Below are positions 1-64,000 of a stretch of 64,000 bases of DNA, in pieces; within the stretch, counting starts at the first letter, position 1; each line of letters opens with the position of its first letter. The position numbers were made by a program, and so were the translations under genes. The notes under the pieces are model-generated. The model saw only the letters and a list, made by a program, of their open reading frames with translations, ran no database searches and was not told the DNA's origin. Source of the stretch: an uncultured Ignavibacterium sp. (GTDB taxonomy: Bacteria; Bacteroidota; Ignavibacteria; Ch128b); assembly GCA_964454895.1 (NCBI GenBank), contig CAYVTW010000011.1:8264-72263 (forward strand), written 5' to 3'.

Positions 1-599
1 AATTATTTTTTCAGGCATCGTTTGAACCATTTCAGTTTCGATGAATCCTGGAGCTACCGCATTAACACAAATTCCTTTTCTTCCAAGTTCACGAGCCCAA
101 ACTTTTGTTAATCCAATCATTCCACTTTTTGTAGCCACATAGTTTGATTGTCCAAAATTTCCATAAAGTGCAACTACCGAAGAGGTGTTAATTATCTTTC
201 CTTTTCCTTTCTCAACCATAAATGGTGCAACAGCTTTAGTACAATTAAAAACTCCAGTAAGATTAACATTCAAAACACTTTGCCATTGTTCTTCAGTCAT
301 TTTAAGTAGAGTTGCGTCACGAGTTATTCCAGCATTATTAATTAAAATATCTATTTGTCCATACTCATCAATTATCTTACGAGTTACCTCCTCAACATTT
401 TGATAATTAGTTACATCAACATGAAAGTATTTACATGTATATCCATTTTCAACGAGGTCTTTTTCAAGAATTTCTCCATCACTATTGAGGATATCCCAAA
501 TCATAACTTTTGCGCCCTCTGCACAAAATTTTGTTACCGCTGCTTTTCCGATACCCCTTGCTCCACCAGTTATAACGGCAACTTTATTTTTAAGCCTCA
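1..599 (-). CDS. Short-chain dehydrogenase/reductase (3-oxoacyl-ACP reductase FabG-like), 3' end truncated by window edge
   Basis: Reverse-complement of 541-599 translates MRLKNKVAVITGGARGIGKA (classic SDR TGGxxGIG Rossmann motif); reading frame stays open to position 1; start ATG at 597-599(rc). Not in ORF track because it runs off the edge. Confidence 0.8.
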
Positions 600-621
600 T
601 TATTTCCCCCAAATTTTTTTA

Positions 622-1113
622 TTAACGATATTTATTTTTTATCTTATTCCAATCGTCAAGAAACTTCTGATAGTTTTGAACCATTAGCGTATAGAATTCT
701 TCCATTTCATTTAATCGATTTAAGATTTCACCGAGCTCTTTGTGGTTCGATTTTTTTGCTTTCAATTTTAGATCAGTTGCTAATCTTTTATTTCTTTTAA
801 TTAGCTCGAAATTATTTCTGAAAGCATTTTCAAAAATATCTGGATGTGCTTCATAATAATCTTTTCTGCTACCTGGAACCCAAACTTTTTTCAGGAGATT
901 TCTATCTCTCAGTCTTCTAATAATTTGGCTAACAGGACCCTTACTTCTTTTTAGCTGCTTGCAAATATCATCAAGCGAAAGAGGTTGGTTGGTAAAAATC
1001 ATTAATGCAACGATGTGCCCCATTAATTTACTCAATCCAAAAGCTTTATAAGCATCTCCAAAGCCTTGGATGATTTCTCTTATTATTTTTTCTTCTAGAT
1101 TTAGCGTTTTCAT
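622..1113 (-). CDS. GbsR/MarR-family winged-helix transcriptional regulator
   Basis: Track ORF 622..1167 starts on TTG; first in-frame ATG gives MKTLNLEEK... at 1113. Residues LSKLMGHIVALMIF...PLSLDDICKQL..SKGPVSQIIRRL...VWVPGSRKDYYEA match the GbsR-type HTH/wing layout; divergent from an aldehyde dehydrogenase, as gbsR is from gbsA in Bacillus. Confidence 0.6.
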   Translation of the reverse strand: MKTLNLEEKIIREIIQGFGDAYKAFGLSKLMGHIVALMIFTNQPLSLDDICKQLKRSKGPVSQIIRRLRDRNLLKKVWVPGSRKDYYEAHPDIFENAFRNNFELIKRNKRLATDLKLKAKKSNHKELGEILNRLNEMEEFYTLMVQNYQKFLDDWNKIKNKYR

Positions 1114-1165
1114 TTTTTCAAACGTTTGATTTGTTTGAAACTTAATTTTTTTTCTAGATTTTGTC

Positions 1166-1199
1166 AAGCTTCTATTTCAAATAAAAAATTTGAAAGCTT
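1166..1199. promoter_or_regulatory. Perfect 8-5-8 inverted repeat TTTCAAAT-aaaaa-ATTTGAAA flanked by AAGCTT half-sites; candidate operator in divergent promoter region
   Basis: Read directly: 1175-1182 TTTCAAAT, 1188-1195 ATTTGAAA; AAGCTT at 1166-1171 and 1194-1199. Lies between regulator start and ALDH start (RBS GGAGG at 1279-1283). Confidence 0.35.
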
Positions 1200-1288
1200 C
1201 GTAAATGTTAATTATAGCATTCAGTTTTAGTTGAAAAGTAAAAATATTTTATCTAATTATGGATTAGAAACTCATAAATTGGAGGCTT

Positions 1289-2713
1289 ATGATGCATCAC
1301 ATAGGATTTATAATTAATGGGAATATTATTCTCACATCAAGAAAATATAATGTAAAGAATAAATCTAATCATCAAATATTTGCGACTTGCTCACTTGCTT
1401 TTGAAAATGATATAGATAATGCGATTGATGCTGCATATAAAGCTTTCAAAATAACTAGTAAACTCCCAGCTTATAAACGAAAAGAAATTCTGCAAAAAAT
1501 TGCGGTAGAGTTAATAAATCAAAAAGAAGAACTAGCAAAATTGATTTCAATTGAAACAGGAAAACCAATAAAACTATCCAGGATTGAAATTGATCGCGCC
1601 GTAAATACATTCCAATTTGCAGCTGAAGAAGTAGATAAAATAAAAGGTGAGGTATTAACTCTTGATGTTACCGCTCAATCTGAAAATCGATATGGAATAA
1701 CCAAACGATTTCCAATAGGACCTGTTCTCGCCATTACTCCATTTAATTTTCCAATAAATCTTGCAGCACATAAAATTGCTCCAGCCATTGCGGTTGGAAA
1801 TACAATCATTTTCAAACCAGCTACTGCTGCAATGGCGACTGGTAATAGATTAGCTTCTATCATAAATAACGTTTCAGGTATTCCAGGTTTAATTAATTCA
1901 ATTAATTGTTCAGGTTCAATGATCGAAAAATTTTTAGGTGATGATAGGATCAAAAAAATCAGTTTCACAGGTAGCTGCGAGATAGGCTGGCGAATTAAAC
2001 AACTTGCAGTAAAACAGAAAGTTACTTTAGAACTAGGAGGAAACGCTGGAGTAATGGTTGATAAAGATGCAAATTTAGATTTTGCTATCCCGAGACTTGT
2101 AACAGGATCGTTTGCTCATGCTGGACAGATTTGTATTTCAGTTCAAAGAATTTTTGTTCATGAAGAAGTCTTCGAATCTTTCTTGAATAGATTTGTTGAA
2201 GAGACTTCAAAAATTAAGTGTGGTGATCCATTGGATGAGGAAGTAATTGTGGGTCCAATGATTAGCGAAAATGATGCGAAGAGAATAGAAGAATGGGTAA
2301 ACGAAGCTCAAGCTCAAGGTGCAAAAGTGTTAATTGGTGGAAAACGAAAAGGAGAATTCTACAAACCAACTGTCTTAACAAACACAAAGCCGGATATGAA
2401 AGTAAATTCACTCGAAGCTTTTGCACCAATAGTTACTATTGAACCAGTCAATTCTTTTGAAGAAGGTATACAACAAATAAACAATTCAAAGTATGGATTA
2501 CAAGCAGGAATTTTCACGAATAATCTCAGAAATGCTCTATACGCTTTTGATAATGTAGAAGTGGGTGGACTAATAATTAACGACTATCCTACATTTAGGG
2601 TCGATAACATGCCTTATGGTGGATTGAAAGAGAGTGGCGTAGGTCGAGAAGGAATAAGATACGCGATCGAAGAGATGACCGAGTTAAAACTTGCTGTTTT
2701 TAATAAACTCTAA
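1289..2713 (+). CDS. NAD(P)-dependent aldehyde dehydrogenase family protein
   Basis: ALDH hallmarks: ELGGNAG (glutamate active site region), FAHAGQICISVQRIFVHE (catalytic Cys), GxxxxG NAD fold; 474 aa typical length. Preceded by GGAGG RBS. Confidence 0.85.
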   Translation: MMHHIGFIINGNIILTSRKYNVKNKSNHQIFATCSLAFENDIDNAIDAAYKAFKITSKLPAYKRKEILQKIAVELINQKEELAKLISIETGKPIKLSRIEIDRAVNTFQFAAEEVDKIKGEVLTLDVTAQSENRYGITKRFPIGPVLAITPFNFPINLAAHKIAPAIAVGNTIIFKPATAAMATGNRLASIINNVSGIPGLINSINCSGSMIEKFLGDDRIKKISFTGSCEIGWRIKQLAVKQKVTLELGGNAGVMVDKDANLDFAIPRLVTGSFAHAGQICISVQRIFVHEEVFESFLNRFVEETSKIKCGDPLDEEVIVGPMISENDAKRIEEWVNEAQAQGAKVLIGGKRKGEFYKPTVLTNTKPDMKVNSLEAFAPIVTIEPVNSFEEGIQQINNSKYGLQAGIFTNNLRNALYAFDNVEVGGLIINDYPTFRVDNMPYGGLKESGVGREGIRYAIEEMTELKLAVFNKL

Positions 2714-2723
2714 AATATTACAT

Positions 2724-4679
2724 TTAATTTTTTTGATCTTGACTAAAAACTGTAATTAATGCATTTAACAGATCAGCTCGACGAACTGGTTTCGGTATAA
2801 ATATGATTCCCATTTCTTCTATTTGTTCTTTGAGTCCACTTAAAATATCAGCCGAAGTTGTTACAATCTTTAAAGTCTGAAGTTTTTCTCGCTTTCTAAT
2901 TTCTTTAATAACATCCATTCCTGGAATATCAGGTAACCTTAAATCCAGAACAATTCCATCATATTCTTCTGTGATAAGTTTATTTAAAGCAAGTTTACCT
3001 GAAAATACAGTTTCAACCTCACACTCTGGGAGCATCAATTTGAACAATTTATGATTGTATTCTTGATCATCAACAACAAGAATTCTCTTACCTTTAATAA
3101 TTGATAGATCTTTTGGAATTTGAACAACTTCTGCTTCTTCGATTTGCTCAGTTCTAGAAGCGGGATAAGTAAATGAGACAGTTGTTCCAACATTTTTCTT
3201 GCTTTCAATTATTATATCACCTTTCCATAGGTTAATAATTTCTTTTGAGATTGCAAGACCTAAACCCGATCCACCATATTTTTGTGATATTTCAGGTGCT
3301 TGTTCAAATGGAATAAAAAGTCGATTCAATTCTTCCTGAGTCATTCCAATTCCTGTATCGCTTATCTTAAATGTCAAAACTCCGTTATTGTAGCGAACAT
3401 CAACGGAGATTAATCCCTCATCAGTAAATTTGACTGCATTGTCGAGTATATTCAGTAGAACCCGTTGTAAGTTGTGTGCGTCAAGTAAGAAATAAGCATC
3501 TGGTTCAATGTTAGAGTTATAATCAAGGGCAACTTTTTTCCCAATAAGTTTTACTTCAATCATTGAAAGAACTGATTTCATCAAAGCAATTAAATTGTAA
3601 GGTTTCTCAATTATCTTGATTTTACTTGCTTCAGCTTTGGATAAATCCAAAATATCGTTCAAAACTTTTAGAAGATGTTCCGCACTTTTTTGAATGTAGG
3701 TTAAAAATTCTCTTACATCACCATCAATATCCATGCTTGAAAGAATATCCACATAGCCAAGAATAATATTTATAGGTGAACGAAGCTCGTGGGACATATT
3801 TGCCATAAATCTTGATTTAGTAGCGGCGAGTAAATCTTTTTGTTTAACGGTTTCTTCAAGTGCTCTGATGTATTCTCTTTCTTTTGTGAAATCATGAAAA
3901 GCAATTAAATAACATGGTCTTCTGTGATAGGTGATCTCAGATGGATAACAGTTTGTCCAGATTTTCATCTTATCATGATAACGCTGCATTTTTATTTGCT
4001 TTGGAAATGTATCGCTGCTTAAACCTTCAGAAAAAATTCTTTCAAGGACACTCACACTCTCAGCATCTATTAAATCCCAAATTTTTCTACCAAGATTTTC
4101 GCTGCTCGAAATTTGCAGCATTTCCATTCCTTTCCTATTAGTGAAAATAATATCATGTGTTTCCTTATCGACAATTAGGAGACCAATATTAATCTTATCC
4201 AATATTTCAGAGTGAACAAGTTGAAGTTGTTGAAATCTATCTTTGAAATTTTTCTCTTCGCTGATATCCCTAACTACTAACAAAAAATATAAACTTTTTT
4301 TTCCCTTGAGTTTGAAAGGATACAATGAAATATTTGTGAAAATTTCAGTTCCGTTCTTTGTCAATAAGTATGTTTCGTATTCGCTCAGAGACTTTTCAGA
4401 GAGTATCGAACGGATAATGGTGTTTCTTTCTTTTTCGAAATCGGAAATCAAAGATCCTATATGCTTCTTGGTTATACTCTTTTCACTGAAACCAAAAATT
4501 TTACTCGCAGCACCACCCCAGAATTCAATCAAACCTTTGGAGTTAATTATTATAAATGCTTCATTGGAGTTTTCTAAAATTGACTTATAGAAAGAGATAT
4601 CAAACTGTAATTGTCTGTTGGTAGATTTATTTTCTTGTTTAGTGACTTTTTTCATTGCTAAATACCATTTGATTTTCAA
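2724..4679 (-). CDS. Hybrid sensor histidine kinase (PAS-PAS-HisKA-HATPase_c-REC)
   Basis: H-box MSHELRSPINIILGY, G-boxes DTGIGM / GGSGLGLAISK, C-terminal receiver KRILVVDDQEYN...DGIVLDLRLPDIPG; two N-terminal PAS-like segments. Confidence 0.8.
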   Translation of the reverse strand: MKIKWYLAMKKVTKQENKSTNRQLQFDISFYKSILENSNEAFIIINSKGLIEFWGGAASKIFGFSEKSITKKHIGSLISDFEKERNTIIRSILSEKSLSEYETYLLTKNGTEIFTNISLYPFKLKGKKSLYFLLVVRDISEEKNFKDRFQQLQLVHSEILDKINIGLLIVDKETHDIIFTNRKGMEMLQISSSENLGRKIWDLIDAESVSVLERIFSEGLSSDTFPKQIKMQRYHDKMKIWTNCYPSEITYHRRPCYLIAFHDFTKEREYIRALEETVKQKDLLAATKSRFMANMSHELRSPINIILGYVDILSSMDIDGDVREFLTYIQKSAEHLLKVLNDILDLSKAEASKIKIIEKPYNLIALMKSVLSMIEVKLIGKKVALDYNSNIEPDAYFLLDAHNLQRVLLNILDNAVKFTDEGLISVDVRYNNGVLTFKISDTGIGMTQEELNRLFIPFEQAPEISQKYGGSGLGLAISKEIINLWKGDIIIESKKNVGTTVSFTYPASRTEQIEEAEVVQIPKDLSIIKGKRILVVDDQEYNHKLFKLMLPECEVETVFSGKLALNKLITEEYDGIVLDLRLPDIPGMDVIKEIRKREKLQTLKIVTTSADILSGLKEQIEEMGIIFIPKPVRRADLLNALITVFSQDQKN

Positions 4680-4760
4680 ACTAAAATAAGAAATTTTGCA
4701 TCGAGTATATAATAAAAACTTTAAGGATTACTCATTTTTCAGTATTTTTGGAGTAAGATT

Positions 4761-5843
4761 ATGGAAACAAAAATTAAAAGTCTCTCTATTATCCAAACAA
4801 ATTCCCCTAAACGTATCCCATCCTCATTTGAATTAGGTTTTGGGAAATATTTTACGGATCATATCTTTACAATGGATTATGATCCAGACCATGGTTGGTA
4901 TAACCCAACTATTCAACCTTACGACTCACTACCTATAGAACCTGGTAATATTACTTTTCATTATGGACAAACTGTTTTTGATGGGCTCAAATGCTACTAT
5001 GGTGTTGATGGTAAGATAAGATTTTTCCGCGTTAAAGATTACCTAAAGCGTTTCAATAATTCTGCTCGTGGGATGTGCATTCCAGAATTTAATGAAGACG
5101 AGTTGCTTGAATATTTGAAAGAATTAATTTTACTAGATAAGGATTGGGTTCCAAAAGAAGAAGGTACATCACTGTACATCCGACCTCTAATTATTGCGAT
5201 GGATAACGCACTAGGCGTGCGAAGCTCTTATACTTATAAATTATTTATTATTCTAAGTCCAGTTGGATCCTATTACGCTGAGGGATTTAACCCAGTCAAA
5301 ATTCTGGTTGAAGAAACTTATTCTAGGACAGCACCAGGTGGTTTAGGTTCATGCAAAACTGCTGCTAATTATGCAGCAAGTTTATTTGGAGCTGAACTGG
5401 CTAAGAAAAAAGGTTACACTCAAGTTCTTTGGTTAGATGCATGTATGAAAAGATATGTAGAAGAAGTTGGAACAATGAATATTTTCTTTAGAATAGATGA
5501 CGATTTAATTACACCTCCACTCGAAGGTACAATTCTACCTGGAGTGACACGTGATAGTATCATTAAAATTGCAAAAAAAGAAAATATAAGAGTATGTGAA
5601 AGAAAAATATCCATCGATGAAGTTATTCAAGCTCATAATGATGGAAGATTGCTAGAAGTTTTCGGTTCTGGAACTGCAGCGGTTATTTCTCCTGTTGGGT
5701 TACTAAGCTACAAAGGGAAAGAATATATTATTAATGATTTTAAAGTTGGCGAGTGGAGTAAGTACTTTTACGATTTAATAACATCTTGGTACTATGGTAA
5801 AGCCACTGATCCATTTGGTTGGATAACTATCTTACAAGATTAA
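4761..5843 (+). CDS. ilvE: Branched-chain amino acid aminotransferase (class IV PLP, eukaryote-type BCAT)
   Basis: N-terminus FGKYFTDHIFTMDYD..GWYNPTIQPY and core LYIRPLIIAMDNALGVR / GSCKTAANYAASL / EVGTMNIFF / GVTRDSII are characteristic of IlvE-II type BCAT; 360 aa. Confidence 0.85.
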   Translation: METKIKSLSIIQTNSPKRIPSSFELGFGKYFTDHIFTMDYDPDHGWYNPTIQPYDSLPIEPGNITFHYGQTVFDGLKCYYGVDGKIRFFRVKDYLKRFNNSARGMCIPEFNEDELLEYLKELILLDKDWVPKEEGTSLYIRPLIIAMDNALGVRSSYTYKLFIILSPVGSYYAEGFNPVKILVEETYSRTAPGGLGSCKTAANYAASLFGAELAKKKGYTQVLWLDACMKRYVEEVGTMNIFFRIDDDLITPPLEGTILPGVTRDSIIKIAKKENIRVCERKISIDEVIQAHNDGRLLEVFGSGTAAVISPVGLLSYKGKEYIINDFKVGEWSKYFYDLITSWYYGKATDPFGWITILQD

Positions 5844-5846
5844 GAA

Positions 5847-6542
5847 TTGAACGGTACCTTTTATATTGTTTCGACACATCTCGGAAATATTGATGATTTA
5901 GGTTTCCGTGCAAAGAGAGTTCTATCTGAATGTGATTATATAATTTGTGAAGAATTAAAGCCAGCCAGAAAGTTATTAAAACACCTTGGGCTATTCAAAG
6001 AATTAATTCAAATTAACGAGCACACAGAAAAAGAAAATTCAGCGATAGTAATACAACTCCTTAAAGAAGGTAAAAATTGTTGTTTGATTTCAGACACGGG
6101 CACACCAATTTTTTCTGATCCTGGAAATTACTTATTGAACTTAATTTATGCTTCAGATATCCCTGTATCCCTAATACCAGGCCCAGACTCTCTAATCCCC
6201 TCACTTATAATTTCCGGTTTTGATGTTAGTAAATTTTATTTTGCTGGTTGGTTATCTCCAAAATCAGATCAACGAAAAAAGCAACTGCAAGCACTCAAGT
6301 TCATTCAGAAGACAATAGCGTTGATGGACACTCCATATAGATTGAAGCAAGTATTACACGATATAAATGAAATTTTCGGTCCAGACACAATTATTTCTCT
6401 CGCCTGTGATTTAACAACGGAAAAAGAAAAAATTATCCGAGGTAAAGTTGTAGAAATTAATCGAATTGTAAATGAAGAAAATTTAAAGTGTGAGTTTGTC
6501 CTTGTAATTGGTAATCAAAAGAAGAAAAGGGAGTTAATTTAA
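5847..6542 (+). CDS. rsmI: 16S rRNA (cytidine1402-2'-O)-methyltransferase RsmI (tetrapyrrole-methylase fold)
   Basis: GTFYIVSTHLGNIDDLGFRAKRVLSECDYIICEELKPARKLLKHLGL matches the RsmI N-terminal signature (LYvVaTPIGNleDit.RA...L.evd.Ia.EDtR.t.kLL). Confidence 0.75.
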   Translation: MNGTFYIVSTHLGNIDDLGFRAKRVLSECDYIICEELKPARKLLKHLGLFKELIQINEHTEKENSAIVIQLLKEGKNCCLISDTGTPIFSDPGNYLLNLIYASDIPVSLIPGPDSLIPSLIISGFDVSKFYFAGWLSPKSDQRKKQLQALKFIQKTIALMDTPYRLKQVLHDINEIFGPDTIISLACDLTTEKEKIIRGKVVEINRIVNEENLKCEFVLVIGNQKKKRELI

Positions 6543-6550
6543 ACTCCCTT
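6527..6550. terminator. 9-bp-stem hairpin (AAGGGAGTT-aattta-AACTCCCTT) enclosing the convergent stop codons of rsmI (+) and the response regulator (-)
   Basis: Read directly from sequence; both stops (6540-6542 + ; 6539-6541 -) sit in the loop/stem; possible bidirectional terminator, though the flanking U-tracts are weak. Confidence 0.3.
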
Positions 6551-6919
6551 CAAACCTAAAGCATCCTTCACTTTTTCCATTAACGATTGGTAAGACACAG
6601 GTGATGTAACAAAATAATTTGCACCGAGTTGGAAGCAAAGCTCAACCACCTCTTTATCATTTAGTGCAGAAGCAACTATTACTTTTGTAATATTATTTTT
6701 TGAATTCGAGCGAATAGTTTTTAGTACTTCAAACCCGCTTACTTCTGGCATCATTAAATCTAAAATCACTAAATCGTATGTTTTTTCTGCAACCTTAGCT
6801 TTAGCTTCTTTCCCATTTGCTGCCGTATCTGCATCTAATCCCGCTCTTTTGAGATAATGCAAATGCATTTTTACTACTAAAGGATTGTCGTCTACAATAA
6901 GTATTTTATAATTATTCAT
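6539..6919 (-). CDS. Single-domain CheY-like response regulator receiver
   Basis: KILIVDDNPLVVKMH...DLVILDLMMPEVSGFEVLKTIR...KVIVASA: conserved DD / D(phospho) / T(S) / K receiver positions; no output domain (126 aa). Overlaps upstream gene by 4 nt (operonic). Confidence 0.8.
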   Translation of the reverse strand: MNNYKILIVDDNPLVVKMHLHYLKRAGLDADTAANGKEAKAKVAEKTYDLVILDLMMPEVSGFEVLKTIRSNSKNNITKVIVASALNDKEVVELCFQLGANYFVTSPVSYQSLMEKVKDALGLKGV

Positions 6920-8430
6920 TGTTCCTCTATTGGTAATTTTTGTTGCTGTGCTGTTGATTTATAAACTCTCCATTTTGGAGTTTGATATACTAAAGTAGTA
7001 AATTCAAATCCATTTTCAAAAGCATCTGGATACATAGCAGTTAGCTGATCAAAACCTGTTACAGTTAAATCAGGTCTTGGAACAACGATATAAGTTGCAG
7101 CAAATTGTGGTTGTTGTAATACTCTGATGTAATCGTATTGATATGGTAAATAAAATTGTTTTGGGCTTGAGTAGAAACAAACTATTGGATATCCAACTGC
7201 ATCATCAATCAGAATCATATCCTTCTCTGTAGTATTATCTTTCAAAAATTTTGCTACCTGTAGTTCTTCGTCAAAAATATCTTCAACAGGTTCACCTCTA
7301 AGCACAGTAGCGAAATTTTTTTCTGTAAGCTCAACTGAATTCTCTAAAGACTTGTAACCAAAAAATACAGATATGGCCATGATTATTATAACAACATAAG
7401 CATAAGCTGGTTTATATAAAGGTGAGTTAATAAAGTAATACATGATTATAATACTCAGAGGGATTAATACACCAAACCAGCTATAAGAAAGTGCAGAGAT
7501 ACCAAGAAATATAACAATAATTTGAAGAATGATTGGGGCGAATGCAGCAACAAAAATTGTAATTGTTCTAATAGTTGGTAGTGTGAAATAGTAGGCTGGA
7601 TATGTTATAAAGGACATCTTGAGCACTATCCATATTGACCAAATTAAATCACCTTTTCCTTGCGCAAGCTCAGGGCGTAAAGCCATTTCCTTTGAAACTT
7701 GTTTGAAATAGGAGTAGGGACTAAAATAAAAGTAAAAAGGTTCTCCGGCGAAAATCCAGTTCAAATAAACCCAAGAACCAAGAACAATAAAAGTTGGAAG
7801 AACTAGCATTAATGTAAGTGCAAATATTCTAACAACATTGAATTCAATTGTTTCGGATATTAGGAAAGGTGCAAATGGTATCAAAGCAAGGGTAAGGAAG
7901 AAAGTGTCGTATCTAATCCCTGACATAGCACCCAACGCTACACCAGATAATACTATGTAATAAGGTATTCTCGTTTCGTGAAATCTGAAAAATGAATAGA
8001 CAAATACCACAAAGAATAATACATAAAGTGTCTGACTTGGTTGAGCAAAGATTATATAAAGAAATACTGGATTAATTATCAACAATGCAGTAATTAATAA
8101 TTTCACTAAAGTATTTCCTGGTATCCACCGCAAATATCTTATACATAGAGTAATAACTAATGCACCCCAAAGAGTTGAAATTATCAAAGATGCCACAGGC
8201 GAGGACGATACAGCAAGAGGCAAATAAAAGAGATATGGCAGTGGAGGATAAATTAAACCGAGATTTTCCAACCTTGGTGGGTTACCTCTCATAGCTAGTT
8301 GGGCTTTCTCCATCAAAAAGATGCCTTCTTGAGCATAAAAATTAAAATTAAAGTAGAGATAAGCTCCCATTAAGAAAAGCCCAATCCATATAAAAAGAAA
8401 AATTATAATATCCCTTAGTTTTATTCCCAT
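6916..8430 (-). CDS. Polytopic inner-membrane protein, putative GT-C-fold glycosyltransferase (ArnT/PMT-like) with C-terminal periplasmic domain
   Basis: About 11-13 predicted hydrophobic helices over residues 1-350, then a soluble about 150-aa C-terminal domain; start ATG abuts the stop of the GT2 gene (8430/8431). Family assignment is inference from topology only. Confidence 0.4.
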   Translation of the reverse strand: MGIKLRDIIIFLFIWIGLFLMGAYLYFNFNFYAQEGIFLMEKAQLAMRGNPPRLENLGLIYPPLPYLFYLPLAVSSSPVASLIISTLWGALVITLCIRYLRWIPGNTLVKLLITALLIINPVFLYIIFAQPSQTLYVLFFVVFVYSFFRFHETRIPYYIVLSGVALGAMSGIRYDTFFLTLALIPFAPFLISETIEFNVVRIFALTLMLVLPTFIVLGSWVYLNWIFAGEPFYFYFSPYSYFKQVSKEMALRPELAQGKGDLIWSIWIVLKMSFITYPAYYFTLPTIRTITIFVAAFAPIILQIIVIFLGISALSYSWFGVLIPLSIIIMYYFINSPLYKPAYAYVVIIIMAISVFFGYKSLENSVELTEKNFATVLRGEPVEDIFDEELQVAKFLKDNTTEKDMILIDDAVGYPIVCFYSSPKQFYLPYQYDYIRVLQQPQFAATYIVVPRPDLTVTGFDQLTAMYPDAFENGFEFTTLVYQTPKWRVYKSTAQQQKLPIEEQ

Positions 8431-10362
8431 TTAGATTGTTCTCAAGATTTCTGGTTTTTTGACAGTTGTAACTCCATGAGTGGTCTTTTCCCAATAGAAA
8501 GGTTTGAAGATTAGTTGCCACAGAGCTTTATAGGCACCAAGTGAATGTAATATCCAATAAAATGGATTCAACAGAGCGTAAACCACAAGGCCATATAGTC
8601 TTCTTCTAAATACAGCAAGCATGTTCATGTAAACAACCATAGCATTTCCGATCAAGAGATTAAACAAAGAAATGTAAAGTACCCATGCTGGGAAAATTTC
8701 TGAAATCCATTGAGGTCTAAATATTAACCAAGTAATGAATAGAATCCATAGTGGTAGGTTAATTAGGAATGTTGCTGGGGTTCCACCAATGAATAGGAAG
8801 AATGCAAACATTCCTCTGAATCCAATTTTCTTATATAACTCAATTGGATTTCTCATGTGAACAAGGAAGGTCTGCATATAACCCTTAACCCATCTGGAAC
8901 GTTGGCGGATCCAGCTTCTAACTTTCTTGTTCGCCTCTTCATAAGTTGTTGAATTTATTGTTCCAACTTTATAACCTTTAGCATAAGCACGTACACCCAA
9001 ATCAGCATCTTCAGTAACATTAAATGGATCCCAAGCATTTAATTCAACTAACTTTTCCTTTATAAAATGATTACTTGTTCCTCCTAATGGAATTGGTACA
9101 TTTAACCTATCCATACCTGGTAACATATAGTCGAACCAGTATGAATATTCAAGAGTGAACATTTTGGTAAGAAAGTTTTCATTTGCATTGAAATAATTTA
9201 ATTGAGCTTGAATACAAATAACATCTTCAGGGAATTTTTTGAATCCAACAATTGCTTTTTTTAGTTGATCGGGTTCGGGGATGTCCTCAGCATCATAAAT
9301 CGTAACCACTTCTCCTCGACAAAATACTAAGCCATAGTTACACGCTTTCGGTTTTGTCTTTGGCTGCATATTAGGGACAACGATACATTCAAATATAGAG
9401 GGAATATCAAGATTTCGAATTTTATTAATTGTCGCAAAATCATCTTCCTCAAGTAAAATTTTTATATCAAGCTTATCTTTCGGATAATCAAGTTGACTTA
9501 ATGCATAAATTAATGTTTCAATCACTTCAGGTTCTTTATAAACAGGGAGAAGAATACTATAGACCGGCAAATCTTCGTCATGAAGTTCTCGGATTTCTGC
9601 TTGAGTTACAGCTTCGTATAATTCGAATCTAGCACCGGCAAGAGTTAGTACAAATTTAAAGCCGATCGAGAATAAGTAGAGCAGATTTACTATTGCCATC
9701 AATATTGTGAAAGTAACAGCAGCATTAATTGAAACACCAATGATAAATGCTGTTCCGAGTAAAGCAATTAAAATTACCTGAGGTAGAGTGAATGTTTCTA
9801 TAGCTGAACTTCTTTCATCTTCAATGAAGAGGCTATAGACAGCACTTTCTGCTAATTCTTGACCAAATGCTTTATGGAGAACCCATTGAATATCAACATC
9901 TGTGGCATAAAAGATTTTCAGTGTTGATTGACTTTTTTCAAATATATAATCAATCGATTCTTCATCCAAAGGATTTATCATCGCGACATAAATATAGTCA
10001 CCATTTCTCTTAAATGGGCAAATAAGTTTATCCTGTAAGTATGTTTGATCAAAAGACATTAAAAGTTCATAATCGATCTCTTGAGTTAATAAATCAACTT
10101 TACCAACTGGAACAGCTTTTCTAATTACAGTTTCATAATCTTTTCTAGAAATAAAACCATAAAAAAGAAGTGCTTTAGGAAAATAAAGCTTTTCTCTTTC
10201 AGCAAATGCTTCTATTTCCTCAATTTTTTCTTGAGAGAAAACTCTTTCATTTATTAAAACTTTTTGCAACGCCTTTTTTTCAAGACTGGAACCAGAGCCC
10301 GAGCTTGAAAGCTCGTCCGGCACCAACATCTCGTCCAAAGGCGTCCACGCTGTATCCGACAT
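8431..10362 (-). CDS. Processive family-2 glycosyltransferase, cellulose-synthase (BcsA)-like, with N-terminal GspE_N/MshEN-type domain and no PilZ domain
   Basis: GT2 catalytic motifs in order: YDAEDIPEPDQL (DxD), NVTEDADLGVRA (TED), QRSRWVKG (QxxRW); 2 TM helices before and about 4 after the catalytic domain; C-terminus ends after the last TM helix (no PilZ RxxxR/DxSxxG). The N-terminal 190 aa align to the T2SS-E N-terminal domain pattern (ELLMSFDQTYLQDKLICPFKRNGDYIYVAMINPLDEESIDYIFEKSQSTLKIFYATDVDIQWVLHKAFG). Confidence 0.7.
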   Translation of the reverse strand: MSDTAWTPLDEMLVPDELSSSGSGSSLEKKALQKVLINERVFSQEKIEEIEAFAEREKLYFPKALLFYGFISRKDYETVIRKAVPVGKVDLLTQEIDYELLMSFDQTYLQDKLICPFKRNGDYIYVAMINPLDEESIDYIFEKSQSTLKIFYATDVDIQWVLHKAFGQELAESAVYSLFIEDERSSAIETFTLPQVILIALLGTAFIIGVSINAAVTFTILMAIVNLLYLFSIGFKFVLTLAGARFELYEAVTQAEIRELHDEDLPVYSILLPVYKEPEVIETLIYALSQLDYPKDKLDIKILLEEDDFATINKIRNLDIPSIFECIVVPNMQPKTKPKACNYGLVFCRGEVVTIYDAEDIPEPDQLKKAIVGFKKFPEDVICIQAQLNYFNANENFLTKMFTLEYSYWFDYMLPGMDRLNVPIPLGGTSNHFIKEKLVELNAWDPFNVTEDADLGVRAYAKGYKVGTINSTTYEEANKKVRSWIRQRSRWVKGYMQTFLVHMRNPIELYKKIGFRGMFAFFLFIGGTPATFLINLPLWILFITWLIFRPQWISEIFPAWVLYISLFNLLIGNAMVVYMNMLAVFRRRLYGLVVYALLNPFYWILHSLGAYKALWQLIFKPFYWEKTTHGVTTVKKPEILRTI

Positions 10363-11113
10363 ATCCTGACATGTGTTTGTTGAACTTATAAACTATTGCT
10401 GGTTCAATTTTCAATAATGAAAAATCAAGATTCCTTAAAAATATTTGACTAAAAGTCAAATTTTGATCTACTTTATCATGATTTCCTAAACCTAAAATCA
10501 AACTTGTTGAAAAAAGTATAGTAACTCTTCTCGTAATATTTAAGCCAATAGTTCCACCCGCTCTTAATTGGTCTGATGGTGCTTCGAATCTTTTTCTAAT
10601 ACCAAAATAAATTTCCCAGAATCCTTGAGACATAGTCCTCCCAAACGGAGAACCGACAAGTGCTGTAACTTGCAAATCTACTTGTCCATTACCGAGTGGT
10701 GGATCACCAGGATTAGTGTAAAATGGAAAGGCAACTAAAAATTGCAAAGCAAGACTTGGAATATCTCTGCTCAACTGAAATTGTAGCCCTACTTCTTGAT
10801 CTCCAAAACCTCCATTGGTAATCAATCCGATACTATCACGATAGCTTAACCCATAATAAAACATATTAGCTAAAAACATTATATCATCATCAAGGCCGTA
10901 CTCATAATAAAGATTTGTTTCATACTTTGTAAAAATTCCTCCAAGTGGTAGAAAAAATCTTTCTCCATTTCTGTTAAAAATTGTTTCAGAAGAGTAAAAC
11001 GATTGAACGCCTGATAGAAAATACCTGTTCGTTTTCTGTTGCCATACACTGGCTTGCAGATTAACTATTAAGAATACAACTAATAACAATGGGTTAAAAA
11101 AGAATTTAACCAC
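10280..11113 (-). CDS. Small outer-membrane beta-barrel protein (porin-like); start uncertain, probably non-ATG near 11113
   Basis: Track ORF 10280..11167 overlaps the upstream gene by about 60 nt; a signal-peptide-like segment KFFFNPLLLVVFLIVNLQA starts about residue 19; alternating amphipathic beta-strand pattern and C-terminal ...LGLWFQS; 3' end overlaps the GT2 start by about 80 nt. Confidence 0.4.
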   Translation of the reverse strand: MVKFFFNPLLLVVFLIVNLQASVWQQKTNRYFLSGVQSFYSSETIFNRNGERFFLPLGGIFTKYETNLYYEYGLDDDIMFLANMFYYGLSYRDSIGLITNGGFGDQEVGLQFQLSRDIPSLALQFLVAFPFYTNPGDPPLGNGQVDLQVTALVGSPFGRTMSQGFWEIYFGIRKRFEAPSDQLRAGGTIGLNITRRVTILFSTSLILGLGNHDKVDQNLTFSQIFLRNLDFSLLKIEPAIVYKFNKHMSGYVGYSVDAFGRDVGAGRAFKLGLWFQS

Positions 11114-13205
11114 GGGCAATTCTAACTCCTCTTCTACTTCTTGTGTAAAGCAAAATAGATAAACCAATGATTATAATCCAAGCAATAATAATCCAAATGT
11201 ATTTGAATTTATCCCATTGGATACGGACTGGGACTTTTTCAACAGGTTGCGTATATAAAATTTTGTCAAGCGCTTCCGCTGTTTTGAAGACGAGTGGATA
11301 ATCAGCCCCACTCATAATAGCGACATTTCCATCTATATTGCCAATCCTTTGGCTAAATTGATCTGCAAGTTTGACAAGATATCCTTTCCCTTCCTGACCA
11401 TAGCTCGACACAAGAAGTACATTATTGCTTGTTAATGTCTTAGTTAATTGCATAACCGCAATAGGCATGTTGTCAGAGTACTCGAACATAACTTGCCTAG
11501 TAGAACTACTTATTATTTTAAAACTCTGACTTAAATCCAGCGGAAGATACTCGAATGAGTCTTTATTGTATTTAACGTCAGAAGATACAACAATATAATT
11601 GTTATTTGAATTTTCCATAGTTGCAAACATCTCTGCAAATGACATTATCGGAGGAAAGTATTGTTCCTGTTTAGATATTTTTTGAATTGCGTTAATTATC
11701 GAGGCTGCAGCTTGAATATGTTCAGGAAGTGGATTCGATTGAAATACTACATACGTATTAGTTAAAAATGAATTCGGGAAGTTATTGAAGTTTGATGCCT
11801 TATCCACATTTTCGGCAGTTACATCAAAGTATGAGTAAGAATAAACCTCGCCGACAAATTGAGTTAAATCATCTCGACATTCGCCTTCATCTGGAAAGTA
11901 ATTAAATTCAATTTCAAAAGCGTTAATTTTTTTAAATAGATATTTTGGAAGTTGAACCACTAAACCGTTAATTGTTCCTGTGTGGTCAAGTCTTTTACTT
12001 TCTATCAGAACATCGTTCAGATAAATGTTAATAAACCCATTTTGAAAATTTTGCCTGACTGGAGTGTATTTAGAGTACATGTAAAAATCTACAGAACCGA
12101 TAAATTTAGCCAATTCAAGTTCAGATATAAACATTGTAATTCTTAAACTACCTATTCCTTTAGTCTGAATTCTTTCAAATCCTAATTCATCTAAAGTTAA
12201 TCTATATTTATTACCAACGAAAGATTTAATTTTGAAAGGCTCTATGTATCTTACCAACGAAAAATTTGAAAGTAATTTATGATACTGTTTCGGATTAACA
12301 ATTGCAGCAGCAGATTTTTGAACCGTTTTATCATTATCACCTGTGACATATAAAATCTTTGTCCCGTTGATAATCCTGACAAATAACAACCCATCTTCAG
12401 TGGTGAATTGTTGTTTAGCCTGGTTAATTATTTCTGCTCTCTCGATCGAATACGGAACTGGAAGACTTAATAATTCATCTGTTTTACCAACTGCAATAAC
12501 ATGAGTGAAATCATTTATTTTATTTGGATCAATTTCTTCGAAGCTTCCATAAAAAATATTTTCCGATTTTACTAAATCGAGTATCCTTGCATTTAACCAC
12601 ATCACATTTCCAGCTAGAACTGGATTCATTCTCTTTGGAGTTAGTATAAGGATACGATCAAATTTATCACTAAGAAAATCTGCAATAGTATTCTTCAATT
12701 TCTCTGAATAACTTAGAACCAACTTAGATTTTTGTCTAATGACAATCCAAAGGCCTTGTGTAGCTAAGTCTCTACATCTATCATCTGTTATATTCAAGTA
12801 GCCACCAACTTCAATTTTCAAAAGTGGTTTTTCACTTATCAACAAATCTTCAAGTTTCACATCATTCAGAGGAATACGAATTATTGGATTTGCAGAAATA
12901 TTTTTGAAAAATGTTGTATACACAGGAACATCATTGATAGAAATCTTTAGATTTGAATAATCACTTAAAATTGTCGAAAAACTTGCGTGTAATTCAAAAT
13001 AACTATTTTGAAAATCTATACCTCCTCTTGGAACTGGGAAAAATAATACTTGGGCAGGTGTAATCCCATAAAGAACTATATCCTTCTGATACCCAATATC
13101 TTTTAATGAAATCTCCTTAAAATTTTGTGCATGAGAAAAACTCAGAAATACTTGCAATAAGATAGAAATAAAAAGAAAAGAAATACGCCTACTATTTTTA
13201 TTCAT
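11106..13205 (-). CDS. bcsB: Cellulose synthase regulatory subunit BcsB homologue (periplasmic, C-terminal TM anchor)
   Basis: Signal peptide, about 640-aa periplasmic region and a single C-terminal TM helix (YIWIIIAWIIIIGLSILLY-TRSRRG), as in BcsB. The segment DDRCRDLATQGLWIVIRQKSKLVLSY matches the conserved BcsB block (E. coli QDVCENPASTTLWLDVGRSSGLDLTY) position by position. Confidence 0.6.
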   Translation of the reverse strand: MNKNSRRISFLFISILLQVFLSFSHAQNFKEISLKDIGYQKDIVLYGITPAQVLFFPVPRGGIDFQNSYFELHASFSTILSDYSNLKISINDVPVYTTFFKNISANPIIRIPLNDVKLEDLLISEKPLLKIEVGGYLNITDDRCRDLATQGLWIVIRQKSKLVLSYSEKLKNTIADFLSDKFDRILILTPKRMNPVLAGNVMWLNARILDLVKSENIFYGSFEEIDPNKINDFTHVIAVGKTDELLSLPVPYSIERAEIINQAKQQFTTEDGLLFVRIINGTKILYVTGDNDKTVQKSAAAIVNPKQYHKLLSNFSLVRYIEPFKIKSFVGNKYRLTLDELGFERIQTKGIGSLRITMFISELELAKFIGSVDFYMYSKYTPVRQNFQNGFINIYLNDVLIESKRLDHTGTINGLVVQLPKYLFKKINAFEIEFNYFPDEGECRDDLTQFVGEVYSYSYFDVTAENVDKASNFNNFPNSFLTNTYVVFQSNPLPEHIQAAASIINAIQKISKQEQYFPPIMSFAEMFATMENSNNNYIVVSSDVKYNKDSFEYLPLDLSQSFKIISSSTRQVMFEYSDNMPIAVMQLTKTLTSNNVLLVSSYGQEGKGYLVKLADQFSQRIGNIDGNVAIMSGADYPLVFKTAEALDKILYTQPVEKVPVRIQWDKFKYIWIIIAWIIIIGLSILLYTRSRRGVRIARG

Positions 13206-13268
13206 TACTTTAACTCCTTAATCTAACTACTGCATATATAATAAGATACAAGATAAAAGTCAAGTATT

Positions 13269-14678
13269 TCAAGAAAAAATTTTTAGTATGGCAATATTTT
13301 CAATGTGGTAGGTTTGAGGGAATAAATCGATAGGTTGCAAAAACTCAATTTTGTAGGTTCTCTTAAATTTTGCCAAATCCCTTGCTTGGGTAACAGGATT
13401 ACAACTTACATAAATAAAAATAGATGGTCTTATTCTAAGGATGGATTCAATTGTTTTCTCACTCATCCCAGATCTGGGGGGATCTGCAATGACAATTATA
13501 TTTTTATCGATTAAATTCTCATCAATTTTAAAACCTTCATTTAGATTTCTTTGATAGAAAAAAATATTTTCAAGATTATTCAATTTGGCATTTCTCTTTG
13601 CAGCTATAACTGATTCTTTTATATCTTCAAATGCAATTACTTTGTCAAAAAATTTAGACAATAGTATTCCAAAAACCCCGACTCCACTGTATAGATCTAT
13701 CAAAACACGCTCCTTTGATTCGATATTATTATTAAATTCATTTTTCAATAAATTGATTATGAATTGAAACAATCTTTCAGCCTGTTTTGTATTGGTTTGG
13801 AAGAATGTATTCGGATAGATCTCAAAATCATAATCCAATAATTTTTCATAAATATAACCTCGACCAAAAATGGTAATAAAATTTTCGGGTAATGTCGAAC
13901 TAATATCAGGACTACTTATTACATTAACGAAAGTAGTTATATCAGGAAAATTTTTTTTAAGTACTGATGCTAATCCGGACATAATTTTTTCATCATATTT
14001 TGTAGAGACAATACCAATCATCTTCTCTGGAGTATTTTTAGACTCTCTTATTAATAATGCTTTTAACAAACCTGAACGATTTTTAAGGGAATGAATAGAG
14101 ACATCCGCGTCAAAAAGAATTTTGCCTATAAAATTCCTAATTTTATTGGAGAATTCTGATTGGAGATAACACTCGTCAAGATGAATTACTTTTTCGTATT
14201 GCTTGGGAATATGTAACCCAAGTGCAAATTCTTTTTCCTTTTCGGAATATGAGATATTTTCGAATAACCATCGTTTAGCAAACGAGAATTCCATTTTGTT
14301 TCGATAAAAATATTCATTATCAGATGGAATTACATCATTAATCTTAACACCAAATATTTTGGAAATTCTTTCAAAAGCTTCTTCAACGAAGTCTCTTTTA
14401 ATCTTTAACTGTTCCTCGTATTTAAGATCTTGAAGTTTGCATCCACCGCATAAACTAAAATATTTGCAAATCGGATGAATTCGTGAAGGTGAACTCTCAA
14501 TAATTTCAATAGCTTGGGCTTCAATATAATCCTTTTTGATTTTTCTTATTCGTGCTTTCACAAGTTCATTCGGAAGACACTTATCAATTAGAACTATTTT
14601 CCCTCCAATTCTACTTAGACATATACCTTGATTGACCATTTTTTCTGTTCTGATAATTATTTCATCATTTTTTTTCAT
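13269..14678 (-). CDS. rlmD: 23S rRNA (uracil-C5)-methyltransferase RlmD/RumA (TRAM + 4Fe-4S + class I SAM MTase)
   Basis: N-terminal TRAM domain, Cys cluster CKYFSLCGGCKLQDL...C, SAM motifs DLYSGVGVFG and ADPPRSG, catalytic region FDVDLFPQTYHIE-like C-terminus. Confidence 0.8.
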   Translation of the reverse strand: MKKNDEIIIRTEKMVNQGICLSRIGGKIVLIDKCLPNELVKARIRKIKKDYIEAQAIEIIESSPSRIHPICKYFSLCGGCKLQDLKYEEQLKIKRDFVEEAFERISKIFGVKINDVIPSDNEYFYRNKMEFSFAKRWLFENISYSEKEKEFALGLHIPKQYEKVIHLDECYLQSEFSNKIRNFIGKILFDADVSIHSLKNRSGLLKALLIRESKNTPEKMIGIVSTKYDEKIMSGLASVLKKNFPDITTFVNVISSPDISSTLPENFITIFGRGYIYEKLLDYDFEIYPNTFFQTNTKQAERLFQFIINLLKNEFNNNIESKERVLIDLYSGVGVFGILLSKFFDKVIAFEDIKESVIAAKRNAKLNNLENIFFYQRNLNEGFKIDENLIDKNIIVIADPPRSGMSEKTIESILRIRPSIFIYVSCNPVTQARDLAKFKRTYKIEFLQPIDLFPQTYHIENIAILKIFS

Positions 14679-14827
14679 TTCTTACCTGTAATATTTTCTT
14701 ATTACTGTAATTTCCACAAATGAAATTTCTTTCATCTACAAATTTCAACAATTTTTTACAACTTTTTAGCAGGTATTATTATTGATTATAATCATGGTTT
14801 CCCAAAACTCTTCTGAACCTCCTTTTA

Positions 14828-14858
14828 GCCCGGTACTTCGATACCGGGCTCTTTTTTA
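14828..14858 (+). terminator. Strong Rho-independent terminator (GCCCGGTA-cttcga-TACCGGGC + TCTTTTTT) with no protein-coding gene upstream on this strand
   Basis: Perfect 8-bp GC-rich stem, 6-nt loop and U-tract read directly; the reverse orientation lacks a U-tract. All neighbouring genes to the left are on the minus strand. Confidence 0.55.
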
Positions 14859-15186
14859 AATATAATTTCTTTATGAATATCATAGCGGTTTGCTTCACAA
14901 CTAGTCCATTTGCTCCAAAAATCAACAAATAAGATTGAAGTTATAATTTCAAACAATAAATCTACTTTGAAATTAAAGTAAAGCTAAACTTCATATAATA
15001 AAATTTAAAGGTTCATTCATTTCAAAATAAAACACCTCTCAAATTGAAACACTCTAAAGAAATAAAACCATCAAAAACTGACAAAAATTTCAGCTTAATA
15101 AGGGGCATAACAATTGGCATTTAATAACTAATGAAAAAGTTTTCAAAAAAATCATTAGCAATAATTAAAAATTCATGGAGGTTAAC

Positions 15187-18100
15187 ATGAAACCTTTGAT
15201 ACAAAATCAATTCTGGCCAATAATCAAGTTAGTGGTGAGTTTTTTAATGATTATTGGCCTCATTTTCCCCACGAACTCAAATGCACAGAGTTCAAACTGT
15301 GACTTAAGTAAATTTGTCACATATACGCAAGGTGGTTGGGGAAACAAAGGAGGGAAAACTTGTAGTGGGGTTACGTTCATTACTGTTAAACAACTTGAAA
15401 CTGGAGCCGAGGTTTCAAAAGGTAATGGGACGGATAAACTTGGCTCAAATACAACTTTCACTTTCCCTAATGGTAAATCCGTAGTAATTCACACTTCTTG
15501 CTCACAACCTATCTATATAGGAATGACAGTTACAGCCGATGGATTTACTTACAAAATAACTCAACTCACAACAATTCCCTCCTCGACTACTTCTAATCCA
15601 GGAACAATCAGGGATTTATATTTTTCGGATGTATTCCCAACTGGTTTAGAAGTTGGAGGAATTTACAAACTAAAATTAACTTCTGCTTACGCAGTGGAGA
15701 AATTTTTACCCCAAGGTGGAAGTCCAAAAGCATTGGATAAAAACTACACTGACCCAACTAGCACGAAAGCAGGAGTTTTTGCGGGCCAAGTTGTGGCTCT
15801 TAAAATGAATGTTGCTTTTAATGATGCGGGTAAGATTGGTAGTGGTCCAGTTAAACTTGGTGATTTAATCGTTACAGCAGGACCTCTAGCAGGTAAGACA
15901 GTTTATCAAGTATTAGACTTAGCAAACATCGCACTTGGTGGTGGAACTACTCCATATACAATTTCGCAATTAAATGAAGCAGTAACCGATATTAACGAAA
16001 ATTTCAAAGATGGTAAGTACAATAAAGGTTTCTTAAGGTGCCCAGATTTACCGCAACTTGGTTCAATCTCCGGAACAGTTTTCTTCGATGTTAATGGTGA
16101 TGGAACCATGAATAACGATGAATTTGGGCTTCCAAATGTAAAAGTATACCTCTATTCAAATTCAATTTTAATCGATTCTACCTTTACAAACGAATCAGGA
16201 TTTTACAAATTTTCAAATCTGAATGCTGGAAATTACAGCGTAAAGGTTGTTGATCCATACATGTTGATATTAACAAATCCACCAAACCCAAAATCAGTAA
16301 TTCTTGCAAGTGGTGAAGCTAAGAACAACATTAATTTTGGTTACAAATGTGGTCAGCAACTTGCAAAAATTTCGGGTTATGTTTATGTGGATGCAAATCT
16401 TAATGGAATAAAAGATCCTGGCGAAGCACCACTAGCTAATGTAACAATCAAACTGTATGATCAAGATGGTGTAATAATAGGAACTACAACTACAAACTCG
16501 AGTGGATACTATGAATTCAGTGGATTAATTCCTGGAATTTATACTATTGAAGAAATAGACCCTGATCTATACAGAAGCACAACACCAAACTATATAAATC
16601 TTACACTATTAGCTGGACAACATTCACAGAATAATAATTTTGGTGATATACTTTCAGCTGATATTTGTGGGATGGTTTTCAACGATGAGAATGGTGATGG
16701 AGTTAGACAACCTTCTGAGTTAGGTATATCTGATGTTTTAATTGAATTATTTGAAATGCCATCGGGTAGTTTTGTCGCTTCAACAATAACTGGTGTCAAT
16801 GGTGAATATTGCTTTGGCTATTTAATTCCTGGAACTTACAAAATTAAACAGACCGATTTACCAGGATATATAAGCACAACTCCGAATGAAATAGTTAGAA
16901 CAGTAAATCAAGGCGATAAGAGTTATAACAACAATTTCGGTGATAAAATCGTAACGATTATGAAAGGTTCGATTGGTGATTTTGTGTGGAATGATTTGAA
17001 TAAAAATGGAATACAAGATCCAGGTGAACTCGGAATGCCAAATGTGATTGTTAAGCTTTACGATTGCAGCAACAACTGGATTAAAGAAATTACAACTAAC
17101 TCTAATGGATACTACAAATTTGATAGTTTAAATCCGGGTTCATATCAGATACTTATTCAACTACCATCTGGATATGCATTTTCACCAGCAAATCAGGGCT
17201 CTGATGATACAAAAGACTCAGACATAGATCCTTTAACCTGGAAATCACATTGCATTAGTTTACTAAGCGGACAAAATATTACTAATGTAGACGCTGGAAT
17301 ATATGAATTACCAACTTGCTCGATTGGTGACAGAGTATGGAATGATTTGAATAAAAACGGTATACAAGATGCTGGTGAGCCAGGTGTACCCAATATAAAA
17401 GTTAAACTTATCAGTTGTTCAACTTCTAATGTAGTTGCTATAACCACAACTAATTCTAGTGGAAATTATGTTTTCAATAATATTCCTTCGGGAAATTATC
17501 AAATTAAATTCTATGATTTACCGAATAATTGGGTATTTACTACAAAGGATGCTGGTTCAAATGACTTAATCGATTCCGATGCAGATCCATCAACAGGAAT
17601 GACCATTTGCTTCAATGTTGATCAATTCAATTGTGACAGCAATTCAACAAGGTGGGACGCTGGTATTTATTTCAATCCACCACAGCAATTTTGCTCAATT
17701 GGTGATAAAGTTTGGGAAGACTTAAATATAAATGGTATTCAGGATCCTAATGAGCCTGGAGTTGCGAATATAAAAGTGACTTTATTCGCTTGCTCTACAT
17801 CTACACCTATTGATGTAAAATATACAAATGCACAAGGTAATTATCTCTTTTCAAATGTTCCTGCTGGAAATTATTATATCAAATTTGAAAATATACCAAC
17901 CGGTTATGCTTTCACATTCAAAGATGTTGGATCTAATGATTTACTTGATTCAGATGTAGATCCATTAACGGGTAAGACAGCATGTTTCCCAGTTGATCCC
18001 AATGATTGCGAAAATAATTCTGTAAAATGGGATGCTGGAATTTATATCTGCCCACCAACATTTGAAGTCAGTGGTATGGTATTTAATGATTTGAATGGTA

Positions 18101-20607
18101 ATGGAATAAAAGACTTTGGCGAAGTGGGTATTCCAAATGTCTTAATAAAGTTGTGGGGAACATCAGCAAACTTGATTGCGACTACTCTAACCAATACTCA
18201 AGGTCAATTCGTATTCACTGGTGTTTTGCCTGGTCAATATCATGTTCAAGAAATAGATCCTCCAGGATATATTAGCACAACACCAAATTCCTTCTTCATC
18301 ACTGTTTCTTCTTCAAATGTAACGAATATTCTATTTGGAGATAAGGTAAAACCAACACCTGAACCTTGTGATTTAACAAAGTATGTAACTTACACACAAG
18401 ATCAATGGTGTCTTGATCCTGCAAAATCATTACTACTAAATAAATTCAATCAGATTTTCCCAAGTGGTTTCAAAATTGGTGATGCTGGTTCTCCTTACAC
18501 CATTACATTTACAAACGGAACAGCATTAAAGAATTTCTTACCACAAATTGGTGCTCCGGGTCAGTTAAATATGAATTATGTTAATCCAGCTACAACACCA
18601 GCAGGTCAATTTGCTGGAAATGTTGCTGCGTTGGCGCTAAATATTGCATTCAACGATTCAGGATTACTTGGTTCAACATCAACCACAAAACTTGGTAACC
18701 TTGTTGTTGCATCAGGGCCAATGAAAGATTACAAAGTTTATGAAGTTCTCTTACTTGCAAACAAAGCTCTTGGTGGTGGCACAACCCCATTCTCCATCCA
18801 GACTCTTAACGATGTTGTGTCAAAAATTAACTACAACTTCGCTTGCAATTGCAATTATGGTTATTTGATATGCCCACCTCTACCAGACTCTTGCGGTGGT
18901 GGATTTGATGCTGGTGTTGAATCAAATGCAAATCTTGCAGACTTATTATTGCAAAGATTAACAAAGATTGAATATGGAATGACAACAAAGATACTCCGTA
19001 ATCCAAAAGCTCCATTTTCAGCAAGTCTTGGATTGCGAGATATTTTCCCACCAGTTGGTCCAATGGGTTCAAGACCAGTTGAATCAACTCCATTTGATAT
19101 TCTTGGAATTTCCAATGCAACATCAGCCTATGCTATTGATTACAATCTCTCACTAGCAAAAGGTGATGTAAGAATTGCGAGCGTCTTCGCAACTACTACA
19201 AATCCACCTTACATTTATGAACACACAAAGGCTATCTGCGATAGATTGATAAATGCAGAACTTGATTACATCTCTCAAGTGAAAATAGATAATCATTACT
19301 TCTTCGCATCAGTTCTTGATAAAGCTGAAGAGGGAGTGAAAGACTATACAATTCACTTCAGCATTTACGAAGTTGGAAACAAATTCCTTGTAGATTCTAG
19401 ATGGTTGATCGAAGAGTATGAAGTTCCAGCCAATGCATCTAATGTTTATAATTTCCAAGTATGGGGAAGCAACTTCCAGAATGCGATTTATCTATCTGAA
19501 TTGATACTTGAACAATTCAAGTCAAAAGGTAAAGTCGAGTATCTCAATAAGAGCGCCGTCCCAACTTCACTTGTTTATGTGAAGAAAGGAAAATACAACC
19601 ACAACGGAACCATAGAATTGATCGTTAACAACGAACAGATAATATCTGATAATATCACGATCAAATTCAAAGCACGAGAAGTCCAAGGTGGTGCAAAGAA
19701 TGAATTCGTAAGAACATTCCAGATTAATCCAGGACTGAATACCCTGCTTATCAATACTGGAGTTCTTTCTGATGCCAATGTTTATATCAGCACAACAAAT
19801 GGCTTCAAAGATGAAATCTTTGTTAGCGGTGGTGCATATACATATTTGAGTGGCAGTGCTTCAAAAGTCAATGAATTCATAACAAATACTTTCTCTACAC
19901 CTTCATTGAATTCATTGCCAAAAGAATCTATGGTTTTGAGTGGTGGCGCAAGAATCAAAGGACAACTCGGTGATTGGATGACATTGTTTAGATCATTGAC
20001 AGCTAACACTGCACCATATGATTTAAGCGATTATGATGCAATTAGATTCACAATTCGTGGTTATGGAAATGTTCAAGTAAGATTTGAACAAGATGGTATA
20101 AAGAATTTTGATTATCATTCCAAGAAGGTCACTCTCGACGGTTCCGAGCAAGAATTGACTATACCATTCAGTGAATTCAAACAAATGAATGGAAACAAAC
20201 CTCTCGATCCAAGACTTATCAGAAAGCTATCAGTGATGATAAGTAAGAATGAGAATCCAACTCTAAACAATGTGGATGTTGAGATTAAGAACATAGTATT
20301 CTTGAAGAAACACAATGATGGTTCTACAAATACCGAGATACCAAAAGAATTCAAACTTGCTCAGAACTATCCTAACCCATTCAATCCAAGCACCTTAATT
20401 GAATACTCGGTTGCAAAACCAGAACGAATTACGATCAAAGTTTACAATGTTTTAGGAAAAGAAATTGCAACATTAGTTGATGAAGTAAAAGAGCCGGGCG
20501 TCTACTCAGTTAGATTTGATGCAAGTCAATTAAGCTCTGGAATTTACTTCTACAAGTTGCAAAGTGACTCATACAATGCAGTACGCAAGATGATTTTGCA
20601 GAAGTAA
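15187..20607 (+). CDS. Giant T9SS-sorted cell-surface adhesin-like protein (duplicated N-terminal module, 7 SdrD-B/Cna-B repeats, CBM-like domain, C-terminal Por sorting domain)
   Basis: GGAGG RBS at 15177-15181 favours ATG 15187 (MKPLIQNQ... signal peptide) over track start 15175. Seven approximately 120-aa repeats carry the SdrD B-type signature (GDxVWxDLNxNGIQDxGExGxPNxxVKL...TTNSxGxYxFxxxPxGxYxI). The module CDLSKFVTYTQGGW...GGTTPYTISQLNEAV recurs as CDLTKYVTYTQDQW...GGTTPFSIQTLNDVV. The C-terminus LAQNYPNPFNPSTLIEYSV...GIYFYKLQ is a T9SS C-terminal domain. Confidence 0.8.
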   Translation: MKPLIQNQFWPIIKLVVSFLMIIGLIFPTNSNAQSSNCDLSKFVTYTQGGWGNKGGKTCSGVTFITVKQLETGAEVSKGNGTDKLGSNTTFTFPNGKSVVIHTSCSQPIYIGMTVTADGFTYKITQLTTIPSSTTSNPGTIRDLYFSDVFPTGLEVGGIYKLKLTSAYAVEKFLPQGGSPKALDKNYTDPTSTKAGVFAGQVVALKMNVAFNDAGKIGSGPVKLGDLIVTAGPLAGKTVYQVLDLANIALGGGTTPYTISQLNEAVTDINENFKDGKYNKGFLRCPDLPQLGSISGTVFFDVNGDGTMNNDEFGLPNVKVYLYSNSILIDSTFTNESGFYKFSNLNAGNYSVKVVDPYMLILTNPPNPKSVILASGEAKNNINFGYKCGQQLAKISGYVYVDANLNGIKDPGEAPLANVTIKLYDQDGVIIGTTTTNSSGYYEFSGLIPGIYTIEEIDPDLYRSTTPNYINLTLLAGQHSQNNNFGDILSADICGMVFNDENGDGVRQPSELGISDVLIELFEMPSGSFVASTITGVNGEYCFGYLIPGTYKIKQTDLPGYISTTPNEIVRTVNQGDKSYNNNFGDKIVTIMKGSIGDFVWNDLNKNGIQDPGELGMPNVIVKLYDCSNNWIKEITTNSNGYYKFDSLNPGSYQILIQLPSGYAFSPANQGSDDTKDSDIDPLTWKSHCISLLSGQNITNVDAGIYELPTCSIGDRVWNDLNKNGIQDAGEPGVPNIKVKLISCSTSNVVAITTTNSSGNYVFNNIPSGNYQIKFYDLPNNWVFTTKDAGSNDLIDSDADPSTGMTICFNVDQFNCDSNSTRWDAGIYFNPPQQFCSIGDKVWEDLNINGIQDPNEPGVANIKVTLFACSTSTPIDVKYTNAQGNYLFSNVPAGNYYIKFENIPTGYAFTFKDVGSNDLLDSDVDPLTGKTACFPVDPNDCENNSVKWDAGIYICPPTFEVSGMVFNDLNGNGIKDFGEVGIPNVLIKLWGTSANLIATTLTNTQGQFVFTGVLPGQYHVQEIDPPGYISTTPNSFFITVSSSNVTNILFGDKVKPTPEPCDLTKYVTYTQDQWCLDPAKSLLLNKFNQIFPSGFKIGDAGSPYTITFTNGTALKNFLPQIGAPGQLNMNYVNPATTPAGQFAGNVAALALNIAFNDSGLLGSTSTTKLGNLVVASGPMKDYKVYEVLLLANKALGGGTTPFSIQTLNDVVSKINYNFACNCNYGYLICPPLPDSCGGGFDAGVESNANLADLLLQRLTKIEYGMTTKILRNPKAPFSASLGLRDIFPPVGPMGSRPVESTPFDILGISNATSAYAIDYNLSLAKGDVRIASVFATTTNPPYIYEHTKAICDRLINAELDYISQVKIDNHYFFASVLDKAEEGVKDYTIHFSIYEVGNKFLVDSRWLIEEYEVPANASNVYNFQVWGSNFQNAIYLSELILEQFKSKGKVEYLNKSAVPTSLVYVKKGKYNHNGTIELIVNNEQIISDNITIKFKAREVQGGAKNEFVRTFQINPGLNTLLINTGVLSDANVYISTTNGFKDEIFVSGGAYTYLSGSASKVNEFITNTFSTPSLNSLPKESMVLSGGARIKGQLGDWMTLFRSLTANTAPYDLSDYDAIRFTIRGYGNVQVRFEQDGIKNFDYHSKKVTLDGSEQELTIPFSEFKQMNGNKPLDPRLIRKLSVMISKNENPTLNNVDVEIKNIVFLKKHNDGSTNTEIPKEFKLAQNYPNPFNPSTLIEYSVAKPERITIKVYNVLGKEIATLVDEVKEPGVYSVRFDASQLSSGIYFYKLQSDSYNAVRKMILQK
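16060..18330 (+). repeat. Seven tandem approximately 360-nt intragenic repeats (SdrD-B-like domains) within the giant adhesin gene
   Basis: Nucleotide-level similarity visible e.g. 16968-17075 vs 17319-17425 vs 17693-17800 (...ggtgaYaRagtWtggRaWgaYttRaatAWaaaYggWatacaRgat...). Confidence 0.7.
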
Positions 20608-20634
20608 TTCTGCATTAACGCTCCCTTCCTGCTG

Positions 20635-20668
20635 AAAACCCGGACAGTTGGTCCGGGTTTTCTTTTTT
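20635..20668. terminator. Bidirectional intrinsic terminator between convergent genes (AAAACCCGGAC-agttg-GTCCGGGTTTT + CTTTTTT)
   Basis: 11-bp stem with A/U-rich arms giving U-tracts on both strands; 28 nt after the adhesin stop (20605-20607) and 46 nt after the minus-strand lipoprotein stop (20714-20716). Confidence 0.6.
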
Positions 20669-20713
20669 AAACTAATATAAGATCGTCTTATTGAACCGTT
20701 TTCAAATAATTAC

Positions 20714-21145
20714 CTAGTCTAGACTAAATTCTTGTTTCGATTCAGAAATTTGATTCCCAAATAAATCTTTTCCACGCAAAACAATTTCATATTTCCCATG
20801 TGGATAAGTTTCATCAAGAATAAAACTAACTTCTAGATTTATGTATTTTCCAAATTTTTCTGCCTGAACTCCTAGAGTATCAAGCCTTGCAATAGAATTA
20901 ATTATCTTTCTATCTGGTGTAATTAAATCAGCTTCAAGCAAAATGTGGAATTTATAATTACCATCTTCTTTAATTGATTTAAATCCTTCAACCTTAGATG
21001 ATACATAAACTTCTTGTTGAGTTGCTTCCTCATCTAAAGGTATCGAATAAATGTCTAAGTCATATACTCTGAAATTCAAAGGTTCTTCTCTAGCACAACT
21101 AATAACTAACAAAGAAATAACGAGAGGAATAATCATTAACCTCAT
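20714..21145 (-). CDS. Small lipoprotein of unknown function
   Basis: Track lists this ORF as '+', but the + frame has an immediate stop (cta gtc tag); the reverse complement translates to the listed protein. Lipobox LLVISC after a signal peptide; the probable start is the internal ATG (MRLMIIPLV...) at 21143-21145 rather than the GTG at 21157. Confidence 0.5.
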   Translation of the reverse strand: MRLMIIPLVISLLVISCAREEPLNFRVYDLDIYSIPLDEEATQQEVYVSSKVEGFKSIKEDGNYKFHILLEADLITPDRKIINSIARLDTLGVQAEKFGKYINLEVSFILDETYPHGKYEIVLRGKDLFGNQISESKQEFSLD

Positions 21146-21219
21146 ATTTAACCTCACTTATTAGTCATTAAATTCGTGCTTAAATAGAGCTAATACTAAT
21201 TTCAATCAAAACTTAGCCA

Positions 21220-24036
21220 CTATTTTATAACAACCATTTTCTTTTCTTGAGTGAAGTATTCAGTCAATAATCTATAAAAATAAACTCCACTTGTTAGATT
21301 TGATGCATCAAAAGATTTTAAATAAGAGCCAGCTTTCTGAAAATCATCAACAAGCGTAATGACTTCCTGACCGAGTGCATTGTATACTTTTAATTGTACT
21401 TTTGTATCAATAGGTAAATCATAACTTATATAAGTTATGGGATTAAACGGATTAGGATAATTTTGATATAATTCAAACTTTGACGGTAAGATTTCATTTG
21501 AATATTCAACTGATGTTAATAAACCAGGTTCAGGTAGTGGTAATTTTTTAGTGGTAAAAATTCTAAACTCACCTGGTTGAAGATTTATAGTCATCTGTGT
21601 GTTTGTTACATTTAAGCTATCACCATAAAAATAATTATACCACCAACCTGTATTTTGAAAGCTTGGAGTAACTGTCCTTTGAATCACATCGAAGTTTCCA
21701 ACAATTGCAACATTCATAGAGTCATGATTTAACCATAATCGTTTGACAGCACCACTAAAATCTGTTGTGAAGTTAGTTGTCCTATTAAAAACAGCATAAC
21801 TTTTTCTTAAATCGATCAATGTTGCAAATGTTTTATATAATTTATTTCTGTTCACATCTAAAAAATATCCCCATCTAATTGGCTTAGGTCCAGTTCTTCC
21901 ATTGTAATCGATCGAATAATCATACCCAAGTTCGCCAAATTGCCAGATCATTTTTGGACCAGGGACAGTGAAGAAAAATGCAGCAGCAAGTTTAATTCTT
22001 TCTAGAGCAGTTGCAAGATTTTTAATGTTATAATTACCACTCGAATTACCATACATTAAATTCTTATACATCAATCTTTCTTCATCATGGCTTTCCATAT
22101 ACCCAATCAAATGCGGTTTTGAAAATCCACGAGCTTTGTAAGAAATACGTGTGAAATCTGATTTTCCTCCATCGTGCCAGCCCATTGTTGCCTCATTGTA
22201 GTTGTAATTTAAATTACCCCAGCTAAGCATTCCATAATTGGTTAAAACTTGTTCTTCAGAGTCAACAGCAAAATGTTCTAAAATTACATAAGCAGTTGAG
22301 TCATATTTCCAAATCGAATCAGCATAAGCTTTGAGAATGTTAATCCTCGATTGGTCATATTGTCCCCATAGACCTACATCGTTACCAGAGTTTGTTTGAG
22401 TAAATCCTTTAGATAAGTCAAATCTGAATCCATCAACTTTATACTCTTGCAGATAAAACTTCAAAGCACGAGCGACCAATTCTTTTGTTGCTTGACTTTC
22501 GTGATTAAAATCGTAACCAACATTATAAGGATGACGAGCAACAGGATTAAAATATGGACTATTTGCAGCAGGTCTCTGATTTGTTTCATCCCACCACATC
22601 CGAACAAGTGAAGACTGACCAAAATTGTGATTGAATACAACATCAAAAATCACAGCAAAACCCATTTGGTGAGCTTTATCAATGAATGCTTTTAGATCAT
22701 TCTTTGTGCCGTAATATTTATCCATTGCAAAATAAAAAGTTGTGTTATATCCCCAGCTTTCATTTCCTTCAAATTCATTTACTGGCATTAATTCAATGGC
22801 ATTAACACCAAGTTTCTTTAAGTAATTTAATGTATCAGCTAATGTCTTATAATTAGGAGTAGTTAAAAAGTCTCTTACGAGCAACTCATAAACTACAAGT
22901 TGAGTTTTATCAGGCCTTTGAAAGTTTGTAACCTGCCAATTGTACTTTGACTCATTAATTTGAAATACTGAAACTAAGTGAGTTGTTTTTCCAAATGGAT
23001 AAGGTTTAAGATTTGGATAGACTGTCGAAGGAATATATTGATCATTCCATGGATCAAGAACTTTTTCTGTAAAAGGATCTGCAACTTTTAGCCTACCATC
23101 GATATAGTACTGATAGCCATACTCTATATTCGGATTAAGGTTATTTATTTGAATCCAATAACGATTTCCATCAGGAGTACGCTTCATGTAATAACTAGGA
23201 TCAACCTCCCAATTTGTAAAATCTCCAATCACATAAACATAATTTTTATGAGGTGCATATAAACATAAAATCACGCTCGTACTATCAACAACATTTACTC
23301 CTTCCTGAATACCTAGTGGCAATGGTGCTGTTTGAACTGGTGCTCTAACAATAAAATAATTCGAGTCGACTTTTATATTGCCCTGTGCATCTGTGGCAAC
23401 AGCGCGCAAATTGTATCGTCCATAATTAAAAAACATCATTGTTCGCGAAAGATAAAATGTATCCGTTTGAGCAATTAATGAATCGTTTAGATATAGCTTT
23501 AAATTGACTGAACCAGCAGATGCTGCCGTAATTGTAAAATTCTGAGCTGTATTTATAATCGTCCCCTTTTCGATTGGATTTAAGAAACGAACATTCAATC
23601 CTGGTTTATATAGTGGAAGGAAAATATCACTACCATCTACATCTCTCCCAACTTTACTTCCATCTGCGTTTCTGAAAACAAATGCTAATCTCAAGATATC
23701 TTCCGAATCAGGTACACCATAATATTGTGGGATGTTTATCGTAATTCTCCAAATGTTATTTCCGATGTATTGAATTGGTGGTTGATTGACCGGAGAACCC
23801 CAAGTAGTTTTAACGTATCGCCAATCATTTGGATGCCGACTTAGATTTGTAATCACACCAGTGTGAACATAAATTGGAAAAACTCCAATTAGTGCTCCGT
23901 TCCCTTTTGTTACATCATAATCAATTGTGATTACATCATTTCGAGTTGCAAAGTAAGGTGTCCATTGAAGAACCTGAGAATTCAAAATTCCAGATGTAAT
24001 GAGAATGAGTAAAGCTAAAATTTTTAATGACTTCAT
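21220..24036 (-). CDS. GH13-family alpha-amylase/pullulanase-type glycoside hydrolase with E-set/CBM48-like N-terminal domains and T9SS C-terminal sorting domain
   Basis: GH13 conserved regions I-IV present: FDVVFNHN, VDGFRFDLSKGF, YVILEHFA, YMESHDEER; N-terminal beta-sandwich domain (VYVIGDFTNWEVDP...); C-terminus LYQNYPNPFNPITYISYDL...GVYFYRL is a T9SS CTD; N-terminal signal peptide. Confidence 0.8.
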   Translation of the reverse strand: MKSLKILALLILITSGILNSQVLQWTPYFATRNDVITIDYDVTKGNGALIGVFPIYVHTGVITNLSRHPNDWRYVKTTWGSPVNQPPIQYIGNNIWRITINIPQYYGVPDSEDILRLAFVFRNADGSKVGRDVDGSDIFLPLYKPGLNVRFLNPIEKGTIINTAQNFTITAASAGSVNLKLYLNDSLIAQTDTFYLSRTMMFFNYGRYNLRAVATDAQGNIKVDSNYFIVRAPVQTAPLPLGIQEGVNVVDSTSVILCLYAPHKNYVYVIGDFTNWEVDPSYYMKRTPDGNRYWIQINNLNPNIEYGYQYYIDGRLKVADPFTEKVLDPWNDQYIPSTVYPNLKPYPFGKTTHLVSVFQINESKYNWQVTNFQRPDKTQLVVYELLVRDFLTTPNYKTLADTLNYLKKLGVNAIELMPVNEFEGNESWGYNTTFYFAMDKYYGTKNDLKAFIDKAHQMGFAVIFDVVFNHNFGQSSLVRMWWDETNQRPAANSPYFNPVARHPYNVGYDFNHESQATKELVARALKFYLQEYKVDGFRFDLSKGFTQTNSGNDVGLWGQYDQSRINILKAYADSIWKYDSTAYVILEHFAVDSEEQVLTNYGMLSWGNLNYNYNEATMGWHDGGKSDFTRISYKARGFSKPHLIGYMESHDEERLMYKNLMYGNSSGNYNIKNLATALERIKLAAAFFFTVPGPKMIWQFGELGYDYSIDYNGRTGPKPIRWGYFLDVNRNKLYKTFATLIDLRKSYAVFNRTTNFTTDFSGAVKRLWLNHDSMNVAIVGNFDVIQRTVTPSFQNTGWWYNYFYGDSLNVTNTQMTINLQPGEFRIFTTKKLPLPEPGLLTSVEYSNEILPSKFELYQNYPNPFNPITYISYDLPIDTKVQLKVYNALGQEVITLVDDFQKAGSYLKSFDASNLTSGVYFYRLLTEYFTQEKKMVVIK

Positions 24037-25169
24037 TTTAAGTACTCCATCTTTTTTGACTCATTATAATCACCAATTTGAATTGAGTATATGTATGTCC
24101 CACTACTCAAACGATAATAATATCCGTCTAACTCAATTTGATGATAACCATCAGAGTTTATTTGTTGAGTTAGCTTTGTAATTTCTCTACCAAGAGTATC
24201 AGTAACTCTGAATGTTAATGTTTTACCAACAAAATCTTTAGGAATAAAATATCTTATTTGAGTTGAGTAATTAAATGGATTAGGATAATTCTGATATAAT
24301 ATAAACTTTGTTGGTATTAAACTTAATTCTTCAACCAAGGTTTGTGGAAGAGCTGGACTTCCTGCATTAATCCAGGCAGTGTAAATCAAAGAACCAAGTC
24401 GATTACTCGCTTTTTGAAAAAGATATTTTGTGAATGTTGACGAGTTGTTCCACAAGTGTAAATAGTAAGTTTCGCTGCTTGTATTCCCAGCAATTGATTT
24501 CGCAATACTGTCTGCTCTTAAAACATCATCAAGATATGAATAAGATTCAAATAAATAATTGAAAATAAACTCAAGAGGATTTTGAATATAAGTGACAGGT
24601 TCTGTTGAGAAAGTGAATGAGCTTTGATAACGATTAATCATTTGCGTTTCGTATCTCGAATGAATTCCTTTTTGACCTGTGAATTGACCATCGTAATTTC
24701 TAGTGATATGCAATGGTTGATGCCCATCAGCTACATAGTGACCTAAATCAGCTGCAATTAATTTTGCTCTATCCCAATCTCTTCTTTGTAATGCTGAAGT
24801 TAAAGAATCAAGCGTATTCTTAGTTGCCCAAGGAAGTATTCCTTGCTGCCAGACATAATCCCAACCATATCTCGCAATTAAAGTATCAATTGAATAAGGG
24901 AAATTACCCGTAAAAAATTCTTGATAATTATCTATATCGATATAATGCTTATTTCCTTCAGTTGGATCAGAACCTTTTCTATAATCAGCATCTGATGCGT
25001 GTTGCGCTAAAAATTCTGCCCAAAGATGATAACCAACCATCTCAGGTGGAAAATGTTTGGTAGAATTTCGATTAATTAAACTGTGCCCAACGCTTCCCCA
25101 ACCAAATATTTCTCTTGCAACTACAAATAAAAATATTATTGAAAAAGAAATAGAAATCAATCTCTTCAT
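24033..25169 (-). CDS. Secreted S1/P1-family zinc nuclease with T9SS C-terminal domain
   Basis: Signal peptide then WGSVGHSLI (N-terminal Trp/His zinc ligands of S1/P1 nucleases), ...DADYRKGSDPTEGNKHYIDID, HQPLH; C-terminus LYQNYPNPFNYSTQIRYF...GTYIYSIQ (T9SS CTD). Overlaps GH13 gene by 4 nt. Confidence 0.7.
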   Translation of the reverse strand: MKRLISISFSIIFLFVVAREIFGWGSVGHSLINRNSTKHFPPEMVGYHLWAEFLAQHASDADYRKGSDPTEGNKHYIDIDNYQEFFTGNFPYSIDTLIARYGWDYVWQQGILPWATKNTLDSLTSALQRRDWDRAKLIAADLGHYVADGHQPLHITRNYDGQFTGQKGIHSRYETQMINRYQSSFTFSTEPVTYIQNPLEFIFNYLFESYSYLDDVLRADSIAKSIAGNTSSETYYLHLWNNSSTFTKYLFQKASNRLGSLIYTAWINAGSPALPQTLVEELSLIPTKFILYQNYPNPFNYSTQIRYFIPKDFVGKTLTFRVTDTLGREITKLTQQINSDGYHQIELDGYYYRLSSGTYIYSIQIGDYNESKKMEYLK

Positions 25170-25171
25170 TT

Positions 25172-25591
25172 TTATTCTCCAATTAATTGAACGATTATTT
25201 TTCTTTGTCTTGCTCGATTATCAAAATCTATAAATACAATTTGCTGCCATGTACCAAGTAGCAAATGCCCTTTTGAAAAAGGAACTTGAAATGACGAACC
25301 AAGCATGGATGATCTCAAATGCGAGTAACCATTTCCATCGCCCCATGTTCTATCATGATGATAGGGCCGATTTGATGGGATTAGTTTTTCGAAAAGTTCT
25401 GGTAAATCTTTTAATAGTCCTGGTTCATACTCTATTGTTGTAATTCCTGCAGTCGAACCAACTGCAAATACTAAAGCATTGCCTTCTTTTAATCCACTTT
25501 GTGTTATGATTTCTTGAACTTTTGTTGTTATATCAATTATATCTGTATTTCCTCTTGTGTTAATCTCTATTTTTTCCGTTAAAATCTTCAT
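25172..25591 (-). CDS. YjbQ/UPF0047-family protein (secondary thiamine-phosphate synthase-like)
   Basis: 139 aa; ...DITTKVQEII..SGLKEGNALVFAVGSTAGITTIEYEPGL..D...HDRTWGDGNGYSHLRSSMLGSS..VPF..G.LLLGTWQQI.F.DFD are the conserved blocks of the YjbQ family. Confidence 0.75.
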   Translation of the reverse strand: MKILTEKIEINTRGNTDIIDITTKVQEIITQSGLKEGNALVFAVGSTAGITTIEYEPGLLKDLPELFEKLIPSNRPYHHDRTWGDGNGYSHLRSSMLGSSFQVPFSKGHLLLGTWQQIVFIDFDNRARQRKIIVQLIGE

Positions 25592-26003
25592 AGATATTAA
25601 AACCTATTTGTTAAACATTTCTTTTGATAATATAAGATAAACAGAAGTAAATTTTTTTGGAAAAATGATTACATGTTTGATATTCAAAATTTTGACAACG
25701 GATTCTATAAATTCTGTATAATACAAACTCATGAAGACTTGCCTATAATTAGTGAGTGTTCCTCTTATTTTCACAATAGATGTACTCACTGATTTCATTC
25801 ATAAAAAATGAAACCTAGCTAAAAATTCTATCTTTAACTAAGTGAGCTATAGACTAAATATTTAGTTTTTATTTTTTCACTGTGATTTATTTAGTTGATT
25901 ACACTAATCGCAAATAACCTCAGGTGTATCTAATAGGAAGAAATTTATATAAAAGTTAGAAATTATTCAGGGAGAGACATACTAATTCAAAAATTGACAA
26001 GTT

Positions 26004-27611
26004 TTATTGAATGTATTGCTGCAAAAAATATTTCGTATTGATTGCTTCCTTGGTTGATATTTTAATTACATCTGACCAATGTAGTGAAGAACCGAACTTA
26101 AATAAATTATCAGTTAAATATTTTCCAATCTCTTTATTATTTATAAGAACATTTTGCCAAACATCATCAGAATTTAAAATATTCTTATGAAGAAATATGT
26201 TCAGTTGTGATGAAAAAATTTCTCCGAGTAAATAATTATGGTAATAACATGGCGAAGTGGCAATATGAATTTTAGTTGTCCAATCAGGTTTATTACGATT
26301 ATCAGGCTTATTCAAATGAAGATATTTTTTGTGTAAATCCCACCAGAATGAATTCAAATCTTGCTCTGGATTTTCATATAAATTTTTTTCGAAGCGATAC
26401 ATTACAAAAACCCACCGTGCAAAGATTATCTGATTCATTTTTGTGAATTCTATCGCTTTGTTTCTAATGTTTTCGATTTCATTATCATTTAAGTTTAAAA
26501 TTTCTCTTATCCAAACTGGATGGTGTGCAAATTTTCCAAATAACATCGCAATTGCTTCGGTTACGAAAATATGAGCAGCATCTCTAAGGATGAAAGGAAG
26601 TGATTGATCAATAAACTTATCATAAACTGCATGACCATACTCATGCAATAATGTACCCATCCAATCAACATTAGATTTTACATTACAGAGGACACGAATA
26701 TCACTTGCTCTGTCTATACTAATACAAAATGCATGTTGATTTTTACCGGACCTTTCAAATAAATCACTTTTCTCGATCAAATCATCAATATCAAGTCCAA
26801 TGCTTTCAAAATAAACTCTCGTAATCTCTACTAAATTTTTGTCATGATAGTATTTATCAAAATCAAGAGAATACTGTGGTGGAGCCTCTTGAAAGAATCT
26901 TTGTTGATAATGCCATGGCATTAAATCTTTTTTATCTACTTTATATCTCTCAGATAAATCTTCATCAATTTTATTTTTAACCACAGAAAATTGTTGATCT
27001 GTTTGAATCTCTAATTCTGCAAAGATTCTATCTATTTCATCAGGTTCAAGTTCAGATAGAAGCAAACTCATCTCGTGATAATTTTTATAACCGAGATATT
27101 TAGCTTGCTCGTTTCTAAGTTTTGCTAGATGAGTCAGATCATTAACAATTAAATCTCCAATTTCTTTGCTTGCTTCCCAAACTTGCTGAAGAACGATTGA
27201 GTTAGTTTCGGTCTTTAAGATGTCATCTACTTCGTTATCGGTTAAGATTCTTCCATTGAATTTTGCTCGAAAAGAAGTAAAAACATTCTCAATTTTATTT
27301 TGAAGGTTCGTAATTTCTTCAAGCTTCTTATAATCATATTGATTTGGAAGGAATTCATTATATAATATTTTGATTTGTCTTTGAGTTAATTGATCAAATT
27401 CCGAAATGTTTGAATAAAGTTTTTGAATTTCTTCAAAATTCTTTCTATTACGAAAAAGTTTAATTAATTCTAATTGATATTTCGTGACCTCATTCCAATT
27501 TTCTTCAGTGCTATTTACCGAAGCATTCCAATATGCTTGGGAGCTTCTTATAAAAATTTCTCTGAACTCTTCTTCAAATGAATCTAAAAATTTTGGCTTT
27601 GTGTTTTTCAT
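26004..27611 (-). CDS. M2-family (angiotensin-converting-enzyme-like) zinc metallopeptidase, cytoplasmic/peri-form
   Basis: Zinc motif LLHEYGHAVY plus downstream third-ligand block FVTEAIAM (ACE: HHEMGH ... HEAIGD); N-terminal AYWNASVNSTEENWNEV resembles ACE/ACE2 'ASWNYNTNITEEN'. 535 aa. Confidence 0.55.
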   Translation of the reverse strand: MKNTKPKFLDSFEEEFREIFIRSSQAYWNASVNSTEENWNEVTKYQLELIKLFRNRKNFEEIQKLYSNISEFDQLTQRQIKILYNEFLPNQYDYKKLEEITNLQNKIENVFTSFRAKFNGRILTDNEVDDILKTETNSIVLQQVWEASKEIGDLIVNDLTHLAKLRNEQAKYLGYKNYHEMSLLLSELEPDEIDRIFAELEIQTDQQFSVVKNKIDEDLSERYKVDKKDLMPWHYQQRFFQEAPPQYSLDFDKYYHDKNLVEITRVYFESIGLDIDDLIEKSDLFERSGKNQHAFCISIDRASDIRVLCNVKSNVDWMGTLLHEYGHAVYDKFIDQSLPFILRDAAHIFVTEAIAMLFGKFAHHPVWIREILNLNDNEIENIRNKAIEFTKMNQIIFARWVFVMYRFEKNLYENPEQDLNSFWWDLHKKYLHLNKPDNRNKPDWTTKIHIATSPCYYHNYLLGEIFSSQLNIFLHKNILNSDDVWQNVLINNKEIGKYLTDNLFKFGSSLHWSDVIKISTKEAINTKYFLQQYIQ

Positions 27612-27811
27612 AGATTTTATAATTCCTATTGGAAAGTAAAATAATTTAGAGCCAAATTTTCTTCAATCACCATCTTTAGTGCTCGTGAAATAAAAATTTT
27701 AATCATCATCTTTCAAACAAACTCATTTTTCTACAAAATGATGGCTCATTAAAAGGATTAGCTAAATATAGAATGAATTAAATTAATTTTTATTTGTACA
27801 CAGTTATAAAG

Positions 27812-28609
27812 TTATTTATTGAGTTTTTTATATAACTCAGCTTGCATTTCGGCAGCAATGCTTAATGCAATCTCTTGGGGAGTCTCACCACCAATATCCA
27901 GTCCAATTGGTGAGTGTAAGTTTGATAGATCGACATCACCGAAAACTTCTCGAATCTGATTTTTTAATTTTTGTGCTTTTGATTTTGAAGCAATTACACC
28001 GATATATCTTACTCTCAAATTACGAGCATAGATTTGTTCAATCACATCAAAATCATGACTGTGTCCATGCGTCATTACTACAATAAAAGCATCTTCAGGC
28101 GGATTGAATGAATAAGCATATTCTGAATAATCAGACAAAATGATTTCATCTGCGAAAGGATTCGTTTCTTTGTTCGCAAATTCCGCTCGATTGTCAATTA
28201 AAATCTTATGAAAATTCAAAAGACTTAATTGTTTTAGTAACGCTTGACCAACATGACCTCCACCAAATACATAAACAACTGGTTTATTACCAAATACCTC
28301 GTAATATATCCAACATCGTCCACTGCAACTCATACTTAAAACTTTTGCTTGATCTTGAATTGGAGCATCACCGGAGAGAAGATATTCGACGATACCACTT
28401 CCCCTTGTTTTCATCCTTCGGATTGCTTCGAATATTACTTCTCTTTCTATTTCACCTCCACCAATTGTTCCATAGGTAGTATTCTCGTTTTCAACTATCA
28501 TCTTAAATCCAACTTTTCCTGGAGTAGAACCTTCAGTTTTTACGACTGTTGTCAATACAAAAGGTTTGTTATGTCGTACTAATTCAGCAGCTTTTTCAAA
28601 GATGTTCAT
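27812..28609 (-). CDS. XdhC/CoxI-family molybdenum-hydroxylase accessory (cofactor-insertion) protein
   Basis: N-terminal XdhC_CoxI block FVLTTVVKTEGSTPGKVGFKM...IGGGEIE and C-terminal Rossmann-like block VYVFGGGHVGQAL...HGHSHDFDV...SPIGLDIGGETPQEIALSIAAEM. Confidence 0.7.
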   Translation of the reverse strand: MNIFEKAAELVRHNKPFVLTTVVKTEGSTPGKVGFKMIVENENTTYGTIGGGEIEREVIFEAIRRMKTRGSGIVEYLLSGDAPIQDQAKVLSMSCSGRCWIYYEVFGNKPVVYVFGGGHVGQALLKQLSLLNFHKILIDNRAEFANKETNPFADEIILSDYSEYAYSFNPPEDAFIVVMTHGHSHDFDVIEQIYARNLRVRYIGVIASKSKAQKLKNQIREVFGDVDLSNLHSPIGLDIGGETPQEIALSIAAEMQAELYKKLNK

Positions 28610-28611
28610 TT

Positions 28612-29400
28612 TTACAATTCCTTTAATAGTTTATCGTAATCTTCTTTTGTGTCTATATCTTGATGAATTTCGGGATATTGGCATTCCCAGATTTTTTGTC
28701 TAATTGAAATTTTCCTTCGAAATTCTCTAAGGTTCGAATCAATTTCTTCAAAAAGAATTTTATCAACTAACCTATTACTGATTAAAATCGGATGCCCAAG
28801 TTTGTTTAAGTAAGATGGTTGTAACCAATCTATGTCTTTTTCTATTTGACTTATGAATTCCAGATAAAAACTTTTTGGCAATGATGGTTGATCAACTTGA
28901 TGAATTAAAATAAAATCAAATTCATTTCCTTTAGAATGATCAATACTGTGCGATCTATTACTTTCGTCGACTTGTTTTTTTGAATTGCTTCCAATCAAGG
29001 GATCAAATATAATTTCATCATCAAATTTATTAGAAGTTTCATTTCTCGAACCAAAAGAAAAGAGGGCTTGAGAAGTAAAAGTTTCTAACGATTTGATTTT
29101 TGCAAGTCCACATTGAAGAGAGCTAAACATTCCACTTTCATAATTTCGATTTATTTCGATCAACAAATTTTCATGAAGATGTTTCAATTTCTCATCACTC
29201 GATAATTTTAATTTCATATATTCCCCATCAAAACCAAAGACAACGACAATCTTCTCACACACTTCACATAGTTTTATTACCAATTCAGAAATAAATGTAT
29301 GTTCGTTAATTTTCAGAAAAGCTTTTGGTTCACCAATTCTTCCGGATTTCCCAGCTGCTAAAATCAATCCAACAATCTTAATTTTTTTCAACGAGTTCAT
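28612..29400 (-). CDS. MobA-like NTP transferase, MocA/YgfJ-type (molybdenum cofactor cytidylyltransferase-like) with about 50-aa internal insertion
   Basis: GLILAAGKSGRIGEPKAFL (nucleotide-binding loop), ILIHQVDQPSLP and GHPILISNRL (MocA/YgfJ motifs); low-complexity insertion FSFGSRNETSNKFDDEIIFDPLIGSNSKKQVDESNRSHSIDHSKGNEFDF precedes the DQP motif. Confidence 0.6.
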   Translation of the reverse strand: MNSLKKIKIVGLILAAGKSGRIGEPKAFLKINEHTFISELVIKLCEVCEKIVVVFGFDGEYMKLKLSSDEKLKHLHENLLIEINRNYESGMFSSLQCGLAKIKSLETFTSQALFSFGSRNETSNKFDDEIIFDPLIGSNSKKQVDESNRSHSIDHSKGNEFDFILIHQVDQPSLPKSFYLEFISQIEKDIDWLQPSYLNKLGHPILISNRLVDKILFEEIDSNLREFRRKISIRQKIWECQYPEIHQDIDTKEDYDKLLKEL

Positions 29401-30655
29401 TCATCCAATCTTCATATTTTTTTAAGACAGGGGATTTGTTCCAATACATTAATGATTGTGTATCTTTTAAACCATTTCCTGTAAACATTAATAGGTTAGT
29501 TTCTTCGTTCTCAATCATTCCATTATTAAGTGCTTTCTTAAGTCCTGCAAATGCAGATGCCGAAGAGGGCTCAATAAAAATTCCATAATTCTGAATTACT
29601 TCTCTTTGAGCAAAAAGAATATCCTCATCACTTACTTCAATTGCAAATCCTTTACTTGTTGTAATCGCCTCATCAGCCATGTAAAGATTTCTTGGTGCAG
29701 CTGCGCAAATGCTATCGGCAACTGTTTCTGCCGGTTGGAATTCAAAGACTTTCTTTTTGAAAAATCTTACAACTGCATTACTACCACTTGATTGAACTGC
29801 GATTAATCTTGGCAATTTTTCAATTAACTCGAGCTCTAACAATTCTGAAAATCCCTTATACAAACCACCAATAATTACTCCATCTCCAACGGGCACAAAA
29901 ATATTTTCTGGAATTTTTCCATTAAATGAAATGAAGATATCATAAGCACCAGATTTCTTTCCTTCGATTGTTAACGGATTATATGCAGTGTTTCGGTTGA
30001 ACCATTTCTTTTTAGCAGAGACTTCGAGACACAAATCGAAAGCATCATCATAACTTCCATCAACAATGAAAAGATTTGCACCATAAGCTTGTATTTGAAT
30101 TCGTTTCGATTCAGGAATATTCTTCGGAACAAAAATATTTGATGATAATCCAAACCGTGCACAAATCCCAGCGATAGACGAACCAGCGTTACCAGTTGAT
30201 GCCGCAGAAATATTTTTAATACCGAGTTGAATTGCTTTTAAGGCTACAAGAATGCTTGCTCTATCTTTGTAGGAGAAAGTTGGATTTCTTGTTTCATCGA
30301 AAGCATAAAGTTTGATATGATTATAATCTAATTTAACTAAAGGATTTGAGTTTAGTGATAAACTTTCGAGGTTATCCTCGGGGATCAATGGATATTTGTT
30401 ATTGTCGTAATTGTAAGCAAGTGGTAGTAATTCAGGAAGCTGCCAAATTTTACCGCATTGAGAACCAAGAATTTTTTCTCTTATATTATTTCTTTTAATC
30501 AGATTATAGTCATACTTAATTCTTAAAACACCTTTGAGTGGTTGATTTCTCTCAGCCTTACCACAAGCTGGACAAAGATAAATTAATTCACTTTCGATCT
30601 TATATGCTGGAAATTCCTTTTTACATTCCGAACAGAAATAATAATAATGGCTCAT
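29378..30655 (-). CDS. PLP-dependent fold-type-II enzyme, threonine-synthase-like, with N-terminal Cys4 zinc ribbon
   Basis: N-terminal CSEC...(16)...CPAC zinc ribbon; PLP-lysine region FSYKDRASILVAL; glycine-rich loops STGNAGSSIA and PVGDGVIIGG typical of TrpB/ThrC/CysK superfamily; 425 aa. Confidence 0.55.
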   Translation of the reverse strand: MSHYYYFCSECKKEFPAYKIESELIYLCPACGKAERNQPLKGVLRIKYDYNLIKRNNIREKILGSQCGKIWQLPELLPLAYNYDNNKYPLIPEDNLESLSLNSNPLVKLDYNHIKLYAFDETRNPTFSYKDRASILVALKAIQLGIKNISAASTGNAGSSIAGICARFGLSSNIFVPKNIPESKRIQIQAYGANLFIVDGSYDDAFDLCLEVSAKKKWFNRNTAYNPLTIEGKKSGAYDIFISFNGKIPENIFVPVGDGVIIGGLYKGFSELLELELIEKLPRLIAVQSSGSNAVVRFFKKKVFEFQPAETVADSICAAAPRNLYMADEAITTSKGFAIEVSDEDILFAQREVIQNYGIFIEPSSASAFAGLKKALNNGMIENEETNLLMFTGNGLKDTQSLMYWNKSPVLKKYEDWMNELVEKN

Positions 30656-30672
30656 ATAAAGATTAGTATTTG

Positions 30673-32172
30673 TTATTGATAGAATTTCTCAGAAAAAATA
30701 TTTCCACGATTTATTATCAAGTTAGGATCAAAAACTTTTTTAATTTCAAACATTTTCTTCAGCACATTTTCGGGATACATCAATTCAAAATATTGTCTTT
30801 TCAATTTTCCAATTCCATGCTCGGCTGAAATTGTTCCACCAAACTCAATGGCTTTCATACAAAAATCACGATATAATTCAATTGCAATCTCATTTTGTTC
30901 TTTATCTAAGGGAAGCATATTGAAATGTAGATGATTATTCCCAATATGTCCGTATCCAACATAATCAATCGAATTTTTTACACATTCATCACAACAATAA
31001 TGATAAAAATTTCTGAAATGCTTCGAAGGAACCGCGATGTCTGTCCCAACTTTTCGTAAATCATTTCTTGAAATGTATTCATTCACTAAAGCTGAGATTG
31101 AATGGCGGAACTCTTTTATATCATTTATTTCCTTCTCATTAAATGCAAACCAGATTTCATTAAGATTACCTTTGCAAATTGATATTAACTCAAAAATTTG
31201 GTCAAGTAATCTTTCTTTATAGGAAAAATCTTCTGAAGTACTTGAGGTATGATTGTAAATCTCTTGCTCGAACCAGATTGCAAATTTTTTGTCTTTTACT
31301 TTTGGAAATTTTGAGGAAAGAAAAATTAAAGCTCTATCATCAAAAAATTCTAGTGCTCTAGGTGAAATTATATCAAATTTTTTATCTTTTTCTCTTAATC
31401 TCGAGATAGAAACAAATTCAAAAGCATCTTCAAAAGAATCGAAGAAAACGACCATTGAAATTATTTCATCAGGTTCATCTAAAAGCTTTAATTCAGCTTC
31501 TAAAATTATTCCAAGAGTTCCTTCTGATCCTATAAATAAATCAATCAAATCCATATTTGGTTGAATATAATATCCAGCAGCATTTTTAACTTCTGGTATT
31601 TTAATATTAGGTAACTGTATAGAATAAGTCTTGCCCGATTTAGTTTTAATCCTAAATTTCAGTCCATCAGCAAAAATCTCACCTCGTTTCAAGTCTAAAA
31701 TATCGCCATCGGGTAAAAGGACTTTTATCGCATGTATCCAATTTCGTGTAGGGCCATACTTTAATGTTCTCGCACCAGATGCATTAGTAGCAACAGTTCC
31801 ACCAATTGAACAATTTTTTTCCGTTGGATCAGGTGGATAAAATAGTCTGAATTCTCGTAAATAATTTTGCAATACATTTAATGAAACAAAGGCTTGAACT
31901 CTAATATTTTTCGAGTTTATATCAAAAGATAAAATTTTATCAAACTTTTCCAGTGAAATAACAACTCCACCATCTGGAACTCTCCCACCTACAAGTCCAG
32001 TCCCCGCACCCGAAATTGTTACTGGTATTTTACTTTCATTTACGTATTTAATTAGTTCGACTAACTCTTCATAATTTTCTGGAATGTAAAGAGCTTCACA
32101 ACCACTACTCTTAAAGTTCGATGCATCCGTAAGATAATTTTGTATTAAATCTTTTTCTGTTTTAATAATCAT
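30673..32172 (-). CDS. FAD-linked oxidase (GlcD / D-lactate dehydrogenase family; FAD_binding_4 + FAD-oxidase C-terminal domain)
   Basis: PCMH-type FAD domain PVTISGAGTGLVGGRVP, ...CSIGGTVATNASGAR...; C-terminal oxidase domain; 499 aa. Confidence 0.75.
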   Translation of the reverse strand: MIIKTEKDLIQNYLTDASNFKSSGCEALYIPENYEELVELIKYVNESKIPVTISGAGTGLVGGRVPDGGVVISLEKFDKILSFDINSKNIRVQAFVSLNVLQNYLREFRLFYPPDPTEKNCSIGGTVATNASGARTLKYGPTRNWIHAIKVLLPDGDILDLKRGEIFADGLKFRIKTKSGKTYSIQLPNIKIPEVKNAAGYYIQPNMDLIDLFIGSEGTLGIILEAELKLLDEPDEIISMVVFFDSFEDAFEFVSISRLREKDKKFDIISPRALEFFDDRALIFLSSKFPKVKDKKFAIWFEQEIYNHTSSTSEDFSYKERLLDQIFELISICKGNLNEIWFAFNEKEINDIKEFRHSISALVNEYISRNDLRKVGTDIAVPSKHFRNFYHYCCDECVKNSIDYVGYGHIGNNHLHFNMLPLDKEQNEIAIELYRDFCMKAIEFGGTISAEHGIGKLKRQYFELMYPENVLKKMFEIKKVFDPNLIINRGNIFSEKFYQ

Positions 32173-32225
32173 CAGTAATAGATAAATTAAAATTGCTATT
32201 TCAAATTAAAAAATAATTTTTAAGA

Positions 32226-34454
32226 ATGACAGAAAGAATTCTATTTATCCTATTTTTTACTTTTCATCAGTTAATATTTTCTCAACAATTATTCATATAC
32301 ACGGATTCTTTAATGAAAAGGAATTGGCATGCTAACCATTCGTGGCAAACGGAATTTAATTTCAAAAATCAATCACAAAAATATTTAGGCACAAACTCAA
32401 TTTCAGTTAGATATAAAACCGGTTACGCAGGGTTTGTTCTCTTTATGGCGAATTTAAACATATCTGGTTATGATACATTGGTTTTCTGGGTTAATGGTGG
32501 TAGTGGAGGAGGACAATCGTTTTGGATTAAAGTTTCTTTTGATGGAAAAACTTTCTCTCAAGGAAAAAACTCTTCTGATTATGTTAACATCGAAGCAAAT
32601 AAATGGAAACAAGTAAAAATTCCACTTCAAGATTTAATGGAGGGAAATTTTTATATCGTCTCACTTTTATTTCAAGAAAACAAAGGATATGGTCAATACG
32701 AATTTTTCATTGACGAAATTTATCTAAACTCAATTCAAGGCAATCCCAAAATTCTCGATACTAAAATCTCAAGCTACAATTTCTATCCAGGGGATAAGAT
32801 TAAAATTAATTCTATAATTTCAGATCCAGAACATATGACCAATATCAAACAAGTTATTTTAGATTGTAGTCAAATATTTCCAGGACTTATAACTTCCCTC
32901 TCATATAAAAATGATTCAACTCCATTTCTATCGGTAATTGGAAAATTTGAAGGAGAAGTTCTTATTCCAGAAAATTCATCATACGGAGAAAAAAGAATTA
33001 CTCTAATCGCCGAAGATTTTTCTGGTAAAAAAGCATATCAGGAAATTTGGATTGGTGTAATGAAAAAAGATACCATACCAATTCCTTCGGGATTACCTAA
33101 ATATCTTGCAATTGGTACAGCAACCACTACTTCGAATCTTTCTTGGCAAACAAACAATGGAAACGAATGTTGGGATATGGGCTACCAATATATCACTTGG
33201 GGATGGTGGAACTGGCACTACGAATTTGTAAAACGATTTTGTGATGATGCTTATCGTAGAGGATATATACCCGTAATCCCTTTATATTTATTTCAAACTG
33301 CGCCTGAAGAATTTGGTTGTAGAGGAAGTGAATATGAAAAAATTTACTGTGCAATTAACAATCAGAATTTGATGAATGAGTTCTGGAAAAGATTTATTCA
33401 GATGTGTCAAGAAGCGAAAAGGAGTTTTGCTCAAAAAGTGATTTTTCACATCGAACCTGATATGCTCGGTTACTTGCAACAACGATGCATAAACGAAAAT
33501 AAAACTCCAGAACAAATTCCAGCGATTGTTAACGATCCAAAATATCCAAACAACTTAACTGGAATGCACCAACGGATGATTGATCTTGTCAGAGAACATT
33601 GCCCCAACAAAGGATTGATTGCATTTCACGCATCATTATGGGGAAATATTATTAGTCTAAAAGATAATGAAGAAAAAATTTTAGACATTGAAAATCTAGC
33701 ACAAAATACAGCAAATTTCTTGCTTCAATTAAGTCCAAACTTTGACTTAATTTTTATGGATTGGTCTGATAGAGATGCTGGTTATGATGAAATTTGGTGG
33801 GATAAAAATAATACTTCTGTTCCAAACTTTTCTCGTGTATTAATGTTTACAAACTATTTATCACATTTTACTCAAAAGAAAGTAATTTTATGGCAAATTC
33901 CGATTGGTAACGAAAACCTTCCTAATGTTTCAAATCAATATGCGGATAACCGATTAGATTATATTTTTGATTATCCCGTAGATATAGCAAAATCTGGAAT
34001 TATAGCTTTGTTATTTGGTGCAGGTATACCCAACATGACAACTCAGTTCACCGATGGTGGACATCTTAAAGCTCGAGCCATAGAATATTGTCAGAAAGGA
34101 AAAATAAATTTATATGATTTAGATAAGAGAGATACTATTTCACAAAGACCTCCAAAAGAAATTATTTTTTTCCAGAATTATCCTAATCCATTTTCAAGTT
34201 ATACCTATTTAAAGTTTGAATTACCGGAATTAGAAGATGAGATCAATCAGCTATCAAACTCTACAAATTTTTCCATCAAAATCTATAACATACTTGGAGA
34301 GTTTGTTGCAGAAATAACGAATGACCACTTTTCAGCAGGAAGACATGAAATTAAATTCCATCCAAATAGATTTAATCTATCGAGTGGAGTTTACTTTTTC
34401 GAATTGAATTATGGAAAGATGAAGAAAACGATTAAAGGAGTGGTTGTAAAGTAG
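32226..34454 (+). CDS. T9SS-sorted secreted protein, putative glycoside hydrolase (CBM-like N-terminal beta-sandwich + TIM-barrel-like core)
   Basis: Signal peptide; N-terminal beta-sandwich; central region rich in aromatic/acidic motifs (WDMGYQYITWGWWNWHYEF, VIFHIEPD, WQIPIGNENLPN) suggestive of a retaining GH; C-terminus FFQNYPNPFSSYTYLKFEL...GVYFFEL is a T9SS CTD. Enzyme family not assignable by eye. Confidence 0.45.
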   Translation: MTERILFILFFTFHQLIFSQQLFIYTDSLMKRNWHANHSWQTEFNFKNQSQKYLGTNSISVRYKTGYAGFVLFMANLNISGYDTLVFWVNGGSGGGQSFWIKVSFDGKTFSQGKNSSDYVNIEANKWKQVKIPLQDLMEGNFYIVSLLFQENKGYGQYEFFIDEIYLNSIQGNPKILDTKISSYNFYPGDKIKINSIISDPEHMTNIKQVILDCSQIFPGLITSLSYKNDSTPFLSVIGKFEGEVLIPENSSYGEKRITLIAEDFSGKKAYQEIWIGVMKKDTIPIPSGLPKYLAIGTATTTSNLSWQTNNGNECWDMGYQYITWGWWNWHYEFVKRFCDDAYRRGYIPVIPLYLFQTAPEEFGCRGSEYEKIYCAINNQNLMNEFWKRFIQMCQEAKRSFAQKVIFHIEPDMLGYLQQRCINENKTPEQIPAIVNDPKYPNNLTGMHQRMIDLVREHCPNKGLIAFHASLWGNIISLKDNEEKILDIENLAQNTANFLLQLSPNFDLIFMDWSDRDAGYDEIWWDKNNTSVPNFSRVLMFTNYLSHFTQKKVILWQIPIGNENLPNVSNQYADNRLDYIFDYPVDIAKSGIIALLFGAGIPNMTTQFTDGGHLKARAIEYCQKGKINLYDLDKRDTISQRPPKEIIFFQNYPNPFSSYTYLKFELPELEDEINQLSNSTNFSIKIYNILGEFVAEITNDHFSAGRHEIKFHPNRFNLSSGVYFFELNYGKMKKTIKGVVVK

Positions 34455-34584
34455 ACTTAACACAGGATAGCAACTTTAATTTTTATTGTAAGATATGATA
34501 CTAAAGGTTAATATTAATTCAATTATAATACTTTCTTTGTAAATCAAGTCTTATTGATGAAATAAAAACAAAATAAATTTTGAT

Positions 34585-37500
34585 TCAAGAAAGAGCTTTC
34601 TCAATTATTTCTTTTTGAGTTTTTTCATGGACTTTTATTTTACCAGGTGCAGGACTTGAACTCTCTTCTCTTCCCACAAATTCGAGTTTAATATCAATAT
34701 CTAATTGATTCCAGACTCTTGAAATTAGATAAGGCCATGCACCCATATTTTTAGGCTCTTCCTGTATCCATTTAATTCTCGTTATATTATTATAACCACT
34801 TAGAATTTTTCTAAACGAAGAGAAATTGAAAGGATAATATTGTTCGATTCTAACAATTGCAAAATCTTTTTTCTTCTTTTTTTCTCTTTCTTCTAAAAGT
34901 TCATAATAAATCTTGCCAGAAGTCAGGATTAAAGTCTTCACACTTTGCTTATCATCTAACAATTCATCATCAATAATTTCTTTAAAATTACATTCTGCTA
35001 ATTCATTAAGCGAGGATTTTACCAATCGATGTCGCAATAGACTTTTTGGAGTAAATACGATTAAAGGTTTAGCATCAATTTCTAAAGCTTGATTGATTAA
35101 TAGTGAGAAGAATTGTGCTGGTGTAGTTGGGATTGTAACTCTTATATTTTCTCCAGAGCAAAGAGTTAGAAACCTTTCAATTCTAGCACTGCTATGTTCT
35201 GGGCCTTGACCTTCGTATCCATGTGGTAAAAATAGAGTAAGTCCAGAAGAAATCCCCCATTTTTCAAAAGAACTTACAATAAAATTATCAATCAAAACTT
35301 GAGCGACATTGGCAAAGTCTCCAAATTGTGCTTCCCAAATAGTTAATGTAAGAGGATCGGTTAAGCTGTAACCAAACTCAAATCCAAGAACACCAGCCTC
35401 GGAAAGCAAAGAATCAATTACCTCTGCCTTCGTAAATTCATTTTCGAATTGAGAAAGTACTGAAAACTCTTTCTGAGTATTGAAATCATACCATTTCATA
35501 TGTCGTTGATTAAAAGTGCCCCTTGCACTATCCTGTCCACTTAAACGGATAGAAATGCCTCTATTCAACAACAATGCAAAAGCTAGAGCTTCTGCAGTAG
35601 CCCAATCAACTGCTTTCAAATCAGATTTTCCAATTAATGCTCTTCTATTTTCGAGGAACTTTAATAATTTCGGATGAGCTGTAAAATCGTTCGGGATTCG
35701 GGTTAATTTCTCGAGTAGATCGTATAATTCTTTAATTTCAATTTTGCGTTTAGCTTTGGTCTGTTTAATAAACTCTTCAGAGTATGGAGAGACCTTATCT
35801 TGAATAAATTTTGATTTTAATTCCTTTTGTTTTGAAAAGGAAAGATTATGACATGTAATAATTTCTGAATCAATCATTTGCTTCTCAACTTCGTCAATAA
35901 TTTTATCGTTTATCAATCGTTGTGCATAGATCTCTTTCACAGATAACTTTGACTTAATTATCTTATACATTACAGGTTGAGTTAGTGAAGGTTCGTCCCC
36001 TTCATTATGTCCATGTTTTCTATATCCAATAATGTCAATCACAACATCTTTCTTAAAAAGATTTCTATATTCAAAGGCAAGCTGAATTGCATTAAGAACA
36101 GCTTCAGGTTCTTCAGCATTGACATGAAATATCGGAACTTGAATGGCCTTTGCAACATCTGTCGCATATGGTGAACTTCTTGCATCTTCAGGATTTGTAG
36201 TAAATCCAATTTGATTGTTTAGAATGATATGAATTGTCCCACCAACTGTATAACCATCAAGTTGAGATAAATTTAAAGTCTCCATTACTATACCTTGACC
36301 AGCAAATGCGGCATCTCCATGAATTAGAACCGGGATTATTTTTTCTCTGTTGTAGTCTTTATAAATTTTTTGTTTTGCTCTGACAATTCCCGTTAAAACA
36401 GGATCAACAAATTCAAGATGACTTGGATTATAAGCCACCGAAACATGAACCTTTTTCCCCGATATTGTTTGAAAATCACCAGAAGCACCTAAATGATATT
36501 TAACATCACCCGTACCTTGAGTTGAGTTTGGATCAAAATTCTCTTCAAATTCAGCAAAAATTTCGTCAAATGGCTTACCTATTATATTAGCCAAAACATT
36601 AAGTCTACCTCTATGAGCCATACCAATACAAATTTCATCAACATCTTTTTCTCCGGAAATATTTATTAAATAATCTAAAGCTGGTATTAAGCTTTCTAAG
36701 CCTTCAAGTGAAAATCTCTTATGCCCGACATAATTAGAATGAAGAAATCTTTCAAACAACTCAGCCGTAGATAATTTCCATAAGATTCTTTTTTTCAAAT
36801 TATCATCAAGTTTTATTTTATTTCGGGTAGATTCCATTTTATTCTGTAACCAACTCCGTTCATTAAAGTTTTGAATGTGCATATATTCAACACCAATCTT
36901 CTCACAGTAGGTCTCGGACAAAACCTCTAATATCTCTCTTAGCGTAGCTTTTTCTATTCCGCCAAGGTTAACAGCGTAAAATGTTCTATCATAATCCCAA
37001 ATATCTAATCCATAATTTTCTGGATCTAATTCTTGGTAATAAAAATTATTTTTGAACAATGGATTTATATCAGCAATCAAATGACCACGAACTCTATACA
37101 TATTAATAAGCTGAATTAAGCGAGATTGCTTAATCATTAAAGAAGAATTATCTGAGTTAGTTTGTAGAAAACTTAAATCGCTGATTTTCCAGTGCAATGG
37201 TTTATGTGAAATACCAAGATCTTCAAAAAGTCTTTCATAGAAATTTTCTTCACCAAGAATTAGTTTTTCAACTTCTCTTAGGAACTCCCCACTCTCAGCC
37301 CCTTGAATAATTCTATGATCGTATGTGTTTGTTATGGTAAATATTTTACTTATCCCCATCATGGACAAACTCTTCTCCTCAATACCTTTGAATTCAGCTG
37401 GATACTCAATATTCCCAACTGCAATTATGCAACCTTGATTGATCATCAATCTTGGTACTGAAGCAACTGTCCCTAACATACCTGGATTTGTAATAGTTAT

Positions 37501-38235
37501 AGTTGTGTTGAAAAAGTCATCTGGAATAATTTCACCTTTTCTGGTTCTGTTAATTAATTTATCGTATGCATCAACAAACTCGGCAAAATTCAAGTCATCG
37601 GCATTTTTAATATTAGGAACCATTAAAAAACGAGTCCCATCCTTTTTAATTAAATCAATAGCAATCCCGAGATTGATTTTATCTTTCTTCACAATGTATG
37701 GTTGACTCTGAATGTAAGCGAAGGAATAGTTTAAAGTTGGATATTTTTTTAGTGCTGTTAAAATCGCATAAGATATGATATGAGTAAATGATACTTTTTT
37801 ACCTCGCATCAACTCTAATTTTGAATTAATTAACCTTCGATTCTCCTCCAATAATTTTGCCGTTACATTTCGAAATGTTGTTGCAGTTGGGATGGTTAAA
37901 CTACTCTCCATATTGTGAAGCAATTTTTCCGAGTTACCTTTAATGGGAATTGCCTCACCCAAAATATTGTATATATCCGATTGAAGTACATTTTTTTCAG
38001 AGGTTCGTGCTGTATCAAAATTTTGTCCTGATATTTTTTGATTCGTAAGAATATCCGTTGATGCATTGGTATTATTTTCTTGATTTCCATTATTCTGCAA
38101 ACTCTTAAAAAAATCTGACCAGTTCCTATTGATACTTTTCGGATCCTTCAGATACTCTTCATAAAGTTCTAAAACGAAATGAGAATTTGCACCAAAATAC
38201 TTTATCAATTTTTGTTTGATTTTATTTTCGTTCAT
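34585..38235 (-). CDS. sucA: Multifunctional 2-oxoglutarate dehydrogenase E1 component fused to an E2-like succinyltransferase domain (OdhA/Kgd-type)
   Basis: N-terminus MNENKIKQKLIKYFGANSHFVLELYEEYLKDPKSINRNWSDFF (SucA N-terminal signature); E2 catalytic-domain block DHRIIQGAESGEFLREVEKLI; ThDP-binding GDAAFAGQG...N; 1216 aa, the size of actinobacterial OdhA/Kgd. Confidence 0.85.
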   Translation of the reverse strand: MNENKIKQKLIKYFGANSHFVLELYEEYLKDPKSINRNWSDFFKSLQNNGNQENNTNASTDILTNQKISGQNFDTARTSEKNVLQSDIYNILGEAIPIKGNSEKLLHNMESSLTIPTATTFRNVTAKLLEENRRLINSKLELMRGKKVSFTHIISYAILTALKKYPTLNYSFAYIQSQPYIVKKDKINLGIAIDLIKKDGTRFLMVPNIKNADDLNFAEFVDAYDKLINRTRKGEIIPDDFFNTTITITNPGMLGTVASVPRLMINQGCIIAVGNIEYPAEFKGIEEKSLSMMGISKIFTITNTYDHRIIQGAESGEFLREVEKLILGEENFYERLFEDLGISHKPLHWKISDLSFLQTNSDNSSLMIKQSRLIQLINMYRVRGHLIADINPLFKNNFYYQELDPENYGLDIWDYDRTFYAVNLGGIEKATLREILEVLSETYCEKIGVEYMHIQNFNERSWLQNKMESTRNKIKLDDNLKKRILWKLSTAELFERFLHSNYVGHKRFSLEGLESLIPALDYLINISGEKDVDEICIGMAHRGRLNVLANIIGKPFDEIFAEFEENFDPNSTQGTGDVKYHLGASGDFQTISGKKVHVSVAYNPSHLEFVDPVLTGIVRAKQKIYKDYNREKIIPVLIHGDAAFAGQGIVMETLNLSQLDGYTVGGTIHIILNNQIGFTTNPEDARSSPYATDVAKAIQVPIFHVNAEEPEAVLNAIQLAFEYRNLFKKDVVIDIIGYRKHGHNEGDEPSLTQPVMYKIIKSKLSVKEIYAQRLINDKIIDEVEKQMIDSEIITCHNLSFSKQKELKSKFIQDKVSPYSEEFIKQTKAKRKIEIKELYDLLEKLTRIPNDFTAHPKLLKFLENRRALIGKSDLKAVDWATAEALAFALLLNRGISIRLSGQDSARGTFNQRHMKWYDFNTQKEFSVLSQFENEFTKAEVIDSLLSEAGVLGFEFGYSLTDPLTLTIWEAQFGDFANVAQVLIDNFIVSSFEKWGISSGLTLFLPHGYEGQGPEHSSARIERFLTLCSGENIRVTIPTTPAQFFSLLINQALEIDAKPLIVFTPKSLLRHRLVKSSLNELAECNFKEIIDDELLDDKQSVKTLILTSGKIYYELLEEREKKKKKDFAIVRIEQYYPFNFSSFRKILSGYNNITRIKWIQEEPKNMGAWPYLISRVWNQLDIDIKLEFVGREESSSPAPGKIKVHEKTQKEIIEKALS

Positions 38236-38580
38236 CTTTTCGACTTATATTTTTTATTGATCTACACATTATATAACACAGTTTTTTACTTATAAGTTTT
38301 ATAAGTCATACAATTTAGAGGATAATATTTGAAGTCGAAAAGGAGAGAAACTAGATTTTATTCTATAATAAAAGATAGGTGTAATTTTTGAGAGGAAAAT
38401 GTACGCGAGAGCCTTGGTAATTAATTTAATTACAAAAATTTCTAGATGCTCTGATCAACAATTAGATTTATTAAGAATTTGGTATTTAAAACAAATTTAT
38501 ATATAAAACTTGGCGAAGCTGTTTATTATAAATCTTAAGTGATTACAGCTTAAATTCTCTCAAAGCGACAAAATAAATTA

Positions 38581-40164
38581 TCAATATTCTGTAGTAATAT
38601 CTCTCTCAGTAACTGGATCGAAAAAGCGAAATTCATCTACACGAAGAGAAACATCCATCTCTACATTTAATCTAATTCTGTATTTCAACCTCCAACGAAT
38701 GTACCTCGGAATAAAACCTTTTAAAATATCATTTTCGAGAAATGGATTAATTTTTAATGTAACTTTTGGAAGTAATTTTCCAACTTTGAATCTTCTTAAC
38801 CAATGTTCAATTTCTTTTAGTAGAGCATCCTTAGAAATCAAAATTCCAGTTCCTCCACAAGTTGGACAAACATCTCTAGACCTCTGAAAAATACTTTTTC
38901 TAACTCTCTGCCTTGTAATTTGGACAAGTCCGAACTCGGTCATCGGAAGTATCGATACTTTAGCTCGATCTTTACGAAATTCTTTTTTCAATTCATCGAA
39001 AATTTTTTTCTTGTTTTTCTCCTCCTCCAAATCAATAAAATCAATGATGATGATTCCACCTATATCTCTCAATCTGACTTGACGACAAATTTCTCTTGCT
39101 GCTTCTAAATCGATTTTGAGTGAATTCACTTCTTGATTCATTGATGCAGCATATTTACCAGTATTTACATCAATAACTGTCATTGCTTCAGTTTGATCAA
39201 TAACGATGTGCCCACCACTCGGCAGAGGGACTTTCCTAGAATTGGCTATTCTTAGTTGCGGCTCAATGCCAAAAACATCAAATATTGGTTCTTTACCTTT
39301 GTATAATTCAATTCGGTCTTTAAGCTCCGGATGAACTTGATGCAGATAATCTTTTAATTGTTTGTAAATCTTTTTTGAGTCTACAACAATTTTTGAAACT
39401 TCATAATTAAACAAATCTCTAATTACGCTTGAAGTTGTGCTAGCATCTTTATAGACAAGTGCTGGTGCTTTTTCGGTTTTGATAGCTTGTTCAATTTCTT
39501 TCCAAGTATTTAATAGTCTATTCAGTTCTTCTTTTATAGTCTCTTCATCTTCATTCGCGGCAATTGTTCTAATGATTGCACCAAATCCTTCAGGTATTAT
39601 TGAACGAACAATTCTTCTTAGTTTTCTCCTTTTCCTTTGATCAACAATTTTTTTAGAGACACCAACTTTGGAGTCAAAAGGGAGTAATACAAGAAATCTT
39701 CCTGGAATAGTTAATCTTGTTGTAACTCTGAACCCTTTATTCCCAACTGGTTCCTTTGTTACTTGAACAAGAATTTCTTTACCCCTTTCAATCTTAGGAA
39801 GAGTTGGAGCTTGGATAGTTCGTTGGTATGGTTGTTTTGCTCGTTGGACGTTTTTAGTTGTAATCTCCTCATCTTCTTCTTCCTCAAGATCTATATCGGA
39901 ATCATCATCGCCTAATAGTTCATCAAGGTCTTCCATTTTGGGATCGATATCAGAAAAATGAAGAAATGCGTCTTGTTTGTGACCAACATCAATAAAGGCT
40001 GCTTTAATTCCGGGAATTACTTTAGCTACACGCCCAAGGTAAATATCCCCAACTGACCGTTGAGCATCGGAATGTTCTACAAAATATTCTGTCAACAATC
40101 CATCTTCTGTAATCGCAATTCGAGTTTCGTCGCCGATAGAATTGATGATTATTTCTTTGTTCAT
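38581..40164 (-). CDS. rng: Ribonuclease G/E-family endoribonuclease (S1 domain + catalytic domain) with short acidic insertion
   Basis: MNKEIIINSIGDETRIAITEDGLLTEYFVEHSDAQRSVGDIYLGRVAKVIPGIKAAFIDVG is the canonical Rne/Rng N-terminus; DNase-I-like catalytic block ...GGIIIIDFIDLEEE...; Zn-link CPTCGGTG; acidic stretch DLDELLGDDDSDIDLEEEEDEE. Confidence 0.8.
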   Translation of the reverse strand: MNKEIIINSIGDETRIAITEDGLLTEYFVEHSDAQRSVGDIYLGRVAKVIPGIKAAFIDVGHKQDAFLHFSDIDPKMEDLDELLGDDDSDIDLEEEEDEEITTKNVQRAKQPYQRTIQAPTLPKIERGKEILVQVTKEPVGNKGFRVTTRLTIPGRFLVLLPFDSKVGVSKKIVDQRKRRKLRRIVRSIIPEGFGAIIRTIAANEDEETIKEELNRLLNTWKEIEQAIKTEKAPALVYKDASTTSSVIRDLFNYEVSKIVVDSKKIYKQLKDYLHQVHPELKDRIELYKGKEPIFDVFGIEPQLRIANSRKVPLPSGGHIVIDQTEAMTVIDVNTGKYAASMNQEVNSLKIDLEAAREICRQVRLRDIGGIIIIDFIDLEEEKNKKKIFDELKKEFRKDRAKVSILPMTEFGLVQITRQRVRKSIFQRSRDVCPTCGGTGILISKDALLKEIEHWLRRFKVGKLLPKVTLKINPFLENDILKGFIPRYIRWRLKYRIRLNVEMDVSLRVDEFRFFDPVTERDITTEY

Positions 40165-40678
40165 AAATAAATAAAAACCTCTTTTTTATTCGCAATAAAA
40201 AAAACTTCTCTAAAAAACTTTGAATGTTCCTTTGTCTTTTCCAGACTCGGTTTAATAAAGAAAAACTTTTTCGTTTTAATAGACCAGATGAAAAGCTTTT
40301 AATATGATATTTATTACCCTCATCAAAAAAAGTAGAAAAACTCTTATTAATTTTTGCTCTAATTTCTAAGTGCAATCTAATATAAGATTGAGTTGAATTG
40401 GTAAATGGGTTAATGCTCTTAGATAATGTAGAAAAAATCGAAAGAAATTTAGAAATACTCTTTCTATTGTGACTCCAGATTAATGATTTAAGGGATAAAA
40501 ATTTTTTGAAAAGAAACTTAGGAGAATTGATAAAATTTAAGAGGAGAGTATTTTCTATACTCTTCCTCTTATCTGAATTAATAAAAAACTTAACTATACA
40601 AATCTTACGATATAAATCTTTGATCCAACTATAACTCACAAAATGCTTGAAATTCATAAAATAAATTTCTACATGGCT

Positions 40679-42811
40679 TTACTTCTTTGGTGTATGTGTC
40701 TTTTTATCCTCGGTTGGTGCAGGAATTAAGACCTTTCGACTGAAAACCAATTTACCATTATCTTCTATCTTAATTAACTTAACATCAATTTTTTCACCAA
40801 CCTTAAAGTAATCTTCCACTTTATTTACTTTTTTATGATCAATTTGAGAGATATGAACCAATCCTTCAACTCCGGGAACAACTTCAACAAATGCACCAAA
40901 ATCAACAATCTTTTTTACAGTGGCTTTGTAAACTTTTCCAATCTGTGGTGGTTCAGTCAATAACTTAATTCTTGAAATTGCTTCCTCGATATCGTCTTCA
41001 TTTGATGAGGCAATATTGACTGTTCCATCTTGATCAATCATTATCTCGGTTCTAGTATCTCTTTGGATAGATTGAATGATCTTACCACTTGGTCCAATTA
41101 CAGCTCCAATTTTTTCCACAGGAATTTTAATCTGAACAAGATGAGGAGCATATTTTGAGATTTGCGACCTTGGTGCAGAAAGAGTTTCATTCATTTTTGA
41201 AAGGATGAACAATCGTCCTTCTTTCGCTTGAGCAAGTGCTTCGGCCATTATTTCGAAAGATATACCTTTTACTTTGATATCCATTTGAAATCCAGTAATA
41301 CCATCTTCGGTTCCAGCAACTTTGAAATCCATATCACCGAGATGATCTTCATCACCAAGAATATCGCTAAGAATTTTATATTGATTGTTTTCAAGGATTA
41401 ATCCCATTGCAATACCAGCAACGGGTTTTTTAAGTTGAACGCCACCATCCATCAAAGCAAGTGAGCCAGCACAAACAGTAGCCATGGAAGAAGAACCATT
41501 CGATTCAAGAATATCTGAAACAAGGCGAATTGTATAAGGGAAGTCATTATCTTTAGGTAAAAGATTCTTCAATGATCTTTCAGCTAAATTACCATGACCG
41601 ATCTCTCTTCTTCCTGGTTCTCTATATCTTCCTACTTCACCAACGCTAAAAGCAGGGAAATTGTAATGAAGCATGAATCTTTTAGTGGTTTCCTCCGGCA
41701 ACAATCCTTCAACAAGTTGTTCATCTAACTTTGTTCCAAGAGTTAATGTTGTTAAGCTTTGTGTTTCTCCTCTTGTAAACAGAGAAGAGCCATGTGCCCT
41801 CGGGAGTAGTCCAACTTCACAATAAATTGGACGGATATCTTTTGGGCCACGACCATCGAGACGAACATTCTCTTCAAGTATCATTTTACGCATCAATTCT
41901 CTCTCAAGGTCGTGTATTGCTGCTCTAATTAAGAATTCTCTTTCGGGGAATTTTTCCTTCAGAGCCTCTACTGTTTCTAAACTAATTTGTTTTAGATTAT
42001 TTCTTCTTATTTCTTTAGTAGATGGAGTATGAATTACTTGATTAATTTTATCGTAACAAATTTCACGAACAAGCTTTGCAATTTCTTCTTCTTCGGGATA
42101 GGTTACGAATGTTTTTTTAGCTTTACCAATTTCCCCAACCAATTCTTTTTGAAGCACAACAAGTTGTTTGATATATTCATGCCCGAATTTAATTGCTTCG
42201 AGCATTGTCTCTTCAGATACTTCTTTCGCCTCACCTTCGACCATAAGAATCGAATCTTCCGTACCAGCTACAACAATTTCAAGCCGGGATTCTTCAATTT
42301 CTTTATATGTTGGATTGACAATAAATCGATCGTCTATTAAACACACACGAACTTCACCAATTGGGCCTTCAAACGGTATATCAGAAATAGCTAAAGCAGC
42401 TGAAGCACCTACAGCACCAATTACATCAGGATCGTGTTCTTGATCTGAAGAGTAAACTTGTACAACAACTTGTGTCTCATTCATGTATCCTTTCGGGAAT
42501 AAAGGTCGAATTGGTCGGTCAATCAATCTAGCGGAAAGAATTTCTTTTTCAGTTGGTTTTCCTTCCCTTTTAATAAATCCACCAGGAATTTTTCCTACAG
42601 CTGAATATTTTTCTCTATATTCAACTGATAACGGGAAAAAATCTTGCCCAACAACTGCCTCATCGGCAGCAACTGCAACGGCTAAAACTTTTGTATCACC
42701 GAAACTAACCATCACTGCTCCGTTAGCTTGCCGGGCAAATCTACCTGCCTCTAGTGAAAAAGTCTTTCCGTTTAATTCCATTTCTTTTAAGACTATCATA
42801 TTCGTAACCAT
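40679..42811 (-). CDS. pnp: Polyribonucleotide nucleotidyltransferase (PNPase)
   Basis: Two RNase PH domains, KH (GKIIQSIQRDT) and S1 (GKVYKATVKKIVDFGAFVEV) domains; N-terminal ...FSLEAGRFARQANGAV...; true start may be the ATG at MIVLKEM/MELNGK a few codons in. Confidence 0.9.
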   Translation of the reverse strand: MVTNMIVLKEMELNGKTFSLEAGRFARQANGAVMVSFGDTKVLAVAVAADEAVVGQDFFPLSVEYREKYSAVGKIPGGFIKREGKPTEKEILSARLIDRPIRPLFPKGYMNETQVVVQVYSSDQEHDPDVIGAVGASAALAISDIPFEGPIGEVRVCLIDDRFIVNPTYKEIEESRLEIVVAGTEDSILMVEGEAKEVSEETMLEAIKFGHEYIKQLVVLQKELVGEIGKAKKTFVTYPEEEEIAKLVREICYDKINQVIHTPSTKEIRRNNLKQISLETVEALKEKFPEREFLIRAAIHDLERELMRKMILEENVRLDGRGPKDIRPIYCEVGLLPRAHGSSLFTRGETQSLTTLTLGTKLDEQLVEGLLPEETTKRFMLHYNFPAFSVGEVGRYREPGRREIGHGNLAERSLKNLLPKDNDFPYTIRLVSDILESNGSSSMATVCAGSLALMDGGVQLKKPVAGIAMGLILENNQYKILSDILGDEDHLGDMDFKVAGTEDGITGFQMDIKVKGISFEIMAEALAQAKEGRLFILSKMNETLSAPRSQISKYAPHLVQIKIPVEKIGAVIGPSGKIIQSIQRDTRTEIMIDQDGTVNIASSNEDDIEEAISRIKLLTEPPQIGKVYKATVKKIVDFGAFVEVVPGVEGLVHISQIDHKKVNKVEDYFKVGEKIDVKLIKIEDNGKLVFSRKVLIPAPTEDKKTHTPKK

Positions 42812-42812
42812 T

Positions 42813-43079
42813 TTACTTTCTTAAGTTTAATTCCTCGACTATCTTTCGATATCTCTCAATGTCTTTGTTCTGTAAATATCTTAGTAGTCTTCTTCTTTTA
42901 CCAACCATTTTTATTAATCCCGTACGGGAATGGTTGTCTTTCTTGTGTTCTTCGAAGTGCTTAGTTAATTCATTAATTCTTGCAGTAAGAATAGCAATCT
43001 GCACTTCTGGTATGCCAGTATTTTTTTCACTGCCACCATATTTCAAAATGATTTCTCTTTTTTGTTCTTTGGATAACAT
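42813..43079 (-). CDS. rpsO: 30S ribosomal protein S15
   Basis: 88 aa; ...[47 protein letters not shown] is the S15 signature. Confidence 0.9.
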
Positions 43080-43146
43080 AGCTTTTACTCCTTTCTTTTA
43101 ATATAATACCAGAGTTAACCAGTATTAATTGTTAAACATTACTTTA

Positions 43147-44091
43147 TTATTTAAAAACATTGAGTGTATCTATGCGCTTAAAACATTCCTGTTTATCTTT
43201 TTGTAATTGAGCTTTTAATTCTTCTATAGACTCAAATTTCTTCTCGTCTCTTATTCTATCTAAAAAACGAACAATTATCGGATTACCATAAATATTTTCA
43301 TTTAAGTAGAAAATGTGAACTTCCATGATCAATTCAGTTGTATTATTGAATGTTGGCCTAAAACCGATATTCATCATTCCATAATAATTTTTATCGGCTA
43401 CATCAACTTCGACAAAATAAACACCACGAGCTGGTATTAATTTATCCTTATTTTCTACCTCAATATTAGCTGTGGGAAAACCAATTGATCCACCTCTTTG
43501 GTTACCCTTTACAACTTTACCATGGATTTCGTATTTATTACCCATCATCTTATTTGCAATTTCAACATTTCCATCTAAAAGAGCTTTTCTTATTCTAGTG
43601 CTGCTTATCTTATGACCATCAAAAATAAGTGGATCAACTTTTATTACATTGAAGTCGAAAAATTTCCCAAGTTCAGTTAAGACCTCGGGATTGCCTTCTC
43701 TGTTCTTTCCGAAGTGATGATCTGAACCAACAACTACAGTATGTACTCCAATTCGATTTACAAAATATTCCTCAACAAATGTCCTGAAATCAATCTGCGA
43801 AAATTCTTTTGTGAAATTGATTACAAGTACATTTTGGACTGATAGAAATTTCAGATATTCAAGTTTTTGTTTTAGTGTAGTGAGAAGTTTAATTGAGTCA
43901 CTTTTTGAAAGTACTATTTGAGGATGTGGATCGAATGTAATAACCAAATTTCGACATTCATTTTCTACTGATTGATAAATCATTTCGTTTATTATCTTTC
44001 GATGTCCTAGATGAACTCCATCGAAAGTGCCTACAGTCAAAACAGTATTTTTATCTTTTTTTATCTCATCTATACTATAAAAAACATTCAT
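43147..44091 (-). CDS. ribF: Bifunctional riboflavin kinase / FMN adenylyltransferase
   Basis: N-terminal nucleotidyltransferase VLTVGTFDGVHLGHRKII, C-terminal riboflavin-kinase domain (GxVVKGNQRG...GFPTAN...PARGVY...E.HIF). Confidence 0.85.
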   Translation of the reverse strand: MNVFYSIDEIKKDKNTVLTVGTFDGVHLGHRKIINEMIYQSVENECRNLVITFDPHPQIVLSKSDSIKLLTTLKQKLEYLKFLSVQNVLVINFTKEFSQIDFRTFVEEYFVNRIGVHTVVVGSDHHFGKNREGNPEVLTELGKFFDFNVIKVDPLIFDGHKISSTRIRKALLDGNVEIANKMMGNKYEIHGKVVKGNQRGGSIGFPTANIEVENKDKLIPARGVYFVEVDVADKNYYGMMNIGFRPTFNNTTELIMEVHIFYLNENIYGNPIIVRFLDRIRDEKKFESIEELKAQLQKDKQECFKRIDTLNVFK

Positions 44092-44807
44092 CAGTTTATT
44101 CTACTCTTAACTAATTTTCTTAATTCCTCAATATCAATAGCATCTTCTAAAGAGAATTTACCAATTTTTGTTCTTTCGAGTTGATAAAGAAAAGCACCTG
44201 TGCCTAGTTTCTGACCTAAATCATGAACCAAAGATCGCACATAAGTCCCCTTCGAACAAACGATGTTAAAATCAGCAAATGGTGGATTATAATTAAGAAT
44301 TTCAAATTCTTGGATGAATACTTTTTTCGGTTTTAGATTTACATTTTTTCCTTTACGGGCTAGTTCATAAGCTCTTTTACCATTAATCCATGTCGCAGAA
44401 TAAATTGGAGGAACTTGTTCAATCTCTCCAATAAAACTTTTTGTTGCTTCTCTGATCAAATCGATGGTTAAACTTGAAATATCTTTTAGTTCACTTGCTT
44501 GATCAATTGTTTCCATATCCATAGAAGGAGTCGTTTTACCAAAATAAATTTTCCCTCTATATTCTTTTATTTGATTCTGAAATTCACCTATAGCTTTAGT
44601 GAGTTTGCCCGTACATAGAATTAATAATCCTGTAGCTTTTGGATCGAGTGTTCCTGCGTGACCTACTTTTTTCGCTCTTATAATTCTTCTTACTTTATCA
44701 ACTACTTTGAATGAAGACCAATCCAGAGGTTTATTAATTAAAATCACTGCTCCTTCGTTAAAGTCAATATCAAATATATCAGTAGTTTTATTCGTTATCA
44801 TTTTCAT
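44091..44807 (-). CDS. truB: tRNA pseudouridine(55) synthase
   Basis: GVILINKPLDWSSFKVVDKVRR...KVGHAGTLDPKATGLLILCTGKLTK contains the catalytic Asp motif of TruB; ATGA overlap with ribF. Confidence 0.85.
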   Translation of the reverse strand: MKMITNKTTDIFDIDFNEGAVILINKPLDWSSFKVVDKVRRIIRAKKVGHAGTLDPKATGLLILCTGKLTKAIGEFQNQIKEYRGKIYFGKTTPSMDMETIDQASELKDISSLTIDLIREATKSFIGEIEQVPPIYSATWINGKRAYELARKGKNVNLKPKKVFIQEFEILNYNPPFADFNIVCSKGTYVRSLVHDLGQKLGTGAFLYQLERTKIGKFSLEDAIDIEELRKLVKSRIN

Positions 44808-45135
44808 GAATTTTCTTAATCAGTCTATTAATATTATCAACATAATCTAAAGTATCGTCATAGTAAAAAGAGAGTTCTGGAACTCTTCTAATTTTTAATC
44901 GACCGGCAAGTTTTGAACGGAAATGACCTTTAGCATTATTAAGACGCTCGAGAGTAATTTTTCTTTTTTCCTGATCAAAAATTGAGATGTAAATTTTAGC
45001 GTTTTGAAGATCACCAGAAACTTTGACTGATGTAATCGTTACAAATCCAAGGGCGGGATCGTTCGTCTCCCGCAATAAAATCATACTCAACTCTTTTTTA
45101 ATTAATTCTGCAACTTTTTCAGTTCTTACCGACAT
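44788..45135 (-). CDS. rbfA: Ribosome-binding factor A
   Basis: Conserved RbfA core RTEKVAELIKKELSMILLRETNDPALGFVTITSVKVSGDLQNAKIYIS; start placed at internal ATG (MSVRTEK, 45133-45135) to avoid a 41-nt overlap with infB implied by the track start at 45159. Confidence 0.75.
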   Translation of the reverse strand: MSVRTEKVAELIKKELSMILLRETNDPALGFVTITSVKVSGDLQNAKIYISIFDQEKRKITLERLNNAKGHFRSKLAGRLKIRRVPELSFYYDDTLDYVDNINRLIKKIHENDNE

Positions 45136-47911
45136 TTTCAAGTACTCTCTGCTTCTCAACCACTTTGAATGCTTCTATAATATCACCGACTTTAATATCG
45201 TTGAAGTTTGCGATCTTAATTCCACATTCCTTGTTTGCTTCAACTTCTCTTACATCGTCCTTAAATCTCTTCAAGCTCTCAATATCTCCTGTGAAAATTG
45301 TTATACCATCTCGAATAACTCTAATTTTATTATTTCTTTGAATTTTTCCATCCTTAACATAACATCCAGCAATAGTTCCAACTTTCGAAATTTTGTAAAC
45401 TTCTCTTACTTCTACGGTTGCCGTTATTTCTTCTGAAATTTCAGGTTCAAGCATTCCTTGGATTGCTTTCTTAATATCATTGATTGTGTCATAAATTATA
45501 TCGTACAATCGAATTTCAATTTTTTCCTTTTCAGCTAATTTTCTTGCTTCGAGGTTTGGTCGCACATGGAAACCTATGATAATGGCTTCAGATGCTAAAG
45601 CTAAATTAACATCTGTTTCTGTTATTGCACCAACACCTTTGTGAATTACCTGAACCTTTACTTCCTCATTTGATAATCTTAACAATGCATCAGAGAGTGC
45701 TTCAACGGAACCATCAACATCACCTTTAACAATAAGTTTCAACTCTTTTACTTCACCTAATTTTGCACCTTTCGAAATATCTTCAAGTGTGACTCGTCTG
45801 ATTGCTCTAAGTTCTTGCTCGCGTTTTATTTGTTGCCTCTTTATTGCAATTTCTTTGGCTACTTTTTCCGATTCAGTACAAACAAACTCATCACCTGCTT
45901 GGGGCATCTCATCAAAACCAAGAATTTGAACGGGAGTAGAAGGTGGTGCTTCATTAACTCGGTTCATTCTTTCATCGAACATTGCCCTTACTCTACCATA
46001 AGCTACACCAGCTACAAATGGATCATTAACTCTCAAAGTTCCCTTAAGTACCAAAACATTGGCAACAATTCCTCTACCTTTTTCAAGTTTTACTTCTAGA
46101 ACAAAACCACGTGCTCTTCTTTTCGAATTTGCTCTTAGATTAAGTAGTTCAGCCTCAATTAGAATTTTTTCGAGGAGTATATCAACTCCCTGACCTGTTT
46201 TAGCTGATAATTCGACTGATTGATAACGTCCACCATATTCTTCTACGAGTACATTCTTTTCAGAAAGCTGTTGTCGAATTCTTTCTGGGTTGGCAGTTGG
46301 TTTATCAATTTTATTGATTGCAACAATAATAGGAACACCGGCAGCTTGAGCGTGATTGATTGCTTCAATTGTTTGAGGCATTACAGAATCATCCGCAGCA
46401 ACGACTAGAACAACAATATCAGTAACCTTAGCTCCACGAGCTCGCATTGCAGTAAATGCTTCGTGACCAGGTGTATCTATAAATGTAATTTGTTTTCCAT
46501 TTGGCAATTCAACTTTATAAGCACCGATGTGCTGTGTAATACCGCCAGCTTCACCAGCAACAACTTGCGTCTTTCTTATAAAGTCGAGTAAGGATGTTTT
46601 TCCATGGTCAACATGACCCATTACAGTAACAATTGGAGGCCTTGGTGTTAAGGATTCTTCCGGATCAATCTCATCTTCAATTATGGTTGTAATTAGCTCA
46701 TCTTGAAACTCTACTGAAAAACCAAAGTCATCAGCGATTAATTGAATGACATCCTTTTCAAGTCTTTGATTAATTGTCGCGACAATTCCGTAACCAAAAA
46801 GTTTTTTGATAACTTCGGAAGATGGTACATTTATCAAATTAGCCAGTTCACCAACAGTAATTAGCTCTGAAACACGGAGAATACTCTTTTCTTTCTCTAA
46901 AATCTCCTCCTGCTTTTTCATCTCCTCGAGTCTTTCTTTCTTCTTTTTCTTCCGAAGCGCAGCTCTTACAGATAAACCTGAATCATCCATTGACTCGAGT
47001 GTTTTTCGAATACTCGTTTCGATTTCTTTCTCATCAATATTTTTAACTTTGCTCTTCTTTACTTTTTTAACAGCAGTTGGTTCTTCTTCAACAACCTGTT
47101 TCTTTTTAAGTACTTCTCTTAGCTGTTTCTTCTTCGGTTTTTTCTTTTTCTTCTTCTTTGCTTTTGCTTCTTCGTCCTCTGAAGCTGTTACACTTTCAGT
47201 AGTGGTTTCGACAACTTCATCAGTTGGTTTACCACCAATATCGATCTTACCGACTACCTTTGGTCCTTTAAATTGATTCTTCAGTTCATCGAGTGATGTT
47301 CGAGCTTTTTCAGTTTTTTGACTAGGTTTTATCTGTTCTTCAGTTTGCTGAACAATTTCAACTGCCTCTTGTTGAAGAACTTTTTGTTCAACTAATTCTT
47401 CACTAATGGTTTCCGTTCCCTTTATAGGCTTAGTTAAATCCTCGGAAGATTTTTCATCTTTTTCCTTTTCTTCTTCAACTTTTTCTTTTACAAAAATTTG
47501 TTCTGGAACTACTTGAGATTCTTTTTGTTCTACCTCAACTTTTTCAACTTCTGGTTTAGATTTTTCTACTTCTTCTAAAATTTCTGTTTCAACTTCAACT
47601 GGTTTTTCGACTTTTTTATCGGTTCGTATTGAGAAAGTATCTGTTTTCTTCTCTTTTGCTTTTGTAGTCTTTTCTTCTTTTGCTCCACGAAATTCCTTAA
47701 GCTTTTTCTCTTTAGTCTGGGCCGATTGCCACTCTTTTTTGAATCTTTCTAAAACTTTTTGATAAGTTTCTTCGTCAATTTTAGAAGCGTGTGATTTTAT
47801 TTCAAGACCGAGCTCTTTCTTTAAATATTCTATTACCTTTTCAGCAGCAACATTAACTTCTTTAGCGACCTTGAAAATCTGAAATGTTTTTTTGGTTTCT
47901 TTATCCGACAT
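45119..47911 (-). CDS. infB: Translation initiation factor IF-2 with long K/E-rich N-terminal extension
   Basis: G-domain VTVMGHVDHGKTSLLD, DTPGHEAF, NKIDK; C-terminal beta-barrels; 930 aa. Confidence 0.9.
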   Translation of the reverse strand: MSDKETKKTFQIFKVAKEVNVAAEKVIEYLKKELGLEIKSHASKIDEETYQKVLERFKKEWQSAQTKEKKLKEFRGAKEEKTTKAKEKKTDTFSIRTDKKVEKPVEVETEILEEVEKSKPEVEKVEVEQKESQVVPEQIFVKEKVEEEKEKDEKSSEDLTKPIKGTETISEELVEQKVLQQEAVEIVQQTEEQIKPSQKTEKARTSLDELKNQFKGPKVVGKIDIGGKPTDEVVETTTESVTASEDEEAKAKKKKKKKPKKKQLREVLKKKQVVEEEPTAVKKVKKSKVKNIDEKEIETSIRKTLESMDDSGLSVRAALRKKKKKERLEEMKKQEEILEKEKSILRVSELITVGELANLINVPSSEVIKKLFGYGIVATINQRLEKDVIQLIADDFGFSVEFQDELITTIIEDEIDPEESLTPRPPIVTVMGHVDHGKTSLLDFIRKTQVVAGEAGGITQHIGAYKVELPNGKQITFIDTPGHEAFTAMRARGAKVTDIVVLVVAADDSVMPQTIEAINHAQAAGVPIIVAINKIDKPTANPERIRQQLSEKNVLVEEYGGRYQSVELSAKTGQGVDILLEKILIEAELLNLRANSKRRARGFVLEVKLEKGRGIVANVLVLKGTLRVNDPFVAGVAYGRVRAMFDERMNRVNEAPPSTPVQILGFDEMPQAGDEFVCTESEKVAKEIAIKRQQIKREQELRAIRRVTLEDISKGAKLGEVKELKLIVKGDVDGSVEALSDALLRLSNEEVKVQVIHKGVGAITETDVNLALASEAIIIGFHVRPNLEARKLAEKEKIEIRLYDIIYDTINDIKKAIQGMLEPEISEEITATVEVREVYKISKVGTIAGCYVKDGKIQRNNKIRVIRDGITIFTGDIESLKRFKDDVREVEANKECGIKIANFNDIKVGDIIEAFKVVEKQRVLENVGKN

Positions 47912-47928
47912 ATAATTCCTGACTACTT

Positions 47929-49179
47929 TTATTCTTCAAATCCTTCTTTCAAGATAGTGAAAATTTCAGCAACTTTTTCTTCATCGAATCCTTCTATCTC
48001 TTTGATTTTTTCCTTACCTGCCTTCAAAACATCAATAGCAGTGTCATACCCAGCTTCAATTAATTTTCGATAGACTTCCTCGCCAAGTTCTTGTTTGAAG
48101 TCAATCAATTCAATATCGATTTCATATTCTTCAATTGGTTTTTCTTCGCGGATTACATCGATATCAAAACCAATTAACTTACCGATTAAACGAATATTCT
48201 GTCCACCTCGACCAACAATAAGAGAAACCTGATCAGCATCAGCCCAAAGGATAGCTTTTTTATTTGCTTCATCAATCTCAACTTTCTTAATCTTTGCAGG
48301 ATAAAATGCTCTCTTCAAGAATTGTTCTTTATCATCATACCAAGGAATGACATCAATATTTTCATTATTTAATTCTTTCACAATTGAATGAATACGAACA
48401 CCCTTCATTCCAACACAGGCTCCAACAGGGTCGATTCTTTCATCGTTTGAAATCACAGCCACTTTTGCTCTCTCACCTGGCTCACGAGCAATAGCTTTTA
48501 TTTCAACAACACCATCATAAATTTCAGGAATCTCCATCTCAAAAAGACGAGCGAGAAACATATTGTCTGCACGAGAAATAATTATCTTCGGACCCTTCTT
48601 CTCTTTAATAACATCTTTAATAACAGCCCGGATTACCTCACCTTTTCTGTATCTTTCTTTAGGTATCTGTTCTTCTCGTGGAAGAATTAGTTCATTCTTA
48701 TTATGATTAACCAATATTTCATCTTTTCTAATTTGATAAATATCACCTACAACGATTTCTCCTACTTTCTGAGAATATTCTTTGTAAATAATTTCTTTTT
48801 CTATTTCTCTTAATCTTTGATTGAATAATTGCTTTGCTTGGTTGATCAACCTTCGATCGAAGAACTCACCAAATTCTCTAACATCAATTTCTTCGGGATA
48901 GATATCTCCAATTTCGAATTCTTCGTCTGTCTTTTTTCGAACTTCTTCAAGTGAGATTTGAGTTCTAGGATCTTTGACTTTTTCTACAATTTCTTTTTCT
49001 AGGAAGATTTGAATTTCTCCTCTCTCAAGGTTAACAATTATCTCAAATTGTGCTTTCTCACCGAATTTTTTCCTCATCAAGGCTGCAAAGACTTCCTCGA
49101 AAATTCCAACGAGTATGTCTTTATCGACACCTTTTCCTTTTACCAGTTGACTAAATGCTTCAACAATTTCTTGACTCAT
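47929..49179 (-). CDS. nusA: Transcription termination/antitermination factor NusA
   Basis: N-terminal NusA domain (MSQEIVEAFSQLVKGKGVDKDILVGIFEEV), S1 and two KH domains; start placed at MSQEIV (49177-49179), 11 nt after rimP stop. Confidence 0.85.
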   Translation of the reverse strand: MSQEIVEAFSQLVKGKGVDKDILVGIFEEVFAALMRKKFGEKAQFEIIVNLERGEIQIFLEKEIVEKVKDPRTQISLEEVRKKTDEEFEIGDIYPEEIDVREFGEFFDRRLINQAKQLFNQRLREIEKEIIYKEYSQKVGEIVVGDIYQIRKDEILVNHNKNELILPREEQIPKERYRKGEVIRAVIKDVIKEKKGPKIIISRADNMFLARLFEMEIPEIYDGVVEIKAIAREPGERAKVAVISNDERIDPVGACVGMKGVRIHSIVKELNNENIDVIPWYDDKEQFLKRAFYPAKIKKVEIDEANKKAILWADADQVSLIVGRGGQNIRLIGKLIGFDIDVIREEKPIEEYEIDIELIDFKQELGEEVYRKLIEAGYDTAIDVLKAGKEKIKEIEGFDEEKVAEIFTILKEGFEE

Positions 49180-49190
49180 ATTATTTCCTC

Positions 49191-49646
49191 TCACTTAAAT
49201 TTAATTAGCGTTTTTGCTTTAATGATATCCGAAAATTGTATTTCGAAAAGTTTCCCGTTTTCATCAAAAATTAACTTTTCGTCAACTACATCTCTTAAGA
49301 TTAACTCTTTAGTCAAAATTTTATCATTAATTCTGAAAGTGACCGAGAAATACTTTTCTTTGTGTTTTGGATACTGTCTTAAAAATTTCAATGGTCTATC
49401 AACCCCAGGCGATGATACTTCGATTTGATCACTCGGATTAATAAAATTCTCTTCAACAAGAATTCGTTCGAGTTCTCGGCTAATCAAGGAACAATCATCA
49501 ACTGTTACATAAGTATCTTTATCAATAAAGAAAGTATATCTCACTATATTCTTGATTTTGGAATATGTAACATCAATTAAATAAGCATCCAAACGCTCAA
49601 GAACAGGCTCAATCCGATTTTTTATTCTGTCTAATAATTCATTCAT
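49191..49646 (-). CDS. rimP: Ribosome maturation factor RimP
   Basis: MNELLDRIKNRIEPVLERLDAYLIDVTY...IEVSSPGVDRPL matches the RimP (DUF150) family; the 23-codon N-terminal extension in the track ORF (to 49715) reads through a hairpin plus A8/U8 tract and is probably 5' leader. Confidence 0.7.
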   Translation of the reverse strand: MNELLDRIKNRIEPVLERLDAYLIDVTYSKIKNIVRYTFFIDKDTYVTVDDCSLISRELERILVEENFINPSDQIEVSSPGVDRPLKFLRQYPKHKEKYFSVTFRINDKILTKELILRDVVDEKLIFDENGKLFEIQFSDIIKAKTLIKFK

Positions 49647-49650
49647 AGAT

Positions 49651-49673
49651 AAAAAAAATTGCCCTTTAAGGGC
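49651..49673 (-). promoter_or_regulatory. Short GC hairpin (GCCC-uuaaa-GGGC) followed by U8 tract 4 nt upstream of the rimP start codon; attenuator/terminator-like leader element
   Basis: Read directly on the minus strand: gcccttaaagggcaattttttttatctATG. Confidence 0.35.
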
Positions 49674-50091
49674 AAACTTTGATACAATAATACGGAAATT
49701 CTGGAGGTTATTCAAGCTGGGAATCAGTGAATTATACTCGATCGATTCTCGAATTCAAAAAGAGATAAAACATTCTAAATCTAGTTATTTCAAATCATGA
49801 CAGGGCTAAAAGTCTCAAGTGCTTTCTTCAATTTTTTTAATTACTTGTTACTCTATTAACTTTTTAAATGAAAAACATTCTTTATGAATTTAATTTTCTA
49901 ACTGTCTCTTCATTAATACTTAATTGCTATAATGAAAGATACTTACTATCACAAAAATCATTAAATCAATTTATTGGTCTATTTAAATTTTCTGTTTCAG
50001 ATTTTTGCTTGACTCAAACTAATTTTTTTAGTTGGTAAACCTTCAAACTGTAAGATAAATCAAATTATTTGATGATTATTTCAGTAGGCAA

Positions 50092-50760
50092 TTATGATTT
50101 TATAACAATGTATGATTTTGTTAGACCAAAAAATTTTTCACGAAAGATTTTAGCATCGGGAAATAAAGATTTCAGTTCAGAATATTTCATCAATCTAATT
50201 TCGTCAACTAACTGAGTTGCTTCTTCCTTGTCCTTTTCTTTATTAAACCAGCCTAAAGAAAAATTTCTAATAAGCCAGATGCGCAACTTCCTTGGCAACC
50301 AATGAAAGAATGGAAATAAAAAGTGTGGTTCCAAAGGGAAAAAGAAACTTGGCGTTTGTATAAAATAACGTGGAGCAACTCTTTTAATTTCATCTGCAAC
50401 TTTTTTTTGATCCGTATAGCTCCCGACATGCTCAATCACCGAATTTGAAATAACGATATCAAAATATTTATCAGGGAATTGCTTCATACTGCGAGCATCA
50501 CAAGCTACGCTATTAATGTTAGGATTTTTAGTTTTTGAAGATGTTAAATTAAGTAGAGTAATATGATGTTGTGAAGTTGAGTAATTCATCATTTCCCAAA
50601 AGGATTCAGTTCCACCTACATCAAGAATTCGTAGAGGCCGATTAAGAGATTTTTCTGTTTTTTCAATCAGCTCAAGAAATTTTCTGAATCTTCTTCGGCG
50701 AAATTTAATCGCTAAAGAAGTTGTTTTGGTATTATCCGCAAATCGTCTTAGAAAGCGCAT
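50092..50760 (-). CDS. Class I SAM-dependent methyltransferase (Methyltransf_11/12-like)
   Basis: SAM motif I ILDVGGTESFW and post-I / motif III region FDIVISNSVIEHVG. Confidence 0.7.
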   Translation of the reverse strand: MRFLRRFADNTKTTSLAIKFRRRRFRKFLELIEKTEKSLNRPLRILDVGGTESFWEMMNYSTSQHHITLLNLTSSKTKNPNINSVACDARSMKQFPDKYFDIVISNSVIEHVGSYTDQKKVADEIKRVAPRYFIQTPSFFFPLEPHFLFPFFHWLPRKLRIWLIRNFSLGWFNKEKDKEEATQLVDEIRLMKYSELKSLFPDAKIFREKFFGLTKSYIVIKS

Positions 50761-51088
50761 TATTAATTTATTTTTAATAATAGAACCGACTGAAGTCTTT
50801 ATATCTCATCTGAACGATATTAGAAATTAGAAAGATTAAAATCAATTAATTAGTAAAGGAATTTATCTTGTATAGAGAAAAATTAGCTAAAATAAATTTT
50901 TAAATCTGATTATAACTAATTTGGTTTCACAATCATCCAAATTATAATTATTCTTTTATAGACAGAATTTACCATTATGATTTATCTTAATAGGGAAAGA
51001 TCAAATTAGGCTTTTTATGTCTATAGTATAAAGTTTTTAACTTGATGTGAAGTAATTAAAATATTTAGTCGAATTTTTAGGTTGAAAA

Positions 51089-54000
51089 TTAGATCGTTAG
51101 ATTAATATTCAATCCTGCTTCGTTAGTTGTAGTTGGTGGAATCTTTGAAGCCCCTTCTGGCTCAACTTTTACTCTTCGATAGTAAATTGCAATAGTTAAC
51201 CTTGAACTGATAACATATCTAATTCTAGGCTCAAGTGTTGTTCTAATTGTTCCATCTTGTGGAGTACCACCTTCCTTGAAGTTTAGCATATCATAAACAA
51301 CAGTAGAATTTCTCATTTGAGTATATGAAATTGAAATATTTAAATCATTCTTCAAAGAAATTCCAAGGAAGGGTACATCAAAACCACTCTTGGTATAATT
51401 AATTGAAAATGAAATATCTCTCGAGAAAGTTTCGCTGATATTTCTCGATTGCACTCCCATATCGTAACTCACAACTGAACCAATCTTGAATTGACCACCT
51501 AAATTGCCACCACCCCAAGGTTTGAAAGTGATATTCATTCCAATTAAAGGTTGGAAACCATAAGAAATTTTTTGTGATTGTGTTTCCTCAATTCCATCTG
51601 GATTTAAACGCCAAGCTCTCGCAAAAGATGAATTATAAGAGTGTTGAAGTGAAACTCGTGTTGCGAATGAATTGAATATCGAAAATTTCTCTAATCCATC
51701 CCAAGTGATATTCCAGTTTGGTCTAGGAATATATTTACTGAATTTTTTAAGCAATGGCAGTTTTCCAAAAATTGGAAGTGTTTCAAAACCTTCAACAAAG
51801 GCATCAGCGAGATTTTCTTTTGGATTTGGTGCATTTGGATTGTAAAGTTCATTCACTCGCTTAATATCATTTTTGAAGAAACTAAAGATTAAAAACGGTG
51901 GAAGAGTTATAAACGAACGGTCAATCGTTCCTGATGAAGCAATGTTAGTAACCTTAATATTTCCAAGTGAGTCGGTTTGAATTGTAGTTGTTCTATTAAA
52001 GCTCCAATTCAACTTCCATGATAAATCCATTCTTGCTCCTTCCCACAACATTCTTGATGTTCTTAAATCTATTGAATTAGATTGAGTTATTTGATCACTC
52101 AAATTACCATTTCTTGCTCTTCGACCGGGATTAGTACTCAAACCAAGTTGATATAATCTTGGCGGTCCATTTTCATCTTTATTTTTAGTAAAGAAATTCC
52201 AAAAGTTAGTAATACCACTATTCATTCCGGCAAGACCATTATTCATAGAAGAGTTTCTTTGTGAGAAATTTATGGTAAAGTTCTCGTAATCCAATAAAAG
52301 CCATCTAAAGCCTTTTTTAATTGCAGTGAAAAGGAGTAAGATCGAGGATGGTTTCTTTACCTCCGCAGTATCAGAAGTAGTTTGAGTTTGTTGATTTTGT
52401 AACATTCCTGGATATTCAGTTGGTTTTGCATCGTCGGGAATATCTCTTATTTGCCTTCGATTTCTCGGATCAACTTGAGGCGCACGCTGTTTTTCTTGCA
52501 CAGGTTGATCTTCGAAAAGAGGCGCCCAAATTTGTTTCCATCGAATTGTTAAACCTGTGGTGATGTTATTTGCAAAACTTGCAGAACGACCGAGCTCAAC
52601 TTGTTGGAAATTATTTTGCCATCTATAATCAACCGAATAACCGAGCTGCAATGAAATGTAATTGTTAAGATTAAATAACGAAGGAAATCTTGGTTGTGTC
52701 CTTATTTCAAATCTTTGTCCAAAAGAAAAATCTCTACCAAAAAGATTTGATTTAAATATGTCTCTGAAAATATCTCTATCAGGTCTCTGAATTTCAAACA
52801 CACTATCTCGGCCTGTAGAAGTTTTAACAGAGTCTAGATAAGTTTCGAGATGAGCATAACTACTTCCGAAATCAATTGCGTAAGAAATGGCAGGATTTAA
52901 AAAACCACCATCTGTTAATTTCCATCCAAACTGTAATCCACGATTAGCTCTAAAATCTCTCTGAATATTAGGTTTACTTGGATCTGTTCGATAAACACTC
53001 GTTGCTCTATTTCGGCTGACATTGAAGTTCATTCCAATATTTGAGGGACTATAATAAAATCGCCAATTGGAAATATCTTTAATCAACTCAAAGAAATCTC
53101 CAATTACTGGAATATCTTTTCCTTGGATATAATTATTAGGAGAAAACATATACGAATATTGTGCAACAAAATTCCATTGCCAGTCTTTTTGTGATTCTAG
53201 TTGCGGTGACCTTGCAAATCTTCTACTGAAATTAAATCCAAAACCAAGGTTATTCCAGATATCTTTTATCAAGAAAAAATTAGAAGGGATGAAAAGTTTA
53301 ATTGAAGAAAGAGACCAACTTTCGTTCTGTGAATATGATTGAGATGCCGTTTTTAATCCATCAGCAGCTCTACGTGCAGATTGTTCGTCGAAGCCCTTTT
53401 CGATTAATCTTTGATAATTTTGCTCAACTGCTTCATCAACGACAATATCTGTATTTGGTAGGAAGAGAGGTTTATCGATCTGCTCTGTTCTTGAATAATT
53501 TAATGTTAAAGCACTCCCTTTCATTTCTGATGGAAATAATTTTGTGAAATCGATACTACCTGAAAAGCCCCAATTTGATCTTAGAACTCTACTTCCAAAT
53601 CTTTCTTCGAGTCTGTGGAAAAATGGATTGGTCCTAGAGTAATTGAAATTCACTCTTATAAAATCACCGAAATTCAGAGCAAAACTTGTAGTGTATGCCC
53701 AGCCTTCACGATCATCAGCACCAATTAACCTCAATTCATTGATCCACAATTCACCATTTAATAATTCAAGAGTATCTAAGGGATTTTGAGCTCTTTCGTG
53801 AGTTACACCAATTAAAAACATTCCAATTTGAGTTAAACTCGGATTTCCTCTAATTGAATAGAATGAGCCGTCTGGTCCACCATCAACTGGAACTTTCACA
53901 ATTTGTGTAATTGAATCTCTTTTTTGTTTGATTGCAGTAATTTCAGAGAATTTTATTCCAATATTTTGCCAGCCTTCTCGAATTGGTTCACGATATTCAT

Positions 54001-57000
54001 AATAGTTGTTCGAGTCAATTCCAAAACGAACTAAGATGTCTCCGTTTCTCAAAGTTTTATCACCATGATAATAAAGTTTCATTTCACGATAATTGAATAC
54101 ATCCATAGGACGATAGAGTACCTTAACAGCAAAAACAGACTCTTTATATTTCAGATTATGAATACCCATTGCGAGAGATTGTTCGTTCTTATAAATTCTT
54201 TCTGTTCCAGTTGTTTGCTGAGTTCGATCTAATTCTCGTCCAACATCAGGTGGGCTGTAATAGTAAGGAGAGTTATCTTCAATGTTCACAACAGAAAGAC
54301 TAATTCTTGGATCATCTTTAATTGCTTTTCTCCATTGATTACCGACAAGATTAAATTCAGCTATTCTAATATGCATGGAGTCAGATATTCCATTGAACCA
54401 CAATCGTATCATATCAATGTTCGTAAAACTTGGTTCTCCAATTTTCTTTTTGAATTCATTCAATGGAATTCTGAATTGATACCATCGTGTCTCAACACCA
54501 CCACCAACAATGTATGGATTTGTAGCAGTATTTGTATCAAGTGGAATCTCGTATTGGAAGTAAGAATTAATTACATCCAAAACACCATTTCTATTCAAAT
54601 CTTCAGTATCAGGAAATCTACCTGCTTCAGTTAACGAAGCATTTCCTTCTGTACCATTTATACCAGTATAATTTTGTGTTCCAAGATTGAAAAAGAAGTT
54701 ATCACCACTTGGATCAGCACCTAATTGGGGATAAAGTTGTCTTTCGACATCATCTGGAATTCCGTCAAGTCCGACATCTTCTCCTTGATCTATCAACTCA
54801 TTAAAGTTCTTATCTTCAGTATCAAGCTTTTTGTTTGGAATTACATCTTCAGAGATTTTTCCAACATCAATATAAAGCTTAGCATTTTGCGGAACCTTTT
54901 GAGGTAGTACCCAAAATTCAATAAACTCTATGTTTTGATCTAAGAAATTACTTGCCGTCGAAGAAAGTAATTTCATTAATCCACCCCAATTCAAATCGGG
55001 AAAAGCTAAATCGGGATAGTAGTTATATTCTCCTCTCAAAAAAGGAGAGTAAACAACATCCAAAACAGTTACTTGTTCATTTCCTCTTGCAACGGTTTTC
55101 TTAGGCCAAATTTGTTGCACCAGAACATCACTCGGTAACCTATTAAACCAAAATGTTTTAGCTTTTCTTTTCATTATTACAGTATCTATATCTGAGAATG
55201 GATAACCTTTTGGAGGAGATGCAGGTTTCCAACTTGTGTAATTGACACCAATTGACATTATCTGTTTTGCGCCTTCAAAGTCATCAATGTATGCAACACT
55301 TTGCCCTCTATCACTTGCAATTGTGCTTTTCTTTGTATTAGGATCAGGATTGATATATGCAGCTTCGCCTCGAGCTGAGAAGACCGACATTTCTCTAGTA
55401 GATATAAAATTATTCAAAAAGTTCGTGATGAATGGAAGATCAAATGAAGTTTGAGCATCAATTCCATAAATGGAGTTTAAAATTGGTTCCTCGCCAACTC
55501 TAACTTTATCTGAAAGAGTTTGTTGATTCAAAGTCAACATCGAAAAACCAAGTTTCGTTCTTTGACTCAAATCCATTTCACCACGAATGCCAAATAACGA
55601 TTTAGCGGCTAGTTGGAATAAAGTATTCTCTTCATAAGATATTCTTAAATCGGCATTTGGAAGGAGTGCTTGTTCATTTCGAATTATTAGTTGACCTGTA
55701 TTATAATCAACTATGTAATCAACATTTGGAACGAGTTCTCTTCCGGCTAATCGAACTCTTACACTACCTTCAACTATATTAAATCCGAGATTAAAGGTTG
55801 ACGCAGTAGTTCCTGATGACTGGCCCATAATAACGAATTTATCTCTTGCACTATTTAGCCTTGCTATGCTTTGAAGAGTATCATAAACATCTTGGTATGA
55901 TAAAGAATCAGGGATACCAAAAGGTAAATTTTTTCCAAATGGTTGAAGAACCGGGAAAATAACTTCCCCTGTTTCTGTGTTTATAGTAATTCCCGGTCTA
56001 AAATCGAATTCACCATCAGGATTTGGATTGTCTGCTTTATCTACTTTATCGAGGCCGAAAGCATTCAAAAATCTGATACCGTTCCAATTGTTAGTCGGTT
56101 CTTGGCCAGGTATTTCGTAGAAAATATCAAGTCTGAAATTTTCTTTTTTGACATTCCTCACTCCAAGTGGATAAATATTTCTCAGTTGTAATTTCCATGC
56201 AGTTTTATATTGTGGTTGTAGATTTGCTGGTTTGATTAATTTTAAAATTAATGTAACAGTATCTGGTACATCTGCAACAAATTCACCATAAAAGAAATCA
56301 TTTTCATTTCCAGGATCTGCTTCCATTCTGTAAGAAACCGCAATTGCATCTGTTTCGTTAATTTGTGTCTTAAATGTTATGTAACCAGTTTCATAATGAA
56401 CAATGTATTCAGATGGATCGAGCTTTATAAATCTTCCCACTTCAATTTGACCAGGAACTGCATCAATATTGTCTCTAAGACTTTCCGGATAATTCTGATT
56501 TCTTTGTCTTGGATCTAAGTGAATGTATGCATTAGCTCTTCTTTCTTTCGGATTCGGGAGACCAGTGATCGTTTTCCATACTTCAATATCTTTGATACGA
56601 TAGTAATCGACTGGAATTGGAGTAGGATTTCCATAATATTTATTAAAGATGTTTAATTGAGGAGATGTATCAGCATAAATAGTATCAACGAAATAGTGAT
56701 TTGTAGAATACTCATATACCCGTTTTTTAAATTGTTGCGCTTCTGCACCACCAGAAAGAACTTTTTCTTTGACTTCACCTTTTTTCTGTGATGCAATCGC
56801 GGTTAGCCATAATGGACCAAGTTGAAATCTTGCTTTTACACCAAAAAGTGCTTCCCCTCCACCAACTAAAGGGGAAGTTTGTAAAGAAACATTACCAGCT
56901 TCAACACTTTGAACAATTTCGTCGGCATAACCAGTATATTTAATCTTGAGTTGATTCTCATACTCAAATGTATTTTGAGTATTCCAATCTGCCATTATTG

Positions 57001-57967
57001 TTAACTTATCGCCAATTGTTCCGCTAATATTGATCTGAACATCTTGTTTAAAGTTTGGTTCATTTCTAACATTTCCTAGTAGTGATGCTGTTACACCTTC
57101 GGTTTTTTCATTTCGCCAACTTCCATCGATTGTAACTGCACCATTAATTCTAAGATTGATTTTTGGTGGACCGAAAATGCTTAAGACAGGATTAGTAGGA
57201 ATTGGAATATCTATGTTCGTTATTTGTGCAAATATATCGCCTAGTTCTTTTTTACCTAACTTTACATCATACTTATAAGCTAATTCTTCCCAATTCCTTC
57301 TATTTATGTAAGCAAGCCTTAACTGAATGTATTGCTCGATTGGAATTGTCGCACGGACTTTCCAATCTTTTCCATCTATTGTTTCTTTAACGATTACAAA
57401 TTTCCCGGTTGAGTCTAAAGCAACAGATCTACTTACAAGCGCATCAGGAACTTTAAGGAAAAATGGATTATTTCTTTTTTCAAATAGACTAACATAAGGA
57501 TAATCTTTCCGCTTATATTGAAAATGTTTAAGTCTCGCTGTTGAATCTATTGCTAAAGTGTCTATTGTTAAAAGAGAGTCTATTATTTGAATTGAGTCCT
57601 TTGCACCTGAAAGTAGTAAATCTTGTTCAGTTATCTTTTTTATTTCTTCTTCAAGTTTTAGCTTTTCATCAACATCATCAGTATCTGAAGGAACAACAGA
57701 ACTCAGTTGGGATTTCAAATTTTCAATTGAGATCAAATTTGAAATATTTAATTCAGAATTATTGGTCTGTTGTTCGTATAAGGATTTTTCAAAGTTAAAA
57801 TCGCCAGTTACTTGAGTTGTGAAATTAGAAAAATTAAAAATTGATGGATAGAGTTTATCGCCAAATGTATTGTAGGTTTGCTTGTTTCCTGAATTAATTA
57901 TGATATGTCCAAGAAACACAAACGATAAAATTGGTAGAATGTATTTGATCGAGTGAACAGCTTTCAT
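51089..57967 (-). CDS. sprA: Giant (2292 aa) secreted beta-rich cell-surface protein, candidate T9SS translocon SprA/Sov homologue
   Basis: Signal peptide, very large size (F. johnsoniae SprA about 2400 aa), long tracts of alternating beta-strand-like sequence ending ...EAGLNINLTI; co-occurrence with several T9SS-CTD cargo genes in the window. Assignment rests on size, composition and context only. Confidence 0.45.
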   Translation of the reverse strand: MKAVHSIKYILPILSFVFLGHIIINSGNKQTYNTFGDKLYPSIFNFSNFTTQVTGDFNFEKSLYEQQTNNSELNISNLISIENLKSQLSSVVPSDTDDVDEKLKLEEEIKKITEQDLLLSGAKDSIQIIDSLLTIDTLAIDSTARLKHFQYKRKDYPYVSLFEKRNNPFFLKVPDALVSRSVALDSTGKFVIVKETIDGKDWKVRATIPIEQYIQLRLAYINRRNWEELAYKYDVKLGKKELGDIFAQITNIDIPIPTNPVLSIFGPPKINLRINGAVTIDGSWRNEKTEGVTASLLGNVRNEPNFKQDVQINISGTIGDKLTIMADWNTQNTFEYENQLKIKYTGYADEIVQSVEAGNVSLQTSPLVGGGEALFGVKARFQLGPLWLTAIASQKKGEVKEKVLSGGAEAQQFKKRVYEYSTNHYFVDTIYADTSPQLNIFNKYYGNPTPIPVDYYRIKDIEVWKTITGLPNPKERRANAYIHLDPRQRNQNYPESLRDNIDAVPGQIEVGRFIKLDPSEYIVHYETGYITFKTQINETDAIAVSYRMEADPGNENDFFYGEFVADVPDTVTLILKLIKPANLQPQYKTAWKLQLRNIYPLGVRNVKKENFRLDIFYEIPGQEPTNNWNGIRFLNAFGLDKVDKADNPNPDGEFDFRPGITINTETGEVIFPVLQPFGKNLPFGIPDSLSYQDVYDTLQSIARLNSARDKFVIMGQSSGTTASTFNLGFNIVEGSVRVRLAGRELVPNVDYIVDYNTGQLIIRNEQALLPNADLRISYEENTLFQLAAKSLFGIRGEMDLSQRTKLGFSMLTLNQQTLSDKVRVGEEPILNSIYGIDAQTSFDLPFITNFLNNFISTREMSVFSARGEAAYINPDPNTKKSTIASDRGQSVAYIDDFEGAKQIMSIGVNYTSWKPASPPKGYPFSDIDTVIMKRKAKTFWFNRLPSDVLVQQIWPKKTVARGNEQVTVLDVVYSPFLRGEYNYYPDLAFPDLNWGGLMKLLSSTASNFLDQNIEFIEFWVLPQKVPQNAKLYIDVGKISEDVIPNKKLDTEDKNFNELIDQGEDVGLDGIPDDVERQLYPQLGADPSGDNFFFNLGTQNYTGINGTEGNASLTEAGRFPDTEDLNRNGVLDVINSYFQYEIPLDTNTATNPYIVGGGVETRWYQFRIPLNEFKKKIGEPSFTNIDMIRLWFNGISDSMHIRIAEFNLVGNQWRKAIKDDPRISLSVVNIEDNSPYYYSPPDVGRELDRTQQTTGTERIYKNEQSLAMGIHNLKYKESVFAVKVLYRPMDVFNYREMKLYYHGDKTLRNGDILVRFGIDSNNYYEYREPIREGWQNIGIKFSEITAIKQKRDSITQIVKVPVDGGPDGSFYSIRGNPSLTQIGMFLIGVTHERAQNPLDTLELLNGELWINELRLIGADDREGWAYTTSFALNFGDFIRVNFNYSRTNPFFHRLEERFGSRVLRSNWGFSGSIDFTKLFPSEMKGSALTLNYSRTEQIDKPLFLPNTDIVVDEAVEQNYQRLIEKGFDEQSARRAADGLKTASQSYSQNESWSLSSIKLFIPSNFFLIKDIWNNLGFGFNFSRRFARSPQLESQKDWQWNFVAQYSYMFSPNNYIQGKDIPVIGDFFELIKDISNWRFYYSPSNIGMNFNVSRNRATSVYRTDPSKPNIQRDFRANRGLQFGWKLTDGGFLNPAISYAIDFGSSYAHLETYLDSVKTSTGRDSVFEIQRPDRDIFRDIFKSNLFGRDFSFGQRFEIRTQPRFPSLFNLNNYISLQLGYSVDYRWQNNFQQVELGRSASFANNITTGLTIRWKQIWAPLFEDQPVQEKQRAPQVDPRNRRQIRDIPDDAKPTEYPGMLQNQQTQTTSDTAEVKKPSSILLLFTAIKKGFRWLLLDYENFTINFSQRNSSMNNGLAGMNSGITNFWNFFTKNKDENGPPRLYQLGLSTNPGRRARNGNLSDQITQSNSIDLRTSRMLWEGARMDLSWKLNWSFNRTTTIQTDSLGNIKVTNIASSGTIDRSFITLPPFLIFSFFKNDIKRVNELYNPNAPNPKENLADAFVEGFETLPIFGKLPLLKKFSKYIPRPNWNITWDGLEKFSIFNSFATRVSLQHSYNSSFARAWRLNPDGIEETQSQKISYGFQPLIGMNITFKPWGGGNLGGQFKIGSVVSYDMGVQSRNISETFSRDISFSINYTKSGFDVPFLGISLKNDLNISISYTQMRNSTVVYDMLNFKEGGTPQDGTIRTTLEPRIRYVISSRLTIAIYYRRVKVEPEGASKIPPTTTNEAGLNINLTI

Positions 57968-58100
57968 TTAGAGTATCTTATCAAAAATTGTTTCAAATAT
58001 AATGATTCAAATCAGTAGAATTTAAACGATAAGATACTCCTCCACTTTATGGAAGGATTTAACCATTGGAGATAAAAGTTGGAATTTTATCTTTTGCATT

Positions 58101-58802
58101 TCAAAATTGAGTAATATCTTCATCGAAAACTTGAATTTGAATTTTATCAACGATTTCATTTTCGTTTACAATTACAGAAGTTAGTTTGTTTCCGTAAGCA
58201 CAACCAGTATCAATATAAACAACATTGGCATTTTTATCATGCATTATTTCGAATTTTCTTGTATGTCCTATTATCTGAATTTTTCCAATATTGATTAACC
58301 CATCTCTAACCCAGATAACTGAGTCATCGCTTTCTAAGTCTTGAGACAAAACTTTTTCTATTAAATTATCGTGACTACCATCAAGCTTATATTCTTTGAA
58401 ATATCTTTTATAAACTTTAGAAATTCCTGCATGACAAACGAATGCATCTTTTGTATTGTAAAAAAGTTTTAATTGTTCAACATATTCAAGATGTGGTTCG
58501 AGGCTCTTGGGATTATTTTTATAAGAATTCAATGTCGCTATATGTCCGTTGTAAACCCAAGCTCGCGCCATTAGAGAGAAAGGTTCTCGAAAGTATTGAA
58601 GAAACATGTAATCATGATTACCGAGACATACTTTTATATTATTTGAAGAACAGAAGTGAATTACTTCACAGGAAAAATTACCCCTATCAACTAAATCACC
58701 AACAGAGTACACCTCAATATCAGGATATTTTATCTTAATCAGTGAATAAAGTTCTTTCAAAGTATTATAACAACCGTGGATATCTCCAATTACTGCTATC
58801 AT
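58101..58802 (-). CDS. Calcineurin-like metallophosphoesterase (PPP-family Ser/Thr phosphatase / ApaH-like)
   Basis: Metallophosphatase motifs GDIHG, GDLVDRG, GNHD, and later H residues; 233 aa. Confidence 0.75.
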   Translation of the reverse strand: MIAVIGDIHGCYNTLKELYSLIKIKYPDIEVYSVGDLVDRGNFSCEVIHFCSSNNIKVCLGNHDYMFLQYFREPFSLMARAWVYNGHIATLNSYKNNPKSLEPHLEYVEQLKLFYNTKDAFVCHAGISKVYKRYFKEYKLDGSHDNLIEKVLSQDLESDDSVIWVRDGLINIGKIQIIGHTRKFEIMHDKNANVVYIDTGCAYGNKLTSVIVNENEIVDKIQIQVFDEDITQF

Positions 58803-60145
58803 ATATAATTATTTTTCTTTGCATAAAATTTTAATTCATCCCTAAAGTCTGGATGAGCAATATTAATCATTTGAAGTGCTCTTTCCCTAATACTTTTACC
58901 GTGCAAATAAGCAACACCATACTCTGTAACTACATAATGAACATCAGCACGATTAGTAACAACACCAGCACCTGGTTTTAAAGTAGAAACAATCCTCGAA
59001 ATTTTAAAGTCTTTCGTAGTCGATGGAAGCGCAATTATTGGTTTACCACCTTCCGACCGTGCAGCACCACGAATGAAATCAACCTGTCCACCAAATCCAG
59101 AATACAACCTTGAACCAATTGAGTCAGAACAAACTTGACCTGTAATATCAACTTCAAGAGCTGAGTTTATCGCAACCATTTTGTAATTCTGAGCAATTAC
59201 GAAGGGATCATTTACATATTCTTGTGGATGGAATTCAATTGATGGATTATTATCAATGTAGTCGTAAAGTTTTCTACTGCCCAATACAAATCCTGCAATA
59301 GTTTTTCCCACATGAAGTTTTTTTCTTCGATTGGTGATTATTCCTTTATTAACAAGATCTATAATTCCATCTGAGAACATTTCCGAATGAATACCTAAAT
59401 CTTTTTTATTATCAAGAAATTTTGCCACTGAATCTGGTATTACTCCAATTCCCATCTGAATGGTAGAACCATCATCAATTAAATCAGCGATGTTTTGACC
59501 AATTTTAATGTAAATCTCCATCATCTCAGGAGTGATATCTTCTTTCACTTGTGGTAATTCGGCAATTGGCTCATCGACTTCAACTATATATGACAACTTA
59601 TTTATGTGAATAAAACTATCGCCAAGTGCTCGAGGCATTTGTGGATTAATTTGAGCAATTATAGTATCGGCGTTTTCAGCAGCGGTTTTGATTATTCCCA
59701 CTTCAACACCTAAACTACAGAAACCATGTTCATCTGGAGGTGAAAGATGAACAAATGCAATATTCGGTTTTATCAATCCCTTAGCAAAAAGCAAGGGATA
59801 TTCATATAGGTAAATTGGTACAAAATCAGCTCTTCCTTCATTAACAGCTTTCCTTGCAGCAGCACCCATAAAAAAAGAGATGTGCCTAAACGCTTTTTCC
59901 ATACCTGGTTGAAGATAAGGTAAATCACCAACAGTTAAAGCGTGAAGAATTTCAACATTCTCTAATTCATCTTTCCGAGCAACAAGAGCATTAATGAGTG
60001 TCATAGGAAAAGCACAATTACCATGCATCACAATCTTATCACCTGATTTTACAATTCTTACAGCTTCTTCCGGAGTTCTTAATTTCGATTTGTAATTCTG
60101 TAACCAGAAAGTTGATTTAATATTTTTATTTAAGATTTCCTGCAT
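58799..60145 (-). CDS. Acetyl-CoA hydrolase/transferase family protein (4-hydroxybutyrate / succinyl-CoA:acetate CoA-transferase-like)
   Basis: 448 aa with the two-domain AcetylCoA_hydro layout; conserved blocks ...GKSIRERA..., GGQVDF, and N-terminal ...PEEAVRIVKSGDKIV... Confidence 0.75.
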   Translation of the reverse strand: MQEILNKNIKSTFWLQNYKSKLRTPEEAVRIVKSGDKIVMHGNCAFPMTLINALVARKDELENVEILHALTVGDLPYLQPGMEKAFRHISFFMGAAARKAVNEGRADFVPIYLYEYPLLFAKGLIKPNIAFVHLSPPDEHGFCSLGVEVGIIKTAAENADTIIAQINPQMPRALGDSFIHINKLSYIVEVDEPIAELPQVKEDITPEMMEIYIKIGQNIADLIDDGSTIQMGIGVIPDSVAKFLDNKKDLGIHSEMFSDGIIDLVNKGIITNRRKKLHVGKTIAGFVLGSRKLYDYIDNNPSIEFHPQEYVNDPFVIAQNYKMVAINSALEVDITGQVCSDSIGSRLYSGFGGQVDFIRGAARSEGGKPIIALPSTTKDFKISRIVSTLKPGAGVVTNRADVHYVVTEYGVAYLHGKSIRERALQMINIAHPDFRDELKFYAKKNNYI

Positions 60146-60157
60146 CTCTTTTCCACC

Positions 60158-61279
60158 CTAATTGTTTGAGAAGAAAAATAATTTTTTAAATTCCAGATCA
60201 AATAGTTCTGCCAAAGTTTCGTTTGTACAACTTCCATTAAAAGTGCATACTCCTTTAGAAAGTCCAACATTAACCTTTAAAGCTTCTTCGAGCCCCATTT
60301 CTGCTATTTGCAACACATAATCAATTATCGCATTATTTAAACCGTAGCTCGCAGTTCTAGGAACAAGCGCTGGAATATTAGGAACACAATAATGAATAAC
60401 ATTATGTTGTATATAAACCGGATTAGAAATCGTAGTTGGTCTACTTGTTTCGACACATCCTCCTTGATCTATCGAGACATCAATTAATACTGAACCTGGT
60501 TTCATCGATTTAACCATATTCTCAGTAACCAAATGGGGTGTTTTCTCACCTTTTATTAAAACAGCACCAATCAATACATCTGCAAATTTTACAGCTCGCT
60601 CAATTGTGTATGGATTTAAAACAACTGTAGTAACTGATTTCCCGAGTAATTCTTCAATTTTCTTCAATTTGTTTAAATCTTTATCAAGAATGATAACTTG
60701 AGCACCGATACCAAGAGCAGCCCGAGCAGCAGTTGTTCCTACTGTACCAGCTCCTAAAATGACTACTGCAGCAGGAGCTACGCCAGGAATTCCACCGAGC
60801 AACATTCCTCTACTTATATCAAAATTCTTTTCAAGATATCTTGCAGCAATTTGAATTGAGACTTGACCAGCTATTTCACTCATTACGCTTAAAATTGGTA
60901 ACCTGCCTTCTGTATCTTCAACAAGTTCAAATCCAATAGAATTAATTTTCTTGTTAAGAAGAATTTCCAAAATCTTCCTTCTCATAAAAAGATGGAGGAA
61001 AGAGAAAACGGTCTGTTCTGGATTTAGCTTCTGTGCTTCATCTTCGGTAAAAGGAGCAACTTTTAATATTAACTCTGATCGATTGATCGCTTCATCAGAT
61101 GAATAGACAATTCCCGCACCTACTTTTTCATAATCTTCATTAGTGAATCTACTTTGAAGTCCTGCATCTTTTTCTATAAATACCTGATGCCCGTGATCAA
61201 CTAGTACCTTTACCCCTGCTGGAGTAAGAGCAACTCTTTTTTCTTCAAAATGTGTTTCTTTTAATATACCTATTCTCAT
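60158..61279 (-). CDS. ald: Alanine dehydrogenase
   Basis: MRIGILKETHFEEKRVALTP.GVK.LV..GH.V..E..AG (AlaDH/PNT N-domain) and NAD fold VVILGAGTVGTTAARAALGIGAQVIILD; 373 aa. Confidence 0.85.
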   Translation of the reverse strand: MRIGILKETHFEEKRVALTPAGVKVLVDHGHQVFIEKDAGLQSRFTNEDYEKVGAGIVYSSDEAINRSELILKVAPFTEDEAQKLNPEQTVFSFLHLFMRRKILEILLNKKINSIGFELVEDTEGRLPILSVMSEIAGQVSIQIAARYLEKNFDISRGMLLGGIPGVAPAAVVILGAGTVGTTAARAALGIGAQVIILDKDLNKLKKIEELLGKSVTTVVLNPYTIERAVKFADVLIGAVLIKGEKTPHLVTENMVKSMKPGSVLIDVSIDQGGCVETSRPTTISNPVYIQHNVIHYCVPNIPALVPRTASYGLNNAIIDYVLQIAEMGLEEALKVNVGLSKGVCTFNGSCTNETLAELFDLEFKKLFFFSNN

Positions 61280-61452
61280 TTCTTGCTCATTTTGGTTCTT
61301 AACAATTTCAATTTAAATAAAATTTGTTATTCCTTGAACTGAAAACTATTAAGGATAAGATTAATTGGAGTGATGAATTAAAACTAACAGAAAAAGCTAT
61401 CTCAAATCAGCCCTTTCCTATCTCGATCGTAAAACCTATAAACAAAAGCTAA

Positions 61453-63840
61453 CTAAAATTCATATTGAGCAAAGAAATTCAAAATAGATTCATTTTTAAT
61501 TGGTTTTGCATTAAACAGGTAACGAATATTCAAATTCATGGAGAAATTCGGTTGAAAATAATATTGATTAATGAAATCTATAAGTGTTCGTTTTAAATCT
61601 CCCATATAAGGATTTACAGAAAGTGTAGTTCTTAGTTTATTATTAAAAGAATTTATTCGCGAGCCAAAGTTTAGAGAATAGTACTCGTACTTTGAAAAAG
61701 CTAACTTAGATTCACTAATGGACGTACCCAGGATAGTTGAGAATGTTTTTGACCAAAAATTTTGTATAGAAAAATTCACCGACAAAAAACTAGCTGAAAG
61801 TTTTTTGTGTGTATAATCCTTTTTATTGCTCGTTATTATGTTTAGAAATATTCGATGTAGAATATTCAATCTTAAATCATAATTAGAAGAAATTGAAAAT
61901 TGGTTTGTCATATCGTTAAGATAATTTTGTAGTCGTATAGTGTCAGTTGAAAAAGGATCAATATCATTTTTGATCTTATAATTTGAATAGCCAAAAGTCA
62001 CATTTGGGAAATTTCTTCTGAGATAAAACGAAATACTACCCTCTATATTTCTAAAGTTTGTAGTCGCGATTTTAGTTTTCTGTAAATTATCTTTTAGATT
62101 TTCGTAACTAACTGAGAAGAAAACTCTATTCTCGAACAAAGCAATTCTATCCATCACTTGAAAACCTGCGATGTCATTTCTCAAAAAGTTTTGACCGAAT
62201 GTAGTAAAATCATTACCACGATATATGTAAGATGCTCTAAAAAGATTTCCAAAATAATTTATACTTAACATCGCATCTGCTGCAAGAGTGGGAAATTCTT
62301 GAGGGTTAAGAGGAACAATAAATTGATTAATAGTAATGAAATTTTTTCCAATATCTCGTAGTCTCTTGATCATAGCTGGGTCTCCACCAAAAGGTTTCCC
62401 TGCACCAAAAAGTGAGTCAATCATCTTGTCTGTAAAATTACCAGTTGAAATATCATTGTTGATTAAAGCAAACGCTCCTTGAGCTTTGAGCAGTATTCTT
62501 TGATTATCAATTCCGACAGTCAAATCAGAACCGATAACAACATTTTCTTTCGGTCTTGCACCAAAATTTATTGAGCCCAATTCATCTTTTGAATGCAAAT
62601 AAGTAAATCCTAGTTGAAAATTTTGTCCTCGTCCAAAATATGGTCTAATTGCAAATAATCTTCGTTGATAAGTTCCAAGATAAACTCTTGCAAAAGGTTG
62701 ACCATATTTTGCTGAATCTACAGGAATTACATTGGTTCCAATTACTGCACTATCTCTCGAATAAAGTTGTAGTAATTCACCTTCTACTTTTCTGGTTATT
62801 TCACCATAAGAAGTTTGGATATTAAAAAATCCTAACTCCAAATTGCCTGTAATTCCTCTTAATCTTTTACCGTTCATAATTAATGTTGGATAAGTTGGAT
62901 AATGATCGCCAACATAAAGCTTAAACACATCAAGATCCATAGCAAGTGAAAATCTGTTTTGCGGTTGTAAATATGATTTTTCTTCATTTGTGAGAGAAAT
63001 ATTCATAGTTGAATTCAAGATACCATACCCACCTTTGAATGAAGCATTTAATCGGTTAAAATTAAAATTACCAGCTCTCATGTTCTCATAATTTGATTCA
63101 AATCTTAATTGACCATCGTATTTAAATTTTGGTTTCGTGACCATTTGTTTAACTTCTTCGGAAACTATTCTAAATCCAAAATTAGAAATTGAAAGCGGTT
63201 TAACACTTGAATCATATAAAACAATCTTTAAATTATTTAGACCTTCTTTAAGATTTTGGTACTTACCTTGTGGAAGTAAAATCAGGTCTTGGTTAAAAAC
63301 TAAAAGTGCTGTTATCTCAACATCATTTAACCAGATTCTTGTGTATTCTTTTTTAACTTTCTGACTCGTTCTGAGTAATGAGATTGCAAGAAAGAAATCT
63401 CCTTTTGTTAAAGGCTCTTCAGGATCAGGACTTAGAATAATAATTTTTTCATCAATCTCTTCTCTCTTTTTCACGTTTACTCTGTAGTAATTACCCGTTT
63501 CAGCAGCTCTAAATGGAAAATTCAAGACCTGTCCCTTTGTTGTCATAACCTTAATGTAATATTCTACATAAGGAAATGTAACATAATCAGCAGGAATAAC
63601 AGCAGAAATAGTGTTCCCTTGAATTTTCATTTCGATTACTGAAAGTTCAAACTTGCCAAATGTTCTGTAGTAAAGAAATGCTTGTTGTATCTCAAATTCA
63701 GATGAAATATCTATTCGTACTAGTAAAGGTTGATTTTCGTCAATCTCCTGTGTTTCGGGGTCAGTTATAAATTCCTGTTGTGCAAGAACTTTTTCAAGAC
63801 AGAGCACAATCAATAGAACAACAAAAAATTTTTTTTCCAT
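61453..63840 (-). CDS. Large outer-membrane beta-barrel protein of unknown function
   Basis: Signal peptide MEKKFFVVLLIVLCLEKVLAQQ, 795 aa, beta-strand-rich C-terminal half ending in aromatic ...FAQYEF (OMP C-terminal signature). Confidence 0.45.
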   Translation of the reverse strand: MEKKFFVVLLIVLCLEKVLAQQEFITDPETQEIDENQPLLVRIDISSEFEIQQAFLYYRTFGKFELSVIEMKIQGNTISAVIPADYVTFPYVEYYIKVMTTKGQVLNFPFRAAETGNYYRVNVKKREEIDEKIIILSPDPEEPLTKGDFFLAISLLRTSQKVKKEYTRIWLNDVEITALLVFNQDLILLPQGKYQNLKEGLNNLKIVLYDSSVKPLSISNFGFRIVSEEVKQMVTKPKFKYDGQLRFESNYENMRAGNFNFNRLNASFKGGYGILNSTMNISLTNEEKSYLQPQNRFSLAMDLDVFKLYVGDHYPTYPTLIMNGKRLRGITGNLELGFFNIQTSYGEITRKVEGELLQLYSRDSAVIGTNVIPVDSAKYGQPFARVYLGTYQRRLFAIRPYFGRGQNFQLGFTYLHSKDELGSINFGARPKENVVIGSDLTVGIDNQRILLKAQGAFALINNDISTGNFTDKMIDSLFGAGKPFGGDPAMIKRLRDIGKNFITINQFIVPLNPQEFPTLAADAMLSINYFGNLFRASYIYRGNDFTTFGQNFLRNDIAGFQVMDRIALFENRVFFSVSYENLKDNLQKTKIATTNFRNIEGSISFYLRRNFPNVTFGYSNYKIKNDIDPFSTDTIRLQNYLNDMTNQFSISSNYDLRLNILHRIFLNIITSNKKDYTHKKLSASFLSVNFSIQNFWSKTFSTILGTSISESKLAFSKYEYYSLNFGSRINSFNNKLRTTLSVNPYMGDLKRTLIDFINQYYFQPNFSMNLNIRYLFNAKPIKNESILNFFAQYEF

Positions 63841-63889
63841 TCTTCTCTTCTACCTTTTATTAATTTTTTTAATTCAGTTTCGCAAGATT

Positions 63890-63921
63890 AAGATGAAAAT
63901 AAAATCCCGCATTTGCGGGAT
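63890..63921 (-). terminator. Intrinsic terminator on minus strand (ATCCCGC-aaau-GCGGGAU followed by UUUUAUUUUC), terminating an off-window gene to the right
   Basis: 7-bp GC stem read directly; U-tract only on the minus-strand side. Confidence 0.5.
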
Positions 63922-64000
63922 CGTAAAGTAACTAATCTAGAACCAGGCTATTTTTTTTATGAAATACATAAAAGGTAATCACTCAATTAATTCATTATTC

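Follow-up and report, generated by a model that had tools for sequence, protein, structure and literature searches.

Three of four consecutive genes on the minus strand of an uncultured Ignavibacterium sp. are a fragment of a supercluster for the anaerobic, reductive catabolism of uric acid and purines (2,8-dioxopurine). These genes, to which we refer as the trio, encode a threonine synthase (ThrC)-like PLP enzyme (ThrCl), a MocA/MobA-like NTP transferase (NTPt), and a short XdhC-family protein. The fourth gene, encoding an FAD-linked D-2-hydroxyacid dehydrogenase-like enzyme (FADox), is a lineage-specific neighbor of the trio. The explanation we favor, to which we assign a probability of roughly 60%, is that the trio combines a molybdenum-cofactor (Moco) maturation pair with a ThrCl that substitutes for the pathway enzyme YgeX, and that it was displaced from a purine cluster to a position beside an unrelated FADox.

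The four genes and their surroundings

The four ORFs have exactly the coordinates given in the original prediction (Table 1), and their Pfam domains agree with its calls of an FAD oxidase, a ThrC-like PLP enzyme, a MocA-like NTP transferase, and XdhC. The translational coupling that it described is visible in the sequence, the ThrCl stop and NTPt start overlapping by 23 nt and NTPt and XdhC lying 2 nt apart; FADox and ThrCl are separated by 17 nt. The same gene order occurs in at least six species-level genomes (L004–L009), with an AbgT transporter occupying the FADox position in L009. Against five species-level relatives with the displaced arrangement, dN (0.08–0.41) was far below dS (>1.3) for all four genes, and this, together with the recurrence of the gene order, indicates that the ORFs are not there by chance. 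The dN/dS ratios of the trio, roughly 0.05–0.25 and similar to those of the flanking housekeeping genes, are rough values because dS is saturated. The four genes are under purifying selection. They are probably one transcription unit, FADox being co-transcribed with the trio, and to this extent the four-gene operon originally proposed stands; as a functional unit it does not, since FADox is a neighbor outside the conserved module. A sigma-70 consensus scan of positions 27400–32400 returned 18 sites versus 23.4 expected and was uninformative.

The absence of a nearby molybdo-hydroxylase, also part of the original prediction, holds by phmmer and Pfam across the window, by which we mean the whole 64-kb stretch of DNA that was analyzed. 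We found no xanthine dehydrogenase (XDH)-family, Moco-biosynthesis, or selD gene in the whole window, and phmmer searches of every window ORF with the E. coli xdhA..xdhD-region proteins and with Ignavibacteria XDH and uricolytic seeds returned the four genes themselves only. By Pfam, the other ~35 window genes are housekeeping genes only, among them nusA-infB-rbfA-truB-ribF, pnp, RNase E/G, 2-oxoglutarate dehydrogenase, and SprA.

Table 1. Positions of the genes and sequence features discussed in the text.
Feature	Position	Strand	Remarks
FAD-linked D-2-hydroxyacid dehydrogenase-like gene (FADox)	30673..32172	-	499 aa; GlcD/LctD/D-LDH family
ThrC-like fold-type-II PLP enzyme gene (ThrCl), N-terminal zinc ribbon	29378..30655	-	425 aa
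MocA/MobA-like NTP transferase gene (NTPt)	28612..29400	-	262 aa
Short XdhC-family gene	27812..28609	-	265 aa
Intergenic region, 53 nt, divergent, FADox / T9SS-tailed protein gene	32173..32225	.	presumed promoter of the four-gene unit
T9SS-tailed protein gene, divergent from FADox	32226-34454	+	
56-aa low-complexity insertion in NTPt (residues 104-159)	28924..29091	-	from alignment A1
Zinc-ribbon motif CxxC...CxxC of ThrCl (C8, C11, C28, C31)	30563..30634	-	
Lys130 codon of ThrCl, predicted PLP Schiff-base lysine	30266..30268	-	aligns with T. thermophilus ThrC Lys61
Asp258 codon of ThrCl, family-invariant	29882..29884	-	in place of ThrC Asn188

The FAD enzyme and the predicted maturation pair

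FADox combines FAD_binding_4 (E = 1.5e-34) and FAD-oxidase_C (E = 2.3e-32) domains, the same two-domain architecture as the GlcD, LctD, D-lactate, and D-2-hydroxyglutarate dehydrogenases of the FAD_binding_4 family, and the solved structures nearest to it are those of LctD (7qh2_C, 160 bits), D-lactate dehydrogenase, and D-2-hydroxyglutarate dehydrogenase. Its scores fall below all NCBIfam equivalog cutoffs, including that of TIGR00387 glcD (236.5 versus 567.9), and in contrast to its GlcD/LctD kin it has no adjacent GlcE/GlcF or EtfAB partners. FADox adjoins the trio only in L004, L006–L008, L089, and L090, which together represent one genus-level lineage; L088 (68% identity) has the T9SS-FADox pair but not the trio, and FADox relatives of lower identity (42–48%) have other neighbors.

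NTPt contains an NTP_transf_3 domain (PF12804; E = 3.5e-18, 66.7 bits versus a cutoff of 27) and is predicted to be a molybdenum-cofactor cytidylyltransferase. It shares this domain and the AAG-S-R-G...K, D-P, and GHP motifs with E. coli MocA (YgfJ), residues A16, G17, S19, R21, K26, D170, and P172 being invariant in an alignment (A1) that includes the E. coli protein. The NTPt orthologues also lie near XDH-family genes: adjoining CoxSLM in L085 and within a full cluster in L087, L011, and L018. NTPt nevertheless differs from MocA in its low sequence identity (24%), in a 56-aa insertion that is absent from 7/7 compared homologues, and in having no XDH-family client gene within 64 kb. Its best NCBIfam match, TIGR03310 (matur_MocA_YgfJ), scored 97.6, under the cutoff of 186.45, as did the L011 orthologue at 123.5. 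NTPt has the highest dN of the four genes.

XdhC carries both XdhC_CoxI (PF02625; E = 1.2e-18, 67.2 bits) and the Rossmann domain XdhC_C (PF13478; E = 5.5e-37, 127.5 bits) above cutoff and is predicted to be a chaperone that binds Moco and inserts it into an XDH-family enzyme. The same domains are found in the chaperones XdhC of Rhodobacter capsulatus, PaoD, and YqeB, from which the window protein differs as a short form with no XDH-family structural gene beside it. It scored below the cutoffs of TIGR02964 (126.4 versus 161.6) and NF045664 (200.7 versus 350), its alignment with E. coli YqeB (117.5 bits) covered the shared XdhC domains only, and TIGR03309 (YqeB) gave no match at E ≤ 0.01. It is 50% identical over its full length to the XdhC of L087, which lies between the trio and CoxLSM, and the other closest non-syntenic homologues, in L085 and L086 (52–54% identity), adjoin CoxSLM and NTP_transf_3 genes. 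XdhC shows the strongest conservation among the four genes (dN ~0.1), being 81–89% identical to most relatives with the displaced arrangement and 75% identical to that of L008, and it is just 31% identical to the 319-aa XdhC of Melioribacter-type clusters.

Classification of the pair by TIGR03309 and TIGR03310 versus XdhC and MocA therefore gives a mixed answer: NTPt is nearest to TIGR03310, below its cutoff, and TIGR03309 is not matched. These results, together with a selenium-dependent XDH in relatives (see below), leave the idea of an accessory set for a selenium-dependent hydroxylase only partly upheld. That both NTPt and XdhC score below equivalog cutoffs counts against our preferred explanation, as does the fast evolution of NTPt with its insertion.

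Purine-catabolic context and the ThrC-like enzyme

The E. coli reductive uric-acid/2,8-dioxopurine cluster is ygeW-ygeX-ygeY-hyuA-yqeA-yqeB-yqeC-mocA-ygfK-ssnA-ygfM-xdhD (Li et al. 2025, PMC12507026; Liu et al. 2025, bioRxiv 10.1101/2025.04.24.650524), and it thus also embeds mocA and a gene for an XdhC-domain protein, yqeB. The pathway chemistry has been described in the same two reports and by Percudani (PMC12990295). Similar clusters are present in L011, L018, L087, and L067, with SsnA, YgfK (except in L067), YgeY, YgeW-like carbamoyltransferase, carbamate kinase, XDH-family, MocA-like, and XdhC-family genes. In relatives among the Ignavibacteria, and in Calditrichaceae, the YgeW-like carbamoyltransferase and YgeY genes immediately precede the trio, and genes for YgfK, SsnA, and one or two molybdoenzymes of the XDH family flank it. 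The arrangement is SsnA/CoxLMS/YgfK/YgeY/YgeW-ThrCl-NTPt-XdhC in L018, L014, L017, L019, and L020, and CoxLMS-YgfK-M20-OTCase-like-PALP(424 aa)-NTP_transf_3-XdhC-CoxLSM in L087 (Calditrichaceae). In L010 and L011 it is CysK-like-SsnA-YgeY-YgeW-ThrCl-NTPt, then XDH, YgfK, and XdhC, and the XDH after NTPt passes the Se-dependent XDH model TIGR03311 (972.7 versus a cutoff of 830). SsnA, YgfK/UacX, XdhD-type XDH, YgeW/UacY, and YgeY are co-located with orthologous trios in L010, L011, L014, L017–L020, and L087, whereas none of them is present in the window, which in contrast to the E. coli cluster contains no catabolic or XDH genes. In the window lineage, the trio sits between the T9SS-protein/FADox pair and an M3 peptidase gene. 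Because the trio lies inside the uric-acid cluster in other Ignavibacteria and Calditrichaceae, the window lineage carries a displaced fragment. Gene-neighborhood conservation in Ignavibacteria thus extends to the trio, there within a reductive uric-acid cluster with XDH-family enzymes, and beyond one genus-level lineage does not extend to FADox. Two further differences set these clusters apart from that of E. coli: the vicinity of the trio showed no YqeB/YqeC-type genes, and the place of YgeX is taken by ThrCl, often together with a CysK-like PLP enzyme.

The wider distribution of ThrCl points to the same pathway. We examined the family at 80 genome loci, taken at species level and spanning at least 8 phyla. 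At 62 of them, uricolytic or carbamoyl markers lie within 10 kb of ThrCl, the individual counts being 49 for carbamoyltransferase, 37 for carbamate kinase, 33 for CysK-like, 30 for YgeY, 27 for the XDH Mo subunit, 26 for SsnA, and 14 for YgfK. A YgeX orthologue was found within 10 kb in 0/80. The gene immediately upstream of ThrCl encodes carbamate kinase at 19 loci, carbamoyltransferase at 14, and a CysK-like enzyme at 14. L067 has all E. coli pathway gene types except YgeX and YgfK, with ThrCl and a CysK-like enzyme replacing YgeX; L043 has the order ThrCl-CoxLSM-UacX-like; and in L044 ThrCl lies with three carbamoyltransferases and a carbamate kinase. The CysK-like enzyme present at 33/80 loci could itself be the real YgeX substitute, which counts against that role for ThrCl.

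ThrCl is a PALP-domain protein (E = 1.2e-58, 199.2 bits) that was compared with the solved ThrCs of M. tuberculosis (2D1F), A. aeolicus (2ZSJ), B. subtilis (6CGQ), T. thermophilus (1UIM), and A. thaliana (1E5X). Like them it belongs to PLP fold type II, retains the PLP lysine and the STGN and TGxGLKD motifs, and is ~40% identical over the catalytic domain; Lys130 is invariant in an alignment of 81 family members. In contrast to them it has an additional N-terminal zinc ribbon, as had been predicted, with C8, C11, and C28 kept in 78/81 members and position 31 occupied by 70 Cys and 8 His, and its context is catabolic rather than a thr operon. Thr88, Arg160, and Asn188 of T. thermophilus ThrC, which we take to be contacts to the substrate phosphate, are present in all five solved enzymes; these roles reportedly derive from Omi 2003 and Murakawa 2011 on the T. 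thermophilus protein. The window ThrCl has Ala157, Thr229, and Asp258 at these positions, and all 81 members have Ala at Thr88, Thr, Leu, or Met at Arg160, and Asp at Asn188. Furthermore, the GNAGN loop is changed to GDGVI and Gln164 to Lys, and these changes too are invariant among family members. This signature occurs in ~115 of the best 150 50%-identity cluster representatives, among which the canonical ThrC signature first appears at rank ~121. Gene context and active site together suggest that ThrCl does not belong to the threonine synthases. Nor is it orthologous to YgeX (2,3-diaminopropionate ammonia-lyase): the family scored 16.8–39.5 bits against the E. coli protein (16.8 for the window protein), and ThrCl reached 39.6 against the YgeX model NF006058 (cutoff 276). 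The two nevertheless share PLP fold type II, hold an equivalent place in the cluster, and have a complementary distribution in the loci examined, and activity of ThrCl on diaminopropionate is a prediction.

Role of the displaced trio

A housekeeping threonine synthase whose adjacency to MocA and XdhC is accidental would agree with the best NCBIfam and PDB matches of ThrCl, all of which are threonine synthases, and with the database name "threonine synthase" carried by many family members. The TIGR00260 score lies just below cutoff (161.8 versus 167.1) and the L011 orthologue passes (169.5), with other ThrC models further off (219.8 versus 303, 200.8 versus 421, and 188.7 versus 301). We consider this quite improbable, however, given that every member has lost Thr88, Arg160, and Asn188 and carries an invariant Asp at a phosphate position, and given the conservation of the uricolytic/carbamoyl context across phyla; moreover, hom and thrB were not noticed at the 80 loci in what was an incidental view rather than a dedicated search. 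An alternative that we regard as unlikely treats the trio as one cofactor-maturation unit, in which ThrCl provides the MCD held by XdhC with a ligand or with a chalcogen that it releases from an amino acid as sulfide or selenide, much as NifS4 is said to work with XdhC in Rhodobacter. Consistent with this, ThrCl, NTPt, and XdhC form an uninterrupted, overlapping run in Ignavibacteria and Calditrichaceae and stayed together in the window lineage after the split from the catabolic genes, an XDH Mo subunit lies within 10 kb at 27/80 loci, ThrCl is directly upstream of CoxLSM in L043, L056, and L075, and L011 has an XDH of Se-dependent type next to the trio genes. On the other hand, no MocA- or XdhC-like gene lies within 10 kb of ThrCl outside Ignavibacteria and Calditrichaceae; the genes found most often right beside it encode carbamate kinase, carbamoyltransferase, CysK-like, and SsnA proteins; some clusters, such as that of L044, lack an XDH within 10 kb; and the exact complementarity with YgeX better fits a catabolic role. 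The trio is still translationally coupled without its catabolic genes, which a maturation role for ThrCl would also explain.

The original prediction also entertained a new small-molecule pathway of nucleotidyl activation, PLP β-replacement, and FAD oxidation encoded by all four genes. The tight packing, the order shared with L004, L006–L008, and L090, and purifying selection on all four genes would suit such a pathway, but it is unsupported and in our estimation very unlikely, because FADox is separable from the trio (present without it in L088, replaced by AbgT in L009, and beside the trio in a single genus-level lineage) and the remaining three have their orthologues in purine-catabolic or XDH clusters. 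That the trio is a functionless, decaying remnant of a lost purine pathway seems hardly credible: the lack of pathway or client genes within 64 kb and the odd insertion and highest dN of NTPt would fit decay, but the frames are intact in at least six species-level genomes, selection on the trio resembles that on flanking housekeeping genes, and XdhC is strongly conserved among most relatives.

Of the options originally listed, the one with the best support is that NTPt and XdhC are an orphan pair maturing a distant enzyme, since the trio derives from a cluster conserved with XDH-family enzymes in relatives (L011, L018, and L087). According to our preferred explanation, a rearrangement in the window lineage placed the trio between the T9SS-protein/FADox pair and the M3 peptidase gene. 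Judging from family knowledge, NTPt would convert Mo-MPT to the cytosine dinucleotide cofactor, which XdhC would hold and insert into an XDH-family enzyme. Purifying selection on the four genes makes it likely that this client is encoded elsewhere in the window genome, where it would necessarily lie more than 27–31 kb from the trio. ThrCl may act as a C-N lyase that yields pyruvate from 2,3-diaminopropionate or albizziin by removing the β-amino or ureido group, a substrate proposal drawn only from gene context and the loss of phosphate-binding residues. ThrCl represents an uncharacterized family linked to reductive urate/purine catabolism, which in these phyla probably takes the place of YgeX as the PLP-dependent enzyme that ends the pathway.

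The four genes and their surroundings

An ORF listing and Pfam annotation bear out the original prediction of a run of four genes, exact in its boundaries and accurate in its annotation, and place all four on the minus strand: a FAD enzyme is followed by a threonine synthase-like (ThrC-like) PLP enzyme, a MocA-like NTP transferase and XdhC, the last three of which we refer to as the trio. The FAD and ThrC-like genes are 17 nt apart, the ThrC-like and NTP transferase genes overlap by 23 nt, and 2 nt separate the NTP transferase gene from XdhC; the shortness of the 17-nt gap makes co-transcription of the FAD enzyme with the trio likely. A promoter and terminator consensus scan was uninformative, with 18 promoter-like sites against 23.4 expected, and one terminator-like site on the wrong strand. 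The nearest NCBIfam models are glcD, threonine synthase, MocA/YgfJ (TIGR03310) and XdhC, with all four scores below the curated equivalog cutoff, and none of the four proteins matched TIGR03309 (YqeB). The further prediction that no molybdo-hydroxylase lies nearby holds across the whole window, where Pfam annotation gives no molybdoenzyme, Moco-biosynthesis gene or selD, and where queries from the E. coli xdhA to xdhD region and from Ignavibacteria XDH and uricolytic genes, run against every ORF, matched the four genes only. By Pfam, the rest of the window is housekeeping (nusA-infB-rbfA-truB-ribF, pnp, RNase E/G and 2-oxoglutarate dehydrogenase), with further genes for SprA, a cellulose-synthase-like set, and aldehyde and alanine dehydrogenases. 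Por_Secre_tail domains occur in at least four window genes besides the two giant T9SS-related ones.

Coordinates of the features discussed, in the window unless a locus is named
Feature	Position	Strand	Length	Annotation
FAD enzyme	30673-32172	-	499 aa	Pfam FAD_binding_4 and FAD-oxidase_C, far above threshold
ThrC-like PLP enzyme	29378-30655	-	425 aa	Pfam PALP, far above threshold
NTP transferase	28612-29400	-	262 aa	Pfam NTP_transf_3, far above threshold
Insertion in NTP transferase	28924-29091	-	56 aa	low-complexity, Ser/Asn/Asp-rich
XdhC	27812-28609	-	265 aa	Pfam XdhC_CoxI and XdhC_C, far above threshold
Exopolysaccharide/cellulose-type synthase-like run	6916-13205	-		GT2 glycosyltransferase with MshEN (c-di-GMP-binding type) domain, BcsB-like protein, two unannotated proteins; adjoining response regulator
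Giant protein	15175-20607	+	1810 aa	seven SdrD B-like repeats, T9SS C-terminal sorting domain
Giant SprA-like protein	51089-57967	-	2292 aa	T9SS component
Por_Secre_tail genes (among others)	21220-24036; 24033-25169; 32226-34454
AbgT-family transporter	L009:1189-2721			678 bits, directly upstream of trio
Split YgeW-like gene	L012:5640-6700
Split YgeY gene	L025:7640-8700
Split NTP transferase gene	L016:11067-11875
Split ThrC-like gene	L007:10001-11294
LldD-type protein	L036:7668-8771			FMN-dependent alpha-hydroxyacid dehydrogenase-like, 274 bits, between XdhD-like and CysK
Compact Cloacimonadales operon	L043:9587-15747			also in L056, L075
Carbamoyltransferase-rich run	L044:6171-14863
CysK-like PLP protein (example)	L011:4938-6404		488 aa

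The exact ThrC-like protein of the window is present in Logan contigs with identical gene order, and the order FAD enzyme, ThrC-like, NTP transferase, XdhC, M3 peptidase and YjbQ recurs in five related loci (L004-L008; ThrC-like identity 68-75%) as far as their contigs reach. At L009, the nearest outgroup of the window lineage (ThrC-like identity 63%), the trio lies behind an AbgT-family transporter, and the FAD enzyme is not in that place. Measured against L004-L008, dN is far below dS for all four genes, at ~0.1 for XdhC, the most constrained of them, ~0.2 for the ThrC-like and FAD enzymes and ~0.33 for the NTP transferase; omega is ~0.05-0.25, a rough figure given the saturation of dS. Judged by these substitution rates, the four genes are functional and not relics, and purifying selection contradicts the idea that the trio is a leftover without function. 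Single cluster genes in four loci (L012, L025, L016 and L007) are split into two or three ORFs, as a result either of pseudogene formation or of indel errors in the MAG assemblies.

The original prediction also offered the four genes as a single biosynthetic pathway, a proposal at odds with the fact that the FAD enzyme is independent of the trio. The nearest solved relatives of this enzyme are LctD, D-lactate dehydrogenase and D-2-hydroxyglutarate dehydrogenase. In a metagenome scan, one locus (L090) had the window's arrangement, another (L088, 68% identity) had the FAD enzyme paired with a T9SS protein and no trio, and five relatives at 42-48% identity had unrelated neighbors; the FAD enzyme is thus part of the local backbone and not of the module. 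A metabolite shared by the FAD enzyme and the trio, such as pyruvate if the ThrC-like enzyme makes it, is conceivable as speculation.

The predicted maturation pair and the urate cluster

MocA synthesizes the MCD cofactor of XDH-family enzymes, and XdhC binds this cofactor and inserts it. The NTP transferase of the window retains the residues that do not vary among seven homologues and E. coli MocA. Between its conserved GL..K and DFxLIHQVDQP segments it carries an in-frame 56-aa insertion that leaves all of these residues in place and is not found in L004, L008, L011, L018, L085, L087 or E. coli MocA. Given the known roles of MocA and XdhC, and the fact that orthologues of both window proteins adjoin XDH-family enzymes, the pair likely serves to mature an XDH-family enzyme whose gene lies in another part of the genome. 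CobY-like and other NTP_transf_3 roles were rejected because orthologues of the transferase lie beside XDH genes. Relatives with the displaced arrangement (NPV11723-5, on a 2.65-Mb contig, MCR4417108/10, MEJ5305343/5 and others) were compared for such a client: among the best 120 homologues of CoxL, the neighbor of the closest outside XdhC, in a list saturating at 65% identity, none was on a contig of these relatives or shared an accession series with them. The I. album type strain encodes a CoxL/CoxS-like pair, IALB_2573/2574 (PMC3362086), but none of the closest ThrC-like or XdhC homologues could be attributed to this strain; the pair is weak support for a distant client.

Among Ignavibacteria further removed from the window lineage, a much larger cluster houses the ThrC-like and NTP transferase genes, usually together with XdhC. 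One such locus (L011) runs from a guanine-deaminase-like gene through a CysK-like PLP enzyme (488 aa), SsnA-like amidohydrolase, YgeY (526.5 bits against a cutoff of 321), YgeW-like carbamoyltransferase and ThrC-like gene to the NTP transferase, and on the other strand encodes an 853-aa Fe-S/Mo protein scoring above the cutoff of the Se-dependent XDH model TIGR03311 (972.7 vs 830.45), YgfK (759 bits), XdhC and another Mo subunit. Another (L018) is ordered SsnA-like, CoxL-CoxM-CoxS, YgfK, YgeY, YgeW-like, ThrC-like, NTP transferase, XdhC. A Calditrichaceae locus (L087), reached via a homologue 50% identical to the window XdhC, has CoxLMS, YgfK, YgeY, OTCase-like, ThrC-like (424 aa), NTP_transf_3, XdhC and CoxLSM in a single run, and other close XdhC homologues (52-54% identity) directly adjoin CoxS-CoxL-CoxM, once with an NTP_transf_3 gene between.

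The genes of these clusters are those of reductive uric-acid (2,8-dioxopurine) degradation, a pathway that was elucidated as recently as 2025, from work on E. coli and clostridia. [quoted passage not shown] The E. coli cluster likewise has mocA and the XdhC-domain gene yqeB inside it, as seen from the proteins of that region. Because the joined arrangement is found in both Ignavibacteria and Calditrichaceae, it is the older state. The window lineage is a carrier of a displaced urate-cluster fragment, and its maturation factors without a client are largely explained by the break-up of a known purine-catabolic supercluster. The lesson for the window is that an apparently orphan MocA/XdhC pair reflects cluster break-up and not a new pathway.

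Active site and gene context of the ThrC-like family

In its catalytic domain the window ThrC-like protein is ~40% identical to solved threonine synthases, and it keeps the PLP lysine (Lys61; T. thermophilus numbering throughout). Thr88 is replaced by Ala, Arg160 by Thr (Leu or Met in other members), Gln164 by Lys and Asn188 by Asp, with the GNAGN loop becoming GDG(V/C/N)I. These substitutions and the kept lysine are present in 81 of 81 sequences (the window and 80 genome loci), and 78 of them also retain the zinc ribbon at the N terminus. Thr88, Arg160 and Asn188, retained in all five solved ThrCs, reportedly hold the substrate phosphate in the T. thermophilus structures (Omi 2003; Murakawa 2011). 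The numbering of these residues fits the sequence, with Lys61 falling on the PLP lysine and the phosphate-site residues invariant in the solved enzymes. On the evidence of these residues, the ThrC-like active site is rebuilt away from phosphate binding. In a wider search of 1.84 billion cluster representatives at 50% identity, the signature Lys-Ala-(non-Arg)-Lys-Asp occurred in ~115 of the best 150, and the first canonical ThrC signature appeared only near rank 121, which marks the ThrC-like proteins as a large family distinct from ThrC. A housekeeping threonine synthase is contradicted by both the active site and the gene context. Cysteate synthase (62.8 vs a cutoff of 324.9) and SbnA (42.9 vs 349.95) were rejected on NCBIfam scores, as was the MetM-type homocysteine synthase (mentioned in PMC12172450) on the grounds that a user of O-phosphohomoserine should keep the phosphate site.

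The 80 loci, found by scanning a single genome for each GTDB species, span at least eight phyla. In 62 of these loci, one or more uricolytic or carbamoyl markers lie within 10 kb: carbamoyltransferase (49 loci), carbamate kinase (37), CysK-like PLP enzyme (33), YgeY (30), XDH-family Mo subunit (27), SsnA (26), YgfK (14) and HyuA (7). Six of the 18 marker-free loci belong to the window's own lineage, and several others are short contigs. Immediately upstream of the ThrC-like gene stand carbamate kinase (19 loci), carbamoyltransferase (14) or the CysK-like enzyme (14), and immediately downstream the NTP transferase (14), SsnA (14), the CysK-like enzyme (7) or XDH subunits (7). A YgeX orthologue was found in none of the 80, the best matches to E. 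coli YgeX being the ThrC-like proteins themselves at 30-40 bits.

Individual loci illustrate the range. A Desulfobacteraceae locus (L067) encodes a deaminase, ThrC-like, CysK-like, YgeY, carbamate kinase, Se-XDH-like, SsnA-like, HyuA and YgeW, and of the gene types in the E. coli set it lacks only YgeX and YgfK. In a Chloroflexia locus (L036), adenine deaminase, a FAD subunit, XdhD-like, an LldD-like flavoenzyme and CysK precede the ThrC-like gene, and SsnA, YgeY, carbamate kinase and a YgeW-like gene are also present. The LldD-type protein may be another reductase variant; the Chloroflexota reductase of Li et al. is an F420-dependent luciferase-family protein (PMC12507026). The compact Cloacimonadales operon of ThrC-like, CoxL, CoxS, CoxM and a UacX-like DHO_dh+Fer4 protein puts together the putative last enzyme and the pathway's first two steps. 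Loci of a further type (L027, L044, L050) combine the ThrC-like gene with carbamate kinase and three carbamoyltransferases, with no XDH or SsnA within 10 kb; the L044 type comprises two YgeW/OTC-like carbamoyltransferases, a 173-aa unknown protein, carbamate kinase, ThrC-like, a true-scoring ornithine carbamoyltransferase and a HypF-C-terminal-like carbamoyltransferase, and could phosphorolyse both ureido groups or serve a different carbamoyl-based catabolic route. The ~488-aa CysK-like protein lies beside the ThrC-like gene in many phyla (L010, L011, L022, L024-L026, L028, L038, L040, L044, L049, L052, L055, L058, L065, L067, L073, L074, L082). Its best NCBIfam match is cysK at 95.9, far below the cutoff of 351, and among solved structures it comes closest to cysteine synthases, at ~70 bits; Chloroflexota have a bona fide-scoring CysK (345 aa, 359 vs 351) in its place.

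A candidate terminal lyase for reductive urate catabolism

The family is embedded in the pathway's clusters wherever YgeX is missing, and we tentatively propose, with a probability of roughly 0.4, that in environmental anaerobes it is this family that actually serves as the last C-N lyase of reductive urate breakdown, in place of YgeX but not orthologous to it. In the simplest reading, the enzyme would handle the amino acid left once the ureido groups are removed, either standing in for YgeX or acting directly on albizziin, and the invariant Asp at ThrC's phosphate position suits a cationic or hydrogen-bond-donating leaving group. The co-occurring CysK-like enzyme could share or take this role. 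Alternatively, the ThrC-like enzyme could be a dedicated maturation partner of MocA and XdhC that releases sulfide, selenide or some different ligand to form the terminal Mo=S/Se on the cytosine-dinucleotide cofactor, which would explain why translational coupling to these genes has lasted after loss of the catabolic genes and would sit well with the frequency of XDH genes next to the family. In other phyla, however, its neighbors are carbamate kinase, carbamoyltransferase and SsnA, without MocA or XdhC, and we regard a maturation role as very improbable; replacement of YgeX is the more likely.

Our literature search turned up nothing that connects threonine synthase with ssnA, ygeY, carbamate kinase or XDH clusters, and a ThrC-like component is nowhere mentioned in the reductive urate pathway papers. 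In the SsnA neighborhood survey of Li et al., the "YgeX" marker is the whole of Pfam PF00291 alone (PMC12507026, Fig. 3g legend and methods), so that ThrC-like and CysK-like genes would score as YgeX. The new element is the ThrC-like family itself, a consistent and so far undescribed component of the reductive urate clusters that environmental phyla carry. If the family catalyzes the last lyase step or uses albizziin as its substrate, the pathway would be complete in Ignavibacteria, Chloroflexota, Cloacimonadota, Elusimicrobiota, Desulfobacterota and others, the "threonine synthase" label that many of its members bear would be corrected, and the family could help to settle which ureido intermediate is processed last.
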